Of a stretch of 64,000 nucleotides of DNA, positions 1 through 64,000 are shown piece by piece. The stretch's first letter is position 1. The number at the start of each line of letters is the position of its first letter. Position numbers and translations under genes: made by a program. The stretch is from Candidatus Azoamicus viridis (GTDB lineage Bacteria; Pseudomonadota; Gammaproteobacteria; UBA6186; Azoamicaceae), in contig DAWERM010000001.1 in the NCBI GenBank assembly GCA_043390165.1, forward strand, positions 50,777 to 114,776, in the 5' to 3' direction. The notes beneath the pieces are model-generated. The model was not told the DNA's origin. It worked only from the letters and a program-made list of their open reading frames with translations, and searched no databases.

Positions 1-281
1 CTATTGGACCTATATGGTTTGAGGATGAATTTGGTAAGTTAATTTCTTATATAATGTTAGGCGGAATATTAGAAGTTCAACCTACTGTTTCTACAATACT
101 TGGTGATTCTGTTATTAGAGCAGAAAATTTAGATGAAGCTGCAGCTATTGAAGCAAAGAATAATAGCGAAAGAGTTTTTTCTCAGAAAAAAGATAATATA
201 GATTATGCTAAGGTTAAGAGTGAGCTAGCTATTGCTGCTGCACAATTGAGATTGATAAGGAAGCTGAGAGGTAGAAAATAG
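1..281 (+). CDS. atpC: F0F1 ATP synthase epsilon subunit (5' end outside window)
   Basis: Frame is open from position 3. GGILEVQP..TILGDSVIRAENLDEAAA..A and C-terminal ELAIAAAQLR match gammaproteobacterial AtpC. Confidence 0.93.
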   Translation, partial: IGPIWFEDEFGKLISYIMLGGILEVQPTVSTILGDSVIRAENLDEAAAIEAKNNSERVFSQKKDNIDYAKVKSELAIAAAQLRLIRKLRGRK

Positions 282-390
282 TTTTGTTTGAGGATTTATT
301 ATTTTTTTTTTTACATGGATGTACATTTTTATATTTATTTTATAGTGATGTTGTTTTTTTTAAAATTTTGTTTATTTTTGAAAGATTTTT

Positions 391-1749
391 ATGCTTGAAG
401 CTTTGACATTAAAATTAAGTAAGATATTGTTAAATATATCTGGTAAATATAAATTAAGTGATTCGAATCTTAAAGATGTTTTAAAAGATGTTAGGAAATC
501 GCTGATTGAAGCTGATGTATCTTGGGAAGTTGTTAAGTTTTTTATAAATAATGTAAAAGATAAAGCAATTGGAATGGAAGTCATTAACAAGATTTCTCCA
601 AGTAATATTTTTATTAAGATAGTTTATGATGAATTAATAAATCTTCTTATTAAAAAAGATCCTGTGGAATTTATTAGTAATAGTTATTCTGTAGTTAAAC
701 CTGCTGTAATTTTGTTAATTGGATTACAGGGAGTTGGTAAAACAACAACAGTTGTAAAGTTAGCTAGATGGATTAAACTTTCTATGAAAAAGTCAGTATC
801 TGTTGTTAGTTGTGATATTTACAGACCAGCTGCCATTGAGCAGCTTAGATTTTTGTCTAATCAAAATGATATTGATTGTTATAGTGAATCTGGATCTGAT
901 AATTTATTGAGTATTATAAGTGGTGCAGTTAATTATTTTAAGTATAAAGATTTTTTATTAGTTGATACTGCTGGTAGGTTACATATTGACGATTTTATGA
1001 TGAATGAAATTAATAATATAAGTAATGTTGTTTGTCCTACAGAAATATTGTTGGTTGTAGATAGTATGTCTGGACAGGATGCTTTAAAAAGTGCTAGAAT
1101 GTTTAATGAGGTTGTTCCAATATCAGGTTTTATAGTAACAAAAATGGATAGTGATACTAGGGGTGGTGTGATTTTATCATTAAGCCATATTATGAAAAAA
1201 CCTATAATATTTTTAGGAGTTGGAGAGAAAGTTGATGCATTTGAATATTTTTATCCTGAGAGACTTGTATCACGAATTTTAGGTATGGGGGATTTGACTG
1301 GGTTATTAGAAGATGTTACTAAGAATTTAGATGAAAATAAAATTAAAGAATTTAATAAAAGAGTGGGTGAAAAAAGTGATTTAGATTTGAATGATTTTAG
1401 AGATCAGCTTTTACAGATGTTAAAGTTAGGTGGTTTGAAGGTTTTAGTAGATAAAATACCAGGTATGGCTGCTGTTTCGACTACTATAAAAGATAAAATT
1501 AGTGATAAAGATTTCTTGAAGATGATTTCTATAATGAGTTCTATGACTATTAAAGAACGGAGGTTTCCTTTGTTGATAAATGGTTCGAGAAAGAGGCGTA
1601 TTGCAAATGGTTCAGGAACTGATGTACAGTCAATTAATCGTTTGTTAAAGCAGTTTTTTATTATGCAAAAAATGTGGAGAAAACATTCAAATAAATCAAG
1701 TGTGATTGATTTGTTAAAAAATAAGTTATCATTTTTTAATAATGTCTAG
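391..1749 (+). CDS. ffh: Signal recognition particle protein Ffh
   Basis: LIEADV, GLQGVGKTT, DIYRPAA, DTAGR, TKMDSDTRGG and an M domain with SRKRRIANGSG. Confidence 0.97.
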   Translation: MLEALTLKLSKILLNISGKYKLSDSNLKDVLKDVRKSLIEADVSWEVVKFFINNVKDKAIGMEVINKISPSNIFIKIVYDELINLLIKKDPVEFISNSYSVVKPAVILLIGLQGVGKTTTVVKLARWIKLSMKKSVSVVSCDIYRPAAIEQLRFLSNQNDIDCYSESGSDNLLSIISGAVNYFKYKDFLLVDTAGRLHIDDFMMNEINNISNVVCPTEILLVVDSMSGQDALKSARMFNEVVPISGFIVTKMDSDTRGGVILSLSHIMKKPIIFLGVGEKVDAFEYFYPERLVSRILGMGDLTGLLEDVTKNLDENKIKEFNKRVGEKSDLDLNDFRDQLLQMLKLGGLKVLVDKIPGMAAVSTTIKDKISDKDFLKMISIMSSMTIKERRFPLLINGSRKRRIANGSGTDVQSINRLLKQFFIMQKMWRKHSNKSSVIDLLKNKLSFFNNV

Positions 1750-1828
1750 TATTTTTTTAGTTGAGAAATATGATATTATTTTTTTATAATTTTTGGTGTA
1801 AAATGTTTATTTTAGTTTTGAGTATGTT

Positions 1829-3073
1829 ATGAAATTTAATTGCCATTTAGTGAAATTTTTTGTTTCTATTTTAATAATGGGAGAAATAGTGTTTAATTGT
1901 TTTAAATCATTTTTGAGGAATATATTGATAATATCAATTTTTTCTTTTTCAATAAGCTTATTTGCTTATGATGAAGATAAAGAGTTTTTCTTTATTCCTA
2001 AAGGATATGTTCAATTTGATCACATTTTTTGGAAGGGTGATAAAAGTGATGATTTTTTATCAGGTGCTTTATTAAAAAGTACTGATTTATTTGTTAAAGG
2101 GCATTTAAGTAATAGTTCCCTGAATTATTTTGTGCATTTTAATTTTTTGAATACATCTTTAAAAAGTAATTTATCGCAGGCTTATGTGCAATATTCTACA
2201 GATGTTTGGTCGTTTAAGATTGGGCAAATCATTATTCCATTTGGATTGGAAAAAATAACAGATCCGTGCAATAGAGTATTTATGGAGTGTTCTTTGTTAA
2301 AAGGTGTTTTAGAAGATAAGTATTTTGGATTAAATGGGGAATATCGTTCTGATTTTTACGTATTATCAGCATCAATAGTTGTCCCTGATTTGGGAGATAG
2401 TTTTTCTAGAGCACAAGATAATAAGTATTCATTTTTGTTTAGGGGATATATAAATCCCATAAGAAACATAAATGCTATTTTACATTTAGGCTTTAATTAT
2501 AGGTTGATAAAGAAACATATTGAAGAGATTAGTCCGCCATCTGTTGTTTCTTTTAGAGATGCTCCTTCTTTTAATTCTGTTAATTCTTTGTTAAATTCAC
2601 ATTCATCTGTTTTGCCTAGACATTATACGTTAGGAGTAGAGCTTGCTGGTGTTTTAGGCCCGTTATTTTTACAATCTGAATATGTTAGAATTAAAGCTTC
2701 TTGGAGAGATTATGAAAAGGAAACTTATTATAGTTGGTATATGCAGGTTTCTTGTATTTTGACTGGTGAACATCATTTGTATGATAGAGTGTCTGGATCT
2801 TTTTTAGATCCAAATCCACAATCTTCGTTTGGAGCATTTGAAATTTCTGTTAGATATAGCTATGTTAATTTATTAAATGAGTGTTCTTTATTAAGAGGGG
2901 TTAGCAATTATGATGGAGAAAAAGATGCTTTTGTATTTGGCATAAATTGGATATTTAATAAAAGTTTAAAAATGCAGATAAATTATGCTTATGAAGATTT
3001 TAAGTACAGAGTATCTGAGTCTGATAATAGGAAGGTTTCTGGTATTGGCTTGAGAATCCAATTTTTATTTTAA
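1829..3073 (+). CDS. OprO/OprP-family (phosphate/anion-selective) outer-membrane porin
   Basis: Signal peptide ending SLFA, KIGQ..PFGLE motif, GAFEISVRYS..NL, FGINW..NKSLKMQINY and a C-terminal Phe beta-signal. True start is probably downstream (~1877-1889). Confidence 0.75.
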   Translation: MKFNCHLVKFFVSILIMGEIVFNCFKSFLRNILIISIFSFSISLFAYDEDKEFFFIPKGYVQFDHIFWKGDKSDDFLSGALLKSTDLFVKGHLSNSSLNYFVHFNFLNTSLKSNLSQAYVQYSTDVWSFKIGQIIIPFGLEKITDPCNRVFMECSLLKGVLEDKYFGLNGEYRSDFYVLSASIVVPDLGDSFSRAQDNKYSFLFRGYINPIRNINAILHLGFNYRLIKKHIEEISPPSVVSFRDAPSFNSVNSLLNSHSSVLPRHYTLGVELAGVLGPLFLQSEYVRIKASWRDYEKETYYSWYMQVSCILTGEHHLYDRVSGSFLDPNPQSSFGAFEISVRYSYVNLLNECSLLRGVSNYDGEKDAFVFGINWIFNKSLKMQINYAYEDFKYRVSESDNRKVSGIGLRIQFLF

Positions 3074-3156
3074 TTTATTATAACACTAAATTAATTTATT
3101 ATTTTATGGTTGATATGTTTTTAGTTTTTCGTTTATTTATAATCTAAGGTATATTT

Positions 3157-3786
3157 GTGATTTTTTTTGTGAAAGTTAATAAAATAGTTTATTATCATGT
3201 TTTAATTTTTGTATTTTTATTAGTAAGTTCTTTGTATTGTATAGCAGAGCCTGATATTGTTAATAGGTGCGTTACTTGTCATACTATTACAGGTAACAGC
3301 TCGGTTGCTATGTGGCCTAAAATAGCAGAGCAACATTCTGATTATATGTTTAAACAGCTGATTGAATTTAAAAAGGGGAAAAATGGAGATAGGTTCGATC
3401 CAACAATGTTCGGTATGTTACAGGGTATAAACGAAGCTGATTTGTACGTTTTATCAGAGTATTTTTCTAAACAGGTAGTTTCTAAAAGTATAATTAAAGT
3501 AAGTAAAGAAGAATATACGTATGGAAAAAATATTTATTTGTTTGGAGATAGAGATAATAAAGTTGTAGGATGTGTTGGTTGTCATGGCTTAGATGGTACT
3601 GGAAATAAATTAGCAAAATATCCTTCATTAAAGTGGCAGCATAAAGATTATATAGTTATTCAATTGAAAAAATTTAAATCAGGAGAAAGATCTAATGATT
3701 TGAATGGTATAATGAGGGATGTAACAGCAGATATGACAGATGAACAAATACAAGCAGTTGCATCTTATTTGTCTGTAGTTGAGTAA
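3157..3786 (+). CDS. Diheme cytochrome c4
   Basis: Signal peptide, two CxxCH motifs (CVTCH, CVGCH), WPKIAEQH..Y..KQL and YPSLKWQH..Y..QL repeats, distal Met ligands. Confidence 0.9.
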   Translation: MIFFVKVNKIVYYHVLIFVFLLVSSLYCIAEPDIVNRCVTCHTITGNSSVAMWPKIAEQHSDYMFKQLIEFKKGKNGDRFDPTMFGMLQGINEADLYVLSEYFSKQVVSKSIIKVSKEEYTYGKNIYLFGDRDNKVVGCVGCHGLDGTGNKLAKYPSLKWQHKDYIVIQLKKFKSGERSNDLNGIMRDVTADMTDEQIQAVASYLSVVE

Positions 3787-3963
3787 TTTTTATTTTAATA
3801 AGATGTGGTTAAGGTTTTTGTTTTTGGGTTTTTAACTTTTATATTTTTAATTTATAATATAGTATCTAGTGTTTGTTTTGATGTGGCTATTATATATTGA
3901 TTTTTATGTATTTTTAAAGTAAGCTTACTGGAAATTTTATTTGAAGGAATAGGAGAAAAATGT

Positions 3964-5277
3964 ATGAGTTATAATCTTAGTGATTGGCATCCAGAAGATA
4001 ATGAATATTGGAGTAAGAAAGCAAAATTTATAGCTAATAGAAATTTGTTTTCTTCTATACCATGTTTATTATTGGCTTTTTCTGTTTGGTTTATTTGGTC
4101 TGCTGTTGTTGTTAAATTGAATAGTATAGGATTTAATTTTACAACCGAACAATTATTTAGGTTGACAGCTATGCCTGGAATAACTGGTGCTACGTTGAGG
4201 ATTTTTTATTCTTTTTGTGTACCCATATTTGGTGGTAGAAATTGGACAGTTTTTAGCACAGCTACTTTATTGATTCCAGCTATAGGAATTGGAATTGCTG
4301 TTCAAGATACTAATACTAGTTATAATACTATGATTGTTTTAGCTATTTTATGTGGATTTGGTGGTGGTAATTTTTCTTCATCGATGTCTAATATAAGCTT
4401 CTTTTTTCCAAAAAGGTTTCAGGGAACTGCTTTGGGGCTTAATGCTGGGTTGGGTAATTTAGGTGTTAGCACTTTACAGTTTGTAGTTCCTGTTGTTATC
4501 TATTTTGGTTTTTTTGAGTTTATTACAGGCTGTCCTCAGGAGTTTATTGTAAATGGTAAAATAGAAAGAATTTGGTTGCAGAATGCTGCGTATTTTTGGG
4601 TTATTCCTGTAGTGTTAGCTACTATATCTGCTTTTATATTTATGGATAATTTGCCAACAGCTAAAGCATCATTAAAAGAACAGATGGTAATATTTAAAAG
4701 AAAACATATGTATATAGTAACGTGGTTGTATGTTATGTCTTTTGGATCTTTTATAGGTTACTCTGCTGCATTTCCATTATTAATTAAGACTCAGTTTCCA
4801 GATGTGAATCCTTTGCGTTATGCGTTTTTAGGTCCCATGGTTGGGGCATTAATAAGACCTGTCGGAGGGTGGATTTCAGATAAAGTAAAGAGTGGTGCAT
4901 TGATTACATTTGTAGATCTTTTTGTAATGATATTTGCTGTATTGGGAGTAATATATTTTATATCACCTGGTTCCAAAAGTTTTTATGGATTTTTTTTAAT
5001 GTTTATTTTGTTATTTACAACTACTGGAGTTGCTAATGGATCTGTTTTCCAGATGATTCCTATGATTTTTCCTCCGAAAGAGTCTGCTGTTGTATTAGGT
5101 TTTTCAGCAGCTATAGCAGCATATGGTGCATTTTTAATACCTCAATCTTTTGGCACATCTATAAAATTGACAGGTGGTCCTGAGTTTGCGTTGTATTGCT
5201 TTGAAATTTATTATGTTACTTGTTTGATTATAACTTGGTGGTATTATTTAAGAGCAAATGCTGAGGTTAAGTGCTGA
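3964..5277 (+). CDS. narK: Nitrate/nitrite transporter, NarK2 (NarK/NarU) type
   Basis: MFS protein with DWHPED..W, ANRNL, GATLRIFYSF..PIFGGR, GFGGGNFSSSM and GLNAGLGNLG. Directly upstream of narG. Confidence 0.93.
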   Translation: MSYNLSDWHPEDNEYWSKKAKFIANRNLFSSIPCLLLAFSVWFIWSAVVVKLNSIGFNFTTEQLFRLTAMPGITGATLRIFYSFCVPIFGGRNWTVFSTATLLIPAIGIGIAVQDTNTSYNTMIVLAILCGFGGGNFSSSMSNISFFFPKRFQGTALGLNAGLGNLGVSTLQFVVPVVIYFGFFEFITGCPQEFIVNGKIERIWLQNAAYFWVIPVVLATISAFIFMDNLPTAKASLKEQMVIFKRKHMYIVTWLYVMSFGSFIGYSAAFPLLIKTQFPDVNPLRYAFLGPMVGALIRPVGGWISDKVKSGALITFVDLFVMIFAVLGVIYFISPGSKSFYGFFLMFILLFTTTGVANGSVFQMIPMIFPPKESAVVLGFSAAIAAYGAFLIPQSFGTSIKLTGGPEFALYCFEIYYVTCLIITWWYYLRANAEVKC

Positions 5278-5341
5278 GGTATAGGTCTCAATTTGTTTTT
5301 AAAGTTTTTTATTGTTTTTAGAATTTATTAAGGAAGAAAAT

Positions 5342-8300
5342 ATGAGTCATGTTTTTTCACGACTTGGTTTTTTAAAAAAAGTTGTAAATACTTTTTCTAA
5401 TAATCATGGTATAACTACTGTAGAAGATAGAGATTGGGAAGAAGCTTATAGAAAAAGATGGCAACATGATAAAATAGTAAGATCTACTCATGGTGTTAAT
5501 TGTACAGGTTCTTGTAGTTGGAAAATTTATGTTAAAAATGGAATTATAACTTGGGAAACTCAACAGACTGATTATCCAAGGACTAGAAGTGGGATGCCTA
5601 ATCATGAGCCTAGAGGTTGTCAAAGGGGAGCAAGTTATTCTTGGTATATATATAGTTCAGCTAGGTTAAAATATCCATTAGTTAGACGGTGTTTATTAGA
5701 GTTATGGAGGGAATCAAAATCTAAATATGTTAATCCGGTAGATGCATGGGAAGATATACAATTAGACAATGAAAAAACTTTATTATATAAAACGAATAGA
5801 GGCATGGGTGGTTTTGTAAGATCTACTTGGGATGAAGTTAATGAAATTATTGCTTCTGCTAATATATATACCATAAAAAAATACGGACCAGATAGAGTTA
5901 TAGGGTTTTCTCCTATTCCAGCTATGTCAATGGTGTCATATGCAGCTGGAAGTAGATATATATCTTTAATAGGTGGAGCTTGTTTAAGCTTTTATGATTG
6001 GTATTGCGATTTACCTCCAAGTTCTCCGCAAACCTGGGGAGAGCAGACGGATGTTCCTGAAAGTGCTGATTGGTATAATTCTTATTTCATAATATTATGG
6101 GGATCAAATGTACCTCAAACCAGAACACCAGATGCACACTTTTTTACTGAAGTTCAGTATAAAGGTGCAAAAACAGTTTGTATTACTTCTGATTATAGTG
6201 AAGCTTCTAAATTGTGTGATTTGTGGTTAGCTCCGAAACCTGGTACAGATTCTGCGTTGTCTATGGCAATGGGACATGTTATATTAAAAGAATTTTATTT
6301 AACTGATACTAGTAAAAGTAAGTATTTTTATGATTATGCATGTCAATATACTGATATGACATTATTGGTTGTTATAGATAAAAGTGATGATATGTATCTT
6401 CCAGGTAGATTTTTAAGAAATTCTGATTTGGTTAAATCCCCTGATTTAAAAGATAATTCTGATTGGAAAACTGTTGTTTTTAATGAGAAAACAAACACTT
6501 TTGCTGTTCCAAATGGATCTATTGGATCTAGATGGGATAAGAGTGGTTTATGGAATTTGAAATTAAAAGATATTAAAGATGGAAGTGACATAGTACCTGT
6601 AATGTCATTTGTGAATATTAGTGATGCTATTTTGCAAATTGCATTTCCTTATTATGCAAGTTCCACTTATATTCATAGTTATTATAAGAGTACTATACAT
6701 GATAGTGTTTTATTGAGAAATGTACCTGTTAAGGAATTGAAATCTGGTAAGAAATCTATTTTTGTTGCTACGGTATTTGATTTATTGGTTGCTAATTATG
6801 GGATAAATAGAGGATTAGGTGGTTTAAATGTTGCTTCATCTTATGATGATAATATTCCTTATACTCCTCATTGGCAAGAAGAAATTACTGGTGTTAAGAA
6901 AGATGATGTTATAAGTGTTGCTAGACAGTTTGCAATAACAGCAGACAAGACTTCTGGAAAAAGTATGATTATTGTTGGAGCTGGTATGAATCATTGGTAT
7001 CATATGGATATGAATTATAGAGGTATAATTAACATGCTGATGATGTGTGGATGTGTAGGTCAGAGTGGTGGTGGATGGGCACATTATGTTGGACAGGAAA
7101 AATTAAGGCCTTTAGCTGGATGGTTACCGTTGGCTTTTTCTTTAGATTGGAAGAGACCTCCAAGATTGATGAATGGTACATCTTTTTTCTATAATCATAC
7201 ATCTCAATGGAAGTATGAAAAAGTAAAACTTAATGAGATTTTATCACCTGTTTCTGTTAATAAAAGTAAATGGAATGGCTATGGCATTATAGATTGTAAT
7301 GTTATGGCAGAACGTATGGGATGGTTACCTTCAGCACCACAATTAAGCGATAATCCTATTGCTATAGCGCAAGATGCAGAAAGAAATGGTAAAGATATAG
7401 TTGCTTATGTTGTTGATTTGTTAAAAAATAAAAAATTGACTATGGCTTGTGAAGATCCTGATAATTATAAGAATTTTCCTAGAAATATGTTTATTTGGAG
7501 ATCTAATTTGTTAGGTGCTAGTGGAAAAGGCCATGAATATTTTTTGAAGTATTTATTAGGCACACAGAATGCTGTTTCAGGTAAGGATATAGGTTGTTCT
7601 GGAGATGTTAAACCTAAAGAGGTTGTTTGGAGAGATAACGTAAGTGAAGGTAAATTGGATTTATTGGTTACATTAGATTTTAGAATATCAACTACGTGTT
7701 TATATTCTGATATAGTATTACCTACTGCTTCTTGGTACGAAAAAGATGATTTAAATACTTCTGATATGCATCCATTTATACATCCGTTATCAGCTGCAAT
7801 TGATCCTGTTTGGGAGACTAGAAGTGATTGGGAAATTTATAAGAGTATAGCCAAAAAATTTACTGATATTGTTGTAGATAATAATTGTTTTGAAGATATA
7901 GTTAAAGATGTGGTTTTGGTGCCGTTATTACATGATTCTCCTGGTGAATTAGGACAACCTATAGATGTTTTGGATTGGAAACGTGGAGAAGTTGATTTAA
8001 TTCCAGGTAAGACTATGCCTAATATTGTTGTGGTAGAAAGAAATTATAGGTCAATATATTTTCAATATACATCTTTTGGTCCTATATTAAGAAAATTAGG
8101 CAATTCTTGTAAAGGTATAACTTGGGATACAAATAAGGAAATAGATATTATAGGTAGAATAAATGGACTAGTTGATAGTATTTTTAGTTCAGATAAGCTG
8201 CCGAAGTTGGATACAGCTATCAATGCTGCTGAGCTTATATTAACTCTTGCTCCTGAGACTAATGGAGATGTTGCCTTGAAAGCTTGGGAATCTTTAAGTA

Positions 8301-9121
8301 AATCTACAGGTTTAAGTCATAAGCATTTAGTTGAGGAAAGATCTGCTGAAAAGATTAGATTTAGAGATATCCAAGCTCAGCCGCGTAAGATATTGACTTC
8401 TCCAATTTGGAGTGGAATAGAATCTGAGACTGTTTCTTATAATTCTGGGTATACTAATGTTCATGAGTATATTCCGTGGAGAACTATATCTGGAAGACAG
8501 CAATATTATCAAGATCATACTTGGATGAGAGATTTTGGTGAAGCTTTGTGTGTTTATAGGCCTCCTATTGATACTAAGACTACGGATTTATTATTAACTA
8601 GTGATATTTACGATAATGGTAATAAAAAAATTGCGTTAAATTTTATTACTCCACATCAAAAATGGGGTATTCATAGTACATATTCTGATAATTTATTGAT
8701 GTTGACTTTAAATAGAGGTGGTCCTGTAATTTGGATTAGTGAGATTGATGCTAAGAAAATAAGTGTTATCGATAATGATTGGATAGAAGCATATAATATT
8801 AATGGTTCTATAACGGCTAGAGCTGTTGTAAGCCAAAGAGTGCCAGAAGGTATGAGTTTAATGTATCATGCTCAAGAAAGAATTGTTAATGTTCCATTAT
8901 CTGAAGTAACTGGTCGTAGAGGAGGATTGCATAATTCTGTTACTAGGGTTACTCTTAAGCCTACACATATGATAGGTGGATATGCTCAGCAAGCATGGGG
9001 ATTTAATTATTATGGTACAGTTGGATCAAATCGAGATGAATTTATAGTTGTACGTAAAATAGCAAATGTTATTTGGGGATGCGAGGATAACAATGTTGCT
9101 AATAATGATGGAGGCAAATAA
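5342..9121 (+). CDS. narG: Respiratory nitrate reductase alpha subunit
   Basis: STHGVNCTGSCSW FS0 motif, HEPRGCQRG, FYDWYCDLP, TPHQKWGIHSTY. ATG at 5342 follows AAGGAAG, rather than the TTG at 5312. Confidence 0.98.
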   Translation: MSHVFSRLGFLKKVVNTFSNNHGITTVEDRDWEEAYRKRWQHDKIVRSTHGVNCTGSCSWKIYVKNGIITWETQQTDYPRTRSGMPNHEPRGCQRGASYSWYIYSSARLKYPLVRRCLLELWRESKSKYVNPVDAWEDIQLDNEKTLLYKTNRGMGGFVRSTWDEVNEIIASANIYTIKKYGPDRVIGFSPIPAMSMVSYAAGSRYISLIGGACLSFYDWYCDLPPSSPQTWGEQTDVPESADWYNSYFIILWGSNVPQTRTPDAHFFTEVQYKGAKTVCITSDYSEASKLCDLWLAPKPGTDSALSMAMGHVILKEFYLTDTSKSKYFYDYACQYTDMTLLVVIDKSDDMYLPGRFLRNSDLVKSPDLKDNSDWKTVVFNEKTNTFAVPNGSIGSRWDKSGLWNLKLKDIKDGSDIVPVMSFVNISDAILQIAFPYYASSTYIHSYYKSTIHDSVLLRNVPVKELKSGKKSIFVATVFDLLVANYGINRGLGGLNVASSYDDNIPYTPHWQEEITGVKKDDVISVARQFAITADKTSGKSMIIVGAGMNHWYHMDMNYRGIINMLMMCGCVGQSGGGWAHYVGQEKLRPLAGWLPLAFSLDWKRPPRLMNGTSFFYNHTSQWKYEKVKLNEILSPVSVNKSKWNGYGIIDCNVMAERMGWLPSAPQLSDNPIAIAQDAERNGKDIVAYVVDLLKNKKLTMACEDPDNYKNFPRNMFIWRSNLLGASGKGHEYFLKYLLGTQNAVSGKDIGCSGDVKPKEVVWRDNVSEGKLDLLVTLDFRISTTCLYSDIVLPTASWYEKDDLNTSDMHPFIHPLSAAIDPVWETRSDWEIYKSIAKKFTDIVVDNNCFEDIVKDVVLVPLLHDSPGELGQPIDVLDWKRGEVDLIPGKTMPNIVVVERNYRSIYFQYTSFGPILRKLGNSCKGITWDTNKEIDIIGRINGLVDSIFSSDKLPKLDTAINAAELILTLAPETNGDVALKAWESLSKSTGLSHKHLVEERSAEKIRFRDIQAQPRKILTSPIWSGIESETVSYNSGYTNVHEYIPWRTISGRQQYYQDHTWMRDFGEALCVYRPPIDTKTTDLLLTSDIYDNGNKKIALNFITPHQKWGIHSTYSDNLLMLTLNRGGPVIWISEIDAKKISVIDNDWIEAYNINGSITARAVVSQRVPEGMSLMYHAQERIVNVPLSEVTGRRGGLHNSVTRVTLKPTHMIGGYAQQAWGFNYYGTVGSNRDEFIVVRKIANVIWGCEDNNVANNDGGK

Positions 9122-10629
9122 TGAAGATTCGTGCTCAAATAGGTATGGTTTTAAATTTAGATAAATGTATAGGTTGTCATACATGTTCTGTAACTTGTAA
9201 AAATGTTTGGACTTCTAGAAGAGGTGTTGAGTATGCTTGGTTTAATAATGTAGAAAGTAAACCAGGAGTTGGTTATCCTAATAATTGGGAATCTCAAGAA
9301 AAATGGAATGGTGGATGGAAAATTAATGATAATGGGCAGTTGGAACCGAATATTGGTGGAAAGTTTAATGTATTATTAAAGATTTTTTCAAATTCAGATT
9401 TGCCATCTATAGATGATTATTATGAACCATTTACTTTTAATTATAGTTATTTACAAAATGCAGATGTTTCTAAAACTCCTCCATGTGCAAGGCCTGTTTC
9501 TGTTATTACAGGAGAGTATCTTGATAAGATTAAATCTGGTCCAAATTGGGAAGAAATATTGGGAGGAGAATTTGAAAAAAGAGGCAAAGACAAGAATTTT
9601 GATGGGATAGAAAAAGAAATGTATGGAGAATTTCAAAATACATTTATGGTTTATTTACCTCGCCTTTGTGAACATTGTTTGAATCCAGCATGTGTAGCAT
9701 CTTGCCCGTCTGGAGCTATATATAAAAGGGAAGAGGATGGTATAGTTTTAATAGATCAAAATAGATGCCGTGGATGGAGAATGTGTGTTAGTGCATGTCC
9801 GTATAAAAAGATTTATTATAATTGGAATTCTGGTAAATCTGAAAAATGTATATTTTGCTATCCTAGAATTGAATCAGGTATGACTACTATATGTGCAGAA
9901 ACATGTGTAGGTAGAATTCGTTATCTTGGCGTGATGTTATATGATGCTGATAGAATAAGTTCTGCTGCTTTGGTAAGAGATCCATCTGATTTATATGAGT
10001 CTCAGTTGAGTTTATTTTTAGATCCAAATGATGGTAATATTGAAAAAGAGGCTTTAAGACAAGGTATATCTGAGCATTGGATTAATTCTGCAAAAAAATC
10101 ACCAGTTTACAAGATGGCTGTTGACTGGAAGGTAGCCTTACCTTTACATCCTGAATATAGAACTTTACCTATGGTATGGTATATACCTCCGTTAAGTCCT
10201 ATACAAAGCGCTATTGATTCTGGTAAGTTAACTGTTAATGGTATATTGCCAGATGTAAGTTCTTTAAGGATTCCTGTAAAGTATTTAGCAAATATGCTAA
10301 CAGGAGGTAATGAAAGGGCAGTTGTTGTTGCTTTAGAAAGGATGTTAGCAATGAGAGCTTATATGAGGGATAAGTTAATGAATAATGTAGTAAATTCTAA
10401 AGTGTTAGATGGTGTTAATTTGAGCGATTTTCAAGTAAATGAAATGTATAGTTATATGGCTATAGGAAATTATGAAGATAGATTTGTAATACCTACAGCA
10501 AGAACGGATTATATGAGTGATCCTTTCGCTATGAGAAGTGGTTGTGGTTTTAATACTGGAAGTGCAGCTTCTGAACATATGAATACTTCTAAATATGGTA
10601 GTGATAAAAATTTATTTGGTGGTGTATAA
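9121..10629 (+). CDS. narH: Respiratory nitrate reductase beta subunit
   Basis: MKIRAQIGMVLNLDKCIGCHTCSVTCK, CEHCLNPACVASCP, CRGWRMCVSACP, CIFCYPR: four Fe-S motifs. Confidence 0.98.
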   Translation: MKIRAQIGMVLNLDKCIGCHTCSVTCKNVWTSRRGVEYAWFNNVESKPGVGYPNNWESQEKWNGGWKINDNGQLEPNIGGKFNVLLKIFSNSDLPSIDDYYEPFTFNYSYLQNADVSKTPPCARPVSVITGEYLDKIKSGPNWEEILGGEFEKRGKDKNFDGIEKEMYGEFQNTFMVYLPRLCEHCLNPACVASCPSGAIYKREEDGIVLIDQNRCRGWRMCVSACPYKKIYYNWNSGKSEKCIFCYPRIESGMTTICAETCVGRIRYLGVMLYDADRISSAALVRDPSDLYESQLSLFLDPNDGNIEKEALRQGISEHWINSAKKSPVYKMAVDWKVALPLHPEYRTLPMVWYIPPLSPIQSAIDSGKLTVNGILPDVSSLRIPVKYLANMLTGGNERAVVVALERMLAMRAYMRDKLMNNVVNSKVLDGVNLSDFQVNEMYSYMAIGNYEDRFVIPTARTDYMSDPFAMRSGCGFNTGSAASEHMNTSKYGSDKNLFGGV

Positions 10630-10631
10630 GT

Positions 10632-11249
10632 TTGATTAAAGTTAAGACGTATAAGATTTTTTCAACTTTATTGTCATATCCTAGCAATGAGTTTAAAGAA
10701 TGTATAAGTTCAATTATTCCTATTTTAAAGGAAGAGAATTTGTTATCTGAAGATTGTATAGATAAATTGGCTGTTTTTATCGATTATATAAATTGCTCCA
10801 ATTTGTTAGATCTTCAGGAAAATTACGTTTCTATTTTTGACAGACAGAAACGTTTTTCTTTATATTTATTTGAGCATATACATGGTGATGCAAGGGAACG
10901 TGGTATGGCAATGGTTGATTTAAAAAATTTATACAAAGCGTCTGATTTTGATATAGACTCAAATATTGAGTTACCTGATTACATACCAGTTTTTTTAGAA
11001 TATTTATCGTTAATGCCAAAAGAGAAATCTTCGATATTGCTAGGAGAGATTATTAATATTATAGCTGTAATTGGTAGGAGATTACAGCTGTTTAATAGTT
11101 TGTATTACATAATTTTTGATTTATTAGAGTATTTATCTAATTTTAAATCTGATAAAAAAATAATTGATGGTGTTATTCTTGATAGATTAAATGATAAAAT
11201 TGATTGTTCTAAAGTAGATGAAGAATGGGAAGAGCCTAAGGTTTTTTGA
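10632..11249 (+). CDS. narJ: Nitrate reductase Mo-cofactor assembly chaperone
   Basis: LLSYP, SLYLFEHIHGDARERGMAMVDL, ELPDYIPVFLEY; lies between narH and narI. Confidence 0.95.
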   Translation: MIKVKTYKIFSTLLSYPSNEFKECISSIIPILKEENLLSEDCIDKLAVFIDYINCSNLLDLQENYVSIFDRQKRFSLYLFEHIHGDARERGMAMVDLKNLYKASDFDIDSNIELPDYIPVFLEYLSLMPKEKSSILLGEIINIIAVIGRRLQLFNSLYYIIFDLLEYLSNFKSDKKIIDGVILDRLNDKIDCSKVDEEWEEPKVF

Positions 11250-11287
11250 GTTGTTTATTTTATTATAGTTATTTTAAGGGCTTTTAT

Positions 11288-11974
11288 ATGACGATTTTTT
11301 TAAATAATGTTTTGTTTTCATATTATCCATATGTAGCAATTACCGTGTTTTTTGTTGGATCCATATTGAGGTATGAGAAAGATCAGTATGGTTGGAAATC
11401 TGGATCTAGTCAGATTTTAAGGAAGGATTTATTATTTTGGGGTAGTAATTTATTTCATTTTGGTGTGATTTTTATTTTATTTGGGCATTTTTTTGGTTTA
11501 ATGACGCCAGAATTTGTGTATCGTATTTTTTTAAAGCCAGAGCAAAAACAGATTTTAGCTATGGTTAGTGGTGGAATAGCTGGTGTTTTTTGTTTTATTG
11601 GCATGACCATATTAGTTTATAGAAGATTATCTGATTCTCGTGTTAGAGTTACTAGTAGCGTATCTGATATATTTATTTTATTTTTTTTATATATACAGTT
11701 GATATTGGGGTTGATGTCAATATATATTTCATATCAACATATTAATGATGCTAGTATTATGATAGCATTAGCTAGTTGGGTTCAAGGTATAGTGACGTTT
11801 AATCCTGATGTTGCGAGTTATGTATTAAATGTACATTGGATTTTTAAAGTACATTTATTCCTTGGAATGACTATGTTTTTAGTTTTTCCTTTTACGAGAT
11901 TAGTGCATGTTTTTAGTTTTCCATATTTGTATTTTTTTAGAACAGGCTATCAGTTAGTAAGAAAGTTGAAATAG
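11288..11974 (+). CDS. narI: Respiratory nitrate reductase gamma subunit (cytochrome b)
   Basis: YPY..., QYGWKSGSSQ, SNLFHFG..GHFFG, KVHLFLG..FPFTRLVH with heme His ligands. Start taken at ATG 11288. Confidence 0.96.
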   Translation: MTIFLNNVLFSYYPYVAITVFFVGSILRYEKDQYGWKSGSSQILRKDLLFWGSNLFHFGVIFILFGHFFGLMTPEFVYRIFLKPEQKQILAMVSGGIAGVFCFIGMTILVYRRLSDSRVRVTSSVSDIFILFFLYIQLILGLMSIYISYQHINDASIMIALASWVQGIVTFNPDVASYVLNVHWIFKVHLFLGMTMFLVFPFTRLVHVFSFPYLYFFRTGYQLVRKLK

Positions 11975-12022
11975 AAAGTTAAAATAGAATATTATTTATA
12001 AATAATTTAGGTAGGTTTTTTA

Positions 12023-13303
12023 ATGAATGATGGGAATGGTAGAGTTTTTAGTTTGAAAGATTATGCTACTAAAAATGATATGTTATCTGCATTAGTATTA
12101 AGTACGGTTGCTTTTACAGTATGCTTTGCTGTATGGACTATTTTTTCAATTATAGGTATAAGAATAAAGCATGAAATAGGTTTGAATAACACACAGTTTG
12201 GTACTTTAATAGCTACACCTATTTTAACAGGTTCGCTAACTAGATTGTTTTTAGGGATATGGACAGATCAATATGGTGGTAGAATAGTTTTTACTATTTT
12301 AATGTTAGCAGCTTCTGTTGCTACATGGATTTTAACTTATGCTTCAACTTATCATCAATACTTGTTGGCTGCTTTAGGTGTAGGGCTAGCTGGTGGAAGT
12401 TTTGCTGTAGGTATAGCATATGTTTCTAGATGGTATCCTGAAGAAAAACAAGGAACTGTTTTAGGAATATTCGGTGTAGGTAATTTTGGAGCTGCAGTTA
12501 CTAATTTTGGAGCTCCACATATATTGCAGCCATATGGATGGCATGCTGTGGCTAAGGTTTATTCTATAGTGTTAGCTTTAACAGCTATTTTATTTTTTTT
12601 ATTAACAAAGACAGATCCAAGCTTACAACATCGCAATAAATTTAATATAAAATATGAATCTGCGACTAAACAAATGGAGCCACTTCTTAATATTCAAGTG
12701 TGGAGATTTTCATTGTATTATTTTTTTGTTTTTGGAGCTTTTGTAGCGTTGGCTTTATGGTTGCCTAGATATTATATAGGTGTTTATGGTTTAGATATAA
12801 AGACAGCTGGGATGTTAACTGCTGTTTATTCCTTTCCTGGAGGTATATTCAGAGCTTTAGGTGGATGGCTTTCTGATAAATTTGGCGCTAGAAAAGTCAT
12901 GTATTTTACGTTTATAATTAGTATGGGGTGTTTATTTTTAATGTCTTATCCTGCTACTAATTATATAATACAAGGGGTATCTGGGGATATTAGTTTTAGC
13001 TTAAGAATAACGTTAATTCCTTTTGTTATTTTAACATTTATATTAGGTTTTTTTATGTCTTTAGGGAAAGCTGCTGTTTATAAGCATATTCCAGTTTATT
13101 ATCCAGGGAATGTAGGAGCTGTAGGTGGTATGGTTGGATTAATAGGTGGCCTTGGTGGTTTTTGTTTGCCTATTACATTTGGTTATATGAATGACCATAT
13201 AGGTGTTTGGACTAGTTGCTTTATGGTATTATTTTTGATAACTTTTGTATCATTGATTTGGATGCATTTTTCTATAGTTTCTATGGAAAAATCTAAATTG
13301 TAG
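12023..13303 (+). CDS. narK: Nitrate transporter, NarK1 type
   Basis: STVAFTVCFAVW, PILTGSLTR, GLAGGSFAVG, GIFGVGNFG, QVWRFSLYYFFVFGAFVAL. Confidence 0.9.
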   Translation: MNDGNGRVFSLKDYATKNDMLSALVLSTVAFTVCFAVWTIFSIIGIRIKHEIGLNNTQFGTLIATPILTGSLTRLFLGIWTDQYGGRIVFTILMLAASVATWILTYASTYHQYLLAALGVGLAGGSFAVGIAYVSRWYPEEKQGTVLGIFGVGNFGAAVTNFGAPHILQPYGWHAVAKVYSIVLALTAILFFLLTKTDPSLQHRNKFNIKYESATKQMEPLLNIQVWRFSLYYFFVFGAFVALALWLPRYYIGVYGLDIKTAGMLTAVYSFPGGIFRALGGWLSDKFGARKVMYFTFIISMGCLFLMSYPATNYIIQGVSGDISFSLRITLIPFVILTFILGFFMSLGKAAVYKHIPVYYPGNVGAVGGMVGLIGGLGGFCLPITFGYMNDHIGVWTSCFMVLFLITFVSLIWMHFSIVSMEKSKL

Positions 13304-13340
13304 AAATAATAATTTTTTGTTTTTAGGTAATTTTTAAGTA

Positions 13341-14318
13341 ATGTTTAACGTTTTGAAAGATGAATATAGTAGATGTTTTAATTATTTAAGATTATCTGTA
13401 ACAGATTTGTGTAATTTTAGTTGTAAATATTGCTTGCCTGATAATGTATATTTAAAATCCAAAGATTATTTGTCTTTGAATGAAATATATAATTTGGTAT
13501 ATGCTTTTTCAGAGTTAGGTGTAAAAAAAATTAGATTAACAGGTGGAGAACCGACGATAAGAAGTGATTTTATTGATATAGGTAAGTCTATACTGTCTAT
13601 TCCTGGTATTGAATCAGTAGTTTTTACTACTAATGGTTATAAGTTATATAAGATTATTGATTCTGTGAAGAATGTTGGATTTAGTGGTGTAAATGTTAGT
13701 TTAGATACACTTAATTGTAAGAAATTTTTTTTAATAACAGGTAAAAATTGTTTTAATAAGGTTTTAGAAGGCATATACCGTTCAATAGAAATTGGTTTAT
13801 CTACAAAAATAAATGTTGTGTTATCAAAGTTTTTTACTATTGAAGATTTTGAGGATTTTTATTCATTTTTAAAATATAAAAATGTAGTTGTAAGATTTAT
13901 AGAACAAATGGAAACTGGTTTTTTGCATAAGCGTAACGGAAGTAATATTACGTCTTTTTTCCTTATGAGTTTTTTAGATAAGAATGGATGGATTAAATTG
14001 GAAAAAGGCGATAACAGTGATGGACCTGCTGTTGTTTTTTATAATTCTAATTATCTTGGAAAAATTGGAATAATTAATCCTTATTCTAGTACGTTTTGTT
14101 TTTCTTGCAATAGATTGAGAGTGTCTTCTATTGGAAACTTATACTTATGTTTATTTGGAGATAGATGTTATTCTTTAAGAAAATTTTTAGATAGTTTTGA
14201 AAGTAGATGTAATTTAAAACAATTTATATTAGATAAAGTTAAAGTGAAGAATAGCTCTCATTTTTTGAATTATGGCAAGCCAGGTATTATAAAGAGTTTT
14301 GCGTCTATTGGTGGTTAA
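13341..14318 (+). CDS. moaA: GTP 3',8-cyclase (radical SAM)
   Basis: YLRLSVTDLCNFSCKYC, RLTGGEP, FCFSCNRLR..CLF, C-terminal IGG. Confidence 0.96.
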   Translation: MFNVLKDEYSRCFNYLRLSVTDLCNFSCKYCLPDNVYLKSKDYLSLNEIYNLVYAFSELGVKKIRLTGGEPTIRSDFIDIGKSILSIPGIESVVFTTNGYKLYKIIDSVKNVGFSGVNVSLDTLNCKKFFLITGKNCFNKVLEGIYRSIEIGLSTKINVVLSKFFTIEDFEDFYSFLKYKNVVVRFIEQMETGFLHKRNGSNITSFFLMSFLDKNGWIKLEKGDNSDGPAVVFYNSNYLGKIGIINPYSSTFCFSCNRLRVSSIGNLYLCLFGDRCYSLRKFLDSFESRCNLKQFILDKVKVKNSSHFLNYGKPGIIKSFASIGG

Positions 14319-14337
14319 TTATTATTAAAATTTTGTT

Positions 14338-15348
14338 ATGAAACATATTAATGAAAATGATGTTTTTAAGAAAGTTTCTTCTTATAGAATGATAGATATT
14401 AGTTTAAAACCTAGTACTTATAGGAGAGCTTGTGTTATAGGTTCTATTTATTTAGGAAAAAAAGTTTATAATTTAGTAAAGGAAAAAAAAATTCCAAAGG
14501 GAGATCCTCTATTATTGGCTGAAATAGCTGGTATAAATGCAGCTAAAAATACAAGCAATTTTATTTTGTTATGTCATCAAATAAATATAGAAAACGTTTT
14601 CGTAAATGTTGTTTTAGATGATCTGAATTATACAATTACTTTATATTGTATTGTTTTTGCAAATGCTAAAACAGGAGTAGAAATGGAAGCTATGTCAGGT
14701 GTTAGTGTAGGGCTTATGACTATATACGATTTAACAAAGAAGTTTGATCCTTTTATTTGTATAAATAGTATTAAGTTATTGTTTAAAGATGGTGGAGAGA
14801 ATGGTTTAGTTCTTGGTGATTTAGAGAATGTTCCTGATCATTTGAAGAGATTTTTTTTCGATTTAAATGTTGTATATAGTAACATTTCAGTTGTTTTGAT
14901 TACTATTAGTGATAGAGCCAGCTCTGGAGAATATGATGATATATCTGGAAAAATTCTTCTTGATTTTTTTAGGTTTAATAAAGCTGAGGTAATAGATTCT
15001 TTGATTATAGCTGATGATAAAGAAAGAATAGTAGATGCATTTAAGTATTATATAGATAAATATTCTCCCAATTTAATATTGACAAGCGGTGGAACAGGTT
15101 TATCAAGTAGGGATTTTACTAGCGAGGCTATATTAAGTTTTTGTAAGAAAATTATTCCTGGGATAGGAGAGTTATTAAGATTAAGTGGTAATAAACATAC
15201 GAAGTCTTCGTGGTTAAGTTGTTCTGTTGCTGGAGTGTATGAGAAAACTTTGATTGTTTCTTTACCTGGTAAACCATCTGCTGTTTCTGAAGGGCTTTAT
15301 GTTTTAAAAGATTTATTGCTACATGCGGTTAACGTTATTAATAAATAA
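14338..15348 (+). CDS. moaCB: Fused MoaC-MoaB/MogA molybdenum cofactor biosynthesis protein
   Basis: N-terminal MoaC domain (MIDIS.K, LCH, TGVEMEA, IYD) and C-terminal MoaB/MogA domain (ISDRAS.G..D.SG, TSGGTG..RDFT, SLPGKP). Confidence 0.9.
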   Translation: MKHINENDVFKKVSSYRMIDISLKPSTYRRACVIGSIYLGKKVYNLVKEKKIPKGDPLLLAEIAGINAAKNTSNFILLCHQINIENVFVNVVLDDLNYTITLYCIVFANAKTGVEMEAMSGVSVGLMTIYDLTKKFDPFICINSIKLLFKDGGENGLVLGDLENVPDHLKRFFFDLNVVYSNISVVLITISDRASSGEYDDISGKILLDFFRFNKAEVIDSLIIADDKERIVDAFKYYIDKYSPNLILTSGGTGLSSRDFTSEAILSFCKKIIPGIGELLRLSGNKHTKSSWLSCSVAGVYEKTLIVSLPGKPSAVSEGLYVLKDLLLHAVNVINK

Positions 15349-15356
15349 TAGTCTTT

Positions 15357-16616
15357 ATGATAAGTTATTTTAAGGCCATTTCTATTATTTTAGATGTTTC
15401 TAGAAAATTTTTCTATAGTCGCAGTGAAGACTTAATTGATACTTTAAATTCTAGTAATAACATTTCTTTAAATAATATTTTTTGTAACAGTAGTGTTCCT
15501 GATTTTAATAGTGCGGCTATGGATGGTTTTGCCTTACAGAGTAAGAGTACAGTTACATTAAATTGTGATAATTTAAAGAAATTTACTGTTGTAGATTATC
15601 TTAAAGCAGGGTCTTTTGTTGATTTTAAGTTATTAAACAATAATTCTATTATTGAGATAATGACTGGTGCTAGATTGCCTGATGTATTTGATGCTGTGGT
15701 TAAATATGAAGATGTTAAAGTAAAACATAAAGATGTTTTTTTAAGTAAAAAGATAGATTCAGGAGAAAATGTAAGGTATGTAGGAGAAGATTATAAATAT
15801 GGAGACGTTATTATAGAAAAGGGTGAAGTAATTAATCTTTCTCATATAATGTCTTTGTCGTCTTCAGGTGTAAAGCTTATTAAGGTTTTGAAAAAATTTA
15901 AAATTTATTTAATATGTACTGGAGATGAAATCTTAGATTATTTTTCATCTATAACTTTGAAGGATAATTGTTTTATTTATAATTCTAGTTTACCATATTT
16001 AGAAAACATTTTTAGATTATTAGGATTTGATGTCGTGTATTTAGGTATAGTTAAAGATAATACTGAAGCTTTTTTAAGTCTTATTGATTTTGCTGTTAGC
16101 GATAGTAAAGCATCTTTAATTTTAACTACAGGAGCTGTATCGAAAGGTAAAGCTGATTTTATATTAGAGTCTTTAAAAAAGATAAAAGCTAAAGTATTAT
16201 TTCATGGTGTCAACATTAAGCCTGGGAAGCCTATTTTGTTTGCTAGTATAAATTCCAATAGTTATTTTTTTGGATTACCAGGTAATCCTATATCAACAGT
16301 TATTGGATTTAGGTTCTTTGTTTATCCATTTTTAAGGAGCTTTTTTGGATTGCCATTTGAGAAATCTTTAAAAGCTACATTGGTTAATAGTTATTTTAAT
16401 AGAGGAAAATACGAAGTTTTTTTAAAGGCAGTTATTGTTTTAAATAAGAATATTTTAGAGGTATCTATTATTGATGAACAGGAATCTTTTAAAATTAGTG
16501 GGTTAGTGGAATGCAATTGTTTTGTTTTTTTAAAAGCTGGAAATTTATATACTAAAGGTGATTTATTGGATGTTTATGCTTTTGATAATTTTTTTTTTAA
16601 TGGGTTTTTATGTTAA
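15357..16616 (+). CDS. moeA: Molybdopterin molybdotransferase
   Basis: SAAMDGFA, IMTGARLP..DAVV, GENVR..GED, TGDE, TTGAVSKG, IKPGKP, GLPGNP. Confidence 0.95.
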   Translation: MISYFKAISIILDVSRKFFYSRSEDLIDTLNSSNNISLNNIFCNSSVPDFNSAAMDGFALQSKSTVTLNCDNLKKFTVVDYLKAGSFVDFKLLNNNSIIEIMTGARLPDVFDAVVKYEDVKVKHKDVFLSKKIDSGENVRYVGEDYKYGDVIIEKGEVINLSHIMSLSSSGVKLIKVLKKFKIYLICTGDEILDYFSSITLKDNCFIYNSSLPYLENIFRLLGFDVVYLGIVKDNTEAFLSLIDFAVSDSKASLILTTGAVSKGKADFILESLKKIKAKVLFHGVNIKPGKPILFASINSNSYFFGLPGNPISTVIGFRFFVYPFLRSFFGLPFEKSLKATLVNSYFNRGKYEVFLKAVIVLNKNILEVSIIDEQESFKISGLVECNCFVFLKAGNLYTKGDLLDVYAFDNFFFNGFLC

Positions 16617-16873
16617 ATATTAGATTAAGATTTTTTGGTGTTTTTAGTGATTATTTTAAGATTGATTTATCAATAAATTTAAATAATGGTGCCAATTTAA
16701 ATGATTTAAGGAATTTAATTAGTTTTGAAATGCAAGCTAGAAATTTAGATTTTAATTTTACAAGTTTGCTTAAGAGTTCTGTATTTTCTAATGAAGATGA
16801 AATTTTAGCTGATAGTTATTTACTTAAATCTGAAGATGTTATTTATTTATTACCACCTGTTTCCGGGGGTTGA
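16610..16873 (+). CDS. moaD: Molybdopterin synthase sulfur carrier
   Basis: 87 aa ubiquitin-like protein ending LLPPVSGG. Confidence 0.92.
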   Translation: MLNIRLRFFGVFSDYFKIDLSINLNNGANLNDLRNLISFEMQARNLDFNFTSLLKSSVFSNEDEILADSYLLKSEDVIYLLPPVSGG

Positions 16874-16874
16874 T

Positions 16875-17303
16875 ATGTATGTTACAGATAATGTTTTTAT
16901 AAGTATATCAAAAAACAAAATTAGATTTGATGATTTTTCGGTTTTTTCTATTAGAAGTGATTTTGGAGCTGTAGTTTCTTTTTTAGGTCTTGTAAGGAAT
17001 TTGAATGAAGGTAGAGAAGTTTTGGAAATTGATTATGTTGTTTTTGATAAGCTTGTATATTCTATATTAATTAAAAAATGCGAAGATATAGTTTTAAAAA
17101 ACAGTAAGTCTAGGATTTTTATACAATTTTGCAGTGGAAAATTATCGTTAAGAAATATTAATTTATTTATAGCAGTGAGCACAATAAATAGAAAAATGGC
17201 GTTTTTGCTTTGTAGTGAATTACTTGATTTTATTAAGGTTAATGCTCCAATTTGGAAGAAAGAGTATTATTTAGATAGAAGTTACAAGTGGTTAAATAGC
17301 TAA
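16875..17303 (+). CDS. moaE: Molybdopterin synthase catalytic subunit (divergent)
   Basis: GAVVSFLGLVRN.NEG and IKVNAPIWKKE; start taken at ATG 16875. Confidence 0.88.
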   Translation: MYVTDNVFISISKNKIRFDDFSVFSIRSDFGAVVSFLGLVRNLNEGREVLEIDYVVFDKLVYSILIKKCEDIVLKNSKSRIFIQFCSGKLSLRNINLFIAVSTINRKMAFLLCSELLDFIKVNAPIWKKEYYLDRSYKWLNS

Positions 17304-17331
17304 GCTTTTGTATTTAGGATTTACTAAATAA

Positions 17332-17892
17332 ATGTTAAATAAAATTTTACCTATTGTGTTAGCTGGTGGTAAATCATCTAGAATGGGAAGAGACAAGAGA
17401 TTTGTTAGTTTTAATGATACTTGTTTTTTGGATAATACTATAAATATTTTATATAAAGTTGGATTTAGTAATGTTTTAGTTAGTGGTTTATGTATTAATT
17501 ATAATAGTGTTATAGATGAATTCTTATCTATTGGTCCATCTAGCGCTTTTTATAAGTTTTTATCAAGTGGAGATTATGTTTATTATGATCACTTGTTATT
17601 TATTCCTATAGATATGCCATTTTTACATGAGTGTTTTATTTTTAATATGTTTTTGAATATAAAAAAGAATACTACGGTTTATTATGATAATTTTAATTTT
17701 CCGCTGCTGTTATCCAAAGATTTTCTATCTAGAAAGATTTTTAGTGAGGTTGTCTTTTTTAATGAAAGTTCTAATAAATCTGTAAAGATTTTTTTGGATA
17801 ATATTCTGGTTAGCAGGATTAGTTATGATGATGCTTTTGTTTTTGCAAATATTAATAATGTTTTTGATTTGTATTTTTTTGGGATTATTTAG
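17332..17892 (+). CDS. mobA: Molybdenum cofactor guanylyltransferase
   Basis: LAGGKSSRMGRDK, GP, PIDMP, FANIN. Confidence 0.9.
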   Translation: MLNKILPIVLAGGKSSRMGRDKRFVSFNDTCFLDNTINILYKVGFSNVLVSGLCINYNSVIDEFLSIGPSSAFYKFLSSGDYVYYDHLLFIPIDMPFLHECFIFNMFLNIKKNTTVYYDNFNFPLLLSKDFLSRKIFSEVVFFNESSNKSVKIFLDNILVSRISYDDAFVFANINNVFDLYFFGII

Positions 17893-17979
17893 GAGAGAAA
17901 GGGATTTGAACCCTTGATACTTTTTATAGTATAGTGACTTTCGAGATCACCCCGTTAAACCAGACTCTGGCATCTCTCC
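17891..17979 (-). tRNA. tRNA-Ser(CGA)
   Basis: Reverse complement gives acceptor stem GGAGAGA/TCTCTCC, anticodon arm GTGAT-CT-CGA-AA-GTCAC, long variable arm, and T arm AAGGG-TTCAAAT-CCCTT. No encoded CCA. Confidence 0.92.
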
Positions 17980-18061
17980 AATATTTTTATTTTCAATTGT
18001 ATGAAATAAAATTAATAATGTATAATAAATATTATATTTTTATTTTAGGAGTTTAATAAAT

Positions 18062-18478
18062 TTGGTTGTTATTGGGTTTGATTTTGGTATCAAATATATA
18101 GGGGTTGCTGTTGGTCAATTTATCACGAAGACAGCTGTGCCAGTGGCTTCTATTTTTGTAAAAAATAATTTAATTGACTGGAATGTCATTGCTAGTTTTA
18201 TATATAATTGGGAGCCGGATTGTCTTGTAGTTGGATATCCTTTAGGATTCGAACGTAAGAATGTATTTTTTTGTAATAAGCTTGAAATATTTATTAATAA
18301 TTTGAAGAATAAATATAGCATGCCTGTTTATATTATAGATGAGGAATTATCCACATGGGAGGCTAAGAAAACTTATACTTTTTTCGAGCGTAAATGTTCA
18401 TTTGAGTATTATTCTAAATTGAATGCTACAGTTGCAGCTATTCTAGTAGAAAGATGGTTTTTAGGTAGCTCTTTTTAA
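18062..18478 (+). CDS. yqgF: YqgF/RuvX pre-16S rRNA nuclease
   Basis: GFDFGIKYIGVAVG, W.P..VVGYP, DEELST.EA, AAILVE.W. Confidence 0.9.
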   Translation: MVVIGFDFGIKYIGVAVGQFITKTAVPVASIFVKNNLIDWNVIASFIYNWEPDCLVVGYPLGFERKNVFFCNKLEIFINNLKNKYSMPVYIIDEELSTWEAKKTYTFFERKCSFEYYSKLNATVAAILVERWFLGSSF

Positions 18479-18510
18479 AAATAATTTTTGTTTATTTTTT
18501 AGGAAAACCG

Positions 18511-20574
18511 ATGTTTTTATGTATTAGTTTAATATTGTTTAGTGTATTGACTGCTGTTCTATTTGGATTATATTTTATATATACAATTATGATTTATCCT
18601 GCAGGAACAGCTAAGATGAATGAAATTGCATCTATTATACAGCTTTGTGCTAAAGCATATTTAAAGAGGCAATATAAAATTATATTTTTAGTAGGCATTT
18701 TTGTATCTATTATTATATTTTTATTTTTAGGAATATGGTATGTGTTTGGATTTTTAATAGGTGCTATTTTTTCTGCTTTGATCGGGTATATAGGCATGTT
18801 AGTTTCTGTATATGCAAATGTTAGGACTGCAAATGCAGCGCGATTAAGTGGGTTACATATGGCGTTGAATATTTCGTTTAGATCTGGCAGTGTAACAGGG
18901 TTATTTGTGGTTGGATTGGGATTATTTAGTGTTTCTGCATTTTATTTTTTTTTAATTTATTTAAATATTGATGAAAAAGTAATTATGAGTTCATTAATTG
19001 CGCTAGGATTAGGAGCTTCTTTTATATCTATTTTTGCTAGACTAGGTGGTGGTATTTTTACAAAAAGTGCTGATATTGGTGCAGATTTAGTAGGTAAAAT
19101 AGAAATAGGAATTCCTGAAGATGATTCTAGGAATCCAGCTGTAATAGCTGATAATGTCGGAGATAATGTTGGTGATTGTGCAGGTATGGCTGCTGATTTA
19201 TTTGAGACATATTGTGTAACAATTATAGCAACAATGGTATTAATAAATTCTTTGACTGGTGCATCATATGATAATATGATAATGATGTATCCTTTAGTTA
19301 TAGGATCTGTATGTATTTTTTCAACTGTAATTGGGATGTTTTTTGTTACATTGAGTTCAAGAGGCATAATGTTTTCTTTGTATAAAGGATTGTTTGCTAC
19401 TGCTATAGTTTCTAGTGTACTTATATTTTTTGTAACTAAGTTTACTTTAGGCTTTAGTAGTTTGCATTTTGGTTTAAGTGGATGTAAATTATATTATTGT
19501 GCGTTGATAGGAATATTTGTAACTATTGCTTTTGTTTTAATAACTGAGTACTATACATCTACGGCATTTAGTCCTGTGAGAAGTATAGCTAAAGTATCTT
19601 TATATGGTGACGCTAATAATGTAATTCAGGGGTTAGCTGTATCTATGGAAGCCACAGCGCTTCCTGTTGTTATTATGTGTGTTTCTATCTTAGTTTCATA
19701 TTCTTTAGCAGGTATTGTAGGTATAGCTATATCTGCTACTAGTATGTTATCTTTGTCTGGAGTTATAGTAGCTTTAGATGCTTATGGTCCAGTTACTGAT
19801 AATGCTGGAGGGATATCTGAGATGGCAAAATTAGATAGCAGTGTAAGAAATATAACTGATACTTTAGATTCAGTTGGTAATACAACCAAAGCTATAACAA
19901 AGGGCTATGCAATAGGTTCTGCTGGTTTAGCATCAGTTGTGCTTTTTATAACTTATACGGAAGATTTAAATTATTATTTTCCTAAGTTAAATTTAGTATT
20001 TTCTTTAAAAGATCCTTTTGTTGTTGTTGGATTATTTTTTGGTGGAATTATTCCATATTTATTTTCTTCTTATAGTATGAAAGCTGTATGTAGAGTAGCT
20101 AGTAAAGTTGTTTTTGAAGTTCGTAAGCAATTTAAGGAAGTTAAGGGCATTATTGAAGGTACAGTTAGACCTAATTATGAAAGTATTATAGATTTATTAA
20201 CAATAGAAGCTATAAAGGAGATGATTGTTCCATCTTTGTTACCTGTGTTATTTCCAATTTTTCTTTATGTTAGTATTGGTCTATTTTTTGGTCAAAGTAA
20301 TGCGTTTACTGCTCTTGGAGCAATGTTGTTAGGTACAATAACTACGGGAATATTTGTTGCAATATCTATGACTTCAGGTGGAGGGGCATGGGATAATGCT
20401 AAAAAATATATAGAGGATGGTAACTTTGGCGGAAGAGGATCTTTATCTCATAGAGCTGCTATTACAGGAGATATGGTTGGTGACCCATATAAAGATACAG
20501 CTGGTCCAGCTATAAATCCTTTAATAAAGATAGTTAATATAGTTTCTTTGCTTTTAGTTATATCTGTGGCATAG
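18511..20574 (+). CDS. hppA: Membrane-bound K+-independent H+-translocating pyrophosphatase
   Basis: GGGIFTKSADIGADLVGK.E..IPEDD.RNP, DNVGDNVGD, EYYT, YGPVTDNAGG, GNTTKA, GGAWDNAKK, VGDPYKDT. Confidence 0.96.
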   Translation: MFLCISLILFSVLTAVLFGLYFIYTIMIYPAGTAKMNEIASIIQLCAKAYLKRQYKIIFLVGIFVSIIIFLFLGIWYVFGFLIGAIFSALIGYIGMLVSVYANVRTANAARLSGLHMALNISFRSGSVTGLFVVGLGLFSVSAFYFFLIYLNIDEKVIMSSLIALGLGASFISIFARLGGGIFTKSADIGADLVGKIEIGIPEDDSRNPAVIADNVGDNVGDCAGMAADLFETYCVTIIATMVLINSLTGASYDNMIMMYPLVIGSVCIFSTVIGMFFVTLSSRGIMFSLYKGLFATAIVSSVLIFFVTKFTLGFSSLHFGLSGCKLYYCALIGIFVTIAFVLITEYYTSTAFSPVRSIAKVSLYGDANNVIQGLAVSMEATALPVVIMCVSILVSYSLAGIVGIAISATSMLSLSGVIVALDAYGPVTDNAGGISEMAKLDSSVRNITDTLDSVGNTTKAITKGYAIGSAGLASVVLFITYTEDLNYYFPKLNLVFSLKDPFVVVGLFFGGIIPYLFSSYSMKAVCRVASKVVFEVRKQFKEVKGIIEGTVRPNYESIIDLLTIEAIKEMIVPSLLPVLFPIFLYVSIGLFFGQSNAFTALGAMLLGTITTGIFVAISMTSGGGAWDNAKKYIEDGNFGGRGSLSHRAAITGDMVGDPYKDTAGPAINPLIKIVNIVSLLLVISVA

Positions 20575-20584
20575 TTATATTTTT

Positions 20585-21517
20585 ATGTTTGATAATAAAG
20601 TTATTTTATTTTTAATGGGGCCTACTTGTGTTGGTAAGTCATTTTTATCAATAGAGTTATTTCGTAGATGTTCAATTAATATTATAAATATGGATTCTAG
20701 TATGATTTATCGTTATATGAATATAGGTACTAGTAAACCAACTAATGATGAGTTAGCTTTATTTAAGCATTATTTAATTGATATAAAGGATCCAGTAGAA
20801 TTTTATTCTGTTGGTGATTTTTGTAGAGATGCTGTTTCCATTATTAATATTTGTTTATTGGAAAAAAAAATACCATGTTTTGTTGGAGGAACGATGATGT
20901 ATTCATGGTATCTTCAGCATGGTTTGTTTTCTATTCCAAAAGTAGATCCAGATATTAGGAATATTATGTCACATTTTTGTGATTTATATGGTTTGAGTTT
21001 TCTTTATGATAAGTTAAGGTTTGTAAATCCAGTTTTAGCAAAAAATATTGGATATAATGATAAACAAAGAGTTATAAGAGCGTTAGAGATGTCTTATTCT
21101 GTTTTGAATAATAAACATGATAATGATTATTTAAAATTAAATTACTTTGCTAATAATTGGAAGATTATAAATATTGGAATAGTGCCATTTAGTAAATTTG
21201 ACTTGTGTGATAGGATAGAAAAACGTTTTGATTTAATGCTAAAATTAGGGTTTATTGATGAGGTTAGAAATTTATATAATAGAGGTGATTTAAATTCTAA
21301 GATGTCATCTGTTAGGTCTATTGGATATAAGCAAATTTGGAATTATTTAGAGAATAAAATTTCATTTTCTGATTTGAGGAATCAGTCTATAAAAGATACT
21401 ATATGTTTAGTTAAAAGGCAATTAACATGGTTAAAAAAATGGAAGAATAAAATATATTATATTTTTGATAATGATTCTAATATTATAAATACAATAATGA
21501 AATTGTTAACTAGATAA
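20585..21517 (+). CDS. miaA: tRNA dimethylallyltransferase
   Basis: MGPTCVGKS, DS.MIYR.MNIGTSKP, VGGTMMY, SIGYKQ, KRQLTW. Confidence 0.94.
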   Translation: MFDNKVILFLMGPTCVGKSFLSIELFRRCSINIINMDSSMIYRYMNIGTSKPTNDELALFKHYLIDIKDPVEFYSVGDFCRDAVSIINICLLEKKIPCFVGGTMMYSWYLQHGLFSIPKVDPDIRNIMSHFCDLYGLSFLYDKLRFVNPVLAKNIGYNDKQRVIRALEMSYSVLNNKHDNDYLKLNYFANNWKIINIGIVPFSKFDLCDRIEKRFDLMLKLGFIDEVRNLYNRGDLNSKMSSVRSIGYKQIWNYLENKISFSDLRNQSIKDTICLVKRQLTWLKKWKNKIYYIFDNDSNIINTIMKLLTR

Positions 21518-21670
21518 TTATTATAATTAATTATTAATTTGTAATTTATATAAGTCTTGTGTGAGAAAATTTAAAATTTTATTTCTTGGGTTTCAATTTT
21601 ATTGGTTATTTTTTTATTTAAGTTTTTTTTGTAACTATCTTTGATTTTGTGTGTATGTTATAGTATGTAT

Positions 21671-21770
21671 AAATTATTGTTTGGTGATGTTTAGCATTGT
21701 TTAACATTGTTTAACATTGTTTAATATTGTTAAGTATTATTTGTAGTTGTTTGATATTGTTTTATTTTAT
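21671..21770. repeat. Degenerate 10-bp tandem repeat (core TTAACATTGT), about 9-10 units
   Basis: Consecutive decamers aaattattgt ttggtgatgt ttagcattgt ttaacattgt ttaacattgt ttaatattgt taagtattat ttgtagttgt ttgatattgt tttattttat. Confidence 0.75.
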
Positions 21771-21812
21771 ATTATTTAATAATGTTTTTATGTTTTTTAT
21801 AAAGGTTATATA

Positions 21813-22745
21813 ATGTTTAGTTTTTTAAATAATCGGTTTAATGTAAAATTATCTAATTTGTATTCATTGATTGGTGGTTTTTTTTTAATTTTAGTTTTTA
21901 TATATTTTCTTTTAGGTTTTTATATAGTTAAGCCTGCGGAACAAGCTGTTGTGACTAGATTCGGGAAGTATAGTAGTGTTGTCGATCAAGGTCCTAGACA
22001 TATTTGGCTTTTTATAGAAGATAAAAAAATAATAAATACTGAAAAGTTAGAAAGAAGTAGTCATTATGGGTCTTCTATGTTAACTAAAGATGAAAATATA
22101 ATTACGGTTGAGGTTGAAGTACAGTATAGAATAAATGATGTAGAAAAGTATTTATTTAATTTAGTTGAACCTGATAAAAGTTTGAAGGAAGCTGCAGATA
22201 GTGCATTACGACAAGTTGTAGGTTATTCAGAGTTAGATTTTTTGATGACTTTAGGTAAAGAACAAATTGCATCAGAAATTCATGAGCAATTACAACATAT
22301 ATTGGATTCTTATAATTCTGGTATATATATAGCAGTTGTAGCATTGAAAGATGTTAGGATTCCTAATGATGTTAAGGGTTCTTTTGATGATGTTATTAAA
22401 GCTCAAGAAGAAAAAGAGCAATTAAAGCATCAGGCTGAAGCTTTTGCTAATAAGGTAATACCTGAAGCTAGAGGTGATGCATCTAGGATGTTAGAAGCAG
22501 CTAATGCATATAAGCAAGAAGTTATATTCTCAGCTGAAGGAGATGTTATTAAATTTAATTTAATATTACCTGAATATCAGCATGCACCTGAAGTTACACG
22601 CACAAGATTGTATTTAGATGCGTTAGAGTTTATTTTGTCTAAGACTACCAAAATATTAATAGATTTAAATAAAAGTAATAGTCTAATTTATCTTCCTATA
22701 GATAAATTTATTAGTAATAGTGATAGCTTACGTAAAAGCAAATAA
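21813..22745 (+). CDS. hflK: FtsH modulator HflK (N- and C-terminally shortened)
   Basis: SPFH domain: VVTRFGKY, MLTKDENI, SALRQVVG, FDDVIKA, IPEARG, APEVTRTRLY, YLPIDK. Confidence 0.93.
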   Translation: MFSFLNNRFNVKLSNLYSLIGGFFLILVFIYFLLGFYIVKPAEQAVVTRFGKYSSVVDQGPRHIWLFIEDKKIINTEKLERSSHYGSSMLTKDENIITVEVEVQYRINDVEKYLFNLVEPDKSLKEAADSALRQVVGYSELDFLMTLGKEQIASEIHEQLQHILDSYNSGIYIAVVALKDVRIPNDVKGSFDDVIKAQEEKEQLKHQAEAFANKVIPEARGDASRMLEAANAYKQEVIFSAEGDVIKFNLILPEYQHAPEVTRTRLYLDALEFILSKTTKILIDLNKSNSLIYLPIDKFISNSDSLRKSK

Positions 22746-22780
22746 TGTAGGATATTATTGCTTGATTTTATTTTATTTTT

Positions 22781-23671
22781 TTGGATTTTGTTATGCGTAA
22801 ATTTTATATTTTTTTTGTAGGATTTTTAATATTCTTACTTAGTCCATTTTGTTTTTTTACTGTTTATGAAAGTGATAAGGCATTGATAGAATTTTTAGGT
22901 AAATTGAAAGTTTATGATGATGTTAATGTGCCTAGAGTTTACGAACCTGGATTACATTTTAAATTTCCTTTTTTAGAAAAGGTAAGAAAATTTGATATGC
23001 GTTTAAAGGTTTTGGAAGCGCAATGCTCAAGAATAACAACAAAGGAAAAGAAGGATGTTTTAGTTGATTTTTATGTTTTATGGCAAATAAATGATTTGCC
23101 TTTGTATTATAAGAGAACAGGTGGTTTTAGAACTAAGGCTGAACAATTATTAAATCAGAAGATAATTGCAGATTTGAAAGCGGAATTTGGTAGACATACC
23201 ATTCAAGAAGTAGTTTATGGAGAGAGATTGGAATTAATGTTTAAATTGCGTGAAGAAATAGAAAGTAATACTAAAGGTATGGGTATTTCTGTAATTGATG
23301 TTCGTATAAAGAGGATTGATTTACCTGATGAAGTAAGAGATTCGGTATATAACAGAATGAGAGCTGAACGTGAACGTGTAGCAAGTGAGATCAGAGCTAA
23401 TGGTAGAGCTGAAGCAATTAAAATTCATGCTTTTGCTGAAAAAGAAAGAAGAATTATTTTAGCTCATGCGAAAAAAGAAGTTGAGAAAATAAAAGGAGAA
23501 GGCGATGCTAAAGCTACTCGAATATATTCTGATTCATATAATTCTAGTCCTGAATTTTACGAATTTTATAGAAGTTTAGATGCTTATAAAAATTCCTTTT
23601 CTAAAAAGGATGATTTGATTATTTTAATTCCAGATGGGGATTTTTTTAAATATTTTAAAAATAAAAAATAA
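22781..23671 (+). CDS. hflC: FtsH modulator HflC
   Basis: YEPGLHFKFPF, DVRIKRIDLP.EV..SVY.RMRAER, EFYEFYRSL.AY, FFKY; follows hflK. Confidence 0.95.
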   Translation: MDFVMRKFYIFFVGFLIFLLSPFCFFTVYESDKALIEFLGKLKVYDDVNVPRVYEPGLHFKFPFLEKVRKFDMRLKVLEAQCSRITTKEKKDVLVDFYVLWQINDLPLYYKRTGGFRTKAEQLLNQKIIADLKAEFGRHTIQEVVYGERLELMFKLREEIESNTKGMGISVIDVRIKRIDLPDEVRDSVYNRMRAERERVASEIRANGRAEAIKIHAFAEKERRIILAHAKKEVEKIKGEGDAKATRIYSDSYNSSPEFYEFYRSLDAYKNSFSKKDDLIILIPDGDFFKYFKNKK

Positions 23672-23773
23672 CTTATAAATTAAATGGTTATGTTGATATG
23701 TAATTGTGTTTATAAGTTTTTAAAAATTTTATTATAATTAGTTTAATAAATTTGTAAAATTATTATTTTGTTT

Positions 23774-24340
23774 ATGTGTTCTTATAAAGTAAAAGATTAT
23801 AAAGTTGGTTTGAGAATATTGATAGATAAAGATCCGTATGTTATATTGGAAAATGAATTTTTTAAGCCTGGTAAAGGTCAAGCTTTCAATAGACTTAAGT
23901 TGAAAAATTTAAAAAACGGAGTGATTTTGAAAAAGACAATTAAAATAGGAGAAGATATTGAATTAGCGGATGTTATAGAAAAAGAGGTTAAGTTTTTGTA
24001 TTTTGATAATAATGGATATTGTTTTATTGACCCTATATATTATAATTATTACGAGGTTGAAAATAGTATTATAGGCACTGATAGAAATTGGGTTGTAGAA
24101 GGTTTATTATGTACTATCTTGTTATGGGAAAATGAGGTATTATCAATTAAGTTACCTAAAGTTGTCGTATTAAGAGTTGTTTCTACAGAAGATGTTTCTA
24201 GGCAGTCTGTTTCTGCTAAAAATTTTAAAAGTTCTATTTTAGAAACTGGAGTGAGTATTAAATTACCATTATTTATTAAAGTTAATGATCTAGTTAGAGT
24301 AGATACTGAAAAGGGAGAATATATATCTAGAGTTTTTTGA
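23774..24340 (+). CDS. efp: Elongation factor P
   Basis: KPGKGQAF, LETG..I.LPLFI...D...VDT..GEY.SR. ATG at 23774. Confidence 0.93.
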   Translation: MCSYKVKDYKVGLRILIDKDPYVILENEFFKPGKGQAFNRLKLKNLKNGVILKKTIKIGEDIELADVIEKEVKFLYFDNNGYCFIDPIYYNYYEVENSIIGTDRNWVVEGLLCTILLWENEVLSIKLPKVVVLRVVSTEDVSRQSVSAKNFKSSILETGVSIKLPLFIKVNDLVRVDTEKGEYISRVF

Positions 24341-24349
24341 TTATTTAAT

Positions 24350-24811
24350 ATGAATTATTATAATTATTCTTTTGTTTTAAAAGATGAAAAATCTGTTTTT
24401 AATTTTGGTAGACTTTTGTCTAGGTTTATTTTTCCTAATTTTACAATATATTTAATTGGAGATTTAGGTGTAGGAAAAACAACGTTAGCTAGAGGGATTA
24501 TTTTAGGAATATTTGGAGGCAATTATAAGATAAAAAGTCCTACGTATTCTGTTGTTGAAGTTTATAGTAATTTTGATTTTTTTGTTTATCACTTTGATTT
24601 TTATAGAATTTTAGGTGTTTTGGAATTTGATAATGTAAACATTAGAGATTATATGTTAGATGGGGGTGTGTTTATTATTGAGTGGGCTGATAAATTTTGT
24701 GATTTTTTGCCTAAGCCAAATTTAGTTATTAAAATATCTAGGTGTAATGCTTTTCATAGAGAGTTATATTTACAATCTGACAGTTTTTTTTTGGAAAAAT
24801 TATTAAGTTAA
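24350..24811 (+). CDS. tsaE: t6A biosynthesis ATPase TsaE
   Basis: GDLGVGKTT, KSPTYSVVE.Y, HFDFYR, IEWAD. Confidence 0.94.
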   Translation: MNYYNYSFVLKDEKSVFNFGRLLSRFIFPNFTIYLIGDLGVGKTTLARGIILGIFGGNYKIKSPTYSVVEVYSNFDFFVYHFDFYRILGVLEFDNVNIRDYMLDGGVFIIEWADKFCDFLPKPNLVIKISRCNAFHRELYLQSDSFFLEKLLS

Positions 24812-24823
24812 AGAGATTTTGTT

Positions 24824-25588
24824 ATGAGCATAGTAAATATAAAAAATATTATCGGAGTAGTTTCTTCTAAGGGAGGTGTTGGAAAAACTACGATGGCTGT
24901 TAATATTGCTATGGTATTATCTAATTTTTATGGGATGAAAGTTGGTTTATTGGATGCTGATATTTGTGGTCCTAATCATCCGAAAATATTTGGATTTAAA
25001 AGTGTTGATAAAGATGTAGATAGCAATTTATTGAGATTCGATAAAGATTTGAATCCTAAAATTTATAAGAATATTTTATCTATGTCTTTTGGTTATTATT
25101 TGCAAGATAGCAGTCCTGTTTTGTTTAGAGGGCCTGTTATTAGTAATATTTTTTTGCATTTATTAAATAATACTAATTGGGGTAATATTGATTTTTTAAT
25201 TATTGATTTTCCACCTGGAACTGGAGATGTTTATATTAGCATGATAAAAAGTTTAAAATTGAATGGTGTTTTTTTAGTAACCATTCCACAAGTTTTGTCA
25301 ATTCAAGACAATAGTAGAATGGCTAGTATGTTAAAAAAATTTAATATTTCGATAATTAGCATTATAGAAAATATGAAATTTTATAAATGTTTCAAGTGTG
25401 GAAGTTTGGAAAAATTTTATAGTGATGAAAATTTAATAATGGATTTTATGCTTAAATTTAATATAGTAAATCATTACGAATTTCCATATAGCGTTGATGT
25501 TGCTCAATTTTGCAATTCTATGATAAGTAGTGATATTATTAGTATCTATAGAAGTCTCGTGGAAGAAACATTATTATGTTGTATATAG
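24824..25588 (+). CDS. apbC: Mrp/ApbC (NBP35-like) Fe-S cluster carrier ATPase
   Basis: SSKGGVGKTT, DADICGP, FRGP, DFPPGTGD, ENM...CFKC. Confidence 0.88.
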   Translation: MSIVNIKNIIGVVSSKGGVGKTTMAVNIAMVLSNFYGMKVGLLDADICGPNHPKIFGFKSVDKDVDSNLLRFDKDLNPKIYKNILSMSFGYYLQDSSPVLFRGPVISNIFLHLLNNTNWGNIDFLIIDFPPGTGDVYISMIKSLKLNGVFLVTIPQVLSIQDNSRMASMLKKFNISIISIIENMKFYKCFKCGSLEKFYSDENLIMDFMLKFNIVNHYEFPYSVDVAQFCNSMISSDIISIYRSLVEETLLCCI

Positions 25589-25599
25589 AATGTTTTAAA

Positions 25600-26280
25600 T
25601 TATTTTATTAATATTGATAAAAATGTATTTTTATCTTTTATATTTAATATGTAATTAAGTGAATAAGAGTTTATTATTTTATATTTATCTATAGATAATC
25701 TATGAATCATTGATACACAAAGTGGGACTGATGTTTTTTTGCTTAAATTGTTTAATATCTCCCTAATATATATTCCTTTACTACATGTTATATCTAATAT
25801 AATATTTATGTTTGTTAATTTTAATAATTTTATTTTATATATGTTGGCAGGTCTTTTTGTTTTAATTATGTTTATTCCTTTTCTTGCATATTTGTATAAT
25901 TGAAGCCCTTTGTGTTTTATTGCTGAGTAAGATGATGGATATTGAAATTGTTCTGCTTTTATTAAGTTTAGTTTGTTTTTAATTATATTTTTTATTTTGG
26001 TTTTTAAATCTTTTATAATGATTTTAATTTTTCCATCTATATCATTTGTTTCAGATTTTATTCCTATTATTCCTTCAACAAGATAGCGTTTATTTTTGGT
26101 TATTAATTCTTGTGAAATTTTTGTAGCTTTTCCTATACATGCTAGTAATATGCCTGAAGCCAATGGATCTAATGTTCCACAGTGCCCAATTTTTTTTATT
26201 TTAAAATGAGCTTTTATTTTTTGTATTGTTTGATTTGAAGTTATATTCTTAGGTTTGTTAATTATTATTATGCCATTCAT
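25600..26280 (-). CDS. truB: tRNA pseudouridine(55) synthase (short form)
   Basis: INKP, GHCGTLDPLASG, YSAIK..G..LY.YAR, CSKGIYIR. Confidence 0.93.
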   Translation of the reverse strand: MNGIIIINKPKNITSNQTIQKIKAHFKIKKIGHCGTLDPLASGILLACIGKATKISQELITKNKRYLVEGIIGIKSETNDIDGKIKIIIKDLKTKIKNIIKNKLNLIKAEQFQYPSSYSAIKHKGLQLYKYARKGINIIKTKRPANIYKIKLLKLTNINIILDITCSKGIYIREILNNLSKKTSVPLCVSMIHRLSIDKYKIINSYSLNYILNIKDKNTFLSILIK

Positions 26281-26621
26281 ATTAAAGTATTTGCTTTATC
26301 TATTAAATTTTCTAGTTCTATTGTTGTGATGGTTTTTGAATCATGTATAAATATTAGTTTAGGAATTTTATATAAATACATCTTGTTTGATAAATATGCT
26401 CGTAATTTGGCAGATGAATTGTTTAAATTTCTAGTAATTGTAATTGCATCTTTAAGTGTAGATATGAATATTTTAGATGTTAATAAGTTTATATCTGTTA
26501 TTACTTCTGTAATTGTTATTATGTTAGTTTTTGATTTATATATTTTTTCGTTTAGTATTTCTGATAATTTTTTTTGTATAATTCTATTTATCTTTTTAAT
26601 GCGTATTGATGTAGTTTTCAT
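26277..26621 (-). CDS. rbfA: Ribosome-binding factor A
   Basis: R..KI...IQ..LS, ITITEV..D, LYKIPKL.F.HD; directly upstream of truB. Confidence 0.85.
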   Translation of the reverse strand: MKTTSIRIKKINRIIQKKLSEILNEKIYKSKTNIITITEVITDINLLTSKIFISTLKDAITITRNLNNSSAKLRAYLSNKMYLYKIPKLIFIHDSKTITTIELENLIDKANTLI

Positions 26622-26625
26622 GTAG

Positions 26626-27936
26626 TTATTTAAATAAATTAGTGTGAATGTTATTGGTTTTAAATGATTCTAATAAAATTATGTTTTTAAGTTTTTGTAT
26701 ATTTGTTTCAATGTCGAATATTGTTATTTCATCTAGAGCTGAAATCATTTTATTTATAGCGTCTATTCTTGTATTTCCATATGTAATTAATTTTCCTAAT
26801 AATGGATCATAATGGATAGGAATTTCATATCCATTGTATATATGTGAATCAAATCTAATACCGTTACCACTTGGTATATGCAGAAATGTTATTTTGTTTC
26901 TTATTTTTTTTGGATTTACTATATTAATTCTACATTCTATGGCATGTCCTAATATTTTTACATCTTTTTGTTTAATATTTAATTTTTCTTTAGCTGATAT
27001 TTTTATTTGGTTTTCAACTATATCTATTCCTGTGACCATTTCAGTTATAGTATGTTCTACTTGCAATCGTGTATTCATTTCTATAAAAAAGAATTTATTG
27101 TTTTCGTATAAGAATTCAAATGTACCTGCATTATAGTAGTTTATTTCATTGCAAACTGTTATGCATTTTTTTTTTATTTCATTTAGTAATTCTTCGTTAA
27201 TATTTGCTACTGGAGTTTCTTCTATAATTTTTTGATGATTTTGTTGAATGGTGCATTCTCTTTCTCCTAAAAATATTATGTTATTTGCTTGATCTTTAAG
27301 TATTTGTATTTCTATATGTCTAGGGGTATTTAAATATTTTTCCATATATATTGAGCTATTTTTGAACGATATATTTGCTTCTTTTTTAACTATTTCTAAT
27401 TCTTTTTTGAGATTTTTATCGTTTTCTACAATTCGTATTCCCTTTCCACCACCACCATGAGTTATTTTTAGTATTATAGGATAGCCAATTTTATTGGCCA
27501 ATGTAATATTATCTTTTTTGTTTTTGCCACATTTATAGGAAGATAGACATTCTATATCATGTTTTTTCATTAATTCTATTGCTGTTGGTTTATTACTCAT
27601 TAATTTTATAGAATTTGCGGATGGCCCAATAAATACTATTTTGCTTTTTGTAGTTTGTTCTGCGAATGCAGCATTTTCTGATAAGAAACCATAACCAGGA
27701 TGTATTGCGTCACAGCCACTTATTTCTGCCGCGCTAATTATATTATTTGTGTTAAGATAACTGTCTTTAGGATTTTCGTTTCCTATGCATATTGATTCAT
27801 TTGCTTGATATATATGTATTAAATTTTTATCAATTGTAGAATAAATAGCAGTAGTTTTTATATCTAATTTTTTACAACATCTAAGAATTCTAAGTGCTAT
27901 TTCCCCTCTATTTGCAATTAATATTTTGTTATGCAT
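26626..27936 (-). CDS. accC: Biotin carboxylase
   Basis: KILIANRGEIA, HPGYGFLSEN, GGGGKG, RHIEIQ, EMNTRLQVEH. Confidence 0.96.
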   Translation of the reverse strand: MHNKILIANRGEIALRILRCCKKLDIKTTAIYSTIDKNLIHIYQANESICIGNENPKDSYLNTNNIISAAEISGCDAIHPGYGFLSENAAFAEQTTKSKIVFIGPSANSIKLMSNKPTAIELMKKHDIECLSSYKCGKNKKDNITLANKIGYPIILKITHGGGGKGIRIVENDKNLKKELEIVKKEANISFKNSSIYMEKYLNTPRHIEIQILKDQANNIIFLGERECTIQQNHQKIIEETPVANINEELLNEIKKKCITVCNEINYYNAGTFEFLYENNKFFFIEMNTRLQVEHTITEMVTGIDIVENQIKISAKEKLNIKQKDVKILGHAIECRINIVNPKKIRNKITFLHIPSGNGIRFDSHIYNGYEIPIHYDPLLGKLITYGNTRIDAINKMISALDEITIFDIETNIQKLKNIILLESFKTNNIHTNLFK

Positions 27937-28348
27937 GTTTTACTATAAACAAGTCTTGATTATATTCTACTGGACTGCCATCTAATACTAGTATTTTTTT
28001 TATTATGCAATTATATTCGGATTTTATTTGATTAAGTACTTTCATAGCTTCTATTATGCATATTGTATCACCGATATTTATATTTTTACCTTCATGTACA
28101 AATTGTGTTTTGTCTGGAGATGGTGATGTATAAAATATTCCAACAATCGGAGATTTTATTGTTAATAATTTTTCTATGTTATTTATTGATTTTTCATGCG
28201 TTTTGATGTTTTGTATGGTTTTGTTTTTTGTGTTTGAATGGTCTCTTGATTTTATTTTTATTGTATAGTTGGTATTTTTTATTTTTATTTCGTCAATATT
28301 GTATTCATTAATCAATATTATTAGTTTCTCTATTTGTTCTATTTTCAT
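27929..28348 (-). CDS. accB: Biotin carboxyl carrier protein
   Basis: SPIVGIFY.SPSP, EAMK biotinylation site, PVEY.Q.LF. Confidence 0.95.
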   Translation of the reverse strand: MKIEQIEKLIILINEYNIDEIKIKNTNYTIKIKSRDHSNTKNKTIQNIKTHEKSINNIEKLLTIKSPIVGIFYTSPSPDKTQFVHEGKNINIGDTICIIEAMKVLNQIKSEYNCIIKKILVLDGSPVEYNQDLFIVKHA

Positions 28349-28619
28349 TTTTTAATATTTTAAGTGTAACAATTTCAGGATTTTTATATGGATGTGTAGT
28401 TATTATTTTTTTTATTAATTTTTTTAAACTTTTTGCTTCAGTTTTTATGATTATACTAAACTCTTTTTCTTTGTATATTTTGTTTTTATACATATAGATT
28501 GATTGTATATTTTTTAATATAGTTACACAATGAGACATTTTTAATTTAATTATATTTATAGCTGTTTTTTCAGCAGTAATATTGTTTGGATAATTGCAAA
28601 TAATTATATAGACGTTCAT
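28308..28619 (-). CDS. cutA: CutA divalent-cation tolerance protein
   Basis: AEK.A, CV, SIY...E.E..IIKT, HPY..PEI; divergent from groES. Confidence 0.8.
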   Translation of the reverse strand: MNVYIIICNYPNNITAEKTAINIIKLKMSHCVTILKNIQSIYMYKNKIYKEKEFSIIIKTEAKSLKKLIKKIITTHPYKNPEIVTLKILKNENRTNRETNNID

Positions 28620-28785
28620 GTTTTTTTTTAGAATTTTAGCTTCTATTATATGTTTTTTAAATTTAGATTAAAAATTAATTTTTAGGGGTTGTTTTTATTA
28701 AAAAAAACTATATATATACTTCTAAATGTAATTTTTAATTAATTTTTTATTAGATTTTATATAATTATGAATTGGAGTTGTTATT

Positions 28786-29076
28786 ATGAATAATGTAGGT
28801 ATTCGTCCTTTATCGGATAGAGTTGTTATAAAAAGGGTTGAAAAACGTACTACAGATGGTGGTATAATTATTCCTGAAACATCGAATGATAAATCTCAAA
28901 AGGGCATTGTTGTCGCAATAGGTCCTGGCAAGGTGGATAATGGCAAGTTACAGCCGTTATCCTTAAAGTGCAATGATAATGTTATATTTGGGAAATATTC
29001 TGGTACTGAAATTACAATAAAGGGTCAGGATTATTTAATTATGAAAGAAGAAGATGTTATAGGAATTATTGAATAA
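28786..29076 (+). CDS. groES: Co-chaperonin GroES
   Basis: IRPLSDRVVIK, GGIIIP, G.VVAIGPG, FGKYSGTE. Confidence 0.97.
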   Translation: MNNVGIRPLSDRVVIKRVEKRTTDGGIIIPETSNDKSQKGIVVAIGPGKVDNGKLQPLSLKCNDNVIFGKYSGTEITIKGQDYLIMKEEDVIGIIE

Positions 29077-29096
29077 TTTTTGTTTATTTATGTTAA

Positions 29097-30767
<1,671 letters not shown>

Positions 30768-30773
30768 AATGGA

Positions 30774-30796
30774 TGCTGGAATTTTATATTCCAGCA
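30774..30796. terminator. Hairpin between convergent groEL and ybaB, likely terminator
   Basis: Perfect 9-bp inverted repeat TGCTGGAAT-tttat-ATTCCAGCA, 6 nt after the groEL stop; U-tract is weak. Confidence 0.6.
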
Positions 30797-30836
30797 CAAA
30801 ATATGATAGTCGTAGTGGTTCAGATTTTTTTAATAA

Positions 30837-31133
30837 TTAGTTTAAACTTAACATATGTTCGGTTGTTACTGTTGTTTTTATAGTTTCTTGTTTCTTTATA
30901 TAATCATTTATAGCTAATAGTAATAGTTTTTCTATAATATCTTTTTTTTCAGTAAGAATGCTTTCATCTATATTTATATTTTTTATATTGCCATTTCCTG
31001 TGCCTGTTATTTTGATTGCTCCAGCTCCAGATTCTCCAGTTATTATTTTTTTATCTAGTTCTGTTTTAATTTTATTTATTATATTTGAGCTTTTATTTAT
31101 ATTAGAGAAAATATCATTTATGTAATTGTTCAT
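30837..31133 (-). CDS. ybaB: YbaB/EbfC nucleoid-associated protein
   Basis: GESGAGAIKI.GTG, I.ID.S, E.L...A.ND; follows dnaX. Confidence 0.85.
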   Translation of the reverse strand: MNNYINDIFSNINKSSNIINKIKTELDKKIITGESGAGAIKITGTGNGNIKNINIDESILTEKKDIIEKLLLLAINDYIKKQETIKTTVTTEHMLSLN

Positions 31134-31139
31134 TTTTTA

Positions 31140-32219
31140 TTAACTTTTCTTTTTTAATATTATTTTTGTAATAAGAAAATCAAATCCTAGTTTGATATTA
31201 GGGGAGTATTCTATATAATTTTTTTCTTCTGATATACTATTGTAATATTCTTGTATGTCTTTAATGTTAAGAGCATTGGATATTATATCCATAATTCTAT
31301 CTTTTTTAAACTTTATTTTTTTTATGTTTAATTTATAAATTAGTATTTCATGCAATACTATTTGTATTTGATCCAATATCTTGTTGTAGTCTGTTGTATT
31401 TTCATTTAGCAAATCTGTTAATTTTAATATTTTAGTTAATTTTTTTTTATGTATTAATATTATTAATAGATAGATTTTCTTTTTATTGATTATTCCGATA
31501 AAATTTTCTAGATACTTATAGTTAATAATGTTGTCATTTAAAATTATTATTTTTTCTAATGTATTTATAGCATGCCTAAGACTTCCATTTGAAAAATGCG
31601 CAATTAAGCGTATCGATTCTGCATTATATTTTATTTTTTCAGTTTCTAGTATTTTGATTAATCTACTATAAATTTCATTGTATGAAATTCTTTTCAGATC
31701 TAGATTAATTGATCTTGATATTATTGTTTCTGGTATTTTATTTATATTTGTTGTTATTAGTATGTATTTGGTGTTTTTTACTGGTTCTTCTAATGTTTTT
31801 AATAATACATTAAAGCTGCTATTTGATAGCATGTGAACTTCATCTAATATATATATTTTAAAACGACTATACATTGTTGTGTAGTTTGATGAATTTATTA
31901 AATCTTTTATGTCTTCAACTTTTGTTTTTGATGCTGCGTCTAGTTCTATTGTATCCATACTTGAACTTGTGTTTATACTTTTACATGAATTGCAGTTGTC
32001 ACATGGTGTTAATGTTATTTCCAATTCACAATTTAAACATTTTGAAAATATTCTAGCAATTGTAGTTTTTCCTGTTCCTGGTGCTCCGTTTATTAAATAA
32101 CAGTGATGCAATTTGTTTTGTTTTATGGAATTTTTAAGTATAAATACGGCTTCGTTTTGACCTACGACATCGTCAAATTTTTTTGGCCGCCATTTATTTG
32201 AAAGTATTTCGTAAGTCAT
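31140..32219 (-). CDS. dnaX: DNA polymerase III gamma/tau (gamma-length, no C-terminal tau domains)
   Basis: KWRP..F.DVVGQ, GAPGTGKTT.AR, CLNC..PC..C..C, DEVHML, LLKTLEEP. Confidence 0.95.
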   Translation of the reverse strand: MTYEILSNKWRPKKFDDVVGQNEAVFILKNSIKQNKLHHCYLINGAPGTGKTTIARIFSKCLNCELEITLTPCDNCNSCKSINTSSSMDTIELDAASKTKVEDIKDLINSSNYTTMYSRFKIYILDEVHMLSNSSFNVLLKTLEEPVKNTKYILITTNINKIPETIISRSINLDLKRISYNEIYSRLIKILETEKIKYNAESIRLIAHFSNGSLRHAINTLEKIIILNDNIINYKYLENFIGIINKKKIYLLIILIHKKKLTKILKLTDLLNENTTDYNKILDQIQIVLHEILIYKLNIKKIKFKKDRIMDIISNALNIKDIQEYYNSISEEKNYIEYSPNIKLGFDFLITKIILKKKS

Positions 32220-32243
32220 GTAGAATTTTTGAATCTTCCTTTT

Positions 32244-32356
32244 GGTAGTTTTGTATAGCCATTTTTACATCTATCTTTGAATGCTACCGCTGCTACCTTC
32301 CGATCCTGACGGGGTTTTACATTCTTCAATCTTGCAAGTGACTATACAAATCTACC
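32244..32356 (-). ncRNA. ffs: SRP RNA (4.5S)
   Basis: Reverse complement holds the helix-8 motif CCGTCAGG-ATCGGAAGGT-AGCAGCGG with GGAA tetraloop. Terminal stem GGTAGATTTGTATAGTCA/TGGCTATACAAAACTACC. Upstream of dnaX. Confidence 0.9.
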
Positions 32357-32395
32357 GGCAAGAATAATATCATATTTATAGTGCATATGATAGTG

Positions 32396-33133
32396 TTATT
32401 TGAATTTTTTTATAGCAACTTTTGCGTTTTTATTTAAAAATGTTTCGTTGTATGATTTTGTTAAAATATATAATTCTTTGTACTTTAAGCTGTTTTTTAT
32501 CTTGTAGTTTTTATCAAGTGAATTAATTCTATTAATAGATGCTGAGTATATTTTTCTTTCCATATAATATTCTGCTATGTTTAATTCATGATTTATTATT
32601 TCTTTGTTTAGAAAATCTATTTTATTATTAGTTTTTTTTACAAGTGTTTTATTTTTGCAATTTTTTTTTATTAATTCTAAATTAATCAATGACTGTTTTG
32701 TAGCGTTTTGGTCGCGTTTAAATTTTTTTATAGGGAAAATATTAAAAAATATGTTTTTTGGGGTAGTGTATTCTAAAATTGATTTTAAGTAATATGCGTA
32801 ATTTGTATATTTATCTGTTTTATATGTTTTAGTGTAAGTATTTATATTGTTTAATGCAGATTTAAAATTTTTCAATTTATATTGAATTATTATTATATAA
32901 AGTTTGGAAATTTTAATTTTTTTTGGTTTTGTGTTTTTATTTGTTATTACTTTATAAAATGTATGAATAGCTTGTGTGTATTTGTGGTTTAAATACTGTT
33001 TTTTTGCTATGAAATAGTTTGTATCAGTTTTTGCATAAATTTCACGTGTTCCTATTATTATAAATATAATAATGAAAAAGAATTGTAGTATATTTAAAAA
33101 TATATTTTTTTTAGTTAGTGATTGTTTTATCAT
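32396..33133 (-). CDS. bamD: Outer-membrane assembly factor BamD (divergent)
   Basis: TPR-like helices, YAYYL, RDQ, HELNIAEYY..R..Y.ASINR. Confidence 0.8.
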   Translation of the reverse strand: MIKQSLTKKNIFLNILQFFFIIIFIIIGTREIYAKTDTNYFIAKKQYLNHKYTQAIHTFYKVITNKNTKPKKIKISKLYIIIIQYKLKNFKSALNNINTYTKTYKTDKYTNYAYYLKSILEYTTPKNIFFNIFPIKKFKRDQNATKQSLINLELIKKNCKNKTLVKKTNNKIDFLNKEIINHELNIAEYYMERKIYSASINRINSLDKNYKIKNSLKYKELYILTKSYNETFLNKNAKVAIKKFK

Positions 33134-34443
33134 AATGGATGTTTGTTTTTTCCTAGTGTTATTTTTTTTATATTTATTTTTATTGGAATATTTATTAATT
33201 TTAATTTTTTTATTAATGATCCTAATATGTATTTTTTATAATTTATAGAGATTTTTTCTTTATTAGCAAATATATTTATTGTTAGCGGTTCATATTTAAT
33301 TACATTAGCGTAGTAAAATTTCGTTTTTTCGGTGTAACATTTTTTACTTTCTATAATTTTTATTATATTTTTTAGATATGTTGATGAATATTTTATATTT
33401 TGGAAATTATTTAAAAATGATATTTTATTAGTTAAATTTTTAATTCCAAATCCATATTTAGATGATATGAAATGATATGTTATAAATTCTGCAAATTTTA
33501 ATTTTATTTTTATTATTTTTTCAGTTTCTTTTAATTTTTTTTTTTCAATTAAATCTGACTTATTTATTGCTATTATTACAGGTTTTCCTATATTAATGCT
33601 ATACCTTAATAAGTTTAAATCTTGTTTAGTTATTCCATCTATAATGTCTATAACTAATATGGACATATTGCTATTATTTATTGATTCGAAGCTTTGTTTA
33701 ATAGCAATTTTTTCTGTATCATTTATTAATTTTTTTTTGTATTTTATTCCTGCTGTATCTACTATAATATAGTTTTTTTTATTAATATTTAAGTCTACAT
33801 GTATACTATCTCTAGTTGTCCCAGGTTTGCTATGCACTATTGTTCTGTTTGAGTTTGTTATTTTATTTACTAATGACGATTTTCCAACATTTGGCCTACC
33901 TAATATTGCAATTTTATAGTTATTATTTATTTTTATATTATCTTCCAAAGAATTTTTTGAAGAATTTGTTTCTATTTCTGATAATAATTTATTTATTCCT
34001 ATATTTTGTTTTATTGATATTTTAGTTGTAGTTTTGAATTTAAGTTTTTCATTCTCGAATATTGTATCATGTTGGTTTAATAAATCTATTTTATTTATAA
34101 TAAATATTATCTTTTTTCCAAGTTTTTTTAAAATATTTATTATATTTACATCTATGTAATTAATTTTAGCATTTGCTTCAAACATATATAGAATTATAGT
34201 TGATTCTTTTATTGCTATCCAAGTTTGCTTTAATGATAAAAAGTCTGTTTCTTCGTTTTCGTATCCTATACCCGCAGTGTCTGTTATAGAATATATGGTT
34301 GATTTTATTTTTGTTAATTTACATTTTCTATCTCTTGTATAACCCATATGGTTTGTTACTAATGAGTTCTTCGTTTTGGTTAATACATTAAACAATGATG
34401 ATTTGCCTACGTTTTTTTTTCCTAATATAACTATTTTATCCAT
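33130..34443 (-). CDS. der: Ribosome biogenesis GTPase Der/EngA
   Basis: Two G domains: GKKNVGKSS..TRDR..DTAG..NKID and GRPNVGKSS..GTTRD..DTAG..NKSD. Confidence 0.95.
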   Translation of the reverse strand: MDKIVILGKKNVGKSSLFNVLTKTKNSLVTNHMGYTRDRKCKLTKIKSTIYSITDTAGIGYENEETDFLSLKQTWIAIKESTIILYMFEANAKINYIDVNIINILKKLGKKIIFIINKIDLLNQHDTIFENEKLKFKTTTKISIKQNIGINKLLSEIETNSSKNSLEDNIKINNNYKIAILGRPNVGKSSLVNKITNSNRTIVHSKPGTTRDSIHVDLNINKKNYIIVDTAGIKYKKKLINDTEKIAIKQSFESINNSNMSILVIDIIDGITKQDLNLLRYSINIGKPVIIAINKSDLIEKKKLKETEKIIKIKLKFAEFITYHFISSKYGFGIKNLTNKISFLNNFQNIKYSSTYLKNIIKIIESKKCYTEKTKFYYANVIKYEPLTINIFANKEKISINYKKYILGSLIKKLKLINIPIKINIKKITLGKNKHPL

Positions 34444-34444
34444 A

Positions 34445-35587
34445 TTATACTTTTATTTTTATGTATATTATCTTTCCATTTTTAGATAATACATAGATAT
34501 TTTCTTTATTTGTTTTTTGTAATTTTTTTATTTTAGAGCTAATGCTTATTTTTTCTTTTATTTCAGTAATTTTGTTATCATTTTTTATTAAATATAACGT
34601 TCCATTTTCATCACTTATAATTGTTGCGTTTAGTTTATTTAAAAATATTGGATTTGTTAATTTTTTTGTAGTTAAGTTGTTGTTTTTCCATATTAGCTCT
34701 CCATTGTCTTTATTAAGTAATTTTATTTTGCCTGTTTTTTTTACGATAAGTATATTATCGTTTGTTTTTAATATGTTTACTTTTGATTTAAATGTTTTTT
34801 TCCATAAAATTTCTTTCGTGTTAATTTTTATGGCTGTTAAATTTCCATTGTAATTTAATGTATATAGAATTTTATTATAAAAAATTATTGTTTTTATTGC
34901 ATTTAGTGATTGTTTATATTCTGTTGAATATTGTGAACCAAGCATATCTTTAACCCATAGTATATTACCAAATTTTTGATTTATCGCTGTTATTTTTCCA
35001 TTATATGAGATATTATAAAGAGTATTTTTTGATTTTATAAGTGTGTGTGTTCCTAATATACTTGGTTGTATTGTGTTTATAGAAGAATGCCAAATTTTTT
35101 TTCCATTTGATGAGTCTAATGCTATTATTTTATCATCGTGAGTTGATATATATATTGTATCATTTGTAGCTTTTATTAGAAATGTAAGTTTATCTTCAAG
35201 TTTTATCTTCCATTTTATACTTCCTGTGTAGTTATCTATTGCTATTAAATTTTTATTTTTTGTAATTAGTATAGCAAGTTGTTTATTTGCTATGATCCCG
35301 GAAGTAATAGTGTTTTTGAATATTTTTTTCCAAATAATTTTATTATTTTTTATTAGAGTTATTTTATTTTTATATGGTACATATACAGTATTATCTACAA
35401 ATTTACAATTTGTTAGTGATCCAATATGATTAGTGTTAATGCATTTTGCGTAGATTTTTTCTATTTTTATACTATTGTATAAGTTATTTTGTGCATAACT
35501 ATTTTTGGAATTTAAATTTATTATAATTAGCATTAATGTTAATATTATTGATAGTTTAATGTTTGTTTTTTTTGTAGTTGTTAGCAT
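34445..35587 (-). CDS. bamB: BamB-like PQQ-repeat beta-propeller (divergent)
   Basis: Repeated A.D..G..W motifs; sits between yfgM and der as in the hisS-yfgM-bamB-der operon. Confidence 0.78.
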   Translation of the reverse strand: MLTTTKKTNIKLSIILTLMLIIINLNSKNSYAQNNLYNSIKIEKIYAKCINTNHIGSLTNCKFVDNTVYVPYKNKITLIKNNKIIWKKIFKNTITSGIIANKQLAILITKNKNLIAIDNYTGSIKWKIKLEDKLTFLIKATNDTIYISTHDDKIIALDSSNGKKIWHSSINTIQPSILGTHTLIKSKNTLYNISYNGKITAINQKFGNILWVKDMLGSQYSTEYKQSLNAIKTIIFYNKILYTLNYNGNLTAIKINTKEILWKKTFKSKVNILKTNDNILIVKKTGKIKLLNKDNGELIWKNNNLTTKKLTNPIFLNKLNATIISDENGTLYLIKNDNKITEIKEKISISSKIKKLQKTNKENIYVLSKNGKIIYIKIKV

Positions 35588-35591
35588 ATTT

Positions 35592-36188
35592 TTAGTTAGT
35601 ATTTTTTAAAATTTCTAGTTTTAATTTTATTATGTTTTTGTATTTATTGTTTTTAGCTTTAGATAATGTTTTTAAGTAAGCTATTCTTGCTAAATTTTTT
35701 TTTTTAATTTTTGTGTAAATATCTCCTTTTAAATTTTCATATATGCAAATATATGGATTTTTATTTGTTATTAAATTTATTTTATTTAAAGCGTTTACGT
35801 ATTGTTTTTCAAATATTAGTATTTCTATTGTTTTAATATTTGCTAAATTGAAAAATTTAGACTTTTTATTATTTGTAATGAGTTGTAAATAATTTTTACT
35901 TTTTATATATTTTCCAGTGTCAAAGTACATTTTAGCTAACAGTAAACACGATAGATTATAATATATAGAATGTGTATTTTTTTTAATTGTGTATTTTGAA
36001 TTTAGTTTTGCAGATTTTATGTCGGTTTTTTTTATAGATTTTACTGTATTATAGTAATAGTAAGACTCAATTTTTAATGTTTCTTGCATATCTTTATTTG
36101 AATAGTATTTATATAAAAATATAAATAATATTGTATTTAAAATAAAAAAAATTGTAATTAGTATGATTTTTTTTGTAAAATTAGACAT
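35592..36188 (-). CDS. yfgM: YfgM-like TPR membrane protein
   Basis: N-terminal TM helix, Y..L..L.LAK, LKGDIY....AR.AY; synteny with hisS and bamB. Confidence 0.75.
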   Translation of the reverse strand: MSNFTKKIILITIFFILNTILFIFLYKYYSNKDMQETLKIESYYYYNTVKSIKKTDIKSAKLNSKYTIKKNTHSIYYNLSCLLLAKMYFDTGKYIKSKNYLQLITNNKKSKFFNLANIKTIEILIFEKQYVNALNKINLITNKNPYICIYENLKGDIYTKIKKKNLARIAYLKTLSKAKNNKYKNIIKLKLEILKNTN

Positions 36189-37428
36189 TTTGCATGCTTA
36201 TATGATTGTTTATTTCTGAAATATCTATTTCTTTTTCCGATTTTTTTTCTAAATTTATTATTTTTATATTTTTATGTATTTCATCGTTTATAATTATGAT
36301 TATTTTTATTTTCATATTTTTTGCTATTTGTATTTGTTTTTCTATGCTTTTATTTATATCTCCATTAAGTATTTCTAAATTATTTAATTTATATCGTATT
36401 TTTTCTGATATTTTTAAATTATATCTGATTTCGTTGTTTTTATTGAAAACAATATATAATTTTTTTTCAATTTTTTTAATATTATTTTTTGTTATTAATT
36501 CCAATCTTTCTATACCTATAGCGTTTCCACAACCATAAGTTTCAGGTCCATTAAGTTGTTGGGATAATGTATCATATCTTCCTCCAGCACAAATAGAAAT
36601 TTTTTTGTTATCGATTATTGTTTTCCATTCGTAAACTAGACCATTGTAATAATCTAGTCCTCTTACTAAAATATTGTTAATTGTAAATGGTATTTCCAAA
36701 TATTCTAAGCTTTTTTTTATATGGAAAAATTTTTTTTTACAATCTTCATTTAAATAATTAACTAATATTGGAATATCAGGTTTATTCTTAACGTTATCAT
36801 CATCAAGTATTCGTATAGGATTATTTATTAATCTGTTTTTATTAATGTCTGATAAATTTTTTATATTATTCTTAAAATAATTTCTTAGATCATTTTGGTA
36901 ATTATCACGATCTATTTTATTTCCGATGTAATTAATTTCTAATATTAAATTATTTATATTTAGTTTTTTAAAGATATTATTTATGATAATTATATGTTCC
37001 AAGTCTATATCATAGTCTTTGAATCCATATGCTTCTATTCCAAATTGGCTAAATTGTCTTAGTCTTCCCATCTGTGGTTTTTCTCTACGGAACATTTGTC
37101 CGATGTACCATACTTTATGCTTTTGGTTATTTCTTAATGAACCACTATTGATCATAGCTTTTGTACAACCAGCAGTACCTTCTGGTCTAAGTGTTAAAGA
37201 ATTTTTATCTTTATCTATAAATGTAAACATTTCTTTTTCTATTACATCAGAGTTGGGGCCTAAAGTTCTAGTAAATAGTGATGTTTTTTCAAGTATAGGT
37301 AGTCTTATTTCTTCATAACCATAAGAATTCACAGTGGCTATCATTATTTTTTCTATATATTGCAGCGTATATGTATTTGATGGAAGTGTATATTTTATTC
37401 CTTTTAAGTTGAAGTCATTATTAATCAT
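36181..37428 (-). CDS. hisS: Histidine--tRNA ligase
   Basis: LRPEGTA, FRREKPQ.GR.RQF.Q, LVRGLDYY, AGGRYD.L, GIERL. Confidence 0.96.
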   Translation of the reverse strand: MINNDFNLKGIKYTLPSNTYTLQYIEKIMIATVNSYGYEEIRLPILEKTSLFTRTLGPNSDVIEKEMFTFIDKDKNSLTLRPEGTAGCTKAMINSGSLRNNQKHKVWYIGQMFRREKPQMGRLRQFSQFGIEAYGFKDYDIDLEHIIIINNIFKKLNINNLILEINYIGNKIDRDNYQNDLRNYFKNNIKNLSDINKNRLINNPIRILDDDNVKNKPDIPILVNYLNEDCKKKFFHIKKSLEYLEIPFTINNILVRGLDYYNGLVYEWKTIIDNKKISICAGGRYDTLSQQLNGPETYGCGNAIGIERLELITKNNIKKIEKKLYIVFNKNNEIRYNLKISEKIRYKLNNLEILNGDINKSIEKQIQIAKNMKIKIIIIINDEIHKNIKIINLEKKSEKEIDISEINNHISMQNV

Positions 37429-37451
37429 ATATTTGAATATAAATTAGTCTA

Positions 37452-38531
37452 TTATTTTTGTAGGTTTGAATTTTTGTTTCTTTTTTTTATATCTATAAAT
37501 TTTCCAGATAGTTGACCACATGCAGCATTTATTGTATTTCCCATTTTTTTTCTTATTGTTGTTATTATCTTTGATTTTTTTAAAGTATTCTGAAAATCAA
37601 TTATATCTTTCATACTTGTTGATTCGTATTTTGAATTTTCAAATTTATTGAATGGTATTAAGCAAACTTTACATTTTATTTTATTTAATAAATAAGCAAG
37701 TTCAGTTGCATGTTTTTTAGAATCATTGATATCTTTTAACATTATATATTCTATTGTTAATGTGTTTTTTTTTGAATATTCTTTACATGCATTTAATAAT
37801 TTTTTTATATTGTATTTTTTATTTATAGGCATAAGACTAGTTCTTTCACTATCATTTGTAGCGTGTAATGATATAGCTAGCGGTATTTTCAAGTCGGCTA
37901 TAGTTTTTATTTCTGGAACTATACCGCTAGTGCTGATTGTTAGTTTCTTTTTATTTATATTATAGCAGTGTTTATTTTCTATAACATTTATGGCTATTAT
38001 TAGGTTTTTAATATTTAATAATGGTTCTCCCATACCCATAAATACTATATTAGTAATTTTATTATTATTGTAATAAATATTACTTATTCTATCTTGTGCA
38101 TTAAACAATTGTCCAATTATTTCGTTTGGCTTTAAATTTCTGTAGAATCCATGAGACGCTGTATTGCAAAAAGTACAATTTAACATACATCCAACTTGAG
38201 ATGATATGCATATAGTAAAATGGTTTTTTTTGTTTGGTATAGCTACTGTTTCTATGTAATTTTTTTTATTTATTTTAAATAGCCATTTGATTGTATTTTT
38301 TTCATCTATATCTTCTTTGATCATTTTTAAAGTTTTTATTTTACATATTTTTTTCAATTTATTTCGTAAATTCAAGCTAAGATTAGTCATTAATTTTATG
38401 TTTAATTTGTTTTTTTTGTGTATCCATTCCAATATTTGTTTTGTGTGAAATTTTTTTTCTTTTATTAAAATTAGCAATTTATCTATTGAATTATAGTTGA
38501 AATTTAAAATATTTATTCTATTTGAGTACAT
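37452..38531 (-). CDS. rlmN: 23S rRNA/tRNA adenine C2-methyltransferase
   Basis: CISSQVGCMLNCTFC, MGMGEP, ISLHA, AACGQL. Confidence 0.96.
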   Translation of the reverse strand: MYSNRINILNFNYNSIDKLLILIKEKKFHTKQILEWIHKKNKLNIKLMTNLSLNLRNKLKKICKIKTLKMIKEDIDEKNTIKWLFKINKKNYIETVAIPNKKNHFTICISSQVGCMLNCTFCNTASHGFYRNLKPNEIIGQLFNAQDRISNIYYNNNKITNIVFMGMGEPLLNIKNLIIAINVIENKHCYNINKKKLTISTSGIVPEIKTIADLKIPLAISLHATNDSERTSLMPINKKYNIKKLLNACKEYSKKNTLTIEYIMLKDINDSKKHATELAYLLNKIKCKVCLIPFNKFENSKYESTSMKDIIDFQNTLKKSKIITTIRKKMGNTINAACGQLSGKFIDIKKRNKNSNLQK

Positions 38532-38944
38532 TATCTTTTCTTGAATATTGTGAATATTTCTTTTTTTGCTGCAGTATTGCTGTCTGAAGCATGTACAACA
38601 TTTTGTGTTAATCCTGATCCGAATTTATTTCTAATTGTTCCTGGTTTAGCTAATTTATAATTTGTTGATCCAATTAGTTCTCTAACTATAGCTATTGAGT
38701 TTTTACCTTCGATAATTATTGCCATTATTTTATAAGATGTAATAAAATCTATTAATTCTTTGAAGAATGGTTTTTCTTTATGTTCTTCATAAAATTCTAT
38801 AGCTTTTTTCTTTCTAATTTTTGTTATTTTAGCATCAACTATTGTTAATTTATTTTTTTCAAAAATATTTATTATTTCTCCAATAATATTTTTTTTCATA
38901 CCATCTGGCTTAATTATAAGTAAAGTTTTCTCTTTGTTATTCAT
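38531..38944 (-). CDS. ndk: Nucleoside diphosphate kinase
   Basis: IKPDG, FY.EH..KPFF, PGTIR, N.VHASD. Confidence 0.96.
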   Translation of the reverse strand: MNNKEKTLLIIKPDGMKKNIIGEIINIFEKNKLTIVDAKITKIRKKKAIEFYEEHKEKPFFKELIDFITSYKIMAIIIEGKNSIAIVRELIGSTNYKLAKPGTIRNKFGSGLTQNVVHASDSNTAAKKEIFTIFKKR

Positions 38945-38965
38945 TGAGGTCTCCTGTTTTTAAAT

Positions 38966-39286
38966 GAGCAAATTTATAAGCCGAATTTTGTAGAAAATAA
39001 AAATTCATCTATGAATTTATGTTACCATATTTCTTTAGCGATCTACCCAAATTAATATGAAAATATATTATATATTTTATTTGATCTTGCTCCAGATGAG
39101 GTTTATCTATTGCTATTTTTTTAAATAGCAATGTATGCTTTTACCATACTTTTTCACCATTTCAATTAGTTGTATATTTTCTGTTATACTTTCTATAAAT
39201 TTAATTTTTCAAGATGTTATCTTGCATCTTTTTTCAGGAGTTCGGACTTTCCTCTTTATATGTTAAAGTAATTATTAAATTTGCTC
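38966..39286 (-). ncRNA. rnpB: RNase P RNA, type A, extremely AU-rich
   Basis: Reverse complement gives P1 GAGCAAATTT/AAATTTGCTC, GAGGAAAGTCCGAA pairing with ACAAAATTCGGCTTA (P4), ACAGAAA, GGTGAAA, a GGTAAAAG loop, GAGCAAG, and AGATGAAT. About 321 nt. Confidence 0.92.
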
Positions 39287-40146
39287 GATTTTTTTTTAAG
39301 TTTAAAAATTATTATTGCAGCTATAAATATTGATGAGTATGTTCCAATAATTATTCCCAATGATATCACTAAAGAAAATCCAAATAAAGATTTTCCTCCA
39401 AATATAGCTAAGACAATTGTAACAAATAGCGTAGATATTGAAGTTATTAGTGTTCTAGATAATGTTCTATTTATCGATTTGTTTATTATGTCTATATTAT
39501 TAATAGTATCATTTTTTTTTGAATATTCCCTTATTCTATCGAACACAACTATAGTGTCATTAATAGAGTATCCAAAAACAGTAAATAATGCGGCTAATAT
39601 AGTTAAGTCGAATTCTATATCTGTAAATACTATAACACCTGAGGTTATTATTACATCGTGGATTAGGGCTAGTATAGCACTTATTGCGAATATATATTCA
39701 AATCTATATGTTAAGTACATCATCATTGCTATAATAGCAATAAGAGCTGCTATTAAACAATTATTGATTGTTTCTCTATTCATTTCCTCTCCAAGGCTAT
39801 CTACTTTAATAATTTCTGCATTTTCATATATTGGATTTTCATTATATATAATATATTTTATTTTTTCTATTTTGTCTTCGATCTTACTTTTATCATTTTT
39901 TATTTTTAGTTGAATACTTTTATTAGATCCGAAATATTTAATTTTTGCATTTGATAGGTTTTTAAATTTTTTTTTTATTGTTTCTATTTCTACTTTGTCT
40001 TTGAAACGTATTTCTATTTCCGTACCTCCAGTAAATTCTATTCCCCAATTTATTTCACTTTTGATTATTAGTAATAGAGATATCATACATAGAAGTATAG
40101 ATATAGGTAGTGTTATATTGCTTATTTTTATAAAATTTATTTTCAT
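39256..40146 (-). CDS. secF: Protein translocase subunit SecF
   Basis: GIEFTGG, HDV, GYSINDTIVVFDRIRE, TLSRT..TS, GTYSSIF. Confidence 0.96.
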   Translation of the reverse strand: MKINFIKISNITLPISILLCMISLLLIIKSEINWGIEFTGGTEIEIRFKDKVEIETIKKKFKNLSNAKIKYFGSNKSIQLKIKNDKSKIEDKIEKIKYIIYNENPIYENAEIIKVDSLGEEMNRETINNCLIAALIAIIAMMMYLTYRFEYIFAISAILALIHDVIITSGVIVFTDIEFDLTILAALFTVFGYSINDTIVVFDRIREYSKKNDTINNIDIINKSINRTLSRTLITSISTLFVTIVLAIFGGKSLFGFSLVISLGIIIGTYSSIFIAAIIIFKLKKKSSKFNNYFNI

Positions 40147-41975
40147 ATTAATTTTATTTTTTTTTGTATAATTTTTATAATTGTTTTTGTTACGAATATA
40201 GATGAATACATAGATGTTATTATTCCTATTGATAATGTTATTGAAAATCCTTTTATAGGGCCTGTACCAAAAATAAATAGAATAATTCCGATTATCAATG
40301 TTGTGCAGTTTGAATCTACTATACTTGTGTATGCGTGTTCAAATCCTTTTTCTATTGAAACTATTTTATTGTTTCCATGTTCAATTTCTTCTTTTATTCT
40401 TTCGAATATCAATATATTAGCGTCTATACTGATTCCAATGGTTAATACTATTCCAGCTATACCTGGCAATGTAAGTACGACGCCAATTATTGACATGATA
40501 GATATGATTAATAACAAGTTTGTTATTAGTCCAATGTTTGCTATAATACCTAAACGTCTATAATAGATGGCCATGAATATAAGTATAACTAAAAATGATA
40601 TTGCTACTGATTTTATACCATCTTTTGTATTTTTAATTCCTAAAGTAGGTCCGATTATTTTTTCTTCTATTATTGATATTGTAGCAGGTAATGATCCTGA
40701 TCTGAGTAATAATGCCAAATCTTTTGATTCTTGAATGTTTAGACCAGTAATTTGAAAATTTGTTCCTAATGTGCTCATTATTGTAGCAACATTTATTATT
40801 TTTTCTGTAACTACTTCTTTTATTTTTATGTTTCCTTTTTTCATTATTTTTTTTATATGAGCTTCTTTATAAATTATTGCCATTTGATTTCCTATGTTTT
40901 GCATAGTTGTTAATTCAAATAAATTTATATTATTGCCACCTAATTTGATATTGATACATGGCTTGTTAAATTGTGAATCAAATCCAGTGCTTGCGTTTAT
41001 TATTGAATTTCCATCTAATATAATTTTGCTTTTTACTAATATTGGTCTATCATTTTTATCGTAAAACATCTTTGATTGTGGTGGTATTTTTCCATTTATA
41101 GAGTAATTTATCGTGTTTTCTGTATCGACAATCATGAAATTTAAAGTAGCTGTTTTACCTAATATATTTTTTGCTCTTGTTATATCTTGTATTCCAGGTA
41201 TTTCTATTATTATTTTATCTTTGCCATTTTTTTGAATTACTGAATCAGAAATTCCTAATTCATTTATTCTATTTGACAATATTGATATTGTTTGATTTAT
41301 AATATTATTTTTTATTTCAGTTTTTTTGTTTTTGTTAATATTTATTAATAATTCATTTTTTGATTTTTCTCCTATATTGATTTCTAAATCAGTAAAATGG
41401 CGCATTAATATTTTATATGCTAAATTTGTGTCTATTTCCGATTTAAACGACAATGCAATAGTTTTGTATGTGCTAAAATTTGCGATTGTAAATTTTATGT
41501 CATTTTCTCTTAATTTGTTTTTAATTTCTGTAGCTGTAGATTTGAATATGTGTTTAATATTTTTTTTTGTATTTATTTTGATTAATAGATGAACTCCACC
41601 TTTTAGGTCCAACCCTAGTTTCATTGGATATGCTCCAATTTTATTTAATATGAAGTGGTTTTTTGATGGTAAAATATTTAATGTAATATTGAGATTTTTG
41701 TTAAAGTTAGAATTCATAAATTCATAGCAGTTGAATTGATCTTCTGTATTTTTAAATAGAATGATTACATTATTATTTTCTAGGAGAATGGATTTATTTT
41801 TTATGGTATTTAATTCAAATTTGTTTTTTAGTTCATCGATAAAATTTTGATTTATATTATTTTCATTACTACTTATTATTATCGCATTATCTTCGCTGTT
41901 TATATTTGGAAGTGCGTACAAAATACTAAGTAGTAGCAATATTATTATAATTATACATTTGTTTTTTGTTGACAT
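40143..41975 (-). CDS. secD: Protein translocase subunit SecD
   Basis: LGLDLKGG, NRINELG, LLRSGSLP, IGPTLG, TLPGIAG, DANILIFERIKEE. Confidence 0.96.
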   Translation of the reverse strand: MSTKNKCIIIIILLLLSILYALPNINSEDNAIIISSNENNINQNFIDELKNKFELNTIKNKSILLENNNVIILFKNTEDQFNCYEFMNSNFNKNLNITLNILPSKNHFILNKIGAYPMKLGLDLKGGVHLLIKINTKKNIKHIFKSTATEIKNKLRENDIKFTIANFSTYKTIALSFKSEIDTNLAYKILMRHFTDLEINIGEKSKNELLININKNKKTEIKNNIINQTISILSNRINELGISDSVIQKNGKDKIIIEIPGIQDITRAKNILGKTATLNFMIVDTENTINYSINGKIPPQSKMFYDKNDRPILVKSKIILDGNSIINASTGFDSQFNKPCINIKLGGNNINLFELTTMQNIGNQMAIIYKEAHIKKIMKKGNIKIKEVVTEKIINVATIMSTLGTNFQITGLNIQESKDLALLLRSGSLPATISIIEEKIIGPTLGIKNTKDGIKSVAISFLVILIFMAIYYRRLGIIANIGLITNLLLIISIMSIIGVVLTLPGIAGIVLTIGISIDANILIFERIKEEIEHGNNKIVSIEKGFEHAYTSIVDSNCTTLIIGIILFIFGTGPIKGFSITLSIGIITSMYSSIFVTKTIIKIIQKKIKLI

Positions 41976-41978
41976 GTT

Positions 41979-42347
41979 TTATAGAGTTATTTGTTTAATT
42001 GTGCCTTTAGGTAGCGCATTCGTAATGGATTCTTTCTTTACTATTGCATTAATATTATCATTTAATGAAATTATCACGAATTGATCATGTATTTTGGCAA
42101 TTTTCCCTACGAAGCCTCCAGTAGTGATAATTTCGTCATTTATTTTTAAATTATCTGTAAGATTTTTATGATCTTTTGCTTTTTTTGTTTGTGGTCTTAT
42201 TAAAAGAAAATACATTAATACAAATAGTCCTCCAAACATTAACAGTGAACTTATCATTCCACTGGAATCGTTTGCGGTGTCTGCATATGCTAAGTTAGAA
42301 CTTATAGTTAAAATATAAACTAGTATTATTTTCATAATTTTCTCCAA
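41979..42347 (-). CDS. yajC: Preprotein translocase subunit YajC
   Basis: YFLLIRPQ.K, DEIITTGG, LPKGT. Confidence 0.94.
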   Translation of the reverse strand: MEKIMKIILVYILTISSNLAYADTANDSSGMISSLLMFGGLFVLMYFLLIRPQTKKAKDHKNLTDNLKINDEIITTGGFVGKIAKIHDQFVIISLNDNINAIVKKESITNALPKGTIKQITL

Positions 42348-42358
42348 ATAGTGTCGAT

Positions 42359-43456
42359 TTATATTATCCGTTTATAGGATTTGTAGAAATTATATAGAAA
42401 TTGTTCTATTTTGTCATTTATTATTGAGTTTCTAATATCTTCCATTAATTTTTTATAGAATTTTAGATTATGAATAGTATTTAATCTATGTGCTAATGTT
42501 TCTTTAGATTTATATAAATTGTATAAATATGATACTGTATAATTTTTACATGTGTAACATGAACAATCATCGTCTAATTTTTTAGTGATATATTTATTTT
42601 TGTTGTTTTTAATTTTAATTATTCCATGTGATGTGTATAGATGTCCATTTCTAGCGTTTCTTGTTGGAATAACACAATCAAACATATCTATTCCTCGTAG
42701 TACTGATTCAACTAAGTCTTGCGGTGATCCTACACCCATTAAGTATCGTGGTTTATTTTTTGGTAATTTATTTGTTAGATAATCTAGAATGTTTATTAAT
42801 TCTGTTTTAGATTCTCCTACAGAAAGTCCTCCTATAGCATATCCATCGAAATTTATTTTTTTTAATTCACATAATGACATGTTTCTTAATTCTGGATATA
42901 TGCTTCCTTGTATTATTCCAAATAGCGCAGAATTGGTTGTATGGTTTTTTTTAAATATTTTAGCCCAATCTAATGATTGTTTCATAGATTTATATGCTTC
43001 ACTGATGCTTATCGGATATTTTGTACATTCATCTAAGACCATTATTATGTCTGAGTTAATTATTTCTTGAGTTTTTACACATATTAATGGTGTTAAAACT
43101 ATATTTTTTCCATTATTTGTAGATTTAAATGTTATACTATTTTTTTTTATCGTTCTGTTTTTTAAGCTATATAATTGAAAACCACCTGAATCAGTAAGTA
43201 CAGCTCTATGCCAGTTCATATAGTTGTGTATTCCATTGTATTTCTTTAATATTTTTTCTCCAGGCCTTATCATTAGATGTAAAGTATTGGAAAGTATAAT
43301 TTTGTAATTCATGTCATAAAGATCATTTGATGATAATGTTTTTAACACGCCTTTAGTTGCTACAGGCATAAAAACAGGCGTATTAATTATGTTATTATTT
43401 ATAATTAATTTACCAGCGCGTGCGATTTTGTTTTCTTTTATTATTTTAAATTTCAT
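42359..43456 (-). CDS. tgt: tRNA-guanine transglycosylase
   Basis: TPVFMPV, TDSGGFQ, DEC, GIIQG, GGLSVGE, DMFDCV.PTR, CSCYTC..HN. Start taken at 43456. Confidence 0.96.
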   Translation of the reverse strand: MKFKIIKENKIARAGKLIINNNIINTPVFMPVATKGVLKTLSSNDLYDMNYKIILSNTLHLMIRPGEKILKKYNGIHNYMNWHRAVLTDSGGFQLYSLKNRTIKKNSITFKSTNNGKNIVLTPLICVKTQEIINSDIIMVLDECTKYPISISEAYKSMKQSLDWAKIFKKNHTTNSALFGIIQGSIYPELRNMSLCELKKINFDGYAIGGLSVGESKTELINILDYLTNKLPKNKPRYLMGVGSPQDLVESVLRGIDMFDCVIPTRNARNGHLYTSHGIIKIKNNKNKYITKKLDDDCSCYTCKNYTVSYLYNLYKSKETLAHRLNTIHNLKFYKKLMEDIRNSIINDKIEQFLYNFYKSYKRII

Positions 43457-43466
43457 ATATTTTCTT

Positions 43467-44486
43467 TTATTGATATATAAGCATTGCATCTCCATAACTA
43501 TAAAATTTATAATTATTCTTTATGGCGATTTGATATGTTTTTATAATTGTTTTTAAATCACTAAATGCTGATACTAATACTAATAATGTAGATTTTGGCA
43601 AATGAAAATTAGTAATTAACGCAGTTATTACATTAAATTTGAATCCAGGTTTTATAAATAGATTTGTTTCACCTTTAAATTGTTTAATTTTTCCATCTAA
43701 AGCAGCTGATTCTATTGCTCTTAATGTTGTTGTTCCGCATGCAAAAATTCTATTGCCAGTTTTTTTAGCTGATTCTATTTCATTACAAGTTTTTTTAGAT
43801 ATATTTATATATTCAAAGTGCATTTTGTGAAAGTTTATATTTTTTTTAGTTATTGGATTAAATGTTCCAGAGCCAATATGTAGAGTTATATAACATATTT
43901 TTATTCCCTTTTTTTTTAATTTTTCTAATAATTTTTTACAGAAATGTAGACCAGCTGTTGGAGCAGCGATGGAGCCTTTTTTTTTTGCATATAATGTTTG
44001 ATATCTTTTTTTATCTATGTATTGATTATTTTCTTTTATATATGATGGCGTAGGTGGAATGCCAAATTTTTTGATTATTGTTATTAATTTTATTTTTTTT
44101 GTATATATTTTATATAAATTATTTTTGTATTTTTCAATAATTATTTCAATGTTATTTTCTAGTATTAATTTTGTTATTTTGTGTATTTTTTTATTTGTTT
44201 TTATTAATCCTATCCCCTCAAAAGTGCTTATTATTTTTTCTATGAATATAGTTACTTTGCCTTTTGTATTTTTTTTACATATTATTTTAACAGAATTGAC
44301 ATAAGTATTGTTTAATATTAAGATGTCATTTTTATTGAATATTTCTTCTATATGTTCAAATTTTTTATGTTGGATGTCGTTGGTTTTTTTGTTTAAAATT
44401 AGCAATTTGCTTTTTGATCTATTTTGTTTAGGGATGTTTGCTATATATTTTTTGTCTAATTGGTAATTAAATAGTTCTGTTAACAT
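43467..44486 (-). CDS. queA: SAM:tRNA ribosyltransferase-isomerase
   Basis: RYQT.YA..GSIAAPTAGLHF, TLHIG.GTF, GTT..RA.E, TNFHLPKSTL, YSYGDAM. Confidence 0.96.
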   Translation of the reverse strand: MLTELFNYQLDKKYIANIPKQNRSKSKLLILNKKTNDIQHKKFEHIEEIFNKNDILILNNTYVNSVKIICKKNTKGKVTIFIEKIISTFEGIGLIKTNKKIHKITKLILENNIEIIIEKYKNNLYKIYTKKIKLITIIKKFGIPPTPSYIKENNQYIDKKRYQTLYAKKKGSIAAPTAGLHFCKKLLEKLKKKGIKICYITLHIGSGTFNPITKKNINFHKMHFEYINISKKTCNEIESAKKTGNRIFACGTTTLRAIESAALDGKIKQFKGETNLFIKPGFKFNVITALITNFHLPKSTLLVLVSAFSDLKTIIKTYQIAIKNNYKFYSYGDAMLIYQ

Positions 44487-44578
44487 TTTTTATTTTTATT
44501 GAATTTTTTTTTTAATATTTTATAATATAAGGAAATCTTATTTTATATTCAATGATTATTATTTAAAGTTGTTTATTA

Positions 44579-44663
44579 GCCGAGGTGGTGGAACTGGCAG
44601 ACACGACAGACTCAAAATTTGTTGATTGTTTCAATCGTGAGAGTTCGAGTCTCTCTCTCGGTA
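44579..44663 (+). tRNA. tRNA-Leu(CAA)
   Basis: GCCGAGG/TCTCGGT acceptor stem, ACAGA-CT-CAA-AA-TTTGT anticodon arm, long variable arm, GAGAG-TTCGAGT-CTCTC T arm, A73. No encoded CCA. Confidence 0.93.
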
Positions 44664-44684
44664 TTTTAGGTGGGTTGTTTTTTT

Positions 44685-45365
44685 ATGTCTATACTAGCCA
44701 ATTTAGATGGAACTTGGAGAGAAAAATTGTTGGAAGAATTTAGTAAATCTTATATGATAGAGTTGGAAAAGTTTTTATTTATTGAGAAAGAAAATAATAA
44801 GATAATATATCCTCATGACGATTGTATTTTCAATTGTTTTGCTTTTACTAAGTTTGATAATGTTAAGGTTGTGATTTTAGGGCAAGATCCTTATTCTGGA
44901 GAAAACCAAGCACATGGGTTGAGTTTTTCTGTTTTACCTGGTATACGAATACCTATGTCTTTGAAAAATATTTACAAAGAGCTTTATTATGATTTAAATA
45001 TACAGCCATCTAAATCTGGGTGTTTGATTGATTGGTCTAAGCAAGGAGTTTTATTACTAAATAGTATATTAACGGTTGAAAAATCAAAGCCACAGTCTCA
45101 TGCTAATATTGGATGGGAATTTTTTACAGATAAGGTTATTGAAATTTTATCTTCTTTAGATAAAAGAATAATTTTTGTTTTATGGGGAAATTATGCCATT
45201 AGTAAAGTTAAAAATATTGATTTAAATAAACATTTTATTATCAAATCTTCACATCCATCCCCATATTCCGCAAATAATGGATTTTTTGGTACGAGACCAT
45301 TTTCTAAGATTAATAATTATCTTAAATTTATTGGTGAGAGTATTATAGATTGGAGAATAATTTGA
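44685..45365 (+). CDS. ung: Uracil-DNA glycosylase
   Basis: VVILGQDPY, QAHGLSFS, QGVLLLN, HPSP; ATG at 44685. Confidence 0.96.
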   Translation: MSILANLDGTWREKLLEEFSKSYMIELEKFLFIEKENNKIIYPHDDCIFNCFAFTKFDNVKVVILGQDPYSGENQAHGLSFSVLPGIRIPMSLKNIYKELYYDLNIQPSKSGCLIDWSKQGVLLLNSILTVEKSKPQSHANIGWEFFTDKVIEILSSLDKRIIFVLWGNYAISKVKNIDLNKHFIIKSSHPSPYSANNGFFGTRPFSKINNYLKFIGESIIDWRII

Positions 45366-45377
45366 AACTTTATTATT

Positions 45378-46433
45378 ATGAATAAGTTTTTGATAGATCA
45401 ATTAAATTTTTATTTAATTGAATATAATAAATTAAAGGTTTTATTGGAAAATCCAACTATAATTTCTAATAGGAGTCAGTTTATTTCTATATCCAAAAAT
45501 TTTTCTAAAATAAAAGATGTTGCAAATATTTATTTGGATTATAAAAATATTGATGAAGAAATATTTGATCTTAAGGTTTTATTAAATGATTGTGATAGTA
45601 ATATGGAGGTTTTGATATTAGATGAAATAAAAGTTTTGTTGGATAAAAAATTAAATTTAGAGGATTATTTTAGTCGTTTTTTTTTATCAAGTAATGATGA
45701 TGAAAAAAAGAGTGTATTTGTTGAGTTAAGAGCAGCATCTGGAGGAGATGAAGCTGCAATATTTGTTGGTGATTTATTCAAAATGTATATAGCTTATTTT
45801 GAATCTAAAGATTGGAAAAGTGAAATGATTAGCTTTACAGTAGGACATCATGGTGGTTATAAAGATATTGTATTAAGATTAAATGGGAAAAATTTTTATT
45901 CAAAAATAAAATACGAGTCAGGAATTCATAGAGTTCAAAGAGTACCTAAAACAGACCCACAAGGAAGAGTGCATACTTCAACGTGCACAGTTGCTGTTTT
46001 GCCTGAATTTAGTGCAGTTGATTCTGTTAAAATTAATAATAATGATTTGAGAGTAGATACTTATAGAGCCTCTGGAGCTGGAGGACAACATGTTAATAAA
46101 ACAGATTCTGCTGTTAGGATTACTCATCTACCAACTGGAATTGTTTCCGAATGTCAACAAGAGCGATCTCAACACAAAAATAAAGCCAAAGCATTAGCAT
46201 TATTAGAAGCAAAGCTTTTATTTAAAGAGCAAAGAGATTTAAAAGTTGATCTGGATTTAAAGCGTAAAGATTTAGTTGGAAGTGGATATAGATCTGAAAA
46301 AATACGGACGTATAATTATATTCAAAATAGGATAACTGATCACAGAATAGATTTAGTTTTATATAGATTATCAGATGTAATGAGTGGGAAGTTAGATATA
46401 ATATTGGATGCTTTGATCAAAGCGTATGGGTAG
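45378..46433 (+). CDS. prfA: Peptide chain release factor 1
   Basis: HRVQRVPKT (PxT), GAGGQHVN, RSEKIRTYN..QNRITDHRI. Confidence 0.96.
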   Translation: MNKFLIDQLNFYLIEYNKLKVLLENPTIISNRSQFISISKNFSKIKDVANIYLDYKNIDEEIFDLKVLLNDCDSNMEVLILDEIKVLLDKKLNLEDYFSRFFLSSNDDEKKSVFVELRAASGGDEAAIFVGDLFKMYIAYFESKDWKSEMISFTVGHHGGYKDIVLRLNGKNFYSKIKYESGIHRVQRVPKTDPQGRVHTSTCTVAVLPEFSAVDSVKINNNDLRVDTYRASGAGGQHVNKTDSAVRITHLPTGIVSECQQERSQHKNKAKALALLEAKLLFKEQRDLKVDLDLKRKDLVGSGYRSEKIRTYNYIQNRITDHRIDLVLYRLSDVMSGKLDIILDALIKAYG

Positions 46434-47124
46434 TTATAATAAATGTATATTTTTAAATAAATTATTTAGTAGAAGCGTTTATAGAATACCGGTTACTTTT
46501 GTAGTAGGTTATAAGAATACTCATTATACAAGCTTTTTATTGTCTTATGGTTTATTGATTCCAAGACAAGAAACAATAGAATTAGTTGATATACTTGGCA
46601 GAGTTATTAAATTGTATTTTATTTGTACTGTTATCGATTTAGGAACTGGATCAGGGATACTTGGAGTATCATTGTTAAATAAATTTACAAATTTAAGTTT
46701 ATTGCTTACTGATAGATTTAAGAATATTTTATTTTTTACGATTATAAATGTCATAAGGCATAAATTGAGAAAATTAAAATTTATATGTTGCAATTGGTAT
46801 GATTTTATTCCTTATGGAGATAAGTTTGATTTGATTATTAGCAATCCTCCATATGTTTCAATGAATGAATATAGTTTTTTTGTAGATTTTTTAACTTTTG
46901 AGAAAAAGCATTCTCTTATATCTTTTGAATATGGATTGTCTGATTTGTATTATATAATTAAATTATCGTATCATTATTTGAATAATAATGGGTGTATTTT
47001 CTTTGAACATGGCTATTTACAGTCAAAAGCAATAAGAAAAGCTTTGAGATGTTCTGGTTTAAGTAATATATGTACATATAACGATTACTTTAATTTAAGT
47101 AGAATCACTTTTTCAGAAAAGTAG
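46426..47124 (+). CDS. prmC: Release factor glutamine methyltransferase (N-terminally truncated)
   Basis: LIPRQET, DLGTGSG, SNPPY, EHG..Q; follows prfA. Confidence 0.88.
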   Translation: MGSYNKCIFLNKLFSRSVYRIPVTFVVGYKNTHYTSFLLSYGLLIPRQETIELVDILGRVIKLYFICTVIDLGTGSGILGVSLLNKFTNLSLLLTDRFKNILFFTIINVIRHKLRKLKFICCNWYDFIPYGDKFDLIISNPPYVSMNEYSFFVDFLTFEKKHSLISFEYGLSDLYYIIKLSYHYLNNNGCIFFEHGYLQSKAIRKALRCSGLSNICTYNDYFNLSRITFSEK

Positions 47125-47127
47125 AAA

Positions 47128-48855
47128 TTATAAAAGATTAAGTTCTTTTAGTTTTTCTTTTTCTATACTTGATGGTGCATCAGTTAATGGACAATGAGAT
47201 GCTTGGTTTTTAGGAAATGCAATAACGTCTTTGATTGATTTTGATTCTGTCATTATCATAAGCAATCTGTCCAAGCCAATAGCTAATCCTCCCATTGGAG
47301 GGGCTCCTGAATTTAAAGCTTTTAAAAAAAAATCAAAATCCTTCAGGATTTTTTTACTATCAGTATACAGTAATTTAAATACATTTTCTTGTGTTTTTGC
47401 ATCATGTATTCTTATTGATCCGCCACCTAATTCTATTCCATTCATCACTATATCGTATGAATTTGATAAGCAATTTTTAGGGTTAATTGTAGTTGTATTT
47501 TTTTTCATTATAGGAGCAGTGAATGGGTGATGAGATGATTCCCATTTTTTATTTAAATTATTCCATTTAAACATGGGGTGTTTAATTATCCATATTGGGC
47601 TATATGATTTACTTATTATATTTAAATCATATCCTATGTCATTTCTAAGTTTTGAAAGAATATTGTATAAATTATTTTTTTCTCCAGCTATAATTATTAT
47701 TAAGTTTTCATTATTGTAATTTTTATCTATTTTTATGTAATTTAGTATTTTCTTTGTTATGTCATCTTTTAATGAAGATGTGGTTTCTTTGTTTTGTGTA
47801 TTTATTTTTATAAAGTGAAATATATTTAGTTTGTATTCTTTAACTAACTTTTCATATTTTGATAGATTAATTGTTGTTATTTTGTTATCTTTATCATTTG
47901 CATAAATTGATGATATTAAGTAATTTTTATTTGCGTATTTATAAAATATATCGTCTTTGTCGTTTTTAAATAACTTTTTAAGATTTCTTATTTTGAGTGG
48001 ATTTCTTAGATCTGGTTTGTCTGAGCCATATAAATCCATGGATTTTTTGTATGTGAGCTTTTTAATTTTTTTTGGTATAATTATATTAGTAAATTTTTTG
48101 AATAATGTTTTTATTATATTTTCTGTTAATTTCATTATAAAATTCTCATTTTTGAATGATATTTCAATATCTAATTGAGTGAATTCTGGCTGCCTATCTG
48201 ATCTTAAATCTTCATCTCTAAAACATTTTGCAATTTGATAGTATCTATCTATACCGGATATCATTAGAAGTTGCTTAAAAATTTGAGGAGATTGTGGAAG
48301 AGAAAAAAAGTTATACTTTTCTATTCTGCTAGGTACAACGTATTCTCTAGCACCTTCAGGTGTTGATCGCGTTAATATTGGAGTTTCTATGTCTAGAAAG
48401 TTTTTTTTATTTAATAGTTTTCTTATTTCATGAACGACATTACTTCTTAATATTAGTTTATCTGAAGCAATTTTTTGTCTTAAGTATATATATCTATATT
48501 TTAAACTTTGTTCTTCGTTAATTTTATTTATTTCATTAGGGAAGAATGGTAATTTTTCATCTGTTTTATTAATTATGATAAGCTCTTCTACTTGTAGTTC
48601 TATTGAATTTTGCGTACTGGTTGTCATAGTATTTTTAGTTCTTTCTACAATTATTCCTTTTACGCATATGATATATTCTTTTTTTATATCTATTTCTTTA
48701 TCTGTAATAGCTTGTATGATTCCTGATATATCTCTTATTTCTATAAATTTTATTTTTCCTAAATTTCTTATATTATTGACCCATCCACATATTGTAATTT
48801 TCTTATTTATGTGTTTTTTGTTTATAAGTCCGCAATAGTGAGTTCTTGATATCAT
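47128..48855 (-). CDS. aspS: Aspartate--tRNA ligase
   Basis: RTHYCG, STPEGAR, LPQSPQ.FKQ, FRDEDLRSDRQPEFTQ, GGGSIRIH, GLDRL. Confidence 0.97.
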   Translation of the reverse strand: MISRTHYCGLINKKHINKKITICGWVNNIRNLGKIKFIEIRDISGIIQAITDKEIDIKKEYIICVKGIIVERTKNTMTTSTQNSIELQVEELIIINKTDEKLPFFPNEINKINEEQSLKYRYIYLRQKIASDKLILRSNVVHEIRKLLNKKNFLDIETPILTRSTPEGAREYVVPSRIEKYNFFSLPQSPQIFKQLLMISGIDRYYQIAKCFRDEDLRSDRQPEFTQLDIEISFKNENFIMKLTENIIKTLFKKFTNIIIPKKIKKLTYKKSMDLYGSDKPDLRNPLKIRNLKKLFKNDKDDIFYKYANKNYLISSIYANDKDNKITTINLSKYEKLVKEYKLNIFHFIKINTQNKETTSSLKDDITKKILNYIKIDKNYNNENLIIIIAGEKNNLYNILSKLRNDIGYDLNIISKSYSPIWIIKHPMFKWNNLNKKWESSHHPFTAPIMKKNTTTINPKNCLSNSYDIVMNGIELGGGSIRIHDAKTQENVFKLLYTDSKKILKDFDFFLKALNSGAPPMGGLAIGLDRLLMIMTESKSIKDVIAFPKNQASHCPLTDAPSSIEKEKLKELNLL

Positions 48856-48862
48856 TTGTTAG

Positions 48863-49078
48863 TTATTTTTTAATGTTTTTAACTGGTGTATTTGTGTTTT
48901 TAAAATCAGTTGCATACCACCCCGTGCCTTTTAATTGAAAGCTTGTTATAGAAATAATTTTATTGAGAGTTTCCATATTGCAATTAGGGCATATGATTAT
49001 TAGTTTTTCTTTATATGATTTGTGCAATTTTTCTAGTTTGTAATTACAGCTATCACATTTATATTCGTATATTGGCAT
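48863..49078 (-). CDS. FmdB-family zinc-ribbon protein
   Basis: MPIYEYKC..C...CP.C..IS..FQLKGTGWYATDF; upstream of aspS. Confidence 0.88.
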   Translation of the reverse strand: MPIYEYKCDSCNYKLEKLHKSYKEKLIIICPNCNMETLNKIISITSFQLKGTGWYATDFKNTNTPVKNIKK

Positions 49079-49222
49079 AAATTTACTCATATTTGACTTT
49101 TATTAATAAAATTAAATCATTTTATTTAGATAATAATATAATTTTATTTTTAAGTCGATAGTTTTTTGTGTATTTGATTTATTATGGCTATAATTATAAT
49201 AATTTATTAAAAGAGATATTTT

Positions 49223-49486
49223 ATGATATTAGGTATACTTAAATCATTTGCTGTGTTAATTTTATTTTTTTTGTTTATGAAGTTAGTAGATTATACTATT
49301 AAATTTATATTTTTTGCAAAAAACAAGTCAATCAATAATAAAATGGATGAAAGTTCCAGTAAATCTAGTGATTCATATAGTTTAAATATGCTACAATGTG
49401 AAAAATGTAAAACTTATATTGTTAAGACTGATGCACATTATCATAACGGTAAGGTTTATTGTAAAAAAGAACATATCGAACAGTAA
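49223..49486 (+). CDS. Small membrane-anchored zinc-finger protein, PP0621-like
   Basis: N-terminal TM helix followed by M.QCEKC....DA....G..YC..EH. Confidence 0.65.
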   Translation: MILGILKSFAVLILFFLFMKLVDYTIKFIFFAKNKSINNKMDESSSKSSDSYSLNMLQCEKCKTYIVKTDAHYHNGKVYCKKEHIEQ

Positions 49487-49498
49487 TTTAATTCTTAT

Positions 49499-49572
49499 GC
49501 ACTTGTAGCTTAAATGGATAAAGCATTATATTCCGAATTTAATAGATGGAGGTTCAAATCCTCCCAAGTGCA
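49499..49572 (+). tRNA. tRNA-Arg(CCG)
   Basis: GCACTTG/CAAGTGC acceptor stem, D loop with A20, TTATA-TT-CCG-AA-TTTAA anticodon arm (one U-U mismatch), GGAGG-TTCAAAT-CCTCC T arm. No encoded CCA. Confidence 0.9.
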
Positions 49573-49578
49573 CTTAGA

Positions 49579-51327
49579 TTATGAGTATGCTTTAATTATA
49601 TCTGATATTTGTATATTATTAAAATTTTTAACAATCAGACCACATTCGTTTCCTGATTTAATTTCTGGAACATTTGCTTTAAAGACTTTTATAGAATCTA
49701 TTGTGCCTTTATAAAGAAAAATATCCTGCCTAAATACTTTAACTAGAGAATTTTTTTTAATTCTTCCGCTAATAATATTACATCCTGCTATTGTTTTTGT
49801 TTTTTCGTAATTAAATATTTTTTTTACTTCTGCTATTCCTATAATTATTTCTTCTTCGTTTAAAAATGACTTTTTGTGAATTATGTCTTTTATATAATCT
49901 GTTATTTCATAAATTACATTGAAATATTTAACTGTAACATTTTCTGTTTGGGCCATTTTTTTTATAATGGCATCAATTTTTATATTAAATCCGATTATTG
50001 TAGCATTTGTAGCTATGGCTAAGTCTATATCAGATTTGTTTATGTTTCCTGTTTCTGTTTTTATTGTATTTATTTCTATTGTATTAATTGATAAATTGTT
50101 TATAGCGCTTTTAATTACATCTGTAGATCCTTGTACATCAGTTTTTATAATAATATTTATTTTATTTTTTTGCTCCTTTTTCATTTTTATCATTAAGCTT
50201 TCTAAATGATATTCTGTCTTATTTTGTATTTTTTTATCAATTTTTGATTCTGTTATGTATTTTGCTTGTTTTTCATTAAGAACGGTTATAAATTTTTCTT
50301 CTATATTTATAGGTCCTGGAATTCCTGTGATTTCTACAGGCATGGTAGGATATGCCTCATCTATTTCCTTTCCTAAACTATTCGTTATGGACTTTATTTT
50401 TCCCCATTTTGTTCCTGTTAGCCCTATATCTCCTTTTTTTAGGCAACCCTTAATTATAATTACAGTTGTAATATGGCCTTTACCTAAGTCTAATCTGCTA
50501 TCTATTATTATTCCGTCCACTGGACCAGTATAATCTGTTTTTAGATCTAGCATTTCAGTTTGTAAGCTTATAGTTTCCAATAAATTATCAACACCAAATC
50601 CAGTTTTTGCTGAGATGTAAGAAAATAATGTTTCACCGCCCCATGATTCTGGGATTAGATTATGATTTGATAAATCATTTATTATTTTTTCGTTTTTATC
50701 TGTAGATTTATCTACTTTATTTATTGCTACAATTATAGGTACGTTATTATTTTTTGCTAAATTTATAGCCTCAATTGTTTGAGGCATAACTCCGTCATCA
50801 GCTGCTATTACTAATACTACGATATCGGTATGTTGCACTCCTCTTTGCCTTGTTGAATTAAAAGCAAAATGTCCTGGAGTGTCCAAAAATATCATAATCC
50901 CATATTTGGTTTCAATTTCATAAGCATTTATATGTTGCGTTATTCCACCGTGTTCGTGAGGAATGTGTTTTGTATTTTTTATGTAATTCAATAATGTAGT
51001 TTTTCCATGATCTACATGTCCTAATATTGTAATTATTGGTGGTCGTGTTTTTATTATGTTATTAGTGGTATTTGATTTTTGTAAACCTATTTTTTTATCT
51101 CTTTTTTTTAAGGGTATGTTTTTAGATGTTAATATTTTTTGTTTTTCGTATGTTGAAAGGTTTATCGCATGTAGTTTTTCTTTTTCATCGGCTTTGGTGT
51201 CTTTAATATATAGTTTTTTTTCTTTTTTAATGACGTTAATAACAGTATCTTTTCCTGATGATTTTATTTTCATAGAGTAAGTATTTTTTCTTTTTATTGT
51301 TATTTCATTGTTTGTATGTGTTTTCAT
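49579..51327 (-). CDS. infB: Translation initiation factor IF-2 (short N-terminus)
   Basis: RPPIITILGHVDHGKTT, GGITQHI, DTPGH, DDGVMPQT, NKVD, G.ECG. Confidence 0.96.
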   Translation of the reverse strand: MKTHTNNEITIKRKNTYSMKIKSSGKDTVINVIKKEKKLYIKDTKADEKEKLHAINLSTYEKQKILTSKNIPLKKRDKKIGLQKSNTTNNIIKTRPPIITILGHVDHGKTTLLNYIKNTKHIPHEHGGITQHINAYEIETKYGIMIFLDTPGHFAFNSTRQRGVQHTDIVVLVIAADDGVMPQTIEAINLAKNNNVPIIVAINKVDKSTDKNEKIINDLSNHNLIPESWGGETLFSYISAKTGFGVDNLLETISLQTEMLDLKTDYTGPVDGIIIDSRLDLGKGHITTVIIIKGCLKKGDIGLTGTKWGKIKSITNSLGKEIDEAYPTMPVEITGIPGPINIEEKFITVLNEKQAKYITESKIDKKIQNKTEYHLESLMIKMKKEQKNKINIIIKTDVQGSTDVIKSAINNLSINTIEINTIKTETGNINKSDIDLAIATNATIIGFNIKIDAIIKKMAQTENVTVKYFNVIYEITDYIKDIIHKKSFLNEEEIIIGIAEVKKIFNYEKTKTIAGCNIISGRIKKNSLVKVFRQDIFLYKGTIDSIKVFKANVPEIKSGNECGLIVKNFNNIQISDIIKAYS

Positions 51328-51479
51328 TTTTTTGCAGTTTTGTTAGTTATTGTTTTTAAATGATGTATAAAGTATATTTATTTTATTAGTAATAGTAATT
51401 TTTTGTAATTGTATTTTAATGATTTTATTTTTATTAGCTTATCATTTAACTTTTAAAATTTGTAAGTATTGTTTGTAAT

Positions 51480-52763
51480 TTAGGTTTTATTTATTTTGTT
51501 TTTTTCTAATGTTTTTGCTGCAGCAATTTTAATTTGCTTTATTATTTTTTCCTCTATACCCTTTATTTCAGATAATTCTTTTAGTGGCATATAAGCTAGT
51601 TCTTCCAATGAAGAAAATCCATTAGATATAAGTAAGTTTGCTATATGTGAATTTATATTTAAATTTTTTATAAAGAAGCTTTCTAAATAATCTATTTCAG
51701 TTTTAATTTTTTTATTGGCTTCGTCATTACTTATGATGTTAAGTTCCCAATGCGTTAATTTGCTAGCTAGTTTTATATTTATACCGTTTTTGCCTATAGT
51801 TCTTGAGAGGAAATCTTCATGTACGGCTATATTCATAGATCGTGTTTCTTCATCTATTTCTATTGAACTGATTTCTGTAGGTGAAAGGGCATTTATTACA
51901 TATTTTATTGGGTCTGGATCCCAAAGTATTATATCTATTTTTTCTCCATTTAATTCATTGGATATTGCCTGAATTCTTGATCCTCTAATTCCAATACAAG
52001 CTCCTATAGGGTCTAATCTTCCGTCATTTGTTTTTATAGATATTTTAGCTTTTATACCTGGGTCTCTAACTGCTCCTACGATTTCTATTATATTTTCGTT
52101 TATTTCTGGCACTTCTATTTTAAATAATTCTATAATCATTTTATCTGAAGTTCTAGTTAATAATATTTCTGGTCCTGTAGGGTTTTTTGATATTTCTGTA
52201 AAAAAGGCTTTAACTTTATCTCCTAGTTTGAATATATCTTTTGGAAGTTGGTCTTTTTTTTTTAATAAACCTTCAGCATTGTTTCCAAGATCTAATATAA
52301 TTTCGTCTTTATTTATTTTTTTTACTATACCTGAAATGAGCTTTCCTTTTTTTTCGGAAAATTCTTTCATAATTATATTTTTTTCAGCTAGTTTTATTTT
52401 ATTGATGATAACATACTTTGCTATTTGTGCATCTATTCTTCCGAAGTTTATTGATTTTATTTCTTTTTCTATTTTATCGCCTATTTTTATATTAGGATTA
52501 GTTTTTTTAGCGTAGTTTATCGGTATTTCTATAGATGGGTTTACTATATTTTTTAAATTATCTTTTATTACTTCATATACTATGTATGTCTTATATGTTC
52601 CATTATTTTTGTTTATTTTAGTTTTTATATTAAATATTCCGTATTTTTTAGTAGTAGTATAAACTATAGCTTCTTCTATTGCATTGAAAATTATATCTTC
52701 AGATATACCTTTTTCATTAGAAACACTGTTCACTATTAGTTTTAGTTGAATTTTTTTATTCAT
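51480..52763 (-). CDS. nusA: Transcription factor NusA (one acidic repeat only)
   Basis: FGRI.AQ, S1 and KH domains, RDPG..AK, DPIGACIG.RGSR, IGKNG.N..LA. Confidence 0.95.
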   Translation of the reverse strand: MNKKIQLKLIVNSVSNEKGISEDIIFNAIEEAIVYTTTKKYGIFNIKTKINKNNGTYKTYIVYEVIKDNLKNIVNPSIEIPINYAKKTNPNIKIGDKIEKEIKSINFGRIDAQIAKYVIINKIKLAEKNIIMKEFSEKKGKLISGIVKKINKDEIILDLGNNAEGLLKKKDQLPKDIFKLGDKVKAFFTEISKNPTGPEILLTRTSDKMIIELFKIEVPEINENIIEIVGAVRDPGIKAKISIKTNDGRLDPIGACIGIRGSRIQAISNELNGEKIDIILWDPDPIKYVINALSPTEISSIEIDEETRSMNIAVHEDFLSRTIGKNGINIKLASKLTHWELNIISNDEANKKIKTEIDYLESFFIKNLNINSHIANLLISNGFSSLEELAYMPLKELSEIKGIEEKIIKQIKIAAAKTLEKNKINKT

Positions 52764-52873
52764 TTTAATTTCTCTAGTTTTTTATCAATAATGAAAGAAA
52801 ACAATATTATAAATTACTCATCATTTACAACTTTTACTTAAATTAAATAGTGAAGATCAATGGCAGGATTATT

Positions 52874-52947
52874 TAGCGGGGGCAGGATTTGAACCTGCGA
52901 CCTTCGGGTTATGAGCCCGATGAGCTGCCAAACTGCTCTACCCCGCA
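52874..52947 (-). tRNA. Initiator tRNA-fMet(CAU)
   Basis: Reverse complement TGCGGGG...TCGGG-CT-CAT-AA-CCCGA...CCCCGCT-A, with a 1:72 mismatch and three G-C pairs in the anticodon stem. metY position upstream of nusA. Confidence 0.94.
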
Positions 52948-53231
52948 ATTAAAGTAATTCTAATAAAAAAAATAAAAAAATACAAGCATATATAAAAATA
53001 ATTGATTTTAAAATTTATAGTTTAATTAAGATTAATTAATTTTATTTGATATGTTTTTTTTAGTTTTTTAATGATAACATTATGACATAATAACATAAGA
53101 TGATGATTTGGTATATTTTAAAGTTACTTAAGTATCGGAAAAAAAAATATTAGTAAATTAATAATTGATAATTATTAGTTAAGAATTAATTGATATTGTG
53201 TTTTTGTATTTTTAGTTCAGGAAAATAAAAT

Positions 53232-54476
53232 ATGATAGGACATGAAATTATAGGAGTCTTAATTTCTTTAGCTGCTATTGCTAGTTATATTAATTATCGA
53301 TACGTTAAGTTACCTAAATCTATTGGTATTACTTCTATAACGTTATTTTTATCGTTAATAATAGTCATAGGAACTAAGCTTGGTTTAGATTTTAATAGTA
53401 AAAGCTTATTAGAAGGAATACGATTTAACGAAACATTTTTACATGGGATGTTAAGTTTTTTGTTATTTGCTGGATCTTTACATATTAATGTTATAGAGTT
53501 ATCAAGATATAAAACTTTAATTACATTGCTTGCTACTGTTAGTGTTCTGTTTTCTACTTTTTTTACAGGGTACACTATTTATAGTTTGACGCAATTTTTG
53601 TGTATAAATTTACCATTTTATTATTGTTTTGTTTTTGGAGCATTAATTTCACCAACAGATCCTATAGCTGTTTTAGGAGTTTTAAAAACAGTTAGAGCTC
53701 CAAAGTCTTTGGAATTAAAAATAGCAGGTGAGGCGCTATTTAATGATGGTATGGGAATAGTTTTATTTTTTGTTGCGTTAGCTTTAGCTTCTGGTGAGCA
53801 AAAATCTTTATCTTTAGAAACAGTTTTCGTATATTTTGTTAGGCAAGGTATAGGCGGTTTGTTGCTTGGAGTGTTTGTTGGAATTATCTCTTCTAAATTA
53901 TTAAGAAATATAAATGATGCTGAAGTTGCTATAATAATTACATTAGCTGTTGTTTCCGGAGGATATTCCTTAGCTCATTCTGTTGTTGATGTTTCTGGAC
54001 CTATATGCATGGTTACAGCTGGTTTAGTTATAGGAAATTCTATAAAGCAAAGCAATATGACGGAGGAAACTTTACAGAGATTAACTGCTTTTTGGGAATT
54101 GCTTGATGAAGTTTTAAATGCTGTATTGTTTGTTTTGATAGGATTAGAGTTTATAGGTATACAATTTAATTTGTATACTACAATTGCTGGTTTTGGAGCT
54201 ATATTTGCAACTATAATTGCTAGATGGATTAGTATTTTTATACCGGTTGTTTGTTTATCTCGTTTTAAAACACTTAATTTAGATTTGTTATATGTTTTAA
54301 CATGGGGTGGGTTAAGAGGCGGAATATCTATAGCATTAGCTTTAAGCGTTGAAGGTAAGTATCATGATTTTATTGTAGCTATTACATATGCTGTTGTAAT
54401 ATTTTCTATGATGGTACAAGGAGTTACTATAGCTTCTTTGGTAAAGAGATTTATGCGTAGGAAAAATTACAGGTAG
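53232..54476 (+). CDS. CPA1 (NhaP-type) Na+/H+ antiporter
   Basis: LSFLLFAG.LH, FGALISPTDPIAV, GEALFNDG, WGGLRGGIS.ALAL. Confidence 0.92.
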   Translation: MIGHEIIGVLISLAAIASYINYRYVKLPKSIGITSITLFLSLIIVIGTKLGLDFNSKSLLEGIRFNETFLHGMLSFLLFAGSLHINVIELSRYKTLITLLATVSVLFSTFFTGYTIYSLTQFLCINLPFYYCFVFGALISPTDPIAVLGVLKTVRAPKSLELKIAGEALFNDGMGIVLFFVALALASGEQKSLSLETVFVYFVRQGIGGLLLGVFVGIISSKLLRNINDAEVAIIITLAVVSGGYSLAHSVVDVSGPICMVTAGLVIGNSIKQSNMTEETLQRLTAFWELLDEVLNAVLFVLIGLEFIGIQFNLYTTIAGFGAIFATIIARWISIFIPVVCLSRFKTLNLDLLYVLTWGGLRGGISIALALSVEGKYHDFIVAITYAVVIFSMMVQGVTIASLVKRFMRRKNYR

Positions 54477-54600
54477 TCTTAGATTATTTGTATGTTATTT
54501 AAAATTAATAATTTATTTATGTATCTATTTAAAATTAAATGATAATATATGTCATTTTTAAATTTTATTGTTGTTGGTTTATTTCAAATTAGTTAATTTT

Positions 54601-55986
54601 ATGTCTAAAACATTTAAAAAAATCGGTGTTATTCAATTGTCGTTATTGTCTATTTCAGCGATAATAAGTTTGAGAAGTTTACCAATGTTTGCTGAAGTTG
54701 GTTTTTCTATAATCTTTTTTCTGGGCATAGCATCGATTTGTTTTTTCATGCCGGTTGGTATGGCAATTGCAGAATTAAGTACAACATGGCCAACTAATGG
54801 TGGTTGTTATTCATGGATAAAGAATGCATATGGAAGGTCTTGGGCATTGTTTGTATTGTGGGCTTATTGGATGGAAAGTATAATATGGTTTCCTACAGTA
54901 TTGATATTTATTGTAGCTATGCTAGCACATGTATTGTCTCCGGTTTATCAAAACTTAGATAGTAATAATTTATTTTTAATTTCTGGCATAGTAATTGTCT
55001 TTTGGTTACTAACTTTTATCAATTTTTATGGAATAAGATTTTCAGCTATGATTAGTTCTGTTGGTGTTTTTGTAGGAACAGTTATTCCATTAATTTTGAT
55101 TATTTTTTTTGGTATTTTTTGGTTATTTTCTGGAGAATCTTTAAGTATTGATTTTAATTTAAAAAGTTTATTTCCAGAGTTTAGTATTAGCAATATGGTA
55201 TTTTTTTCTGGAGTTTTGTTAGGAATATCAGGTATTGAAGTTGTTTCTTTTCATATAAATGATATGGATAAGCCAGAGGTTAATTTTGTAAAAGTTTTAT
55301 TAATTTCTTCTGTTTTTATATTGATTGTTTATGTTTTAGGATCTTTATCTATAGCGATAGTTGTTCAAAAGTCTGAAATATGTTTAGCATCAGGTATTAT
55401 CCAAGCGTTAAAAGTATTTTTTTTAAAGATTAATATACCGCTCATAATTCCATTTTTAGCTTTATTGTTGTTGGTAGGTTCTTTGTCAGGCATGAATACC
55501 TGGATTATAGCTCCAGCAAGAGGTTTATTAGTAGCAGCAGAAGATGGCATGTTGCCTCATTTTATGAGATATGTAAATAAAAATGACGTACCTGTGGTAT
55601 TACTTATAATTCAAGCAGTTGTAGGAAGTGCTTTATCTGTATTTTTTTTTATTTATATAAATAGTGTTAATGGTTTAATATGGGTTTTTGTTTGTTTATC
55701 ATTTCAATTTGCTTCATTTTTATATATTATGATATTTTTTACAGTTATAAAACTTAGAAAGAAATATCCTGACATTTACAGGCCATATAGAGTTCCATTT
55801 TTAAAATTTATAGCTACTTTAGGTATAGCTTCATGTACTTTTGCATTTTTTATTTCTTATGTACAGCCATCACATATTGATGTTTCTGAAAAAAGTTTTT
55901 ATTTTTTACTATTATTATTGATATTTACTTCATTAATGATTCCATCATTAATTTTTATATTTTTTGATAAAATTAAAAAACGATAA
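54601..55986 (+). CDS. APC-family amino acid permease (GadC-like)
   Basis: About 12 TMs, SLRSLP, AELST.WP..GG.Y.W, GIE, NTWI.AP.RGL, YRPYRVP. ATG at 54601. Confidence 0.85.
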   Translation: MSKTFKKIGVIQLSLLSISAIISLRSLPMFAEVGFSIIFFLGIASICFFMPVGMAIAELSTTWPTNGGCYSWIKNAYGRSWALFVLWAYWMESIIWFPTVLIFIVAMLAHVLSPVYQNLDSNNLFLISGIVIVFWLLTFINFYGIRFSAMISSVGVFVGTVIPLILIIFFGIFWLFSGESLSIDFNLKSLFPEFSISNMVFFSGVLLGISGIEVVSFHINDMDKPEVNFVKVLLISSVFILIVYVLGSLSIAIVVQKSEICLASGIIQALKVFFLKINIPLIIPFLALLLLVGSLSGMNTWIIAPARGLLVAAEDGMLPHFMRYVNKNDVPVVLLIIQAVVGSALSVFFFIYINSVNGLIWVFVCLSFQFASFLYIMIFFTVIKLRKKYPDIYRPYRVPFLKFIATLGIASCTFAFFISYVQPSHIDVSEKSFYFLLLLLIFTSLMIPSLIFIFFDKIKKR

Positions 55987-55994
55987 TGATGTTT

Positions 55995-58724
55995 TTACGT
56001 TGGGTCTGTGTATTTTTTTAATTCTTCTATAAATTTTTTTAATTTTAATTTTTTTTCAAGAATAATTGTATTGTTTGCTTTTTGTAAAAAAAATTTATTA
56101 TTTAATGTAGATTTTATGTTTTCAATATTTTGTTCTATTTTGTTTTGTTTAATAATATTAGTATTGGATAATGTATTTTTTTTTACGGTTCTTTTGAACG
56201 TAATGATTTTTATTTCATTAATTGTATTTACAATTGTATTTTCTATTTGTTTATTTTCCACTTTAATATTTATATATTTAAAATTAAACAACTTTAAAAG
56301 CAATGGTTTTATGTTTTCCAAATAATTTATATTAGTTTTATTTATATTTTCTATTAGTATATTATTGCTTAAATCTTTATTTATATTATCTTTTTTAATT
56401 TTTCTTATTATTGTTGACATATTTTTAAGAAATATTATTATTTTTTCACTTGTTTTGTTTATAAGTGATTTATTTAATGATGGAAATTTTTCTACCATTA
56501 TAGAGTTAAAATTGTTATTTTTTTTTATGTTTATGGTTTGCCAAATTTCTTCTGTTATATATGGCATTATAGGATGTAATGTTTTTAAAATTTCTCTGAA
56601 AATATTATTTAATGTTTTTTTTGTCTGATTTTTATAGAATTTATTTTTTAATAAAACTTTAGTGAATTCTATATACCAGTTGCAATATTCATCCCATACA
56701 AATTTGTATAAAGTTTCACTGAGTAAAATGAAATTTTTACGTTTTATATTTATTAGTATTGTTTCTTTAGTTCTTTCCCAATTTGATGTTATCCATTTAT
56801 CAAATATTGATAGTTTATTTTTAGTTTTATATTTTTTATAATTATCATTATTTAGTTTTAAATAAATTCCAGCATTCCATAGTTTATTGCAAAAATTTTT
56901 GTAGCTTTTTATTTTTTTAAAATCTAATTTTATTGATATATTATCAGTTGCTATAGAGCAAAATGTAAATCTTAATGCATCCGCACCATATGATTCTATG
57001 CCTTGTGGAAATTGGTTTTTTGTAGAGTCTATTATTTGTTTTTTAATTTGAGGCTGCATTAAATTTAAGGTTCTTTTGTTTATTAAGTCTTCATAGTTGA
57101 TTCCATTTATTATATCTAGTGGGTCTAATACATTTCCTTTAGTTTTTGACATTTTATTACCTTGATTATCTCTTATTAATCCATGTATATATATTTCTTT
57201 AAATGGAATTTGATTTGTAAATTTAATTCCAAACATTATCATTCTAATGGCCCAAAAAAATATAATATCAAATCCTGTTATTAAAATATCTGTTGGATAA
57301 AAATTACTTAGTTCTTTCGTTTTATATGGCCATCCAAGGCTTGCGAATGGCCATAAAGCTGATGAGAACCATGTATCTAAAATATCTTTATCTTGGTTAA
57401 GTTTTAATGTATTTTTTAATTTGTATTTTTTTCGTATTGATATTTCATTTTCTCCTGTGTACATATTGTTGTTTAAATCATACCATATTGGTATTTTATG
57501 CCCCCACCATATTTGTCTGCTTATGCACCAATCTTTTATGTTATCAATCCATGTTAAGAATACTTTTTTCCATTTATACGGATATATTTTTATTTTTTTT
57601 TTTTCTATTGCTTCTTTTACAGGAATTATTAATGGCTTTACTTTAACATACCATTGTTCTGTTACTAATGGTTCTATTATGCTATTACTTCTGTCTCCTC
57701 TTGGTATATTACATTCATAATCTTCCATTTTTTCTATCAAATTTAATTTTTGTAAATCTTCTACTACTAGTTTTCTTGCTTCGGTTACCGTTAAATTGTT
57801 GTATTTTTGTGGAGAATTGTTATTTAATTTTGCATCGTGTGTTAAAATATTTATTATTTTTAAGTTATGTTTTTTCCCAATTTCAAAATCTTTATAGTCA
57901 TGTGCAGGCGTTATTTTAACACAGCCAGTTCCAAAATTTATATTTATATCATCGTCTTCTATTATTGGTATATTTTTGTTAACTATGGGAATTACTACTG
58001 TTTTATTTGTTAAGTTTTTGTACCTGTTATCTTTTGGATTGATAGCGATACAAACGTCTCCAAAAATTGTTTCAGGTCGTGTTGTAGCTATTGTTAAATA
58101 TTCTGATATATTATTAGAAAATTTATATTTTATGTAGTATAACGGAACTGTCTCTTTTTTATAGATAGTTTCTAGGTCTGATATTGCTGTTTTTAATGTT
58201 GGATCCCAATTTACAATTTTGTTACTTTTATATATTAGCTTTTCTTCGTATAATTTTATAAAAGCAGTTGTTACAGCTTTTGAGAAGTTTTTGTCTAGTG
58301 TAAATCGTTGTGATTTCCAATTTAATGAACATCCTAAAGTTTTAAGTTGATTATTTATATTTTCTATGGAATGTTTTTTCCAGTTATCAGCATATTTGTA
58401 AAGTGCTTTTATATCAATATTTTCTTTTTTTACGGTTGTTATTTTTAAGTTTTGTTCTATTAGCATTTGAGTTGCTATTCCAGCATGATCTGTGCCCATT
58501 TTCCATAATGTGGAGTATTCAGTCATTCTTTTATATCTTATTAAAATATCCATTAATGTGCATTGGAATGCATGGCCCATGTGTAAATTTCCTGTTATAT
58601 TTGGAGGTGGTATTGTTATACAATATTTTTTTTTAAATTTATAGTTGGGAGAAAAATATTTTTTATTTTCCCAGTGTGAGTATAATATGGATTTTTTGCT
58701 TTCAGGATTATATTTTTCGAACAT
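55995..58724 (-). CDS. valS: Valine--tRNA ligase
   Basis: PPPNITG.LHMGHA, TTRPET, DWCISRQ.WWGH, DTWFSS, KMSKTKGN, GADALR. Confidence 0.97.
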   Translation of the reverse strand: MFEKYNPESKKSILYSHWENKKYFSPNYKFKKKYCITIPPPNITGNLHMGHAFQCTLMDILIRYKRMTEYSTLWKMGTDHAGIATQMLIEQNLKITTVKKENIDIKALYKYADNWKKHSIENINNQLKTLGCSLNWKSQRFTLDKNFSKAVTTAFIKLYEEKLIYKSNKIVNWDPTLKTAISDLETIYKKETVPLYYIKYKFSNNISEYLTIATTRPETIFGDVCIAINPKDNRYKNLTNKTVVIPIVNKNIPIIEDDDININFGTGCVKITPAHDYKDFEIGKKHNLKIINILTHDAKLNNNSPQKYNNLTVTEARKLVVEDLQKLNLIEKMEDYECNIPRGDRSNSIIEPLVTEQWYVKVKPLIIPVKEAIEKKKIKIYPYKWKKVFLTWIDNIKDWCISRQIWWGHKIPIWYDLNNNMYTGENEISIRKKYKLKNTLKLNQDKDILDTWFSSALWPFASLGWPYKTKELSNFYPTDILITGFDIIFFWAIRMIMFGIKFTNQIPFKEIYIHGLIRDNQGNKMSKTKGNVLDPLDIINGINYEDLINKRTLNLMQPQIKKQIIDSTKNQFPQGIESYGADALRFTFCSIATDNISIKLDFKKIKSYKNFCNKLWNAGIYLKLNNDNYKKYKTKNKLSIFDKWITSNWERTKETILINIKRKNFILLSETLYKFVWDEYCNWYIEFTKVLLKNKFYKNQTKKTLNNIFREILKTLHPIMPYITEEIWQTINIKKNNNFNSIMVEKFPSLNKSLINKTSEKIIIFLKNMSTIIRKIKKDNINKDLSNNILIENINKTNINYLENIKPLLLKLFNFKYINIKVENKQIENTIVNTINEIKIITFKRTVKKNTLSNTNIIKQNKIEQNIENIKSTLNNKFFLQKANNTIILEKKLKLKKFIEELKKYTDPT

Positions 58725-59346
58725 ATATATTATTTAGATTTTTTTACGTATTTTAATATTAGCATATTTGTTCATAGTTTTGTGTAAGAAAGATTAACTT
58801 AATAACTACATTTTATTCATGTTATTACAAGTGCTTTTGTATTAAAATTTTTTTAAATGTATTGCATAATTTTTTGTTAATATTATAAATTTAATTTATA
58901 ATATTTTTGTATTAAGTATAAAGTTTTTATTTTTTTAATAAAGTTATGATATACATAAAATGTTTGTGTATTATTTGGAATAGTTGTAGTTATGTTTTTT
59001 GCAAAGTTTTAGTTTTATTTATAAGTAGATTTTTGGTTTTAGTAAATGAAATTTGCTAATTATTTTTCTATTTATTGTCTAAGTAATATGTTTTTTTGTG
59101 TAGGTAATAATTTTATGTTATATCATAGTGGTGTTTCGTTTATATAAATTTACTTTTAAGTTGTATTTAGGATTGTACTATTAGATTTTATTTAAAGGTG
59201 GTAATTGCATTTTATTTTTTTAGAAGTTTACAGAAGTTGTTATAGGGTTTTGCATATTAAAATAGTTGTGAATTTATTTTAGATTTAATATTTTTATTCT
59301 ATATAATTAGGTAATTAATATTTTTTTTTGTTATAATAATAACCAA

Positions 59347-59375
59347 TTGACAGATAAGTTATATTATTATAACAT
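59347..59375 (+). promoter_or_regulatory. Putative sigma70 promoter of the str operon
   Basis: TTGACA (59347-52), 17-nt spacer, TAACAT (59370-75); about 50 nt upstream of rpsL. Confidence 0.6.
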
Positions 59376-59423
59376 CTAGTTTTTAAGATTTAGTACTATT
59401 TTGTAAGGATTGTTGAACGTTGT

Positions 59424-59801
59424 ATGTCCACTATAAATCAATTAGTTAGAAAAGGTAGAGTTAAAGTTAAATATAGAAGCAAAGTTCCAGCTTTAAAAGG
59501 CAATCCTCAGACAAGAGGAGTGTGTTTAAAGGTTTATACTACTAAACCAAAGAAGCCTAACTCTGCTTTGAGAAAGGTTTGTAGAGTAAAATTGGCAACT
59601 GGATATGAGGTTACTGCTTATATACAAGGTGTTGGGCATTCTTTGCAGGAACATTCAATTGTTCTCGTTCGAGGTGGTAGGGTTAAAGATTTACCAGGTG
59701 TTCGTTATAAAGTAGTTAGAGGAGCTTTAGATTCAACAGGTGTTGAAGGTCGCAAGAGATCTCGCTCTAAGTATGGTACAAAAAAAATTATTAATAAATA
59801 G
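59424..59801 (+). CDS. rpsL: 30S ribosomal protein S12
   Basis: [31 protein letters not shown]. Confidence 0.98.
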
Positions 59802-59816
59802 TGATAGGAATACAAA

Positions 59817-60314
59817 ATGCCAAGAAAGAAGAAAGTTTCTAAGATTATGATAAAACCTGATCTTATTTTTAATAGTTTGTTATTGTCTAAGTTTGTTAAT
59901 TATATAATGGTTTGTGGTAAGAAGTCTTTAGCAGAAAATATAGTGTATAAGGCTTTAGAAATTGTAAAAGATAAAACTAAAGTAGATCCGATTGTTGTTT
60001 TTGAAAAAGCGTTGGAACATATAAAGCCTATAGTAGAAGTTAGATCTAGAAGAGTAGGTGGAGCAACTTATCAAGTTCCTGTTGAAGTTAAACCTAAAAG
60101 AGCTATAACATTAGCTATGAGATGGTTGGTTGGGTCGTCTCGTATTAGAAATGAAAAAAATATGATTTTAAAGTTAGCTTTTGAGATTATTGAGGCAGCT
60201 GATGATAATCATTCTATTGGCAATAGCATTGGTAAGGGTGGAGCTGTTAAAAAAAGGGAGGATACTCATCGTATGGCTGAGGCTAATAGAGCTTTTGCAC
60301 ATTATAGATGGTAG
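59817..60314 (+). CDS. rpsG: 30S ribosomal protein S7
   Basis: [32 protein letters not shown]. Confidence 0.98.
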
Positions 60315-60320
60315 TATTTT

Positions 60321-62408
60321 ATGTCCAGAGAGATTGAACTTATAAGGTATAGGAATATTGGGATAACAGCGCATATAGATGCAGGGAAAACAACAACAAC
60401 AGAGAGAATTTTGTTTTACACAGGAGTTTCTCATAAGATAGGTGAGGTTCATGATGGTTCGGCTGTTATGGATTGGATGGAGCAAGAGCAAGAGAGAGGC
60501 ATAACAATAACGTCTGCTGCAACTACATGTTATTGGCATGGCAGTTCTAAACAGTTTTCTAAGCATAGAATTAATATAATAGATACTCCTGGTCATGTGG
60601 ATTTTACAATTGAGGTTGAACGTTCTTTAAGAGTTTTAGATGGGGCAGTTGGCGTTTTTTGTGCTGTAGGTGGGGTTGAGCCTCAATCAGAAACTGTTTG
60701 GAGACAAGCTAACAAGTATAAAGTTCCTAGAGTTGCTTTTGTTAATAAAATGGATAGACCTGGAGCTGATTTTTTTAGTGTTTTGAAACAAATGAAAGAA
60801 AAGTTAAATTCAGTTGCTGTTCCTATACAAATTCCTTATTTTAAGGATGATAATTTTTTAGGAATAATTGATTTGATTGAAATGAAATTGATTATTTGGG
60901 ATGAAGAAGATTATGGAACTAAATTTAATTTTTTTCCAATTCCTGAAGATAGAATGGATTTGGTTAGTAAATATAGAGAGCTTATTTTAGAAGTTGTTGC
61001 TGAAACCTCAGAGTCTCTTATGAGTAGGTTTTTAAATAATGAAGCTTTTACAATTGATGAAATATATAGTGGATTGAGGATAAAGGTTATAAACAATGAT
61101 ATTGTAGTTGTTACTTGTGGATCTGCTTTTAAAAATAAAGGAGTTCAAATTCTATTAGATTCTATTATTAGATATTTGCCATCGCCTGTAGATTTGGTAT
61201 CGATAAAAGGTATTTCTAATAATACGGATGTTACTGTAGATATTTCTGATAAAAGTATTTTTGTTGCATTAGCTTTTAAGATAGCCACTGATCCATTTGT
61301 TGGTACTTTAACTTATATAAGAGTTTATTCTGGATTTATAAATGCTGGAGATTTTGTCTATAATAGTAGTAAAAGTAAAAAAGAAAGATTTGGAAGAATT
61401 TTATTAATGCATGCAAATACCAGAGAAGAAATAAAGTCAATTAGATCAGGTGATATTGCTGCAGTTATCGGGTTGAAATATACGTCTACGGGAGATACTT
61501 TTTGTACTTTAGATAACAGTATCGTTTTAGAAAAAATGACATTTCCTGAGCCTGTTATATCTATTTCTGTTGAACCTAAAACAAAAAATGATCAAGAAAA
61601 GATGGGTGTTGCGTTAAGAAAACTTATGCAAGAAGATCCTTCTTTTAGAGTGTCTGTTGATGTTGAATCTTCTCAGACAATAGTCTCTGGAATGGGCGAG
61701 TTGCATTTGGAAATAATAATTGATAGGCTAAAGAGAGAATTTAGCGTGGAGTCTAATACAGGAAGACCTCAAGTAGCTTATAGGGAAACTGTAACTAAGG
61801 TTGTTGAGCAAGAGGGTAAATACATTCGCCAATCTGGTGGAAGAGGACAGTATGGACATGTCGTTATGAGAATTGAGCCTTTAAAACCTGGATCTGGCTT
61901 TAAATTTGAGAGTGCAATAGTTGGTGGAGTTATACCTAAAGAGTATATACCAGCTGTAAGAAAGGGAGTATTTGAACAAATTCAAAATGGAGTTTTAGCT
62001 GGATATCCCATGGTTGATGTTATGGTAACTTTATTAGATGGGTCTTTCCATGAAGTTGATTCTAGTGAAATGGCATTTAAGAATGCTGCTTCAAGAGGAT
62101 TTAAAGAAGGAGCGTTAAAAGCTAATGTAATTTTATTGGAACCAATTATGAATGTTGATGTTATAGTTCCTGATGATTATATAGGTAGTGTTATAGGTGA
62201 TTTAAATAAAAGAAGAGGTGTAATACATGGAGTTGAAGATGTAGCTGCGGCTAAGAATATTAAAGCAAATGTTCCTCTTTCTGAAATGTTTGGGTATGCT
62301 ACTGTTTTACGGTCTATAACTCAAGGTAGAGCTGTATATAATATGGAATTCGTTAAGTATTTACCTGTACCAGAAAGTGTATCTAAAGATGTTGTTAAGA
62401 AAAGATAG
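60321..62408 (+). CDS. fusA: Elongation factor G
   Basis: [44 protein letters not shown]. Confidence 0.98.
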
Positions 62409-62493
62409 TTATAAATGTTTTATTGTTTATAAAATTAATTAAATATAAATTTTATAGTTTATAGTATTATACTTTTGTATATATAAGGTGTGA

Positions 62494-62811
62494 ATGTCAA
62501 ATCGTAATCAAATTATAAGAATAAAATTAAAATCATATGATCATAAGGTCATAGATCAATCTACTAGGGAAATTGTTGATACGGCTAAAAGGACAGGAGC
62601 AAGAATAAATGGTCCAATACCGCTTCCTACTCATATAGAGCGTTTTACAATTTTGACTTCTCCTCATGTAGATAAAAATGCGAGAGATCAGTATGAAATT
62701 AGAACATACAAACGGTTGATCGTTATTGTTGAACCAACAGATAAGACTGTTAATGCATTGATGAAATTGGATTTATCTGCAGGTGTTGATATTAAAATTT
62801 CAGTTACGTAG
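62494..62811 (+). CDS. rpsJ: 30S ribosomal protein S10
   Basis: [31 protein letters not shown]. Confidence 0.98.
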
Positions 62812-62820
62812 AGGGTTTTT

Positions 62821-63456
62821 ATGGCTATAGGTTTGATTGGTTATAAATGTGGAATGACAAGGTTTTTTGATAATAATGGACTTTCTATTCCTGTAACAGT
62901 AGTTAAAATTTATTATAATTATATTATCGGGTTAAAATCTGTTATTAATGATGGTTATTCTGCTGTTCAAGTTTCTACTGGATATTTAAGTAAAAATAAA
63001 ATGTCAAGATCAGTGCTAGGAATTTATAAAAAAACAGGAGTTAGTGATTTAAAAGATATTTCTGAATTTCGTGTTGATAATATTGAGATGAATAAATATA
63101 ATTTAGGGGATGTTGTTAATATTTCGTTATTAGATTTAGCTAGATTTGTGGACATTATTGGTATTTCTAAAGGTAAAGGTTTTTCTGGAGTAATTAAAAG
63201 ACATAATTTTAGTGCACAGTATGCCACTCATGGTAATTCTCTTTCTCATAGAGCTCCTGGATCAATAGGACAATGTCAAACTCCTGGTAGGGTTTTTAAA
63301 GGTAAAAAAATGCCAGGACATATGGGCAATGTTAGAGTTACGATAAAAAATTTAGAGATAGCTAAGATTTACAAGGAAGATAATGTTGTTTTATTTAAAG
63401 GTGCGGTGCCAGGAGCTATTGGGTGCAAAGTTCTTGTAAAGAATATTGTTAATTAG
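62821..63456 (+). CDS. rplC: 50S ribosomal protein L3
   Basis: G.K.GMT, DGY.AVQ, SKGKGF.G..KRH, HRAPGSIG, KGKKMPGHMG. Confidence 0.97.
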   Translation: MAIGLIGYKCGMTRFFDNNGLSIPVTVVKIYYNYIIGLKSVINDGYSAVQVSTGYLSKNKMSRSVLGIYKKTGVSDLKDISEFRVDNIEMNKYNLGDVVNISLLDLARFVDIIGISKGKGFSGVIKRHNFSAQYATHGNSLSHRAPGSIGQCQTPGRVFKGKKMPGHMGNVRVTIKNLEIAKIYKEDNVVLFKGAVPGAIGCKVLVKNIVN

Positions 63457-63483
63457 TATTTAATTTGTATTTAGGAAGTATAT

Positions 63484-64000
63484 ATGGAGTTTTTTATAAA
63501 GAGAAATGATGATGTGAAGGAAATTATTTCTTTTTCCTCTGGTGTTTTTGATGTAGAATATAATGAGAGCCTTTTGCATCAGATGGTTTTATTTTATTCA
63601 TATAATTCTCATTTAAAGACTAAGTCACAAAAGACTAGATCTGAAGTTAGCGGTGGTGGTTGTAAGCCTTGGCGTCAGAAAGGTACTGGAAGAGCTAGAG
63701 CTGGAAGTATAAGAAGTCCTTTATGGAGAGGCGGTGGAAAAATATTTGCTGCTAGAGGTCTTATAGAGAAGAGAAAAAAGATAAATAAGAAGATGTACAG
63801 ATTAGGCATGAGGGTTATATTTTCAGAGCTTATTCGTCAGAATAGAGTTAGTATTATAGAAGATTTAAGTGTAAGTGGTTTAAAAACTAAGGATTTTTTA
63901 GGTGAAATACAATTTTTAAGTATTTCTAATAGTGCTCTTTTTGTAGTTGATAATTTGTCGAAAAATTTATATTTTTCTACTCGCAATTTAAAGAATATAT
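63484..64000 (+). CDS. rplD: 50S ribosomal protein L4 (runs off window end)
   Basis: Not in the ORF track. Manual translation from ATG 63484 gives KTRSEVSGGGCKPWRQKGTGRARAGSIRSPLWRGGG. Confidence 0.95.
   Translation, partial: MEFFIKRNDDVKEIISFSSGVFDVEYNESLLHQMVLFYSYNSHLKTKSQKTRSEVSGGGCKPWRQKGTGRARAGSIRSPLWRGGGKIFAARGLIEKRKKINKKMYRLGMRVIFSELIRQNRVSIIEDLSVSGLKTKDFLGEIQFLSISNSALFVVDNLSKNLYFSTRNLKNI

What the first reader, a model, noticed from the sequence alone, without database searches (positions are those of the whole stretch)
3157..17892. Complete nitrate-respiration module in an organelle-like reduced genome: a probable energy-supplying (Azoamicus-like) endosymbiont
Seen: about 14 kb of co-oriented, tightly packed, intact genes (narK-narGHJI-narK-moaA-moaCB-moeA-moaD-moaE-mobA). 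They sit in a very AT-rich genome where hfq, hflX, recR, rimP, ispG, rodZ, dsbD and aroQ are missing from their usual loci. No amino-acid or vitamin biosynthesis genes and no regulators occur in 64 kb. NarG/H are far less eroded than neighbours such as BamB or YfgM. Known: reduced nutritional symbionts do not normally keep Nar; the described exception is the denitrifying ciliate endosymbiont Ca. Azoamicus and its relatives. Inference: respiration is this organism's service to its host, analogous to a mitochondrion that uses nitrate. It may be a new member of that lineage.
Basis: partly seen in the sequence, partly recalled or inferred. Interest (0 to 1): 0.92.

Follow-up and report, generated by a model that had tools for sequence, protein, structure and literature searches.

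The report
Nitrate-respiration genes of published Azoamicus viridis

Summary
Window 3157-17892 carries 14 co-oriented, intact genes: cytochrome c4, narK, narGHJI, a second NarK-family transporter (published as narT), moaA, moaC/B, moeA, moaD, moaE and mobA.

The host genome is one contig of 373,572 bp at 25.9% GC. These are exactly the figures published for the circular MAG of Candidatus Azoamicus viridis (Speth et al. 2024, PMC11549363). Four gene coordinates from that paper's supplement are exact start-to-stop ORFs in this genome. Its 16S identities to the 292,520-bp and 284,432-bp relatives (Ca. A. ciliaticola, Ca. A. soli) reproduce the published values. The whole 64-kb window is collinear with both relatives.

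Catalytic residues of NarG, NarI and both transporters are conserved.

The Azoamicus-like respiratory-endosymbiont reading is therefore supported, but the 'new member' suggestion is not. The nar/Moco module and its role were already described in 2021 and 2024. ATP export to a ciliate host remains the literature's inference and was not tested here.

The parts
3157..3786 (+). Dihaem c-type cytochrome (c4-like); periplasmic electron carrier
   Evidence: Pfam Cytochrom_C has 2 matched stretches at 58 bits. NCBIfam gives weak PdsA/CcoP hits. It is 64/57% identical to the syntenic gene in A. ciliaticola/A. soli. Cytochrome c4 is reported for all Azoamicaceae in PMC11549363.
3964..5277 (+). narK, a nitrate/nitrite transporter of the E. 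coli NarK/NarU type
   Evidence: TIGR00886 scores 316.5 bits against cut-off 311.7. The match to the NarU structure 4iu8 is 435 bits, and both substrate-binding Arg positions are conserved in the alignment.
5312..9121 (+). narG, the catalytic Mo-bisMGD subunit of respiratory nitrate reductase
   Evidence: TIGR01580 scores 2068 bits over positions 1-1233 of 1235. The match to E. coli NarG 1q16_A is 1917 bits end to end. The H-x3-C-x3-C...C FS0 motif and the CDLPP Asp (the Mo ligand) are conserved.
9121..10629 (+). narH, the Fe-S subunit
   Evidence: TIGR01660 scores 874.6 bits against cut-off 524, over positions 1-486 of 492.
10632..11249 (+). narJ, the Moco-insertion chaperone
   Evidence: TIGR00684 scores 112 bits against cut-off 59.
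11246..11974 (+). narI, the dihaem b membrane anchor and quinol oxidase
   Evidence: TIGR00351 scores 248 bits against cut-off 106. In the alignment to 1q16_C, all four haem-ligand His are conserved.
12023..13303 (+). Second NarK-family MFS transporter (called narT in the Azoamicus papers; NarK1-type)
   Evidence: TIGR00886 scores 215.9 bits, below its cut-off of 311.7; Pfam MFS_1 scores 176 bits. The match to NarU is 61 bits with both Arg positions aligned. It is 52.5% identical to the first of two tandem narK genes in the free-living G013.
13341..14318 (+). moaA, GTP 3',8-cyclase
   Evidence: TIGR02666 scores 271 bits, just under its cut-off of 284.
14338..15348 (+). Fused moaC/moaB (cPMP synthase plus an MPT adenylyltransferase-like domain)
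   Evidence: NF002947 scores 275 bits against cut-off 285. The MoaC domain covers residues 14-156 and the MoaB/Mog domain 182-325.
15357..16616 (+). moeA, molybdopterin molybdotransferase
   Evidence: NF007960 scores 241 bits, below its cut-off of 440, but the match is full length.
16610..16873 (+). moaD, the small subunit of MPT synthase
   Evidence: TIGR01682 gives E 8.5e-5. Pfam ThiS scores 26.7 bits against cut-off 22.5. The gene is syntenic in both relatives.
16836..17303 (+). moaE, the large subunit of MPT synthase
   Evidence: Pfam MoaE scores 58 bits against cut-off 23.4.
17332..17892 (+). mobA, Moco guanylyltransferase (makes bis-MGD)
   Evidence: TIGR02665 gives E 1.2e-10. Pfam NTP_transf_3 scores 61 bits.

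Best explanation
The stretch is the narK-narGHJI-narT plus bis-MGD cofactor cluster of the already published circular MAG of Candidatus Azoamicus viridis (Azoamicaceae, Gammaproteobacteria; Speth et al. 2024). This organism is one of the denitrifying 'respiratory' endosymbionts of anaerobic plagiopylean ciliates.

Proposed mechanism:
1. Two NarK-family transporters bring nitrate into the symbiont cytoplasm and export nitrite.
2. NarI oxidises quinol on the outer face of the inner membrane. Electrons pass through its two b haems and the NarH Fe-S clusters to the Mo-bisMGD site of NarG on the cytoplasmic face. This redox loop builds proton motive force.
3. NarJ and the adjacent moaA-moaCB-moeA-moaDE-mobA genes make and insert the cofactor locally.
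4. Nitrite is then reduced by NirK, Nor and NosZ, which are encoded elsewhere. Electrons reach them through bc1 and cytochromes c4/c5.
5. The ATP synthase makes ATP, which the Tlc translocase is proposed to exchange for host ADP.

What is shown here: gene identity, intactness, conserved catalytic residues, synteny and the identity of the genome. What is inferred from the enzyme family and the Azoamicus literature: the redox-loop mechanism, the direction of ATP flow and the ciliate host.
For: Identity of the genome:
- It is one contig of 373,572 bp at 25.94% GC. Supplementary Table 1 of PMC11549363 gives 373572 bp and 25.9% for A. viridis.
- The published coordinates of four 'truncated genes' (8812-9279, 129993-130337, 187042-187377, 200918-202516) are exact start-to-stop ORFs here.
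- Same-genus genomes have contigs of 292,520 bp (24.39% GC) and 284,432 bp (25.09% GC), the published sizes and GC of A. ciliaticola and A. soli.
- 16S identities are 92.1-92.4% and 89.7-90.1%, against the published 92.3% and 89.8%.
- Three groundwater runs of one 2019 study hold the cluster with no differences.

The module:
- The NarG FS0 and Asp motifs, the four NarI His and the NarK Arg pairs are conserved.
- The locus is fully collinear in both relatives, and Nar is among the best conserved proteins of the window.

Rest of the chain in this genome:
- Tlc, 573 bits.
- NirK, 358 bits; a COX1-family protein next to it; NosZ, 844 bits; CcoN, 682 bits.
- NuoD and cytochrome b.

Literature: narGHI, narJ, narK/narT, cytochromes c4/c5 and the bis-MGD pathway are described for A. 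ciliaticola (PMC7969357). [quoted passage not shown]
Against: - I could not align G000 base by base to GCA_043390165.1, because no download is available. Identity rests on size, GC, coordinates and 16S distances.
- Several Moco genes (moaA, moaCB, moeA, moaD, moaE, mobA) score below NCBIfam's curated cut-offs, so their activity is presumed from synteny and Pfam hits.
- For A. viridis, the source paper recovered only a partial plagiopylean 18S fragment from the source samples. No FISH or transcript data exist for this species.
- The direction of Tlc transport cannot be read from sequence.
Confidence: 0.93

Rival explanations
1. It is a new, undescribed member of the Azoamicaceae.
For: NarG is only 69-72% identical to the other same-genus genomes searched. 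16S identity to A. ciliaticola and A. soli is 90-92%. It is therefore a distinct species from those two.
Against: Genome length to the base, GC, four published gene coordinates and the 16S distance pattern all equal those published for Ca. A. viridis. The source-like runs are 2019 groundwater metagenomes, as in the paper.
Confidence: 0.02
2. It is an energy parasite rather than an energy supplier. Tlc imports host ATP, as in Rickettsia and Chlamydia, and denitrification serves only the bacterium's own needs.
For: The Tlc/NTT family (TIGR00769 at 508 bits) is best known from ATP-importing intracellular parasites (general knowledge). Direction of transport is not encoded in the sequence. No host data exist for A. 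viridis beyond a partial 18S fragment.
Against: A 374-kb genome keeps a complete chain: complexes I and III, cbb3, Nar, Nir, Nor, Nos and ATP synthase. The Nar proteins are among the most conserved in the window, and no amino-acid or vitamin biosynthesis gene was found in the window. An ATP importer would not need such a full chain. In A. ciliaticola, FISH and transcript data support the supplier model (PMC7969357).
Confidence: 0.05
3. It is an assembly or binning artefact: a nar island from another organism joined to a reduced genome.
For: The paper states that narG was acquired horizontally in the family's ancestry. Family-level relatives of 1.3-4.3 Mb lacked NarG in those searched (0 of 7). 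The nar region is slightly GC-richer than the window's minimum (32% against 21-28%).
Against: Single contigs of 22.7 kb, 13.8 kb and 18.7 kb in independent runs span the cluster and its flanks with no mismatches. The same locus sits in the same place in two other closed genomes. Its GC is far below the 59% of the nearest free-living nar locus.
Confidence: 0.01

Closest known systems
Candidatus Azoamicus viridis cMAG, GCA_043390165.1 (Speth et al. 2024, Nat Commun, PMC11549363)
   Same: Length (373,572 bp), GC (25.9%), published gene coordinates, 16S distances to sister species and groundwater origin all match. So does gene content, including the accABCD genes unique to A. viridis; accB and accC lie in this window.
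   Different: No difference was detected. A base-by-base comparison was not possible with these tools.
Candidatus Azoamicus ciliaticola (Graf et al. 2021, Nature, PMC7969357) and Ca. A. soli
   Same: The whole 64-kb window is collinear with both. The order is the same: cyt c4, narK, narGHJI, narT, moaA, moaCB, moeA, moaDE, mobA, ruvX, hppA. NarG is 72/69% identical.
   Different: At the syntenic places, A. viridis keeps extra genes that tblastn did not find there in the other two: accB, accC, cutA, ybaB, hisS, tgt, queA and aspS. A. ciliaticola lacks the cbb3 oxidase according to the paper, whereas this genome has CcoN.
E. coli respiratory nitrate reductase A, NarGHI (PDB 1Q16), with NarK/NarU (4JR9, 4IU8)
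   Same: NarG (1917 bits), NarI (210 bits) and NarK (435 bits) align end to end. Cofactor-binding and substrate-binding residues are conserved.
   Different: Here the operon is flanked by two different NarK-type transporters and is fused into one block with the full bis-MGD pathway. No NarXL/Fnr-type regulator was found in the window.
narK1-narK2-narGHJI-moaA clusters of free-living Gammaproteobacteria (for example G013: 3.7 Mb genome, nar-bearing contig 59% GC)
   Same: The same genes are present and NarG is 64% identical. moaA lies directly downstream of narI.
   Different: In the free-living genome both transporters lie upstream in tandem. None of the window's Moco genes other than moaA matched on the 40 kb of that contig fetched. 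In Azoamicus the NarK1-type gene lies after narI, and six more Moco genes follow.

Membership tests
Candidatus Azoamicus viridis (type genome GCA_043390165.1) | Genome length and GC as published (373,572 bp; 25.9%) | tested here: met
   373,572 bp and 25.94% GC, against Supplementary Table 1.
Candidatus Azoamicus viridis (type genome GCA_043390165.1) | Published gene coordinates fall on real genes | tested here: met
   Four of the four single-ORF coordinates in supplement file 8 are exact start-to-stop ORFs. The fifth entry is a 'fragmented gene' and is not a single ORF, as expected.
Candidatus Azoamicus viridis (type genome GCA_043390165.1) | At least 95% ANI to the type genome | not testable with these tools
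   The GenBank record cannot be downloaded here. The indirect evidence above makes identity near certain.
Candidatus Azoamicaceae (respiratory endosymbionts) | 16S and phylogenetic placement with Azoamicus | tested here: met
   It is in the same GTDB genus as the 292,520-bp and 284,432-bp genomes. 16S identity is 92.1-92.4% and 89.7-90.1%, against the published 92.3% and 89.8%.
Candidatus Azoamicaceae (respiratory endosymbionts) | Extreme reduction with a complete denitrification chain, an electron transport chain and a TlcA ATP/ADP translocase | tested here: met
   Tlc; Nar; NirK, NosZ and CcoN; a COX1-family Nor candidate next to nirK; NuoD; cytochrome b; the AtpC end at window 3-281.
Candidatus Azoamicaceae (respiratory endosymbionts) | Lives inside a plagiopylean ciliate | not testable with these tools
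   The paper reports only a partial plagiopylean 18S fragment in the source samples.
Membrane-bound respiratory nitrate reductase (nNar, NarGHI) | NarG, NarH and NarI above the equivalog cut-offs, plus the NarJ chaperone | tested here: met
   Scores against cut-offs are 2068/1084, 875/524, 248/106 and 112/59 bits.
Membrane-bound respiratory nitrate reductase (nNar, NarGHI) | FS0 His/Cys ligands and the Mo-ligand Asp in NarG; four haem His in NarI | tested here: met
   Alignments to 1q16_A and 1q16_C. Residue numbering comes from my own knowledge of the E. coli structure.
Membrane-bound respiratory nitrate reductase (nNar, NarGHI) | Nitrate reduction activity | not testable with these tools
   No RNA holder was listed for this species. 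An enzyme or isotope assay is needed.

The most novel reading that the evidence does not exclude
A groundwater metagenome from a second, independent study (X4, 2022) holds the whole cluster in pieces that are about 93-97% identical, with indels only in intergenic DNA or in multiples of three. This may be an undescribed sister population, or a species at the 95% boundary, of Ca. A. viridis. If so, the lineage and its intact nar/Moco block occur beyond the type locality.
Probability: 0.5. Interest if true: 0.1.

Novelty: already known. Interest (0 to 1): 0.1.

Why it matters
Respiratory endosymbionts that supply ATP by denitrification are a striking parallel to mitochondria. However, this exact genome, its nar/bis-MGD genes and the proposed role are already published (2021, 2024, with further species in 2025), so the finding adds no new biology. 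Its value is as a correct blind call and as an independent re-annotation of the locus.

Tried and rejected
- Expression: the search for sequencing runs listed no RNA holder for the cluster, so expression of A. viridis nar could not be examined. This is not evidence either way.
- The 'new species' reading was rejected on size, GC, coordinates and 16S.
- Misassembly was rejected because long contigs in three runs bridge the cluster and because of synteny with two closed genomes.
- En-bloc acquisition: I looked for whether nar and the whole Moco block arrived together. The nearest free-living nar locus found (G013) carries only moaA next to narI, so the extended block is not simply copied from that kind of donor. 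One comparison is too few to say more.
- NorB: no NCBIfam model reached E <= 1e-20 for the COX1-family protein next to nirK. It is named Nor-like from Pfam COX1, its position, and the paper's statement that nirK and nor are adjacent.
- Large protein-database searches, structure prediction and complex prediction were not used, because the question was settled without them.
Full report
**What is in the stretch**

ORF listing and family scans show 14 co-oriented + strand genes between 3157 and 17892. None has an internal stop, and the gaps between them are short or they overlap.
- A dihaem cytochrome c4-like gene lies at 3157-3786.
- narK follows at 3964-5277.
- narG (5312-9121) scores 2068 bits against TIGR01580, whose cut-off is 1084.
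- narH, narJ and narI all score above their equivalog cut-offs.
- A second NarK-family MFS transporter lies at 12023-13303. The Azoamicus papers call it narT.
- The Moco genes come last: moaA, a fused moaC/moaB, moeA, moaD, moaE and mobA.
- A tRNA-Ser on the opposite strand abuts the mobA stop.
- Upstream are the end of atpC, ffh and an OprO/P-type porin. Downstream are ruvX, a membrane pyrophosphatase, miaA and hflKC.

**Is the module intact?**

- NarG aligns end to end with E. coli NarG (1q16_A, 1917 bits). The His/Cys FS0 motif and the Asp in the CDLPP motif, which ligates molybdenum, are conserved.
- NarI keeps all four haem-ligand histidines.
- Both transporters keep the two arginines that bind substrate in NarK/NarU.
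- The small Moco proteins are divergent and several score below NCBIfam cut-offs. They still hit the correct Pfam families and are syntenic in relatives.

**The surroundings**

I annotated all the long, non-nested ORFs of the 64-kb window; shorter ORFs nested inside them on the other strand were not scanned.
- The window holds translation, chaperone, Sec, Bam and tRNA-modification genes, accB/accC, a Na+/H+ exchanger and an amino-acid permease.
- It holds no amino-acid or vitamin biosynthesis gene and no classical transcription factor.
Hfq was not found anywhere in the genome with PF17209.
- GC is 21-32%.

**Which genome is this?**

- The window lies at 50777-114776 of a single contig of 373,572 bp with 25.94% GC.
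- Supplementary Table 1 of Speth et al. 2024 (PMC11549363) lists Ca. Azoamicus viridis at 373572 bp and 25.9% GC.
- That paper's list of truncated genes gives coordinates 8812-9279, 129993-130337, 187042-187377 and 200918-202516. In this contig, each is an exact start-to-stop ORF on one strand.
- Two same-genus genomes have contigs of 292,520 bp (24.39% GC) and 284,432 bp (25.09% GC). These are the published figures for A. ciliaticola and A. soli.
- My 16S identities are 92.1-92.4% (viridis to ciliaticola), 89.7-90.1% (viridis to soli) and 90.7-91.3% (ciliaticola to soli). The published values are 92.3, 89.8 and 91.2%.
- Three 2019 groundwater runs of one study carry the cluster on long contigs with no differences.

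The genome is therefore the published Ca. A. viridis cMAG.

- The genome encodes a Tlc/NTT translocase (573 bits to PF03219, 508 bits to TIGR00769).
- It encodes NirK (358 bits), with a COX1-family Nor candidate directly beside it.
- It encodes a TAT-type NosZ (844 bits), CcoN of a cbb3 oxidase (682 bits), NuoD and cytochrome b.
- Family-level relatives with genomes of 1.3-4.3 Mb lacked NarG in those searched (0 of 7). This fits the paper's conclusion that nar was acquired horizontally.

**Comparison with relatives**

- The whole window is collinear with A. ciliaticola (43.4-98.6 kb) and A. soli (51.1-103.4 kb).
- NarK, NarG and NarH are 69-77% identical to their counterparts. This is comparable to GroEL and ribosomal proteins. 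BamB, BamD and YfgM are at or below 35%.
- accB, accC, cutA, ybaB, hisS, tgt, queA and aspS are present here but were not found at the syntenic places in the other two genomes. This fits the paper's description of A. viridis as the largest and least reduced genome.
- A free-living gammaproteobacterium (G013; 59% GC on the nar-bearing contig) has the order narK1-type, narK2-type, narGHJI, moaA. The Azoamicus arrangement, with one transporter on each side and the complete bis-MGD pathway behind, is thus a rearranged and extended form.

**Mechanism**

The mechanism follows the established chemistry of nNar enzymes and the model of Graf et al. 2021.
1. Nitrate enters and nitrite leaves through the NarK-type transporters.
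2. NarI oxidises quinol at the outer face of the inner membrane.
3. Electrons pass through NarH to the cytoplasmic Mo-bisMGD site of NarG, which builds proton motive force.
4. The adjacent genes make the cofactor.
5. Nitrite is reduced further by NirK, Nor and NosZ.
6. ATP from the F-type synthase is proposed to be exchanged for host ADP by TlcA.

Only the gene-level steps are shown here. ATP export and the ciliate host are inferred. For A. viridis the paper itself reports only a partial plagiopylean 18S fragment.

**Novelty**

There is none. The narGHI, narJ, narK/narT, cytochrome c4/c5 and bis-MGD genes were described for A. ciliaticola in 2021. Their conservation in all five genomes, including this one, was reported in 2024. 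Further Azoamicus species with the same narGHIJKT locus were added in 2025.

The only small addition is a second groundwater study (X4) that carries a 93-97% identical version of the whole cluster.

Noticed in passing
G000:C1:1-77 and 373489-373572 (outside the window): The contig begins and ends in the same 7-bp tandem repeat, (TTACATA)n, giving terminal overlaps of 63, 70 and 77 bp. The circularisation junction therefore lies inside a microsatellite. Its true copy number, and so the exact genome length, is uncertain from short reads.
   Followed up: partly
window 18511-20574: A full-length membrane pyrophosphatase (985 bits to NF001951) lies directly behind the nar/Moco block. It is conserved at 65/60% identity at the same place in A. 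ciliaticola and A. soli. The word 'pyrophosphatase' does not occur in the main text of either Azoamicus paper. Its role in the energy budget seems undiscussed.
   Followed up: partly
window 1829-3073: An OprO/P-family porin (Pfam Porin_O_P, 97.6 bits) lies just upstream of cytochrome c4 and nar. It is syntenic in both relatives but only 33-38% identical.
   Followed up: partly
window 26626-28619, 30837-31133, 36181-37428, 42359-44486, 47128-48855: accC, accB, cutA, ybaB, hisS, tgt, queA and aspS are present here, but tblastn did not find them at the syntenic positions of A. ciliaticola or A. soli. For aspS only a 28-29% paralogue-like hit appeared elsewhere. ffh, ruvX, truB and rbfA also gave no hit in A. 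soli.
   Followed up: partly
window 49223-49486: An 87-aa ORF with a weak zinc-finger (LIM-like) Pfam hit of 24.5 bits lies between aspS and tRNA-Arg. It is conserved in both relatives (71% identity over half its length, and 40% over the full length). Its function is unknown.
   Followed up: no
window 3157-17892 as laid on run X4: A 2022 groundwater metagenome from a different study carries the whole cluster at about 93-97% identity. The indels are a 7-bp insertion and a 1-bp deletion in the cyt c4-narK spacer, and a 3-bp deletion at the end of moaCB. Most substitutions are transitions.
   Followed up: partly
window 60321-62811: fusA is followed directly by rpsJ, with no tuf gene between them, unlike the classical str operon.
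   Followed up: no
window 17891-17979: tRNA-Ser(CGA) on the minus strand overlaps the last 2 nt of mobA, which shows how tightly the genome is packed.
   Followed up: no
L056 (G013:C56) 6565-18728: A free-living gammaproteobacterium (3.7 Mb genome; 59% GC on this contig) has the order narK1-type, narK2-type, narGHJI, moaA, with NarG 64% identical. This is the nearest non-symbiont nar locus among the relatives searched.
   Followed up: partly
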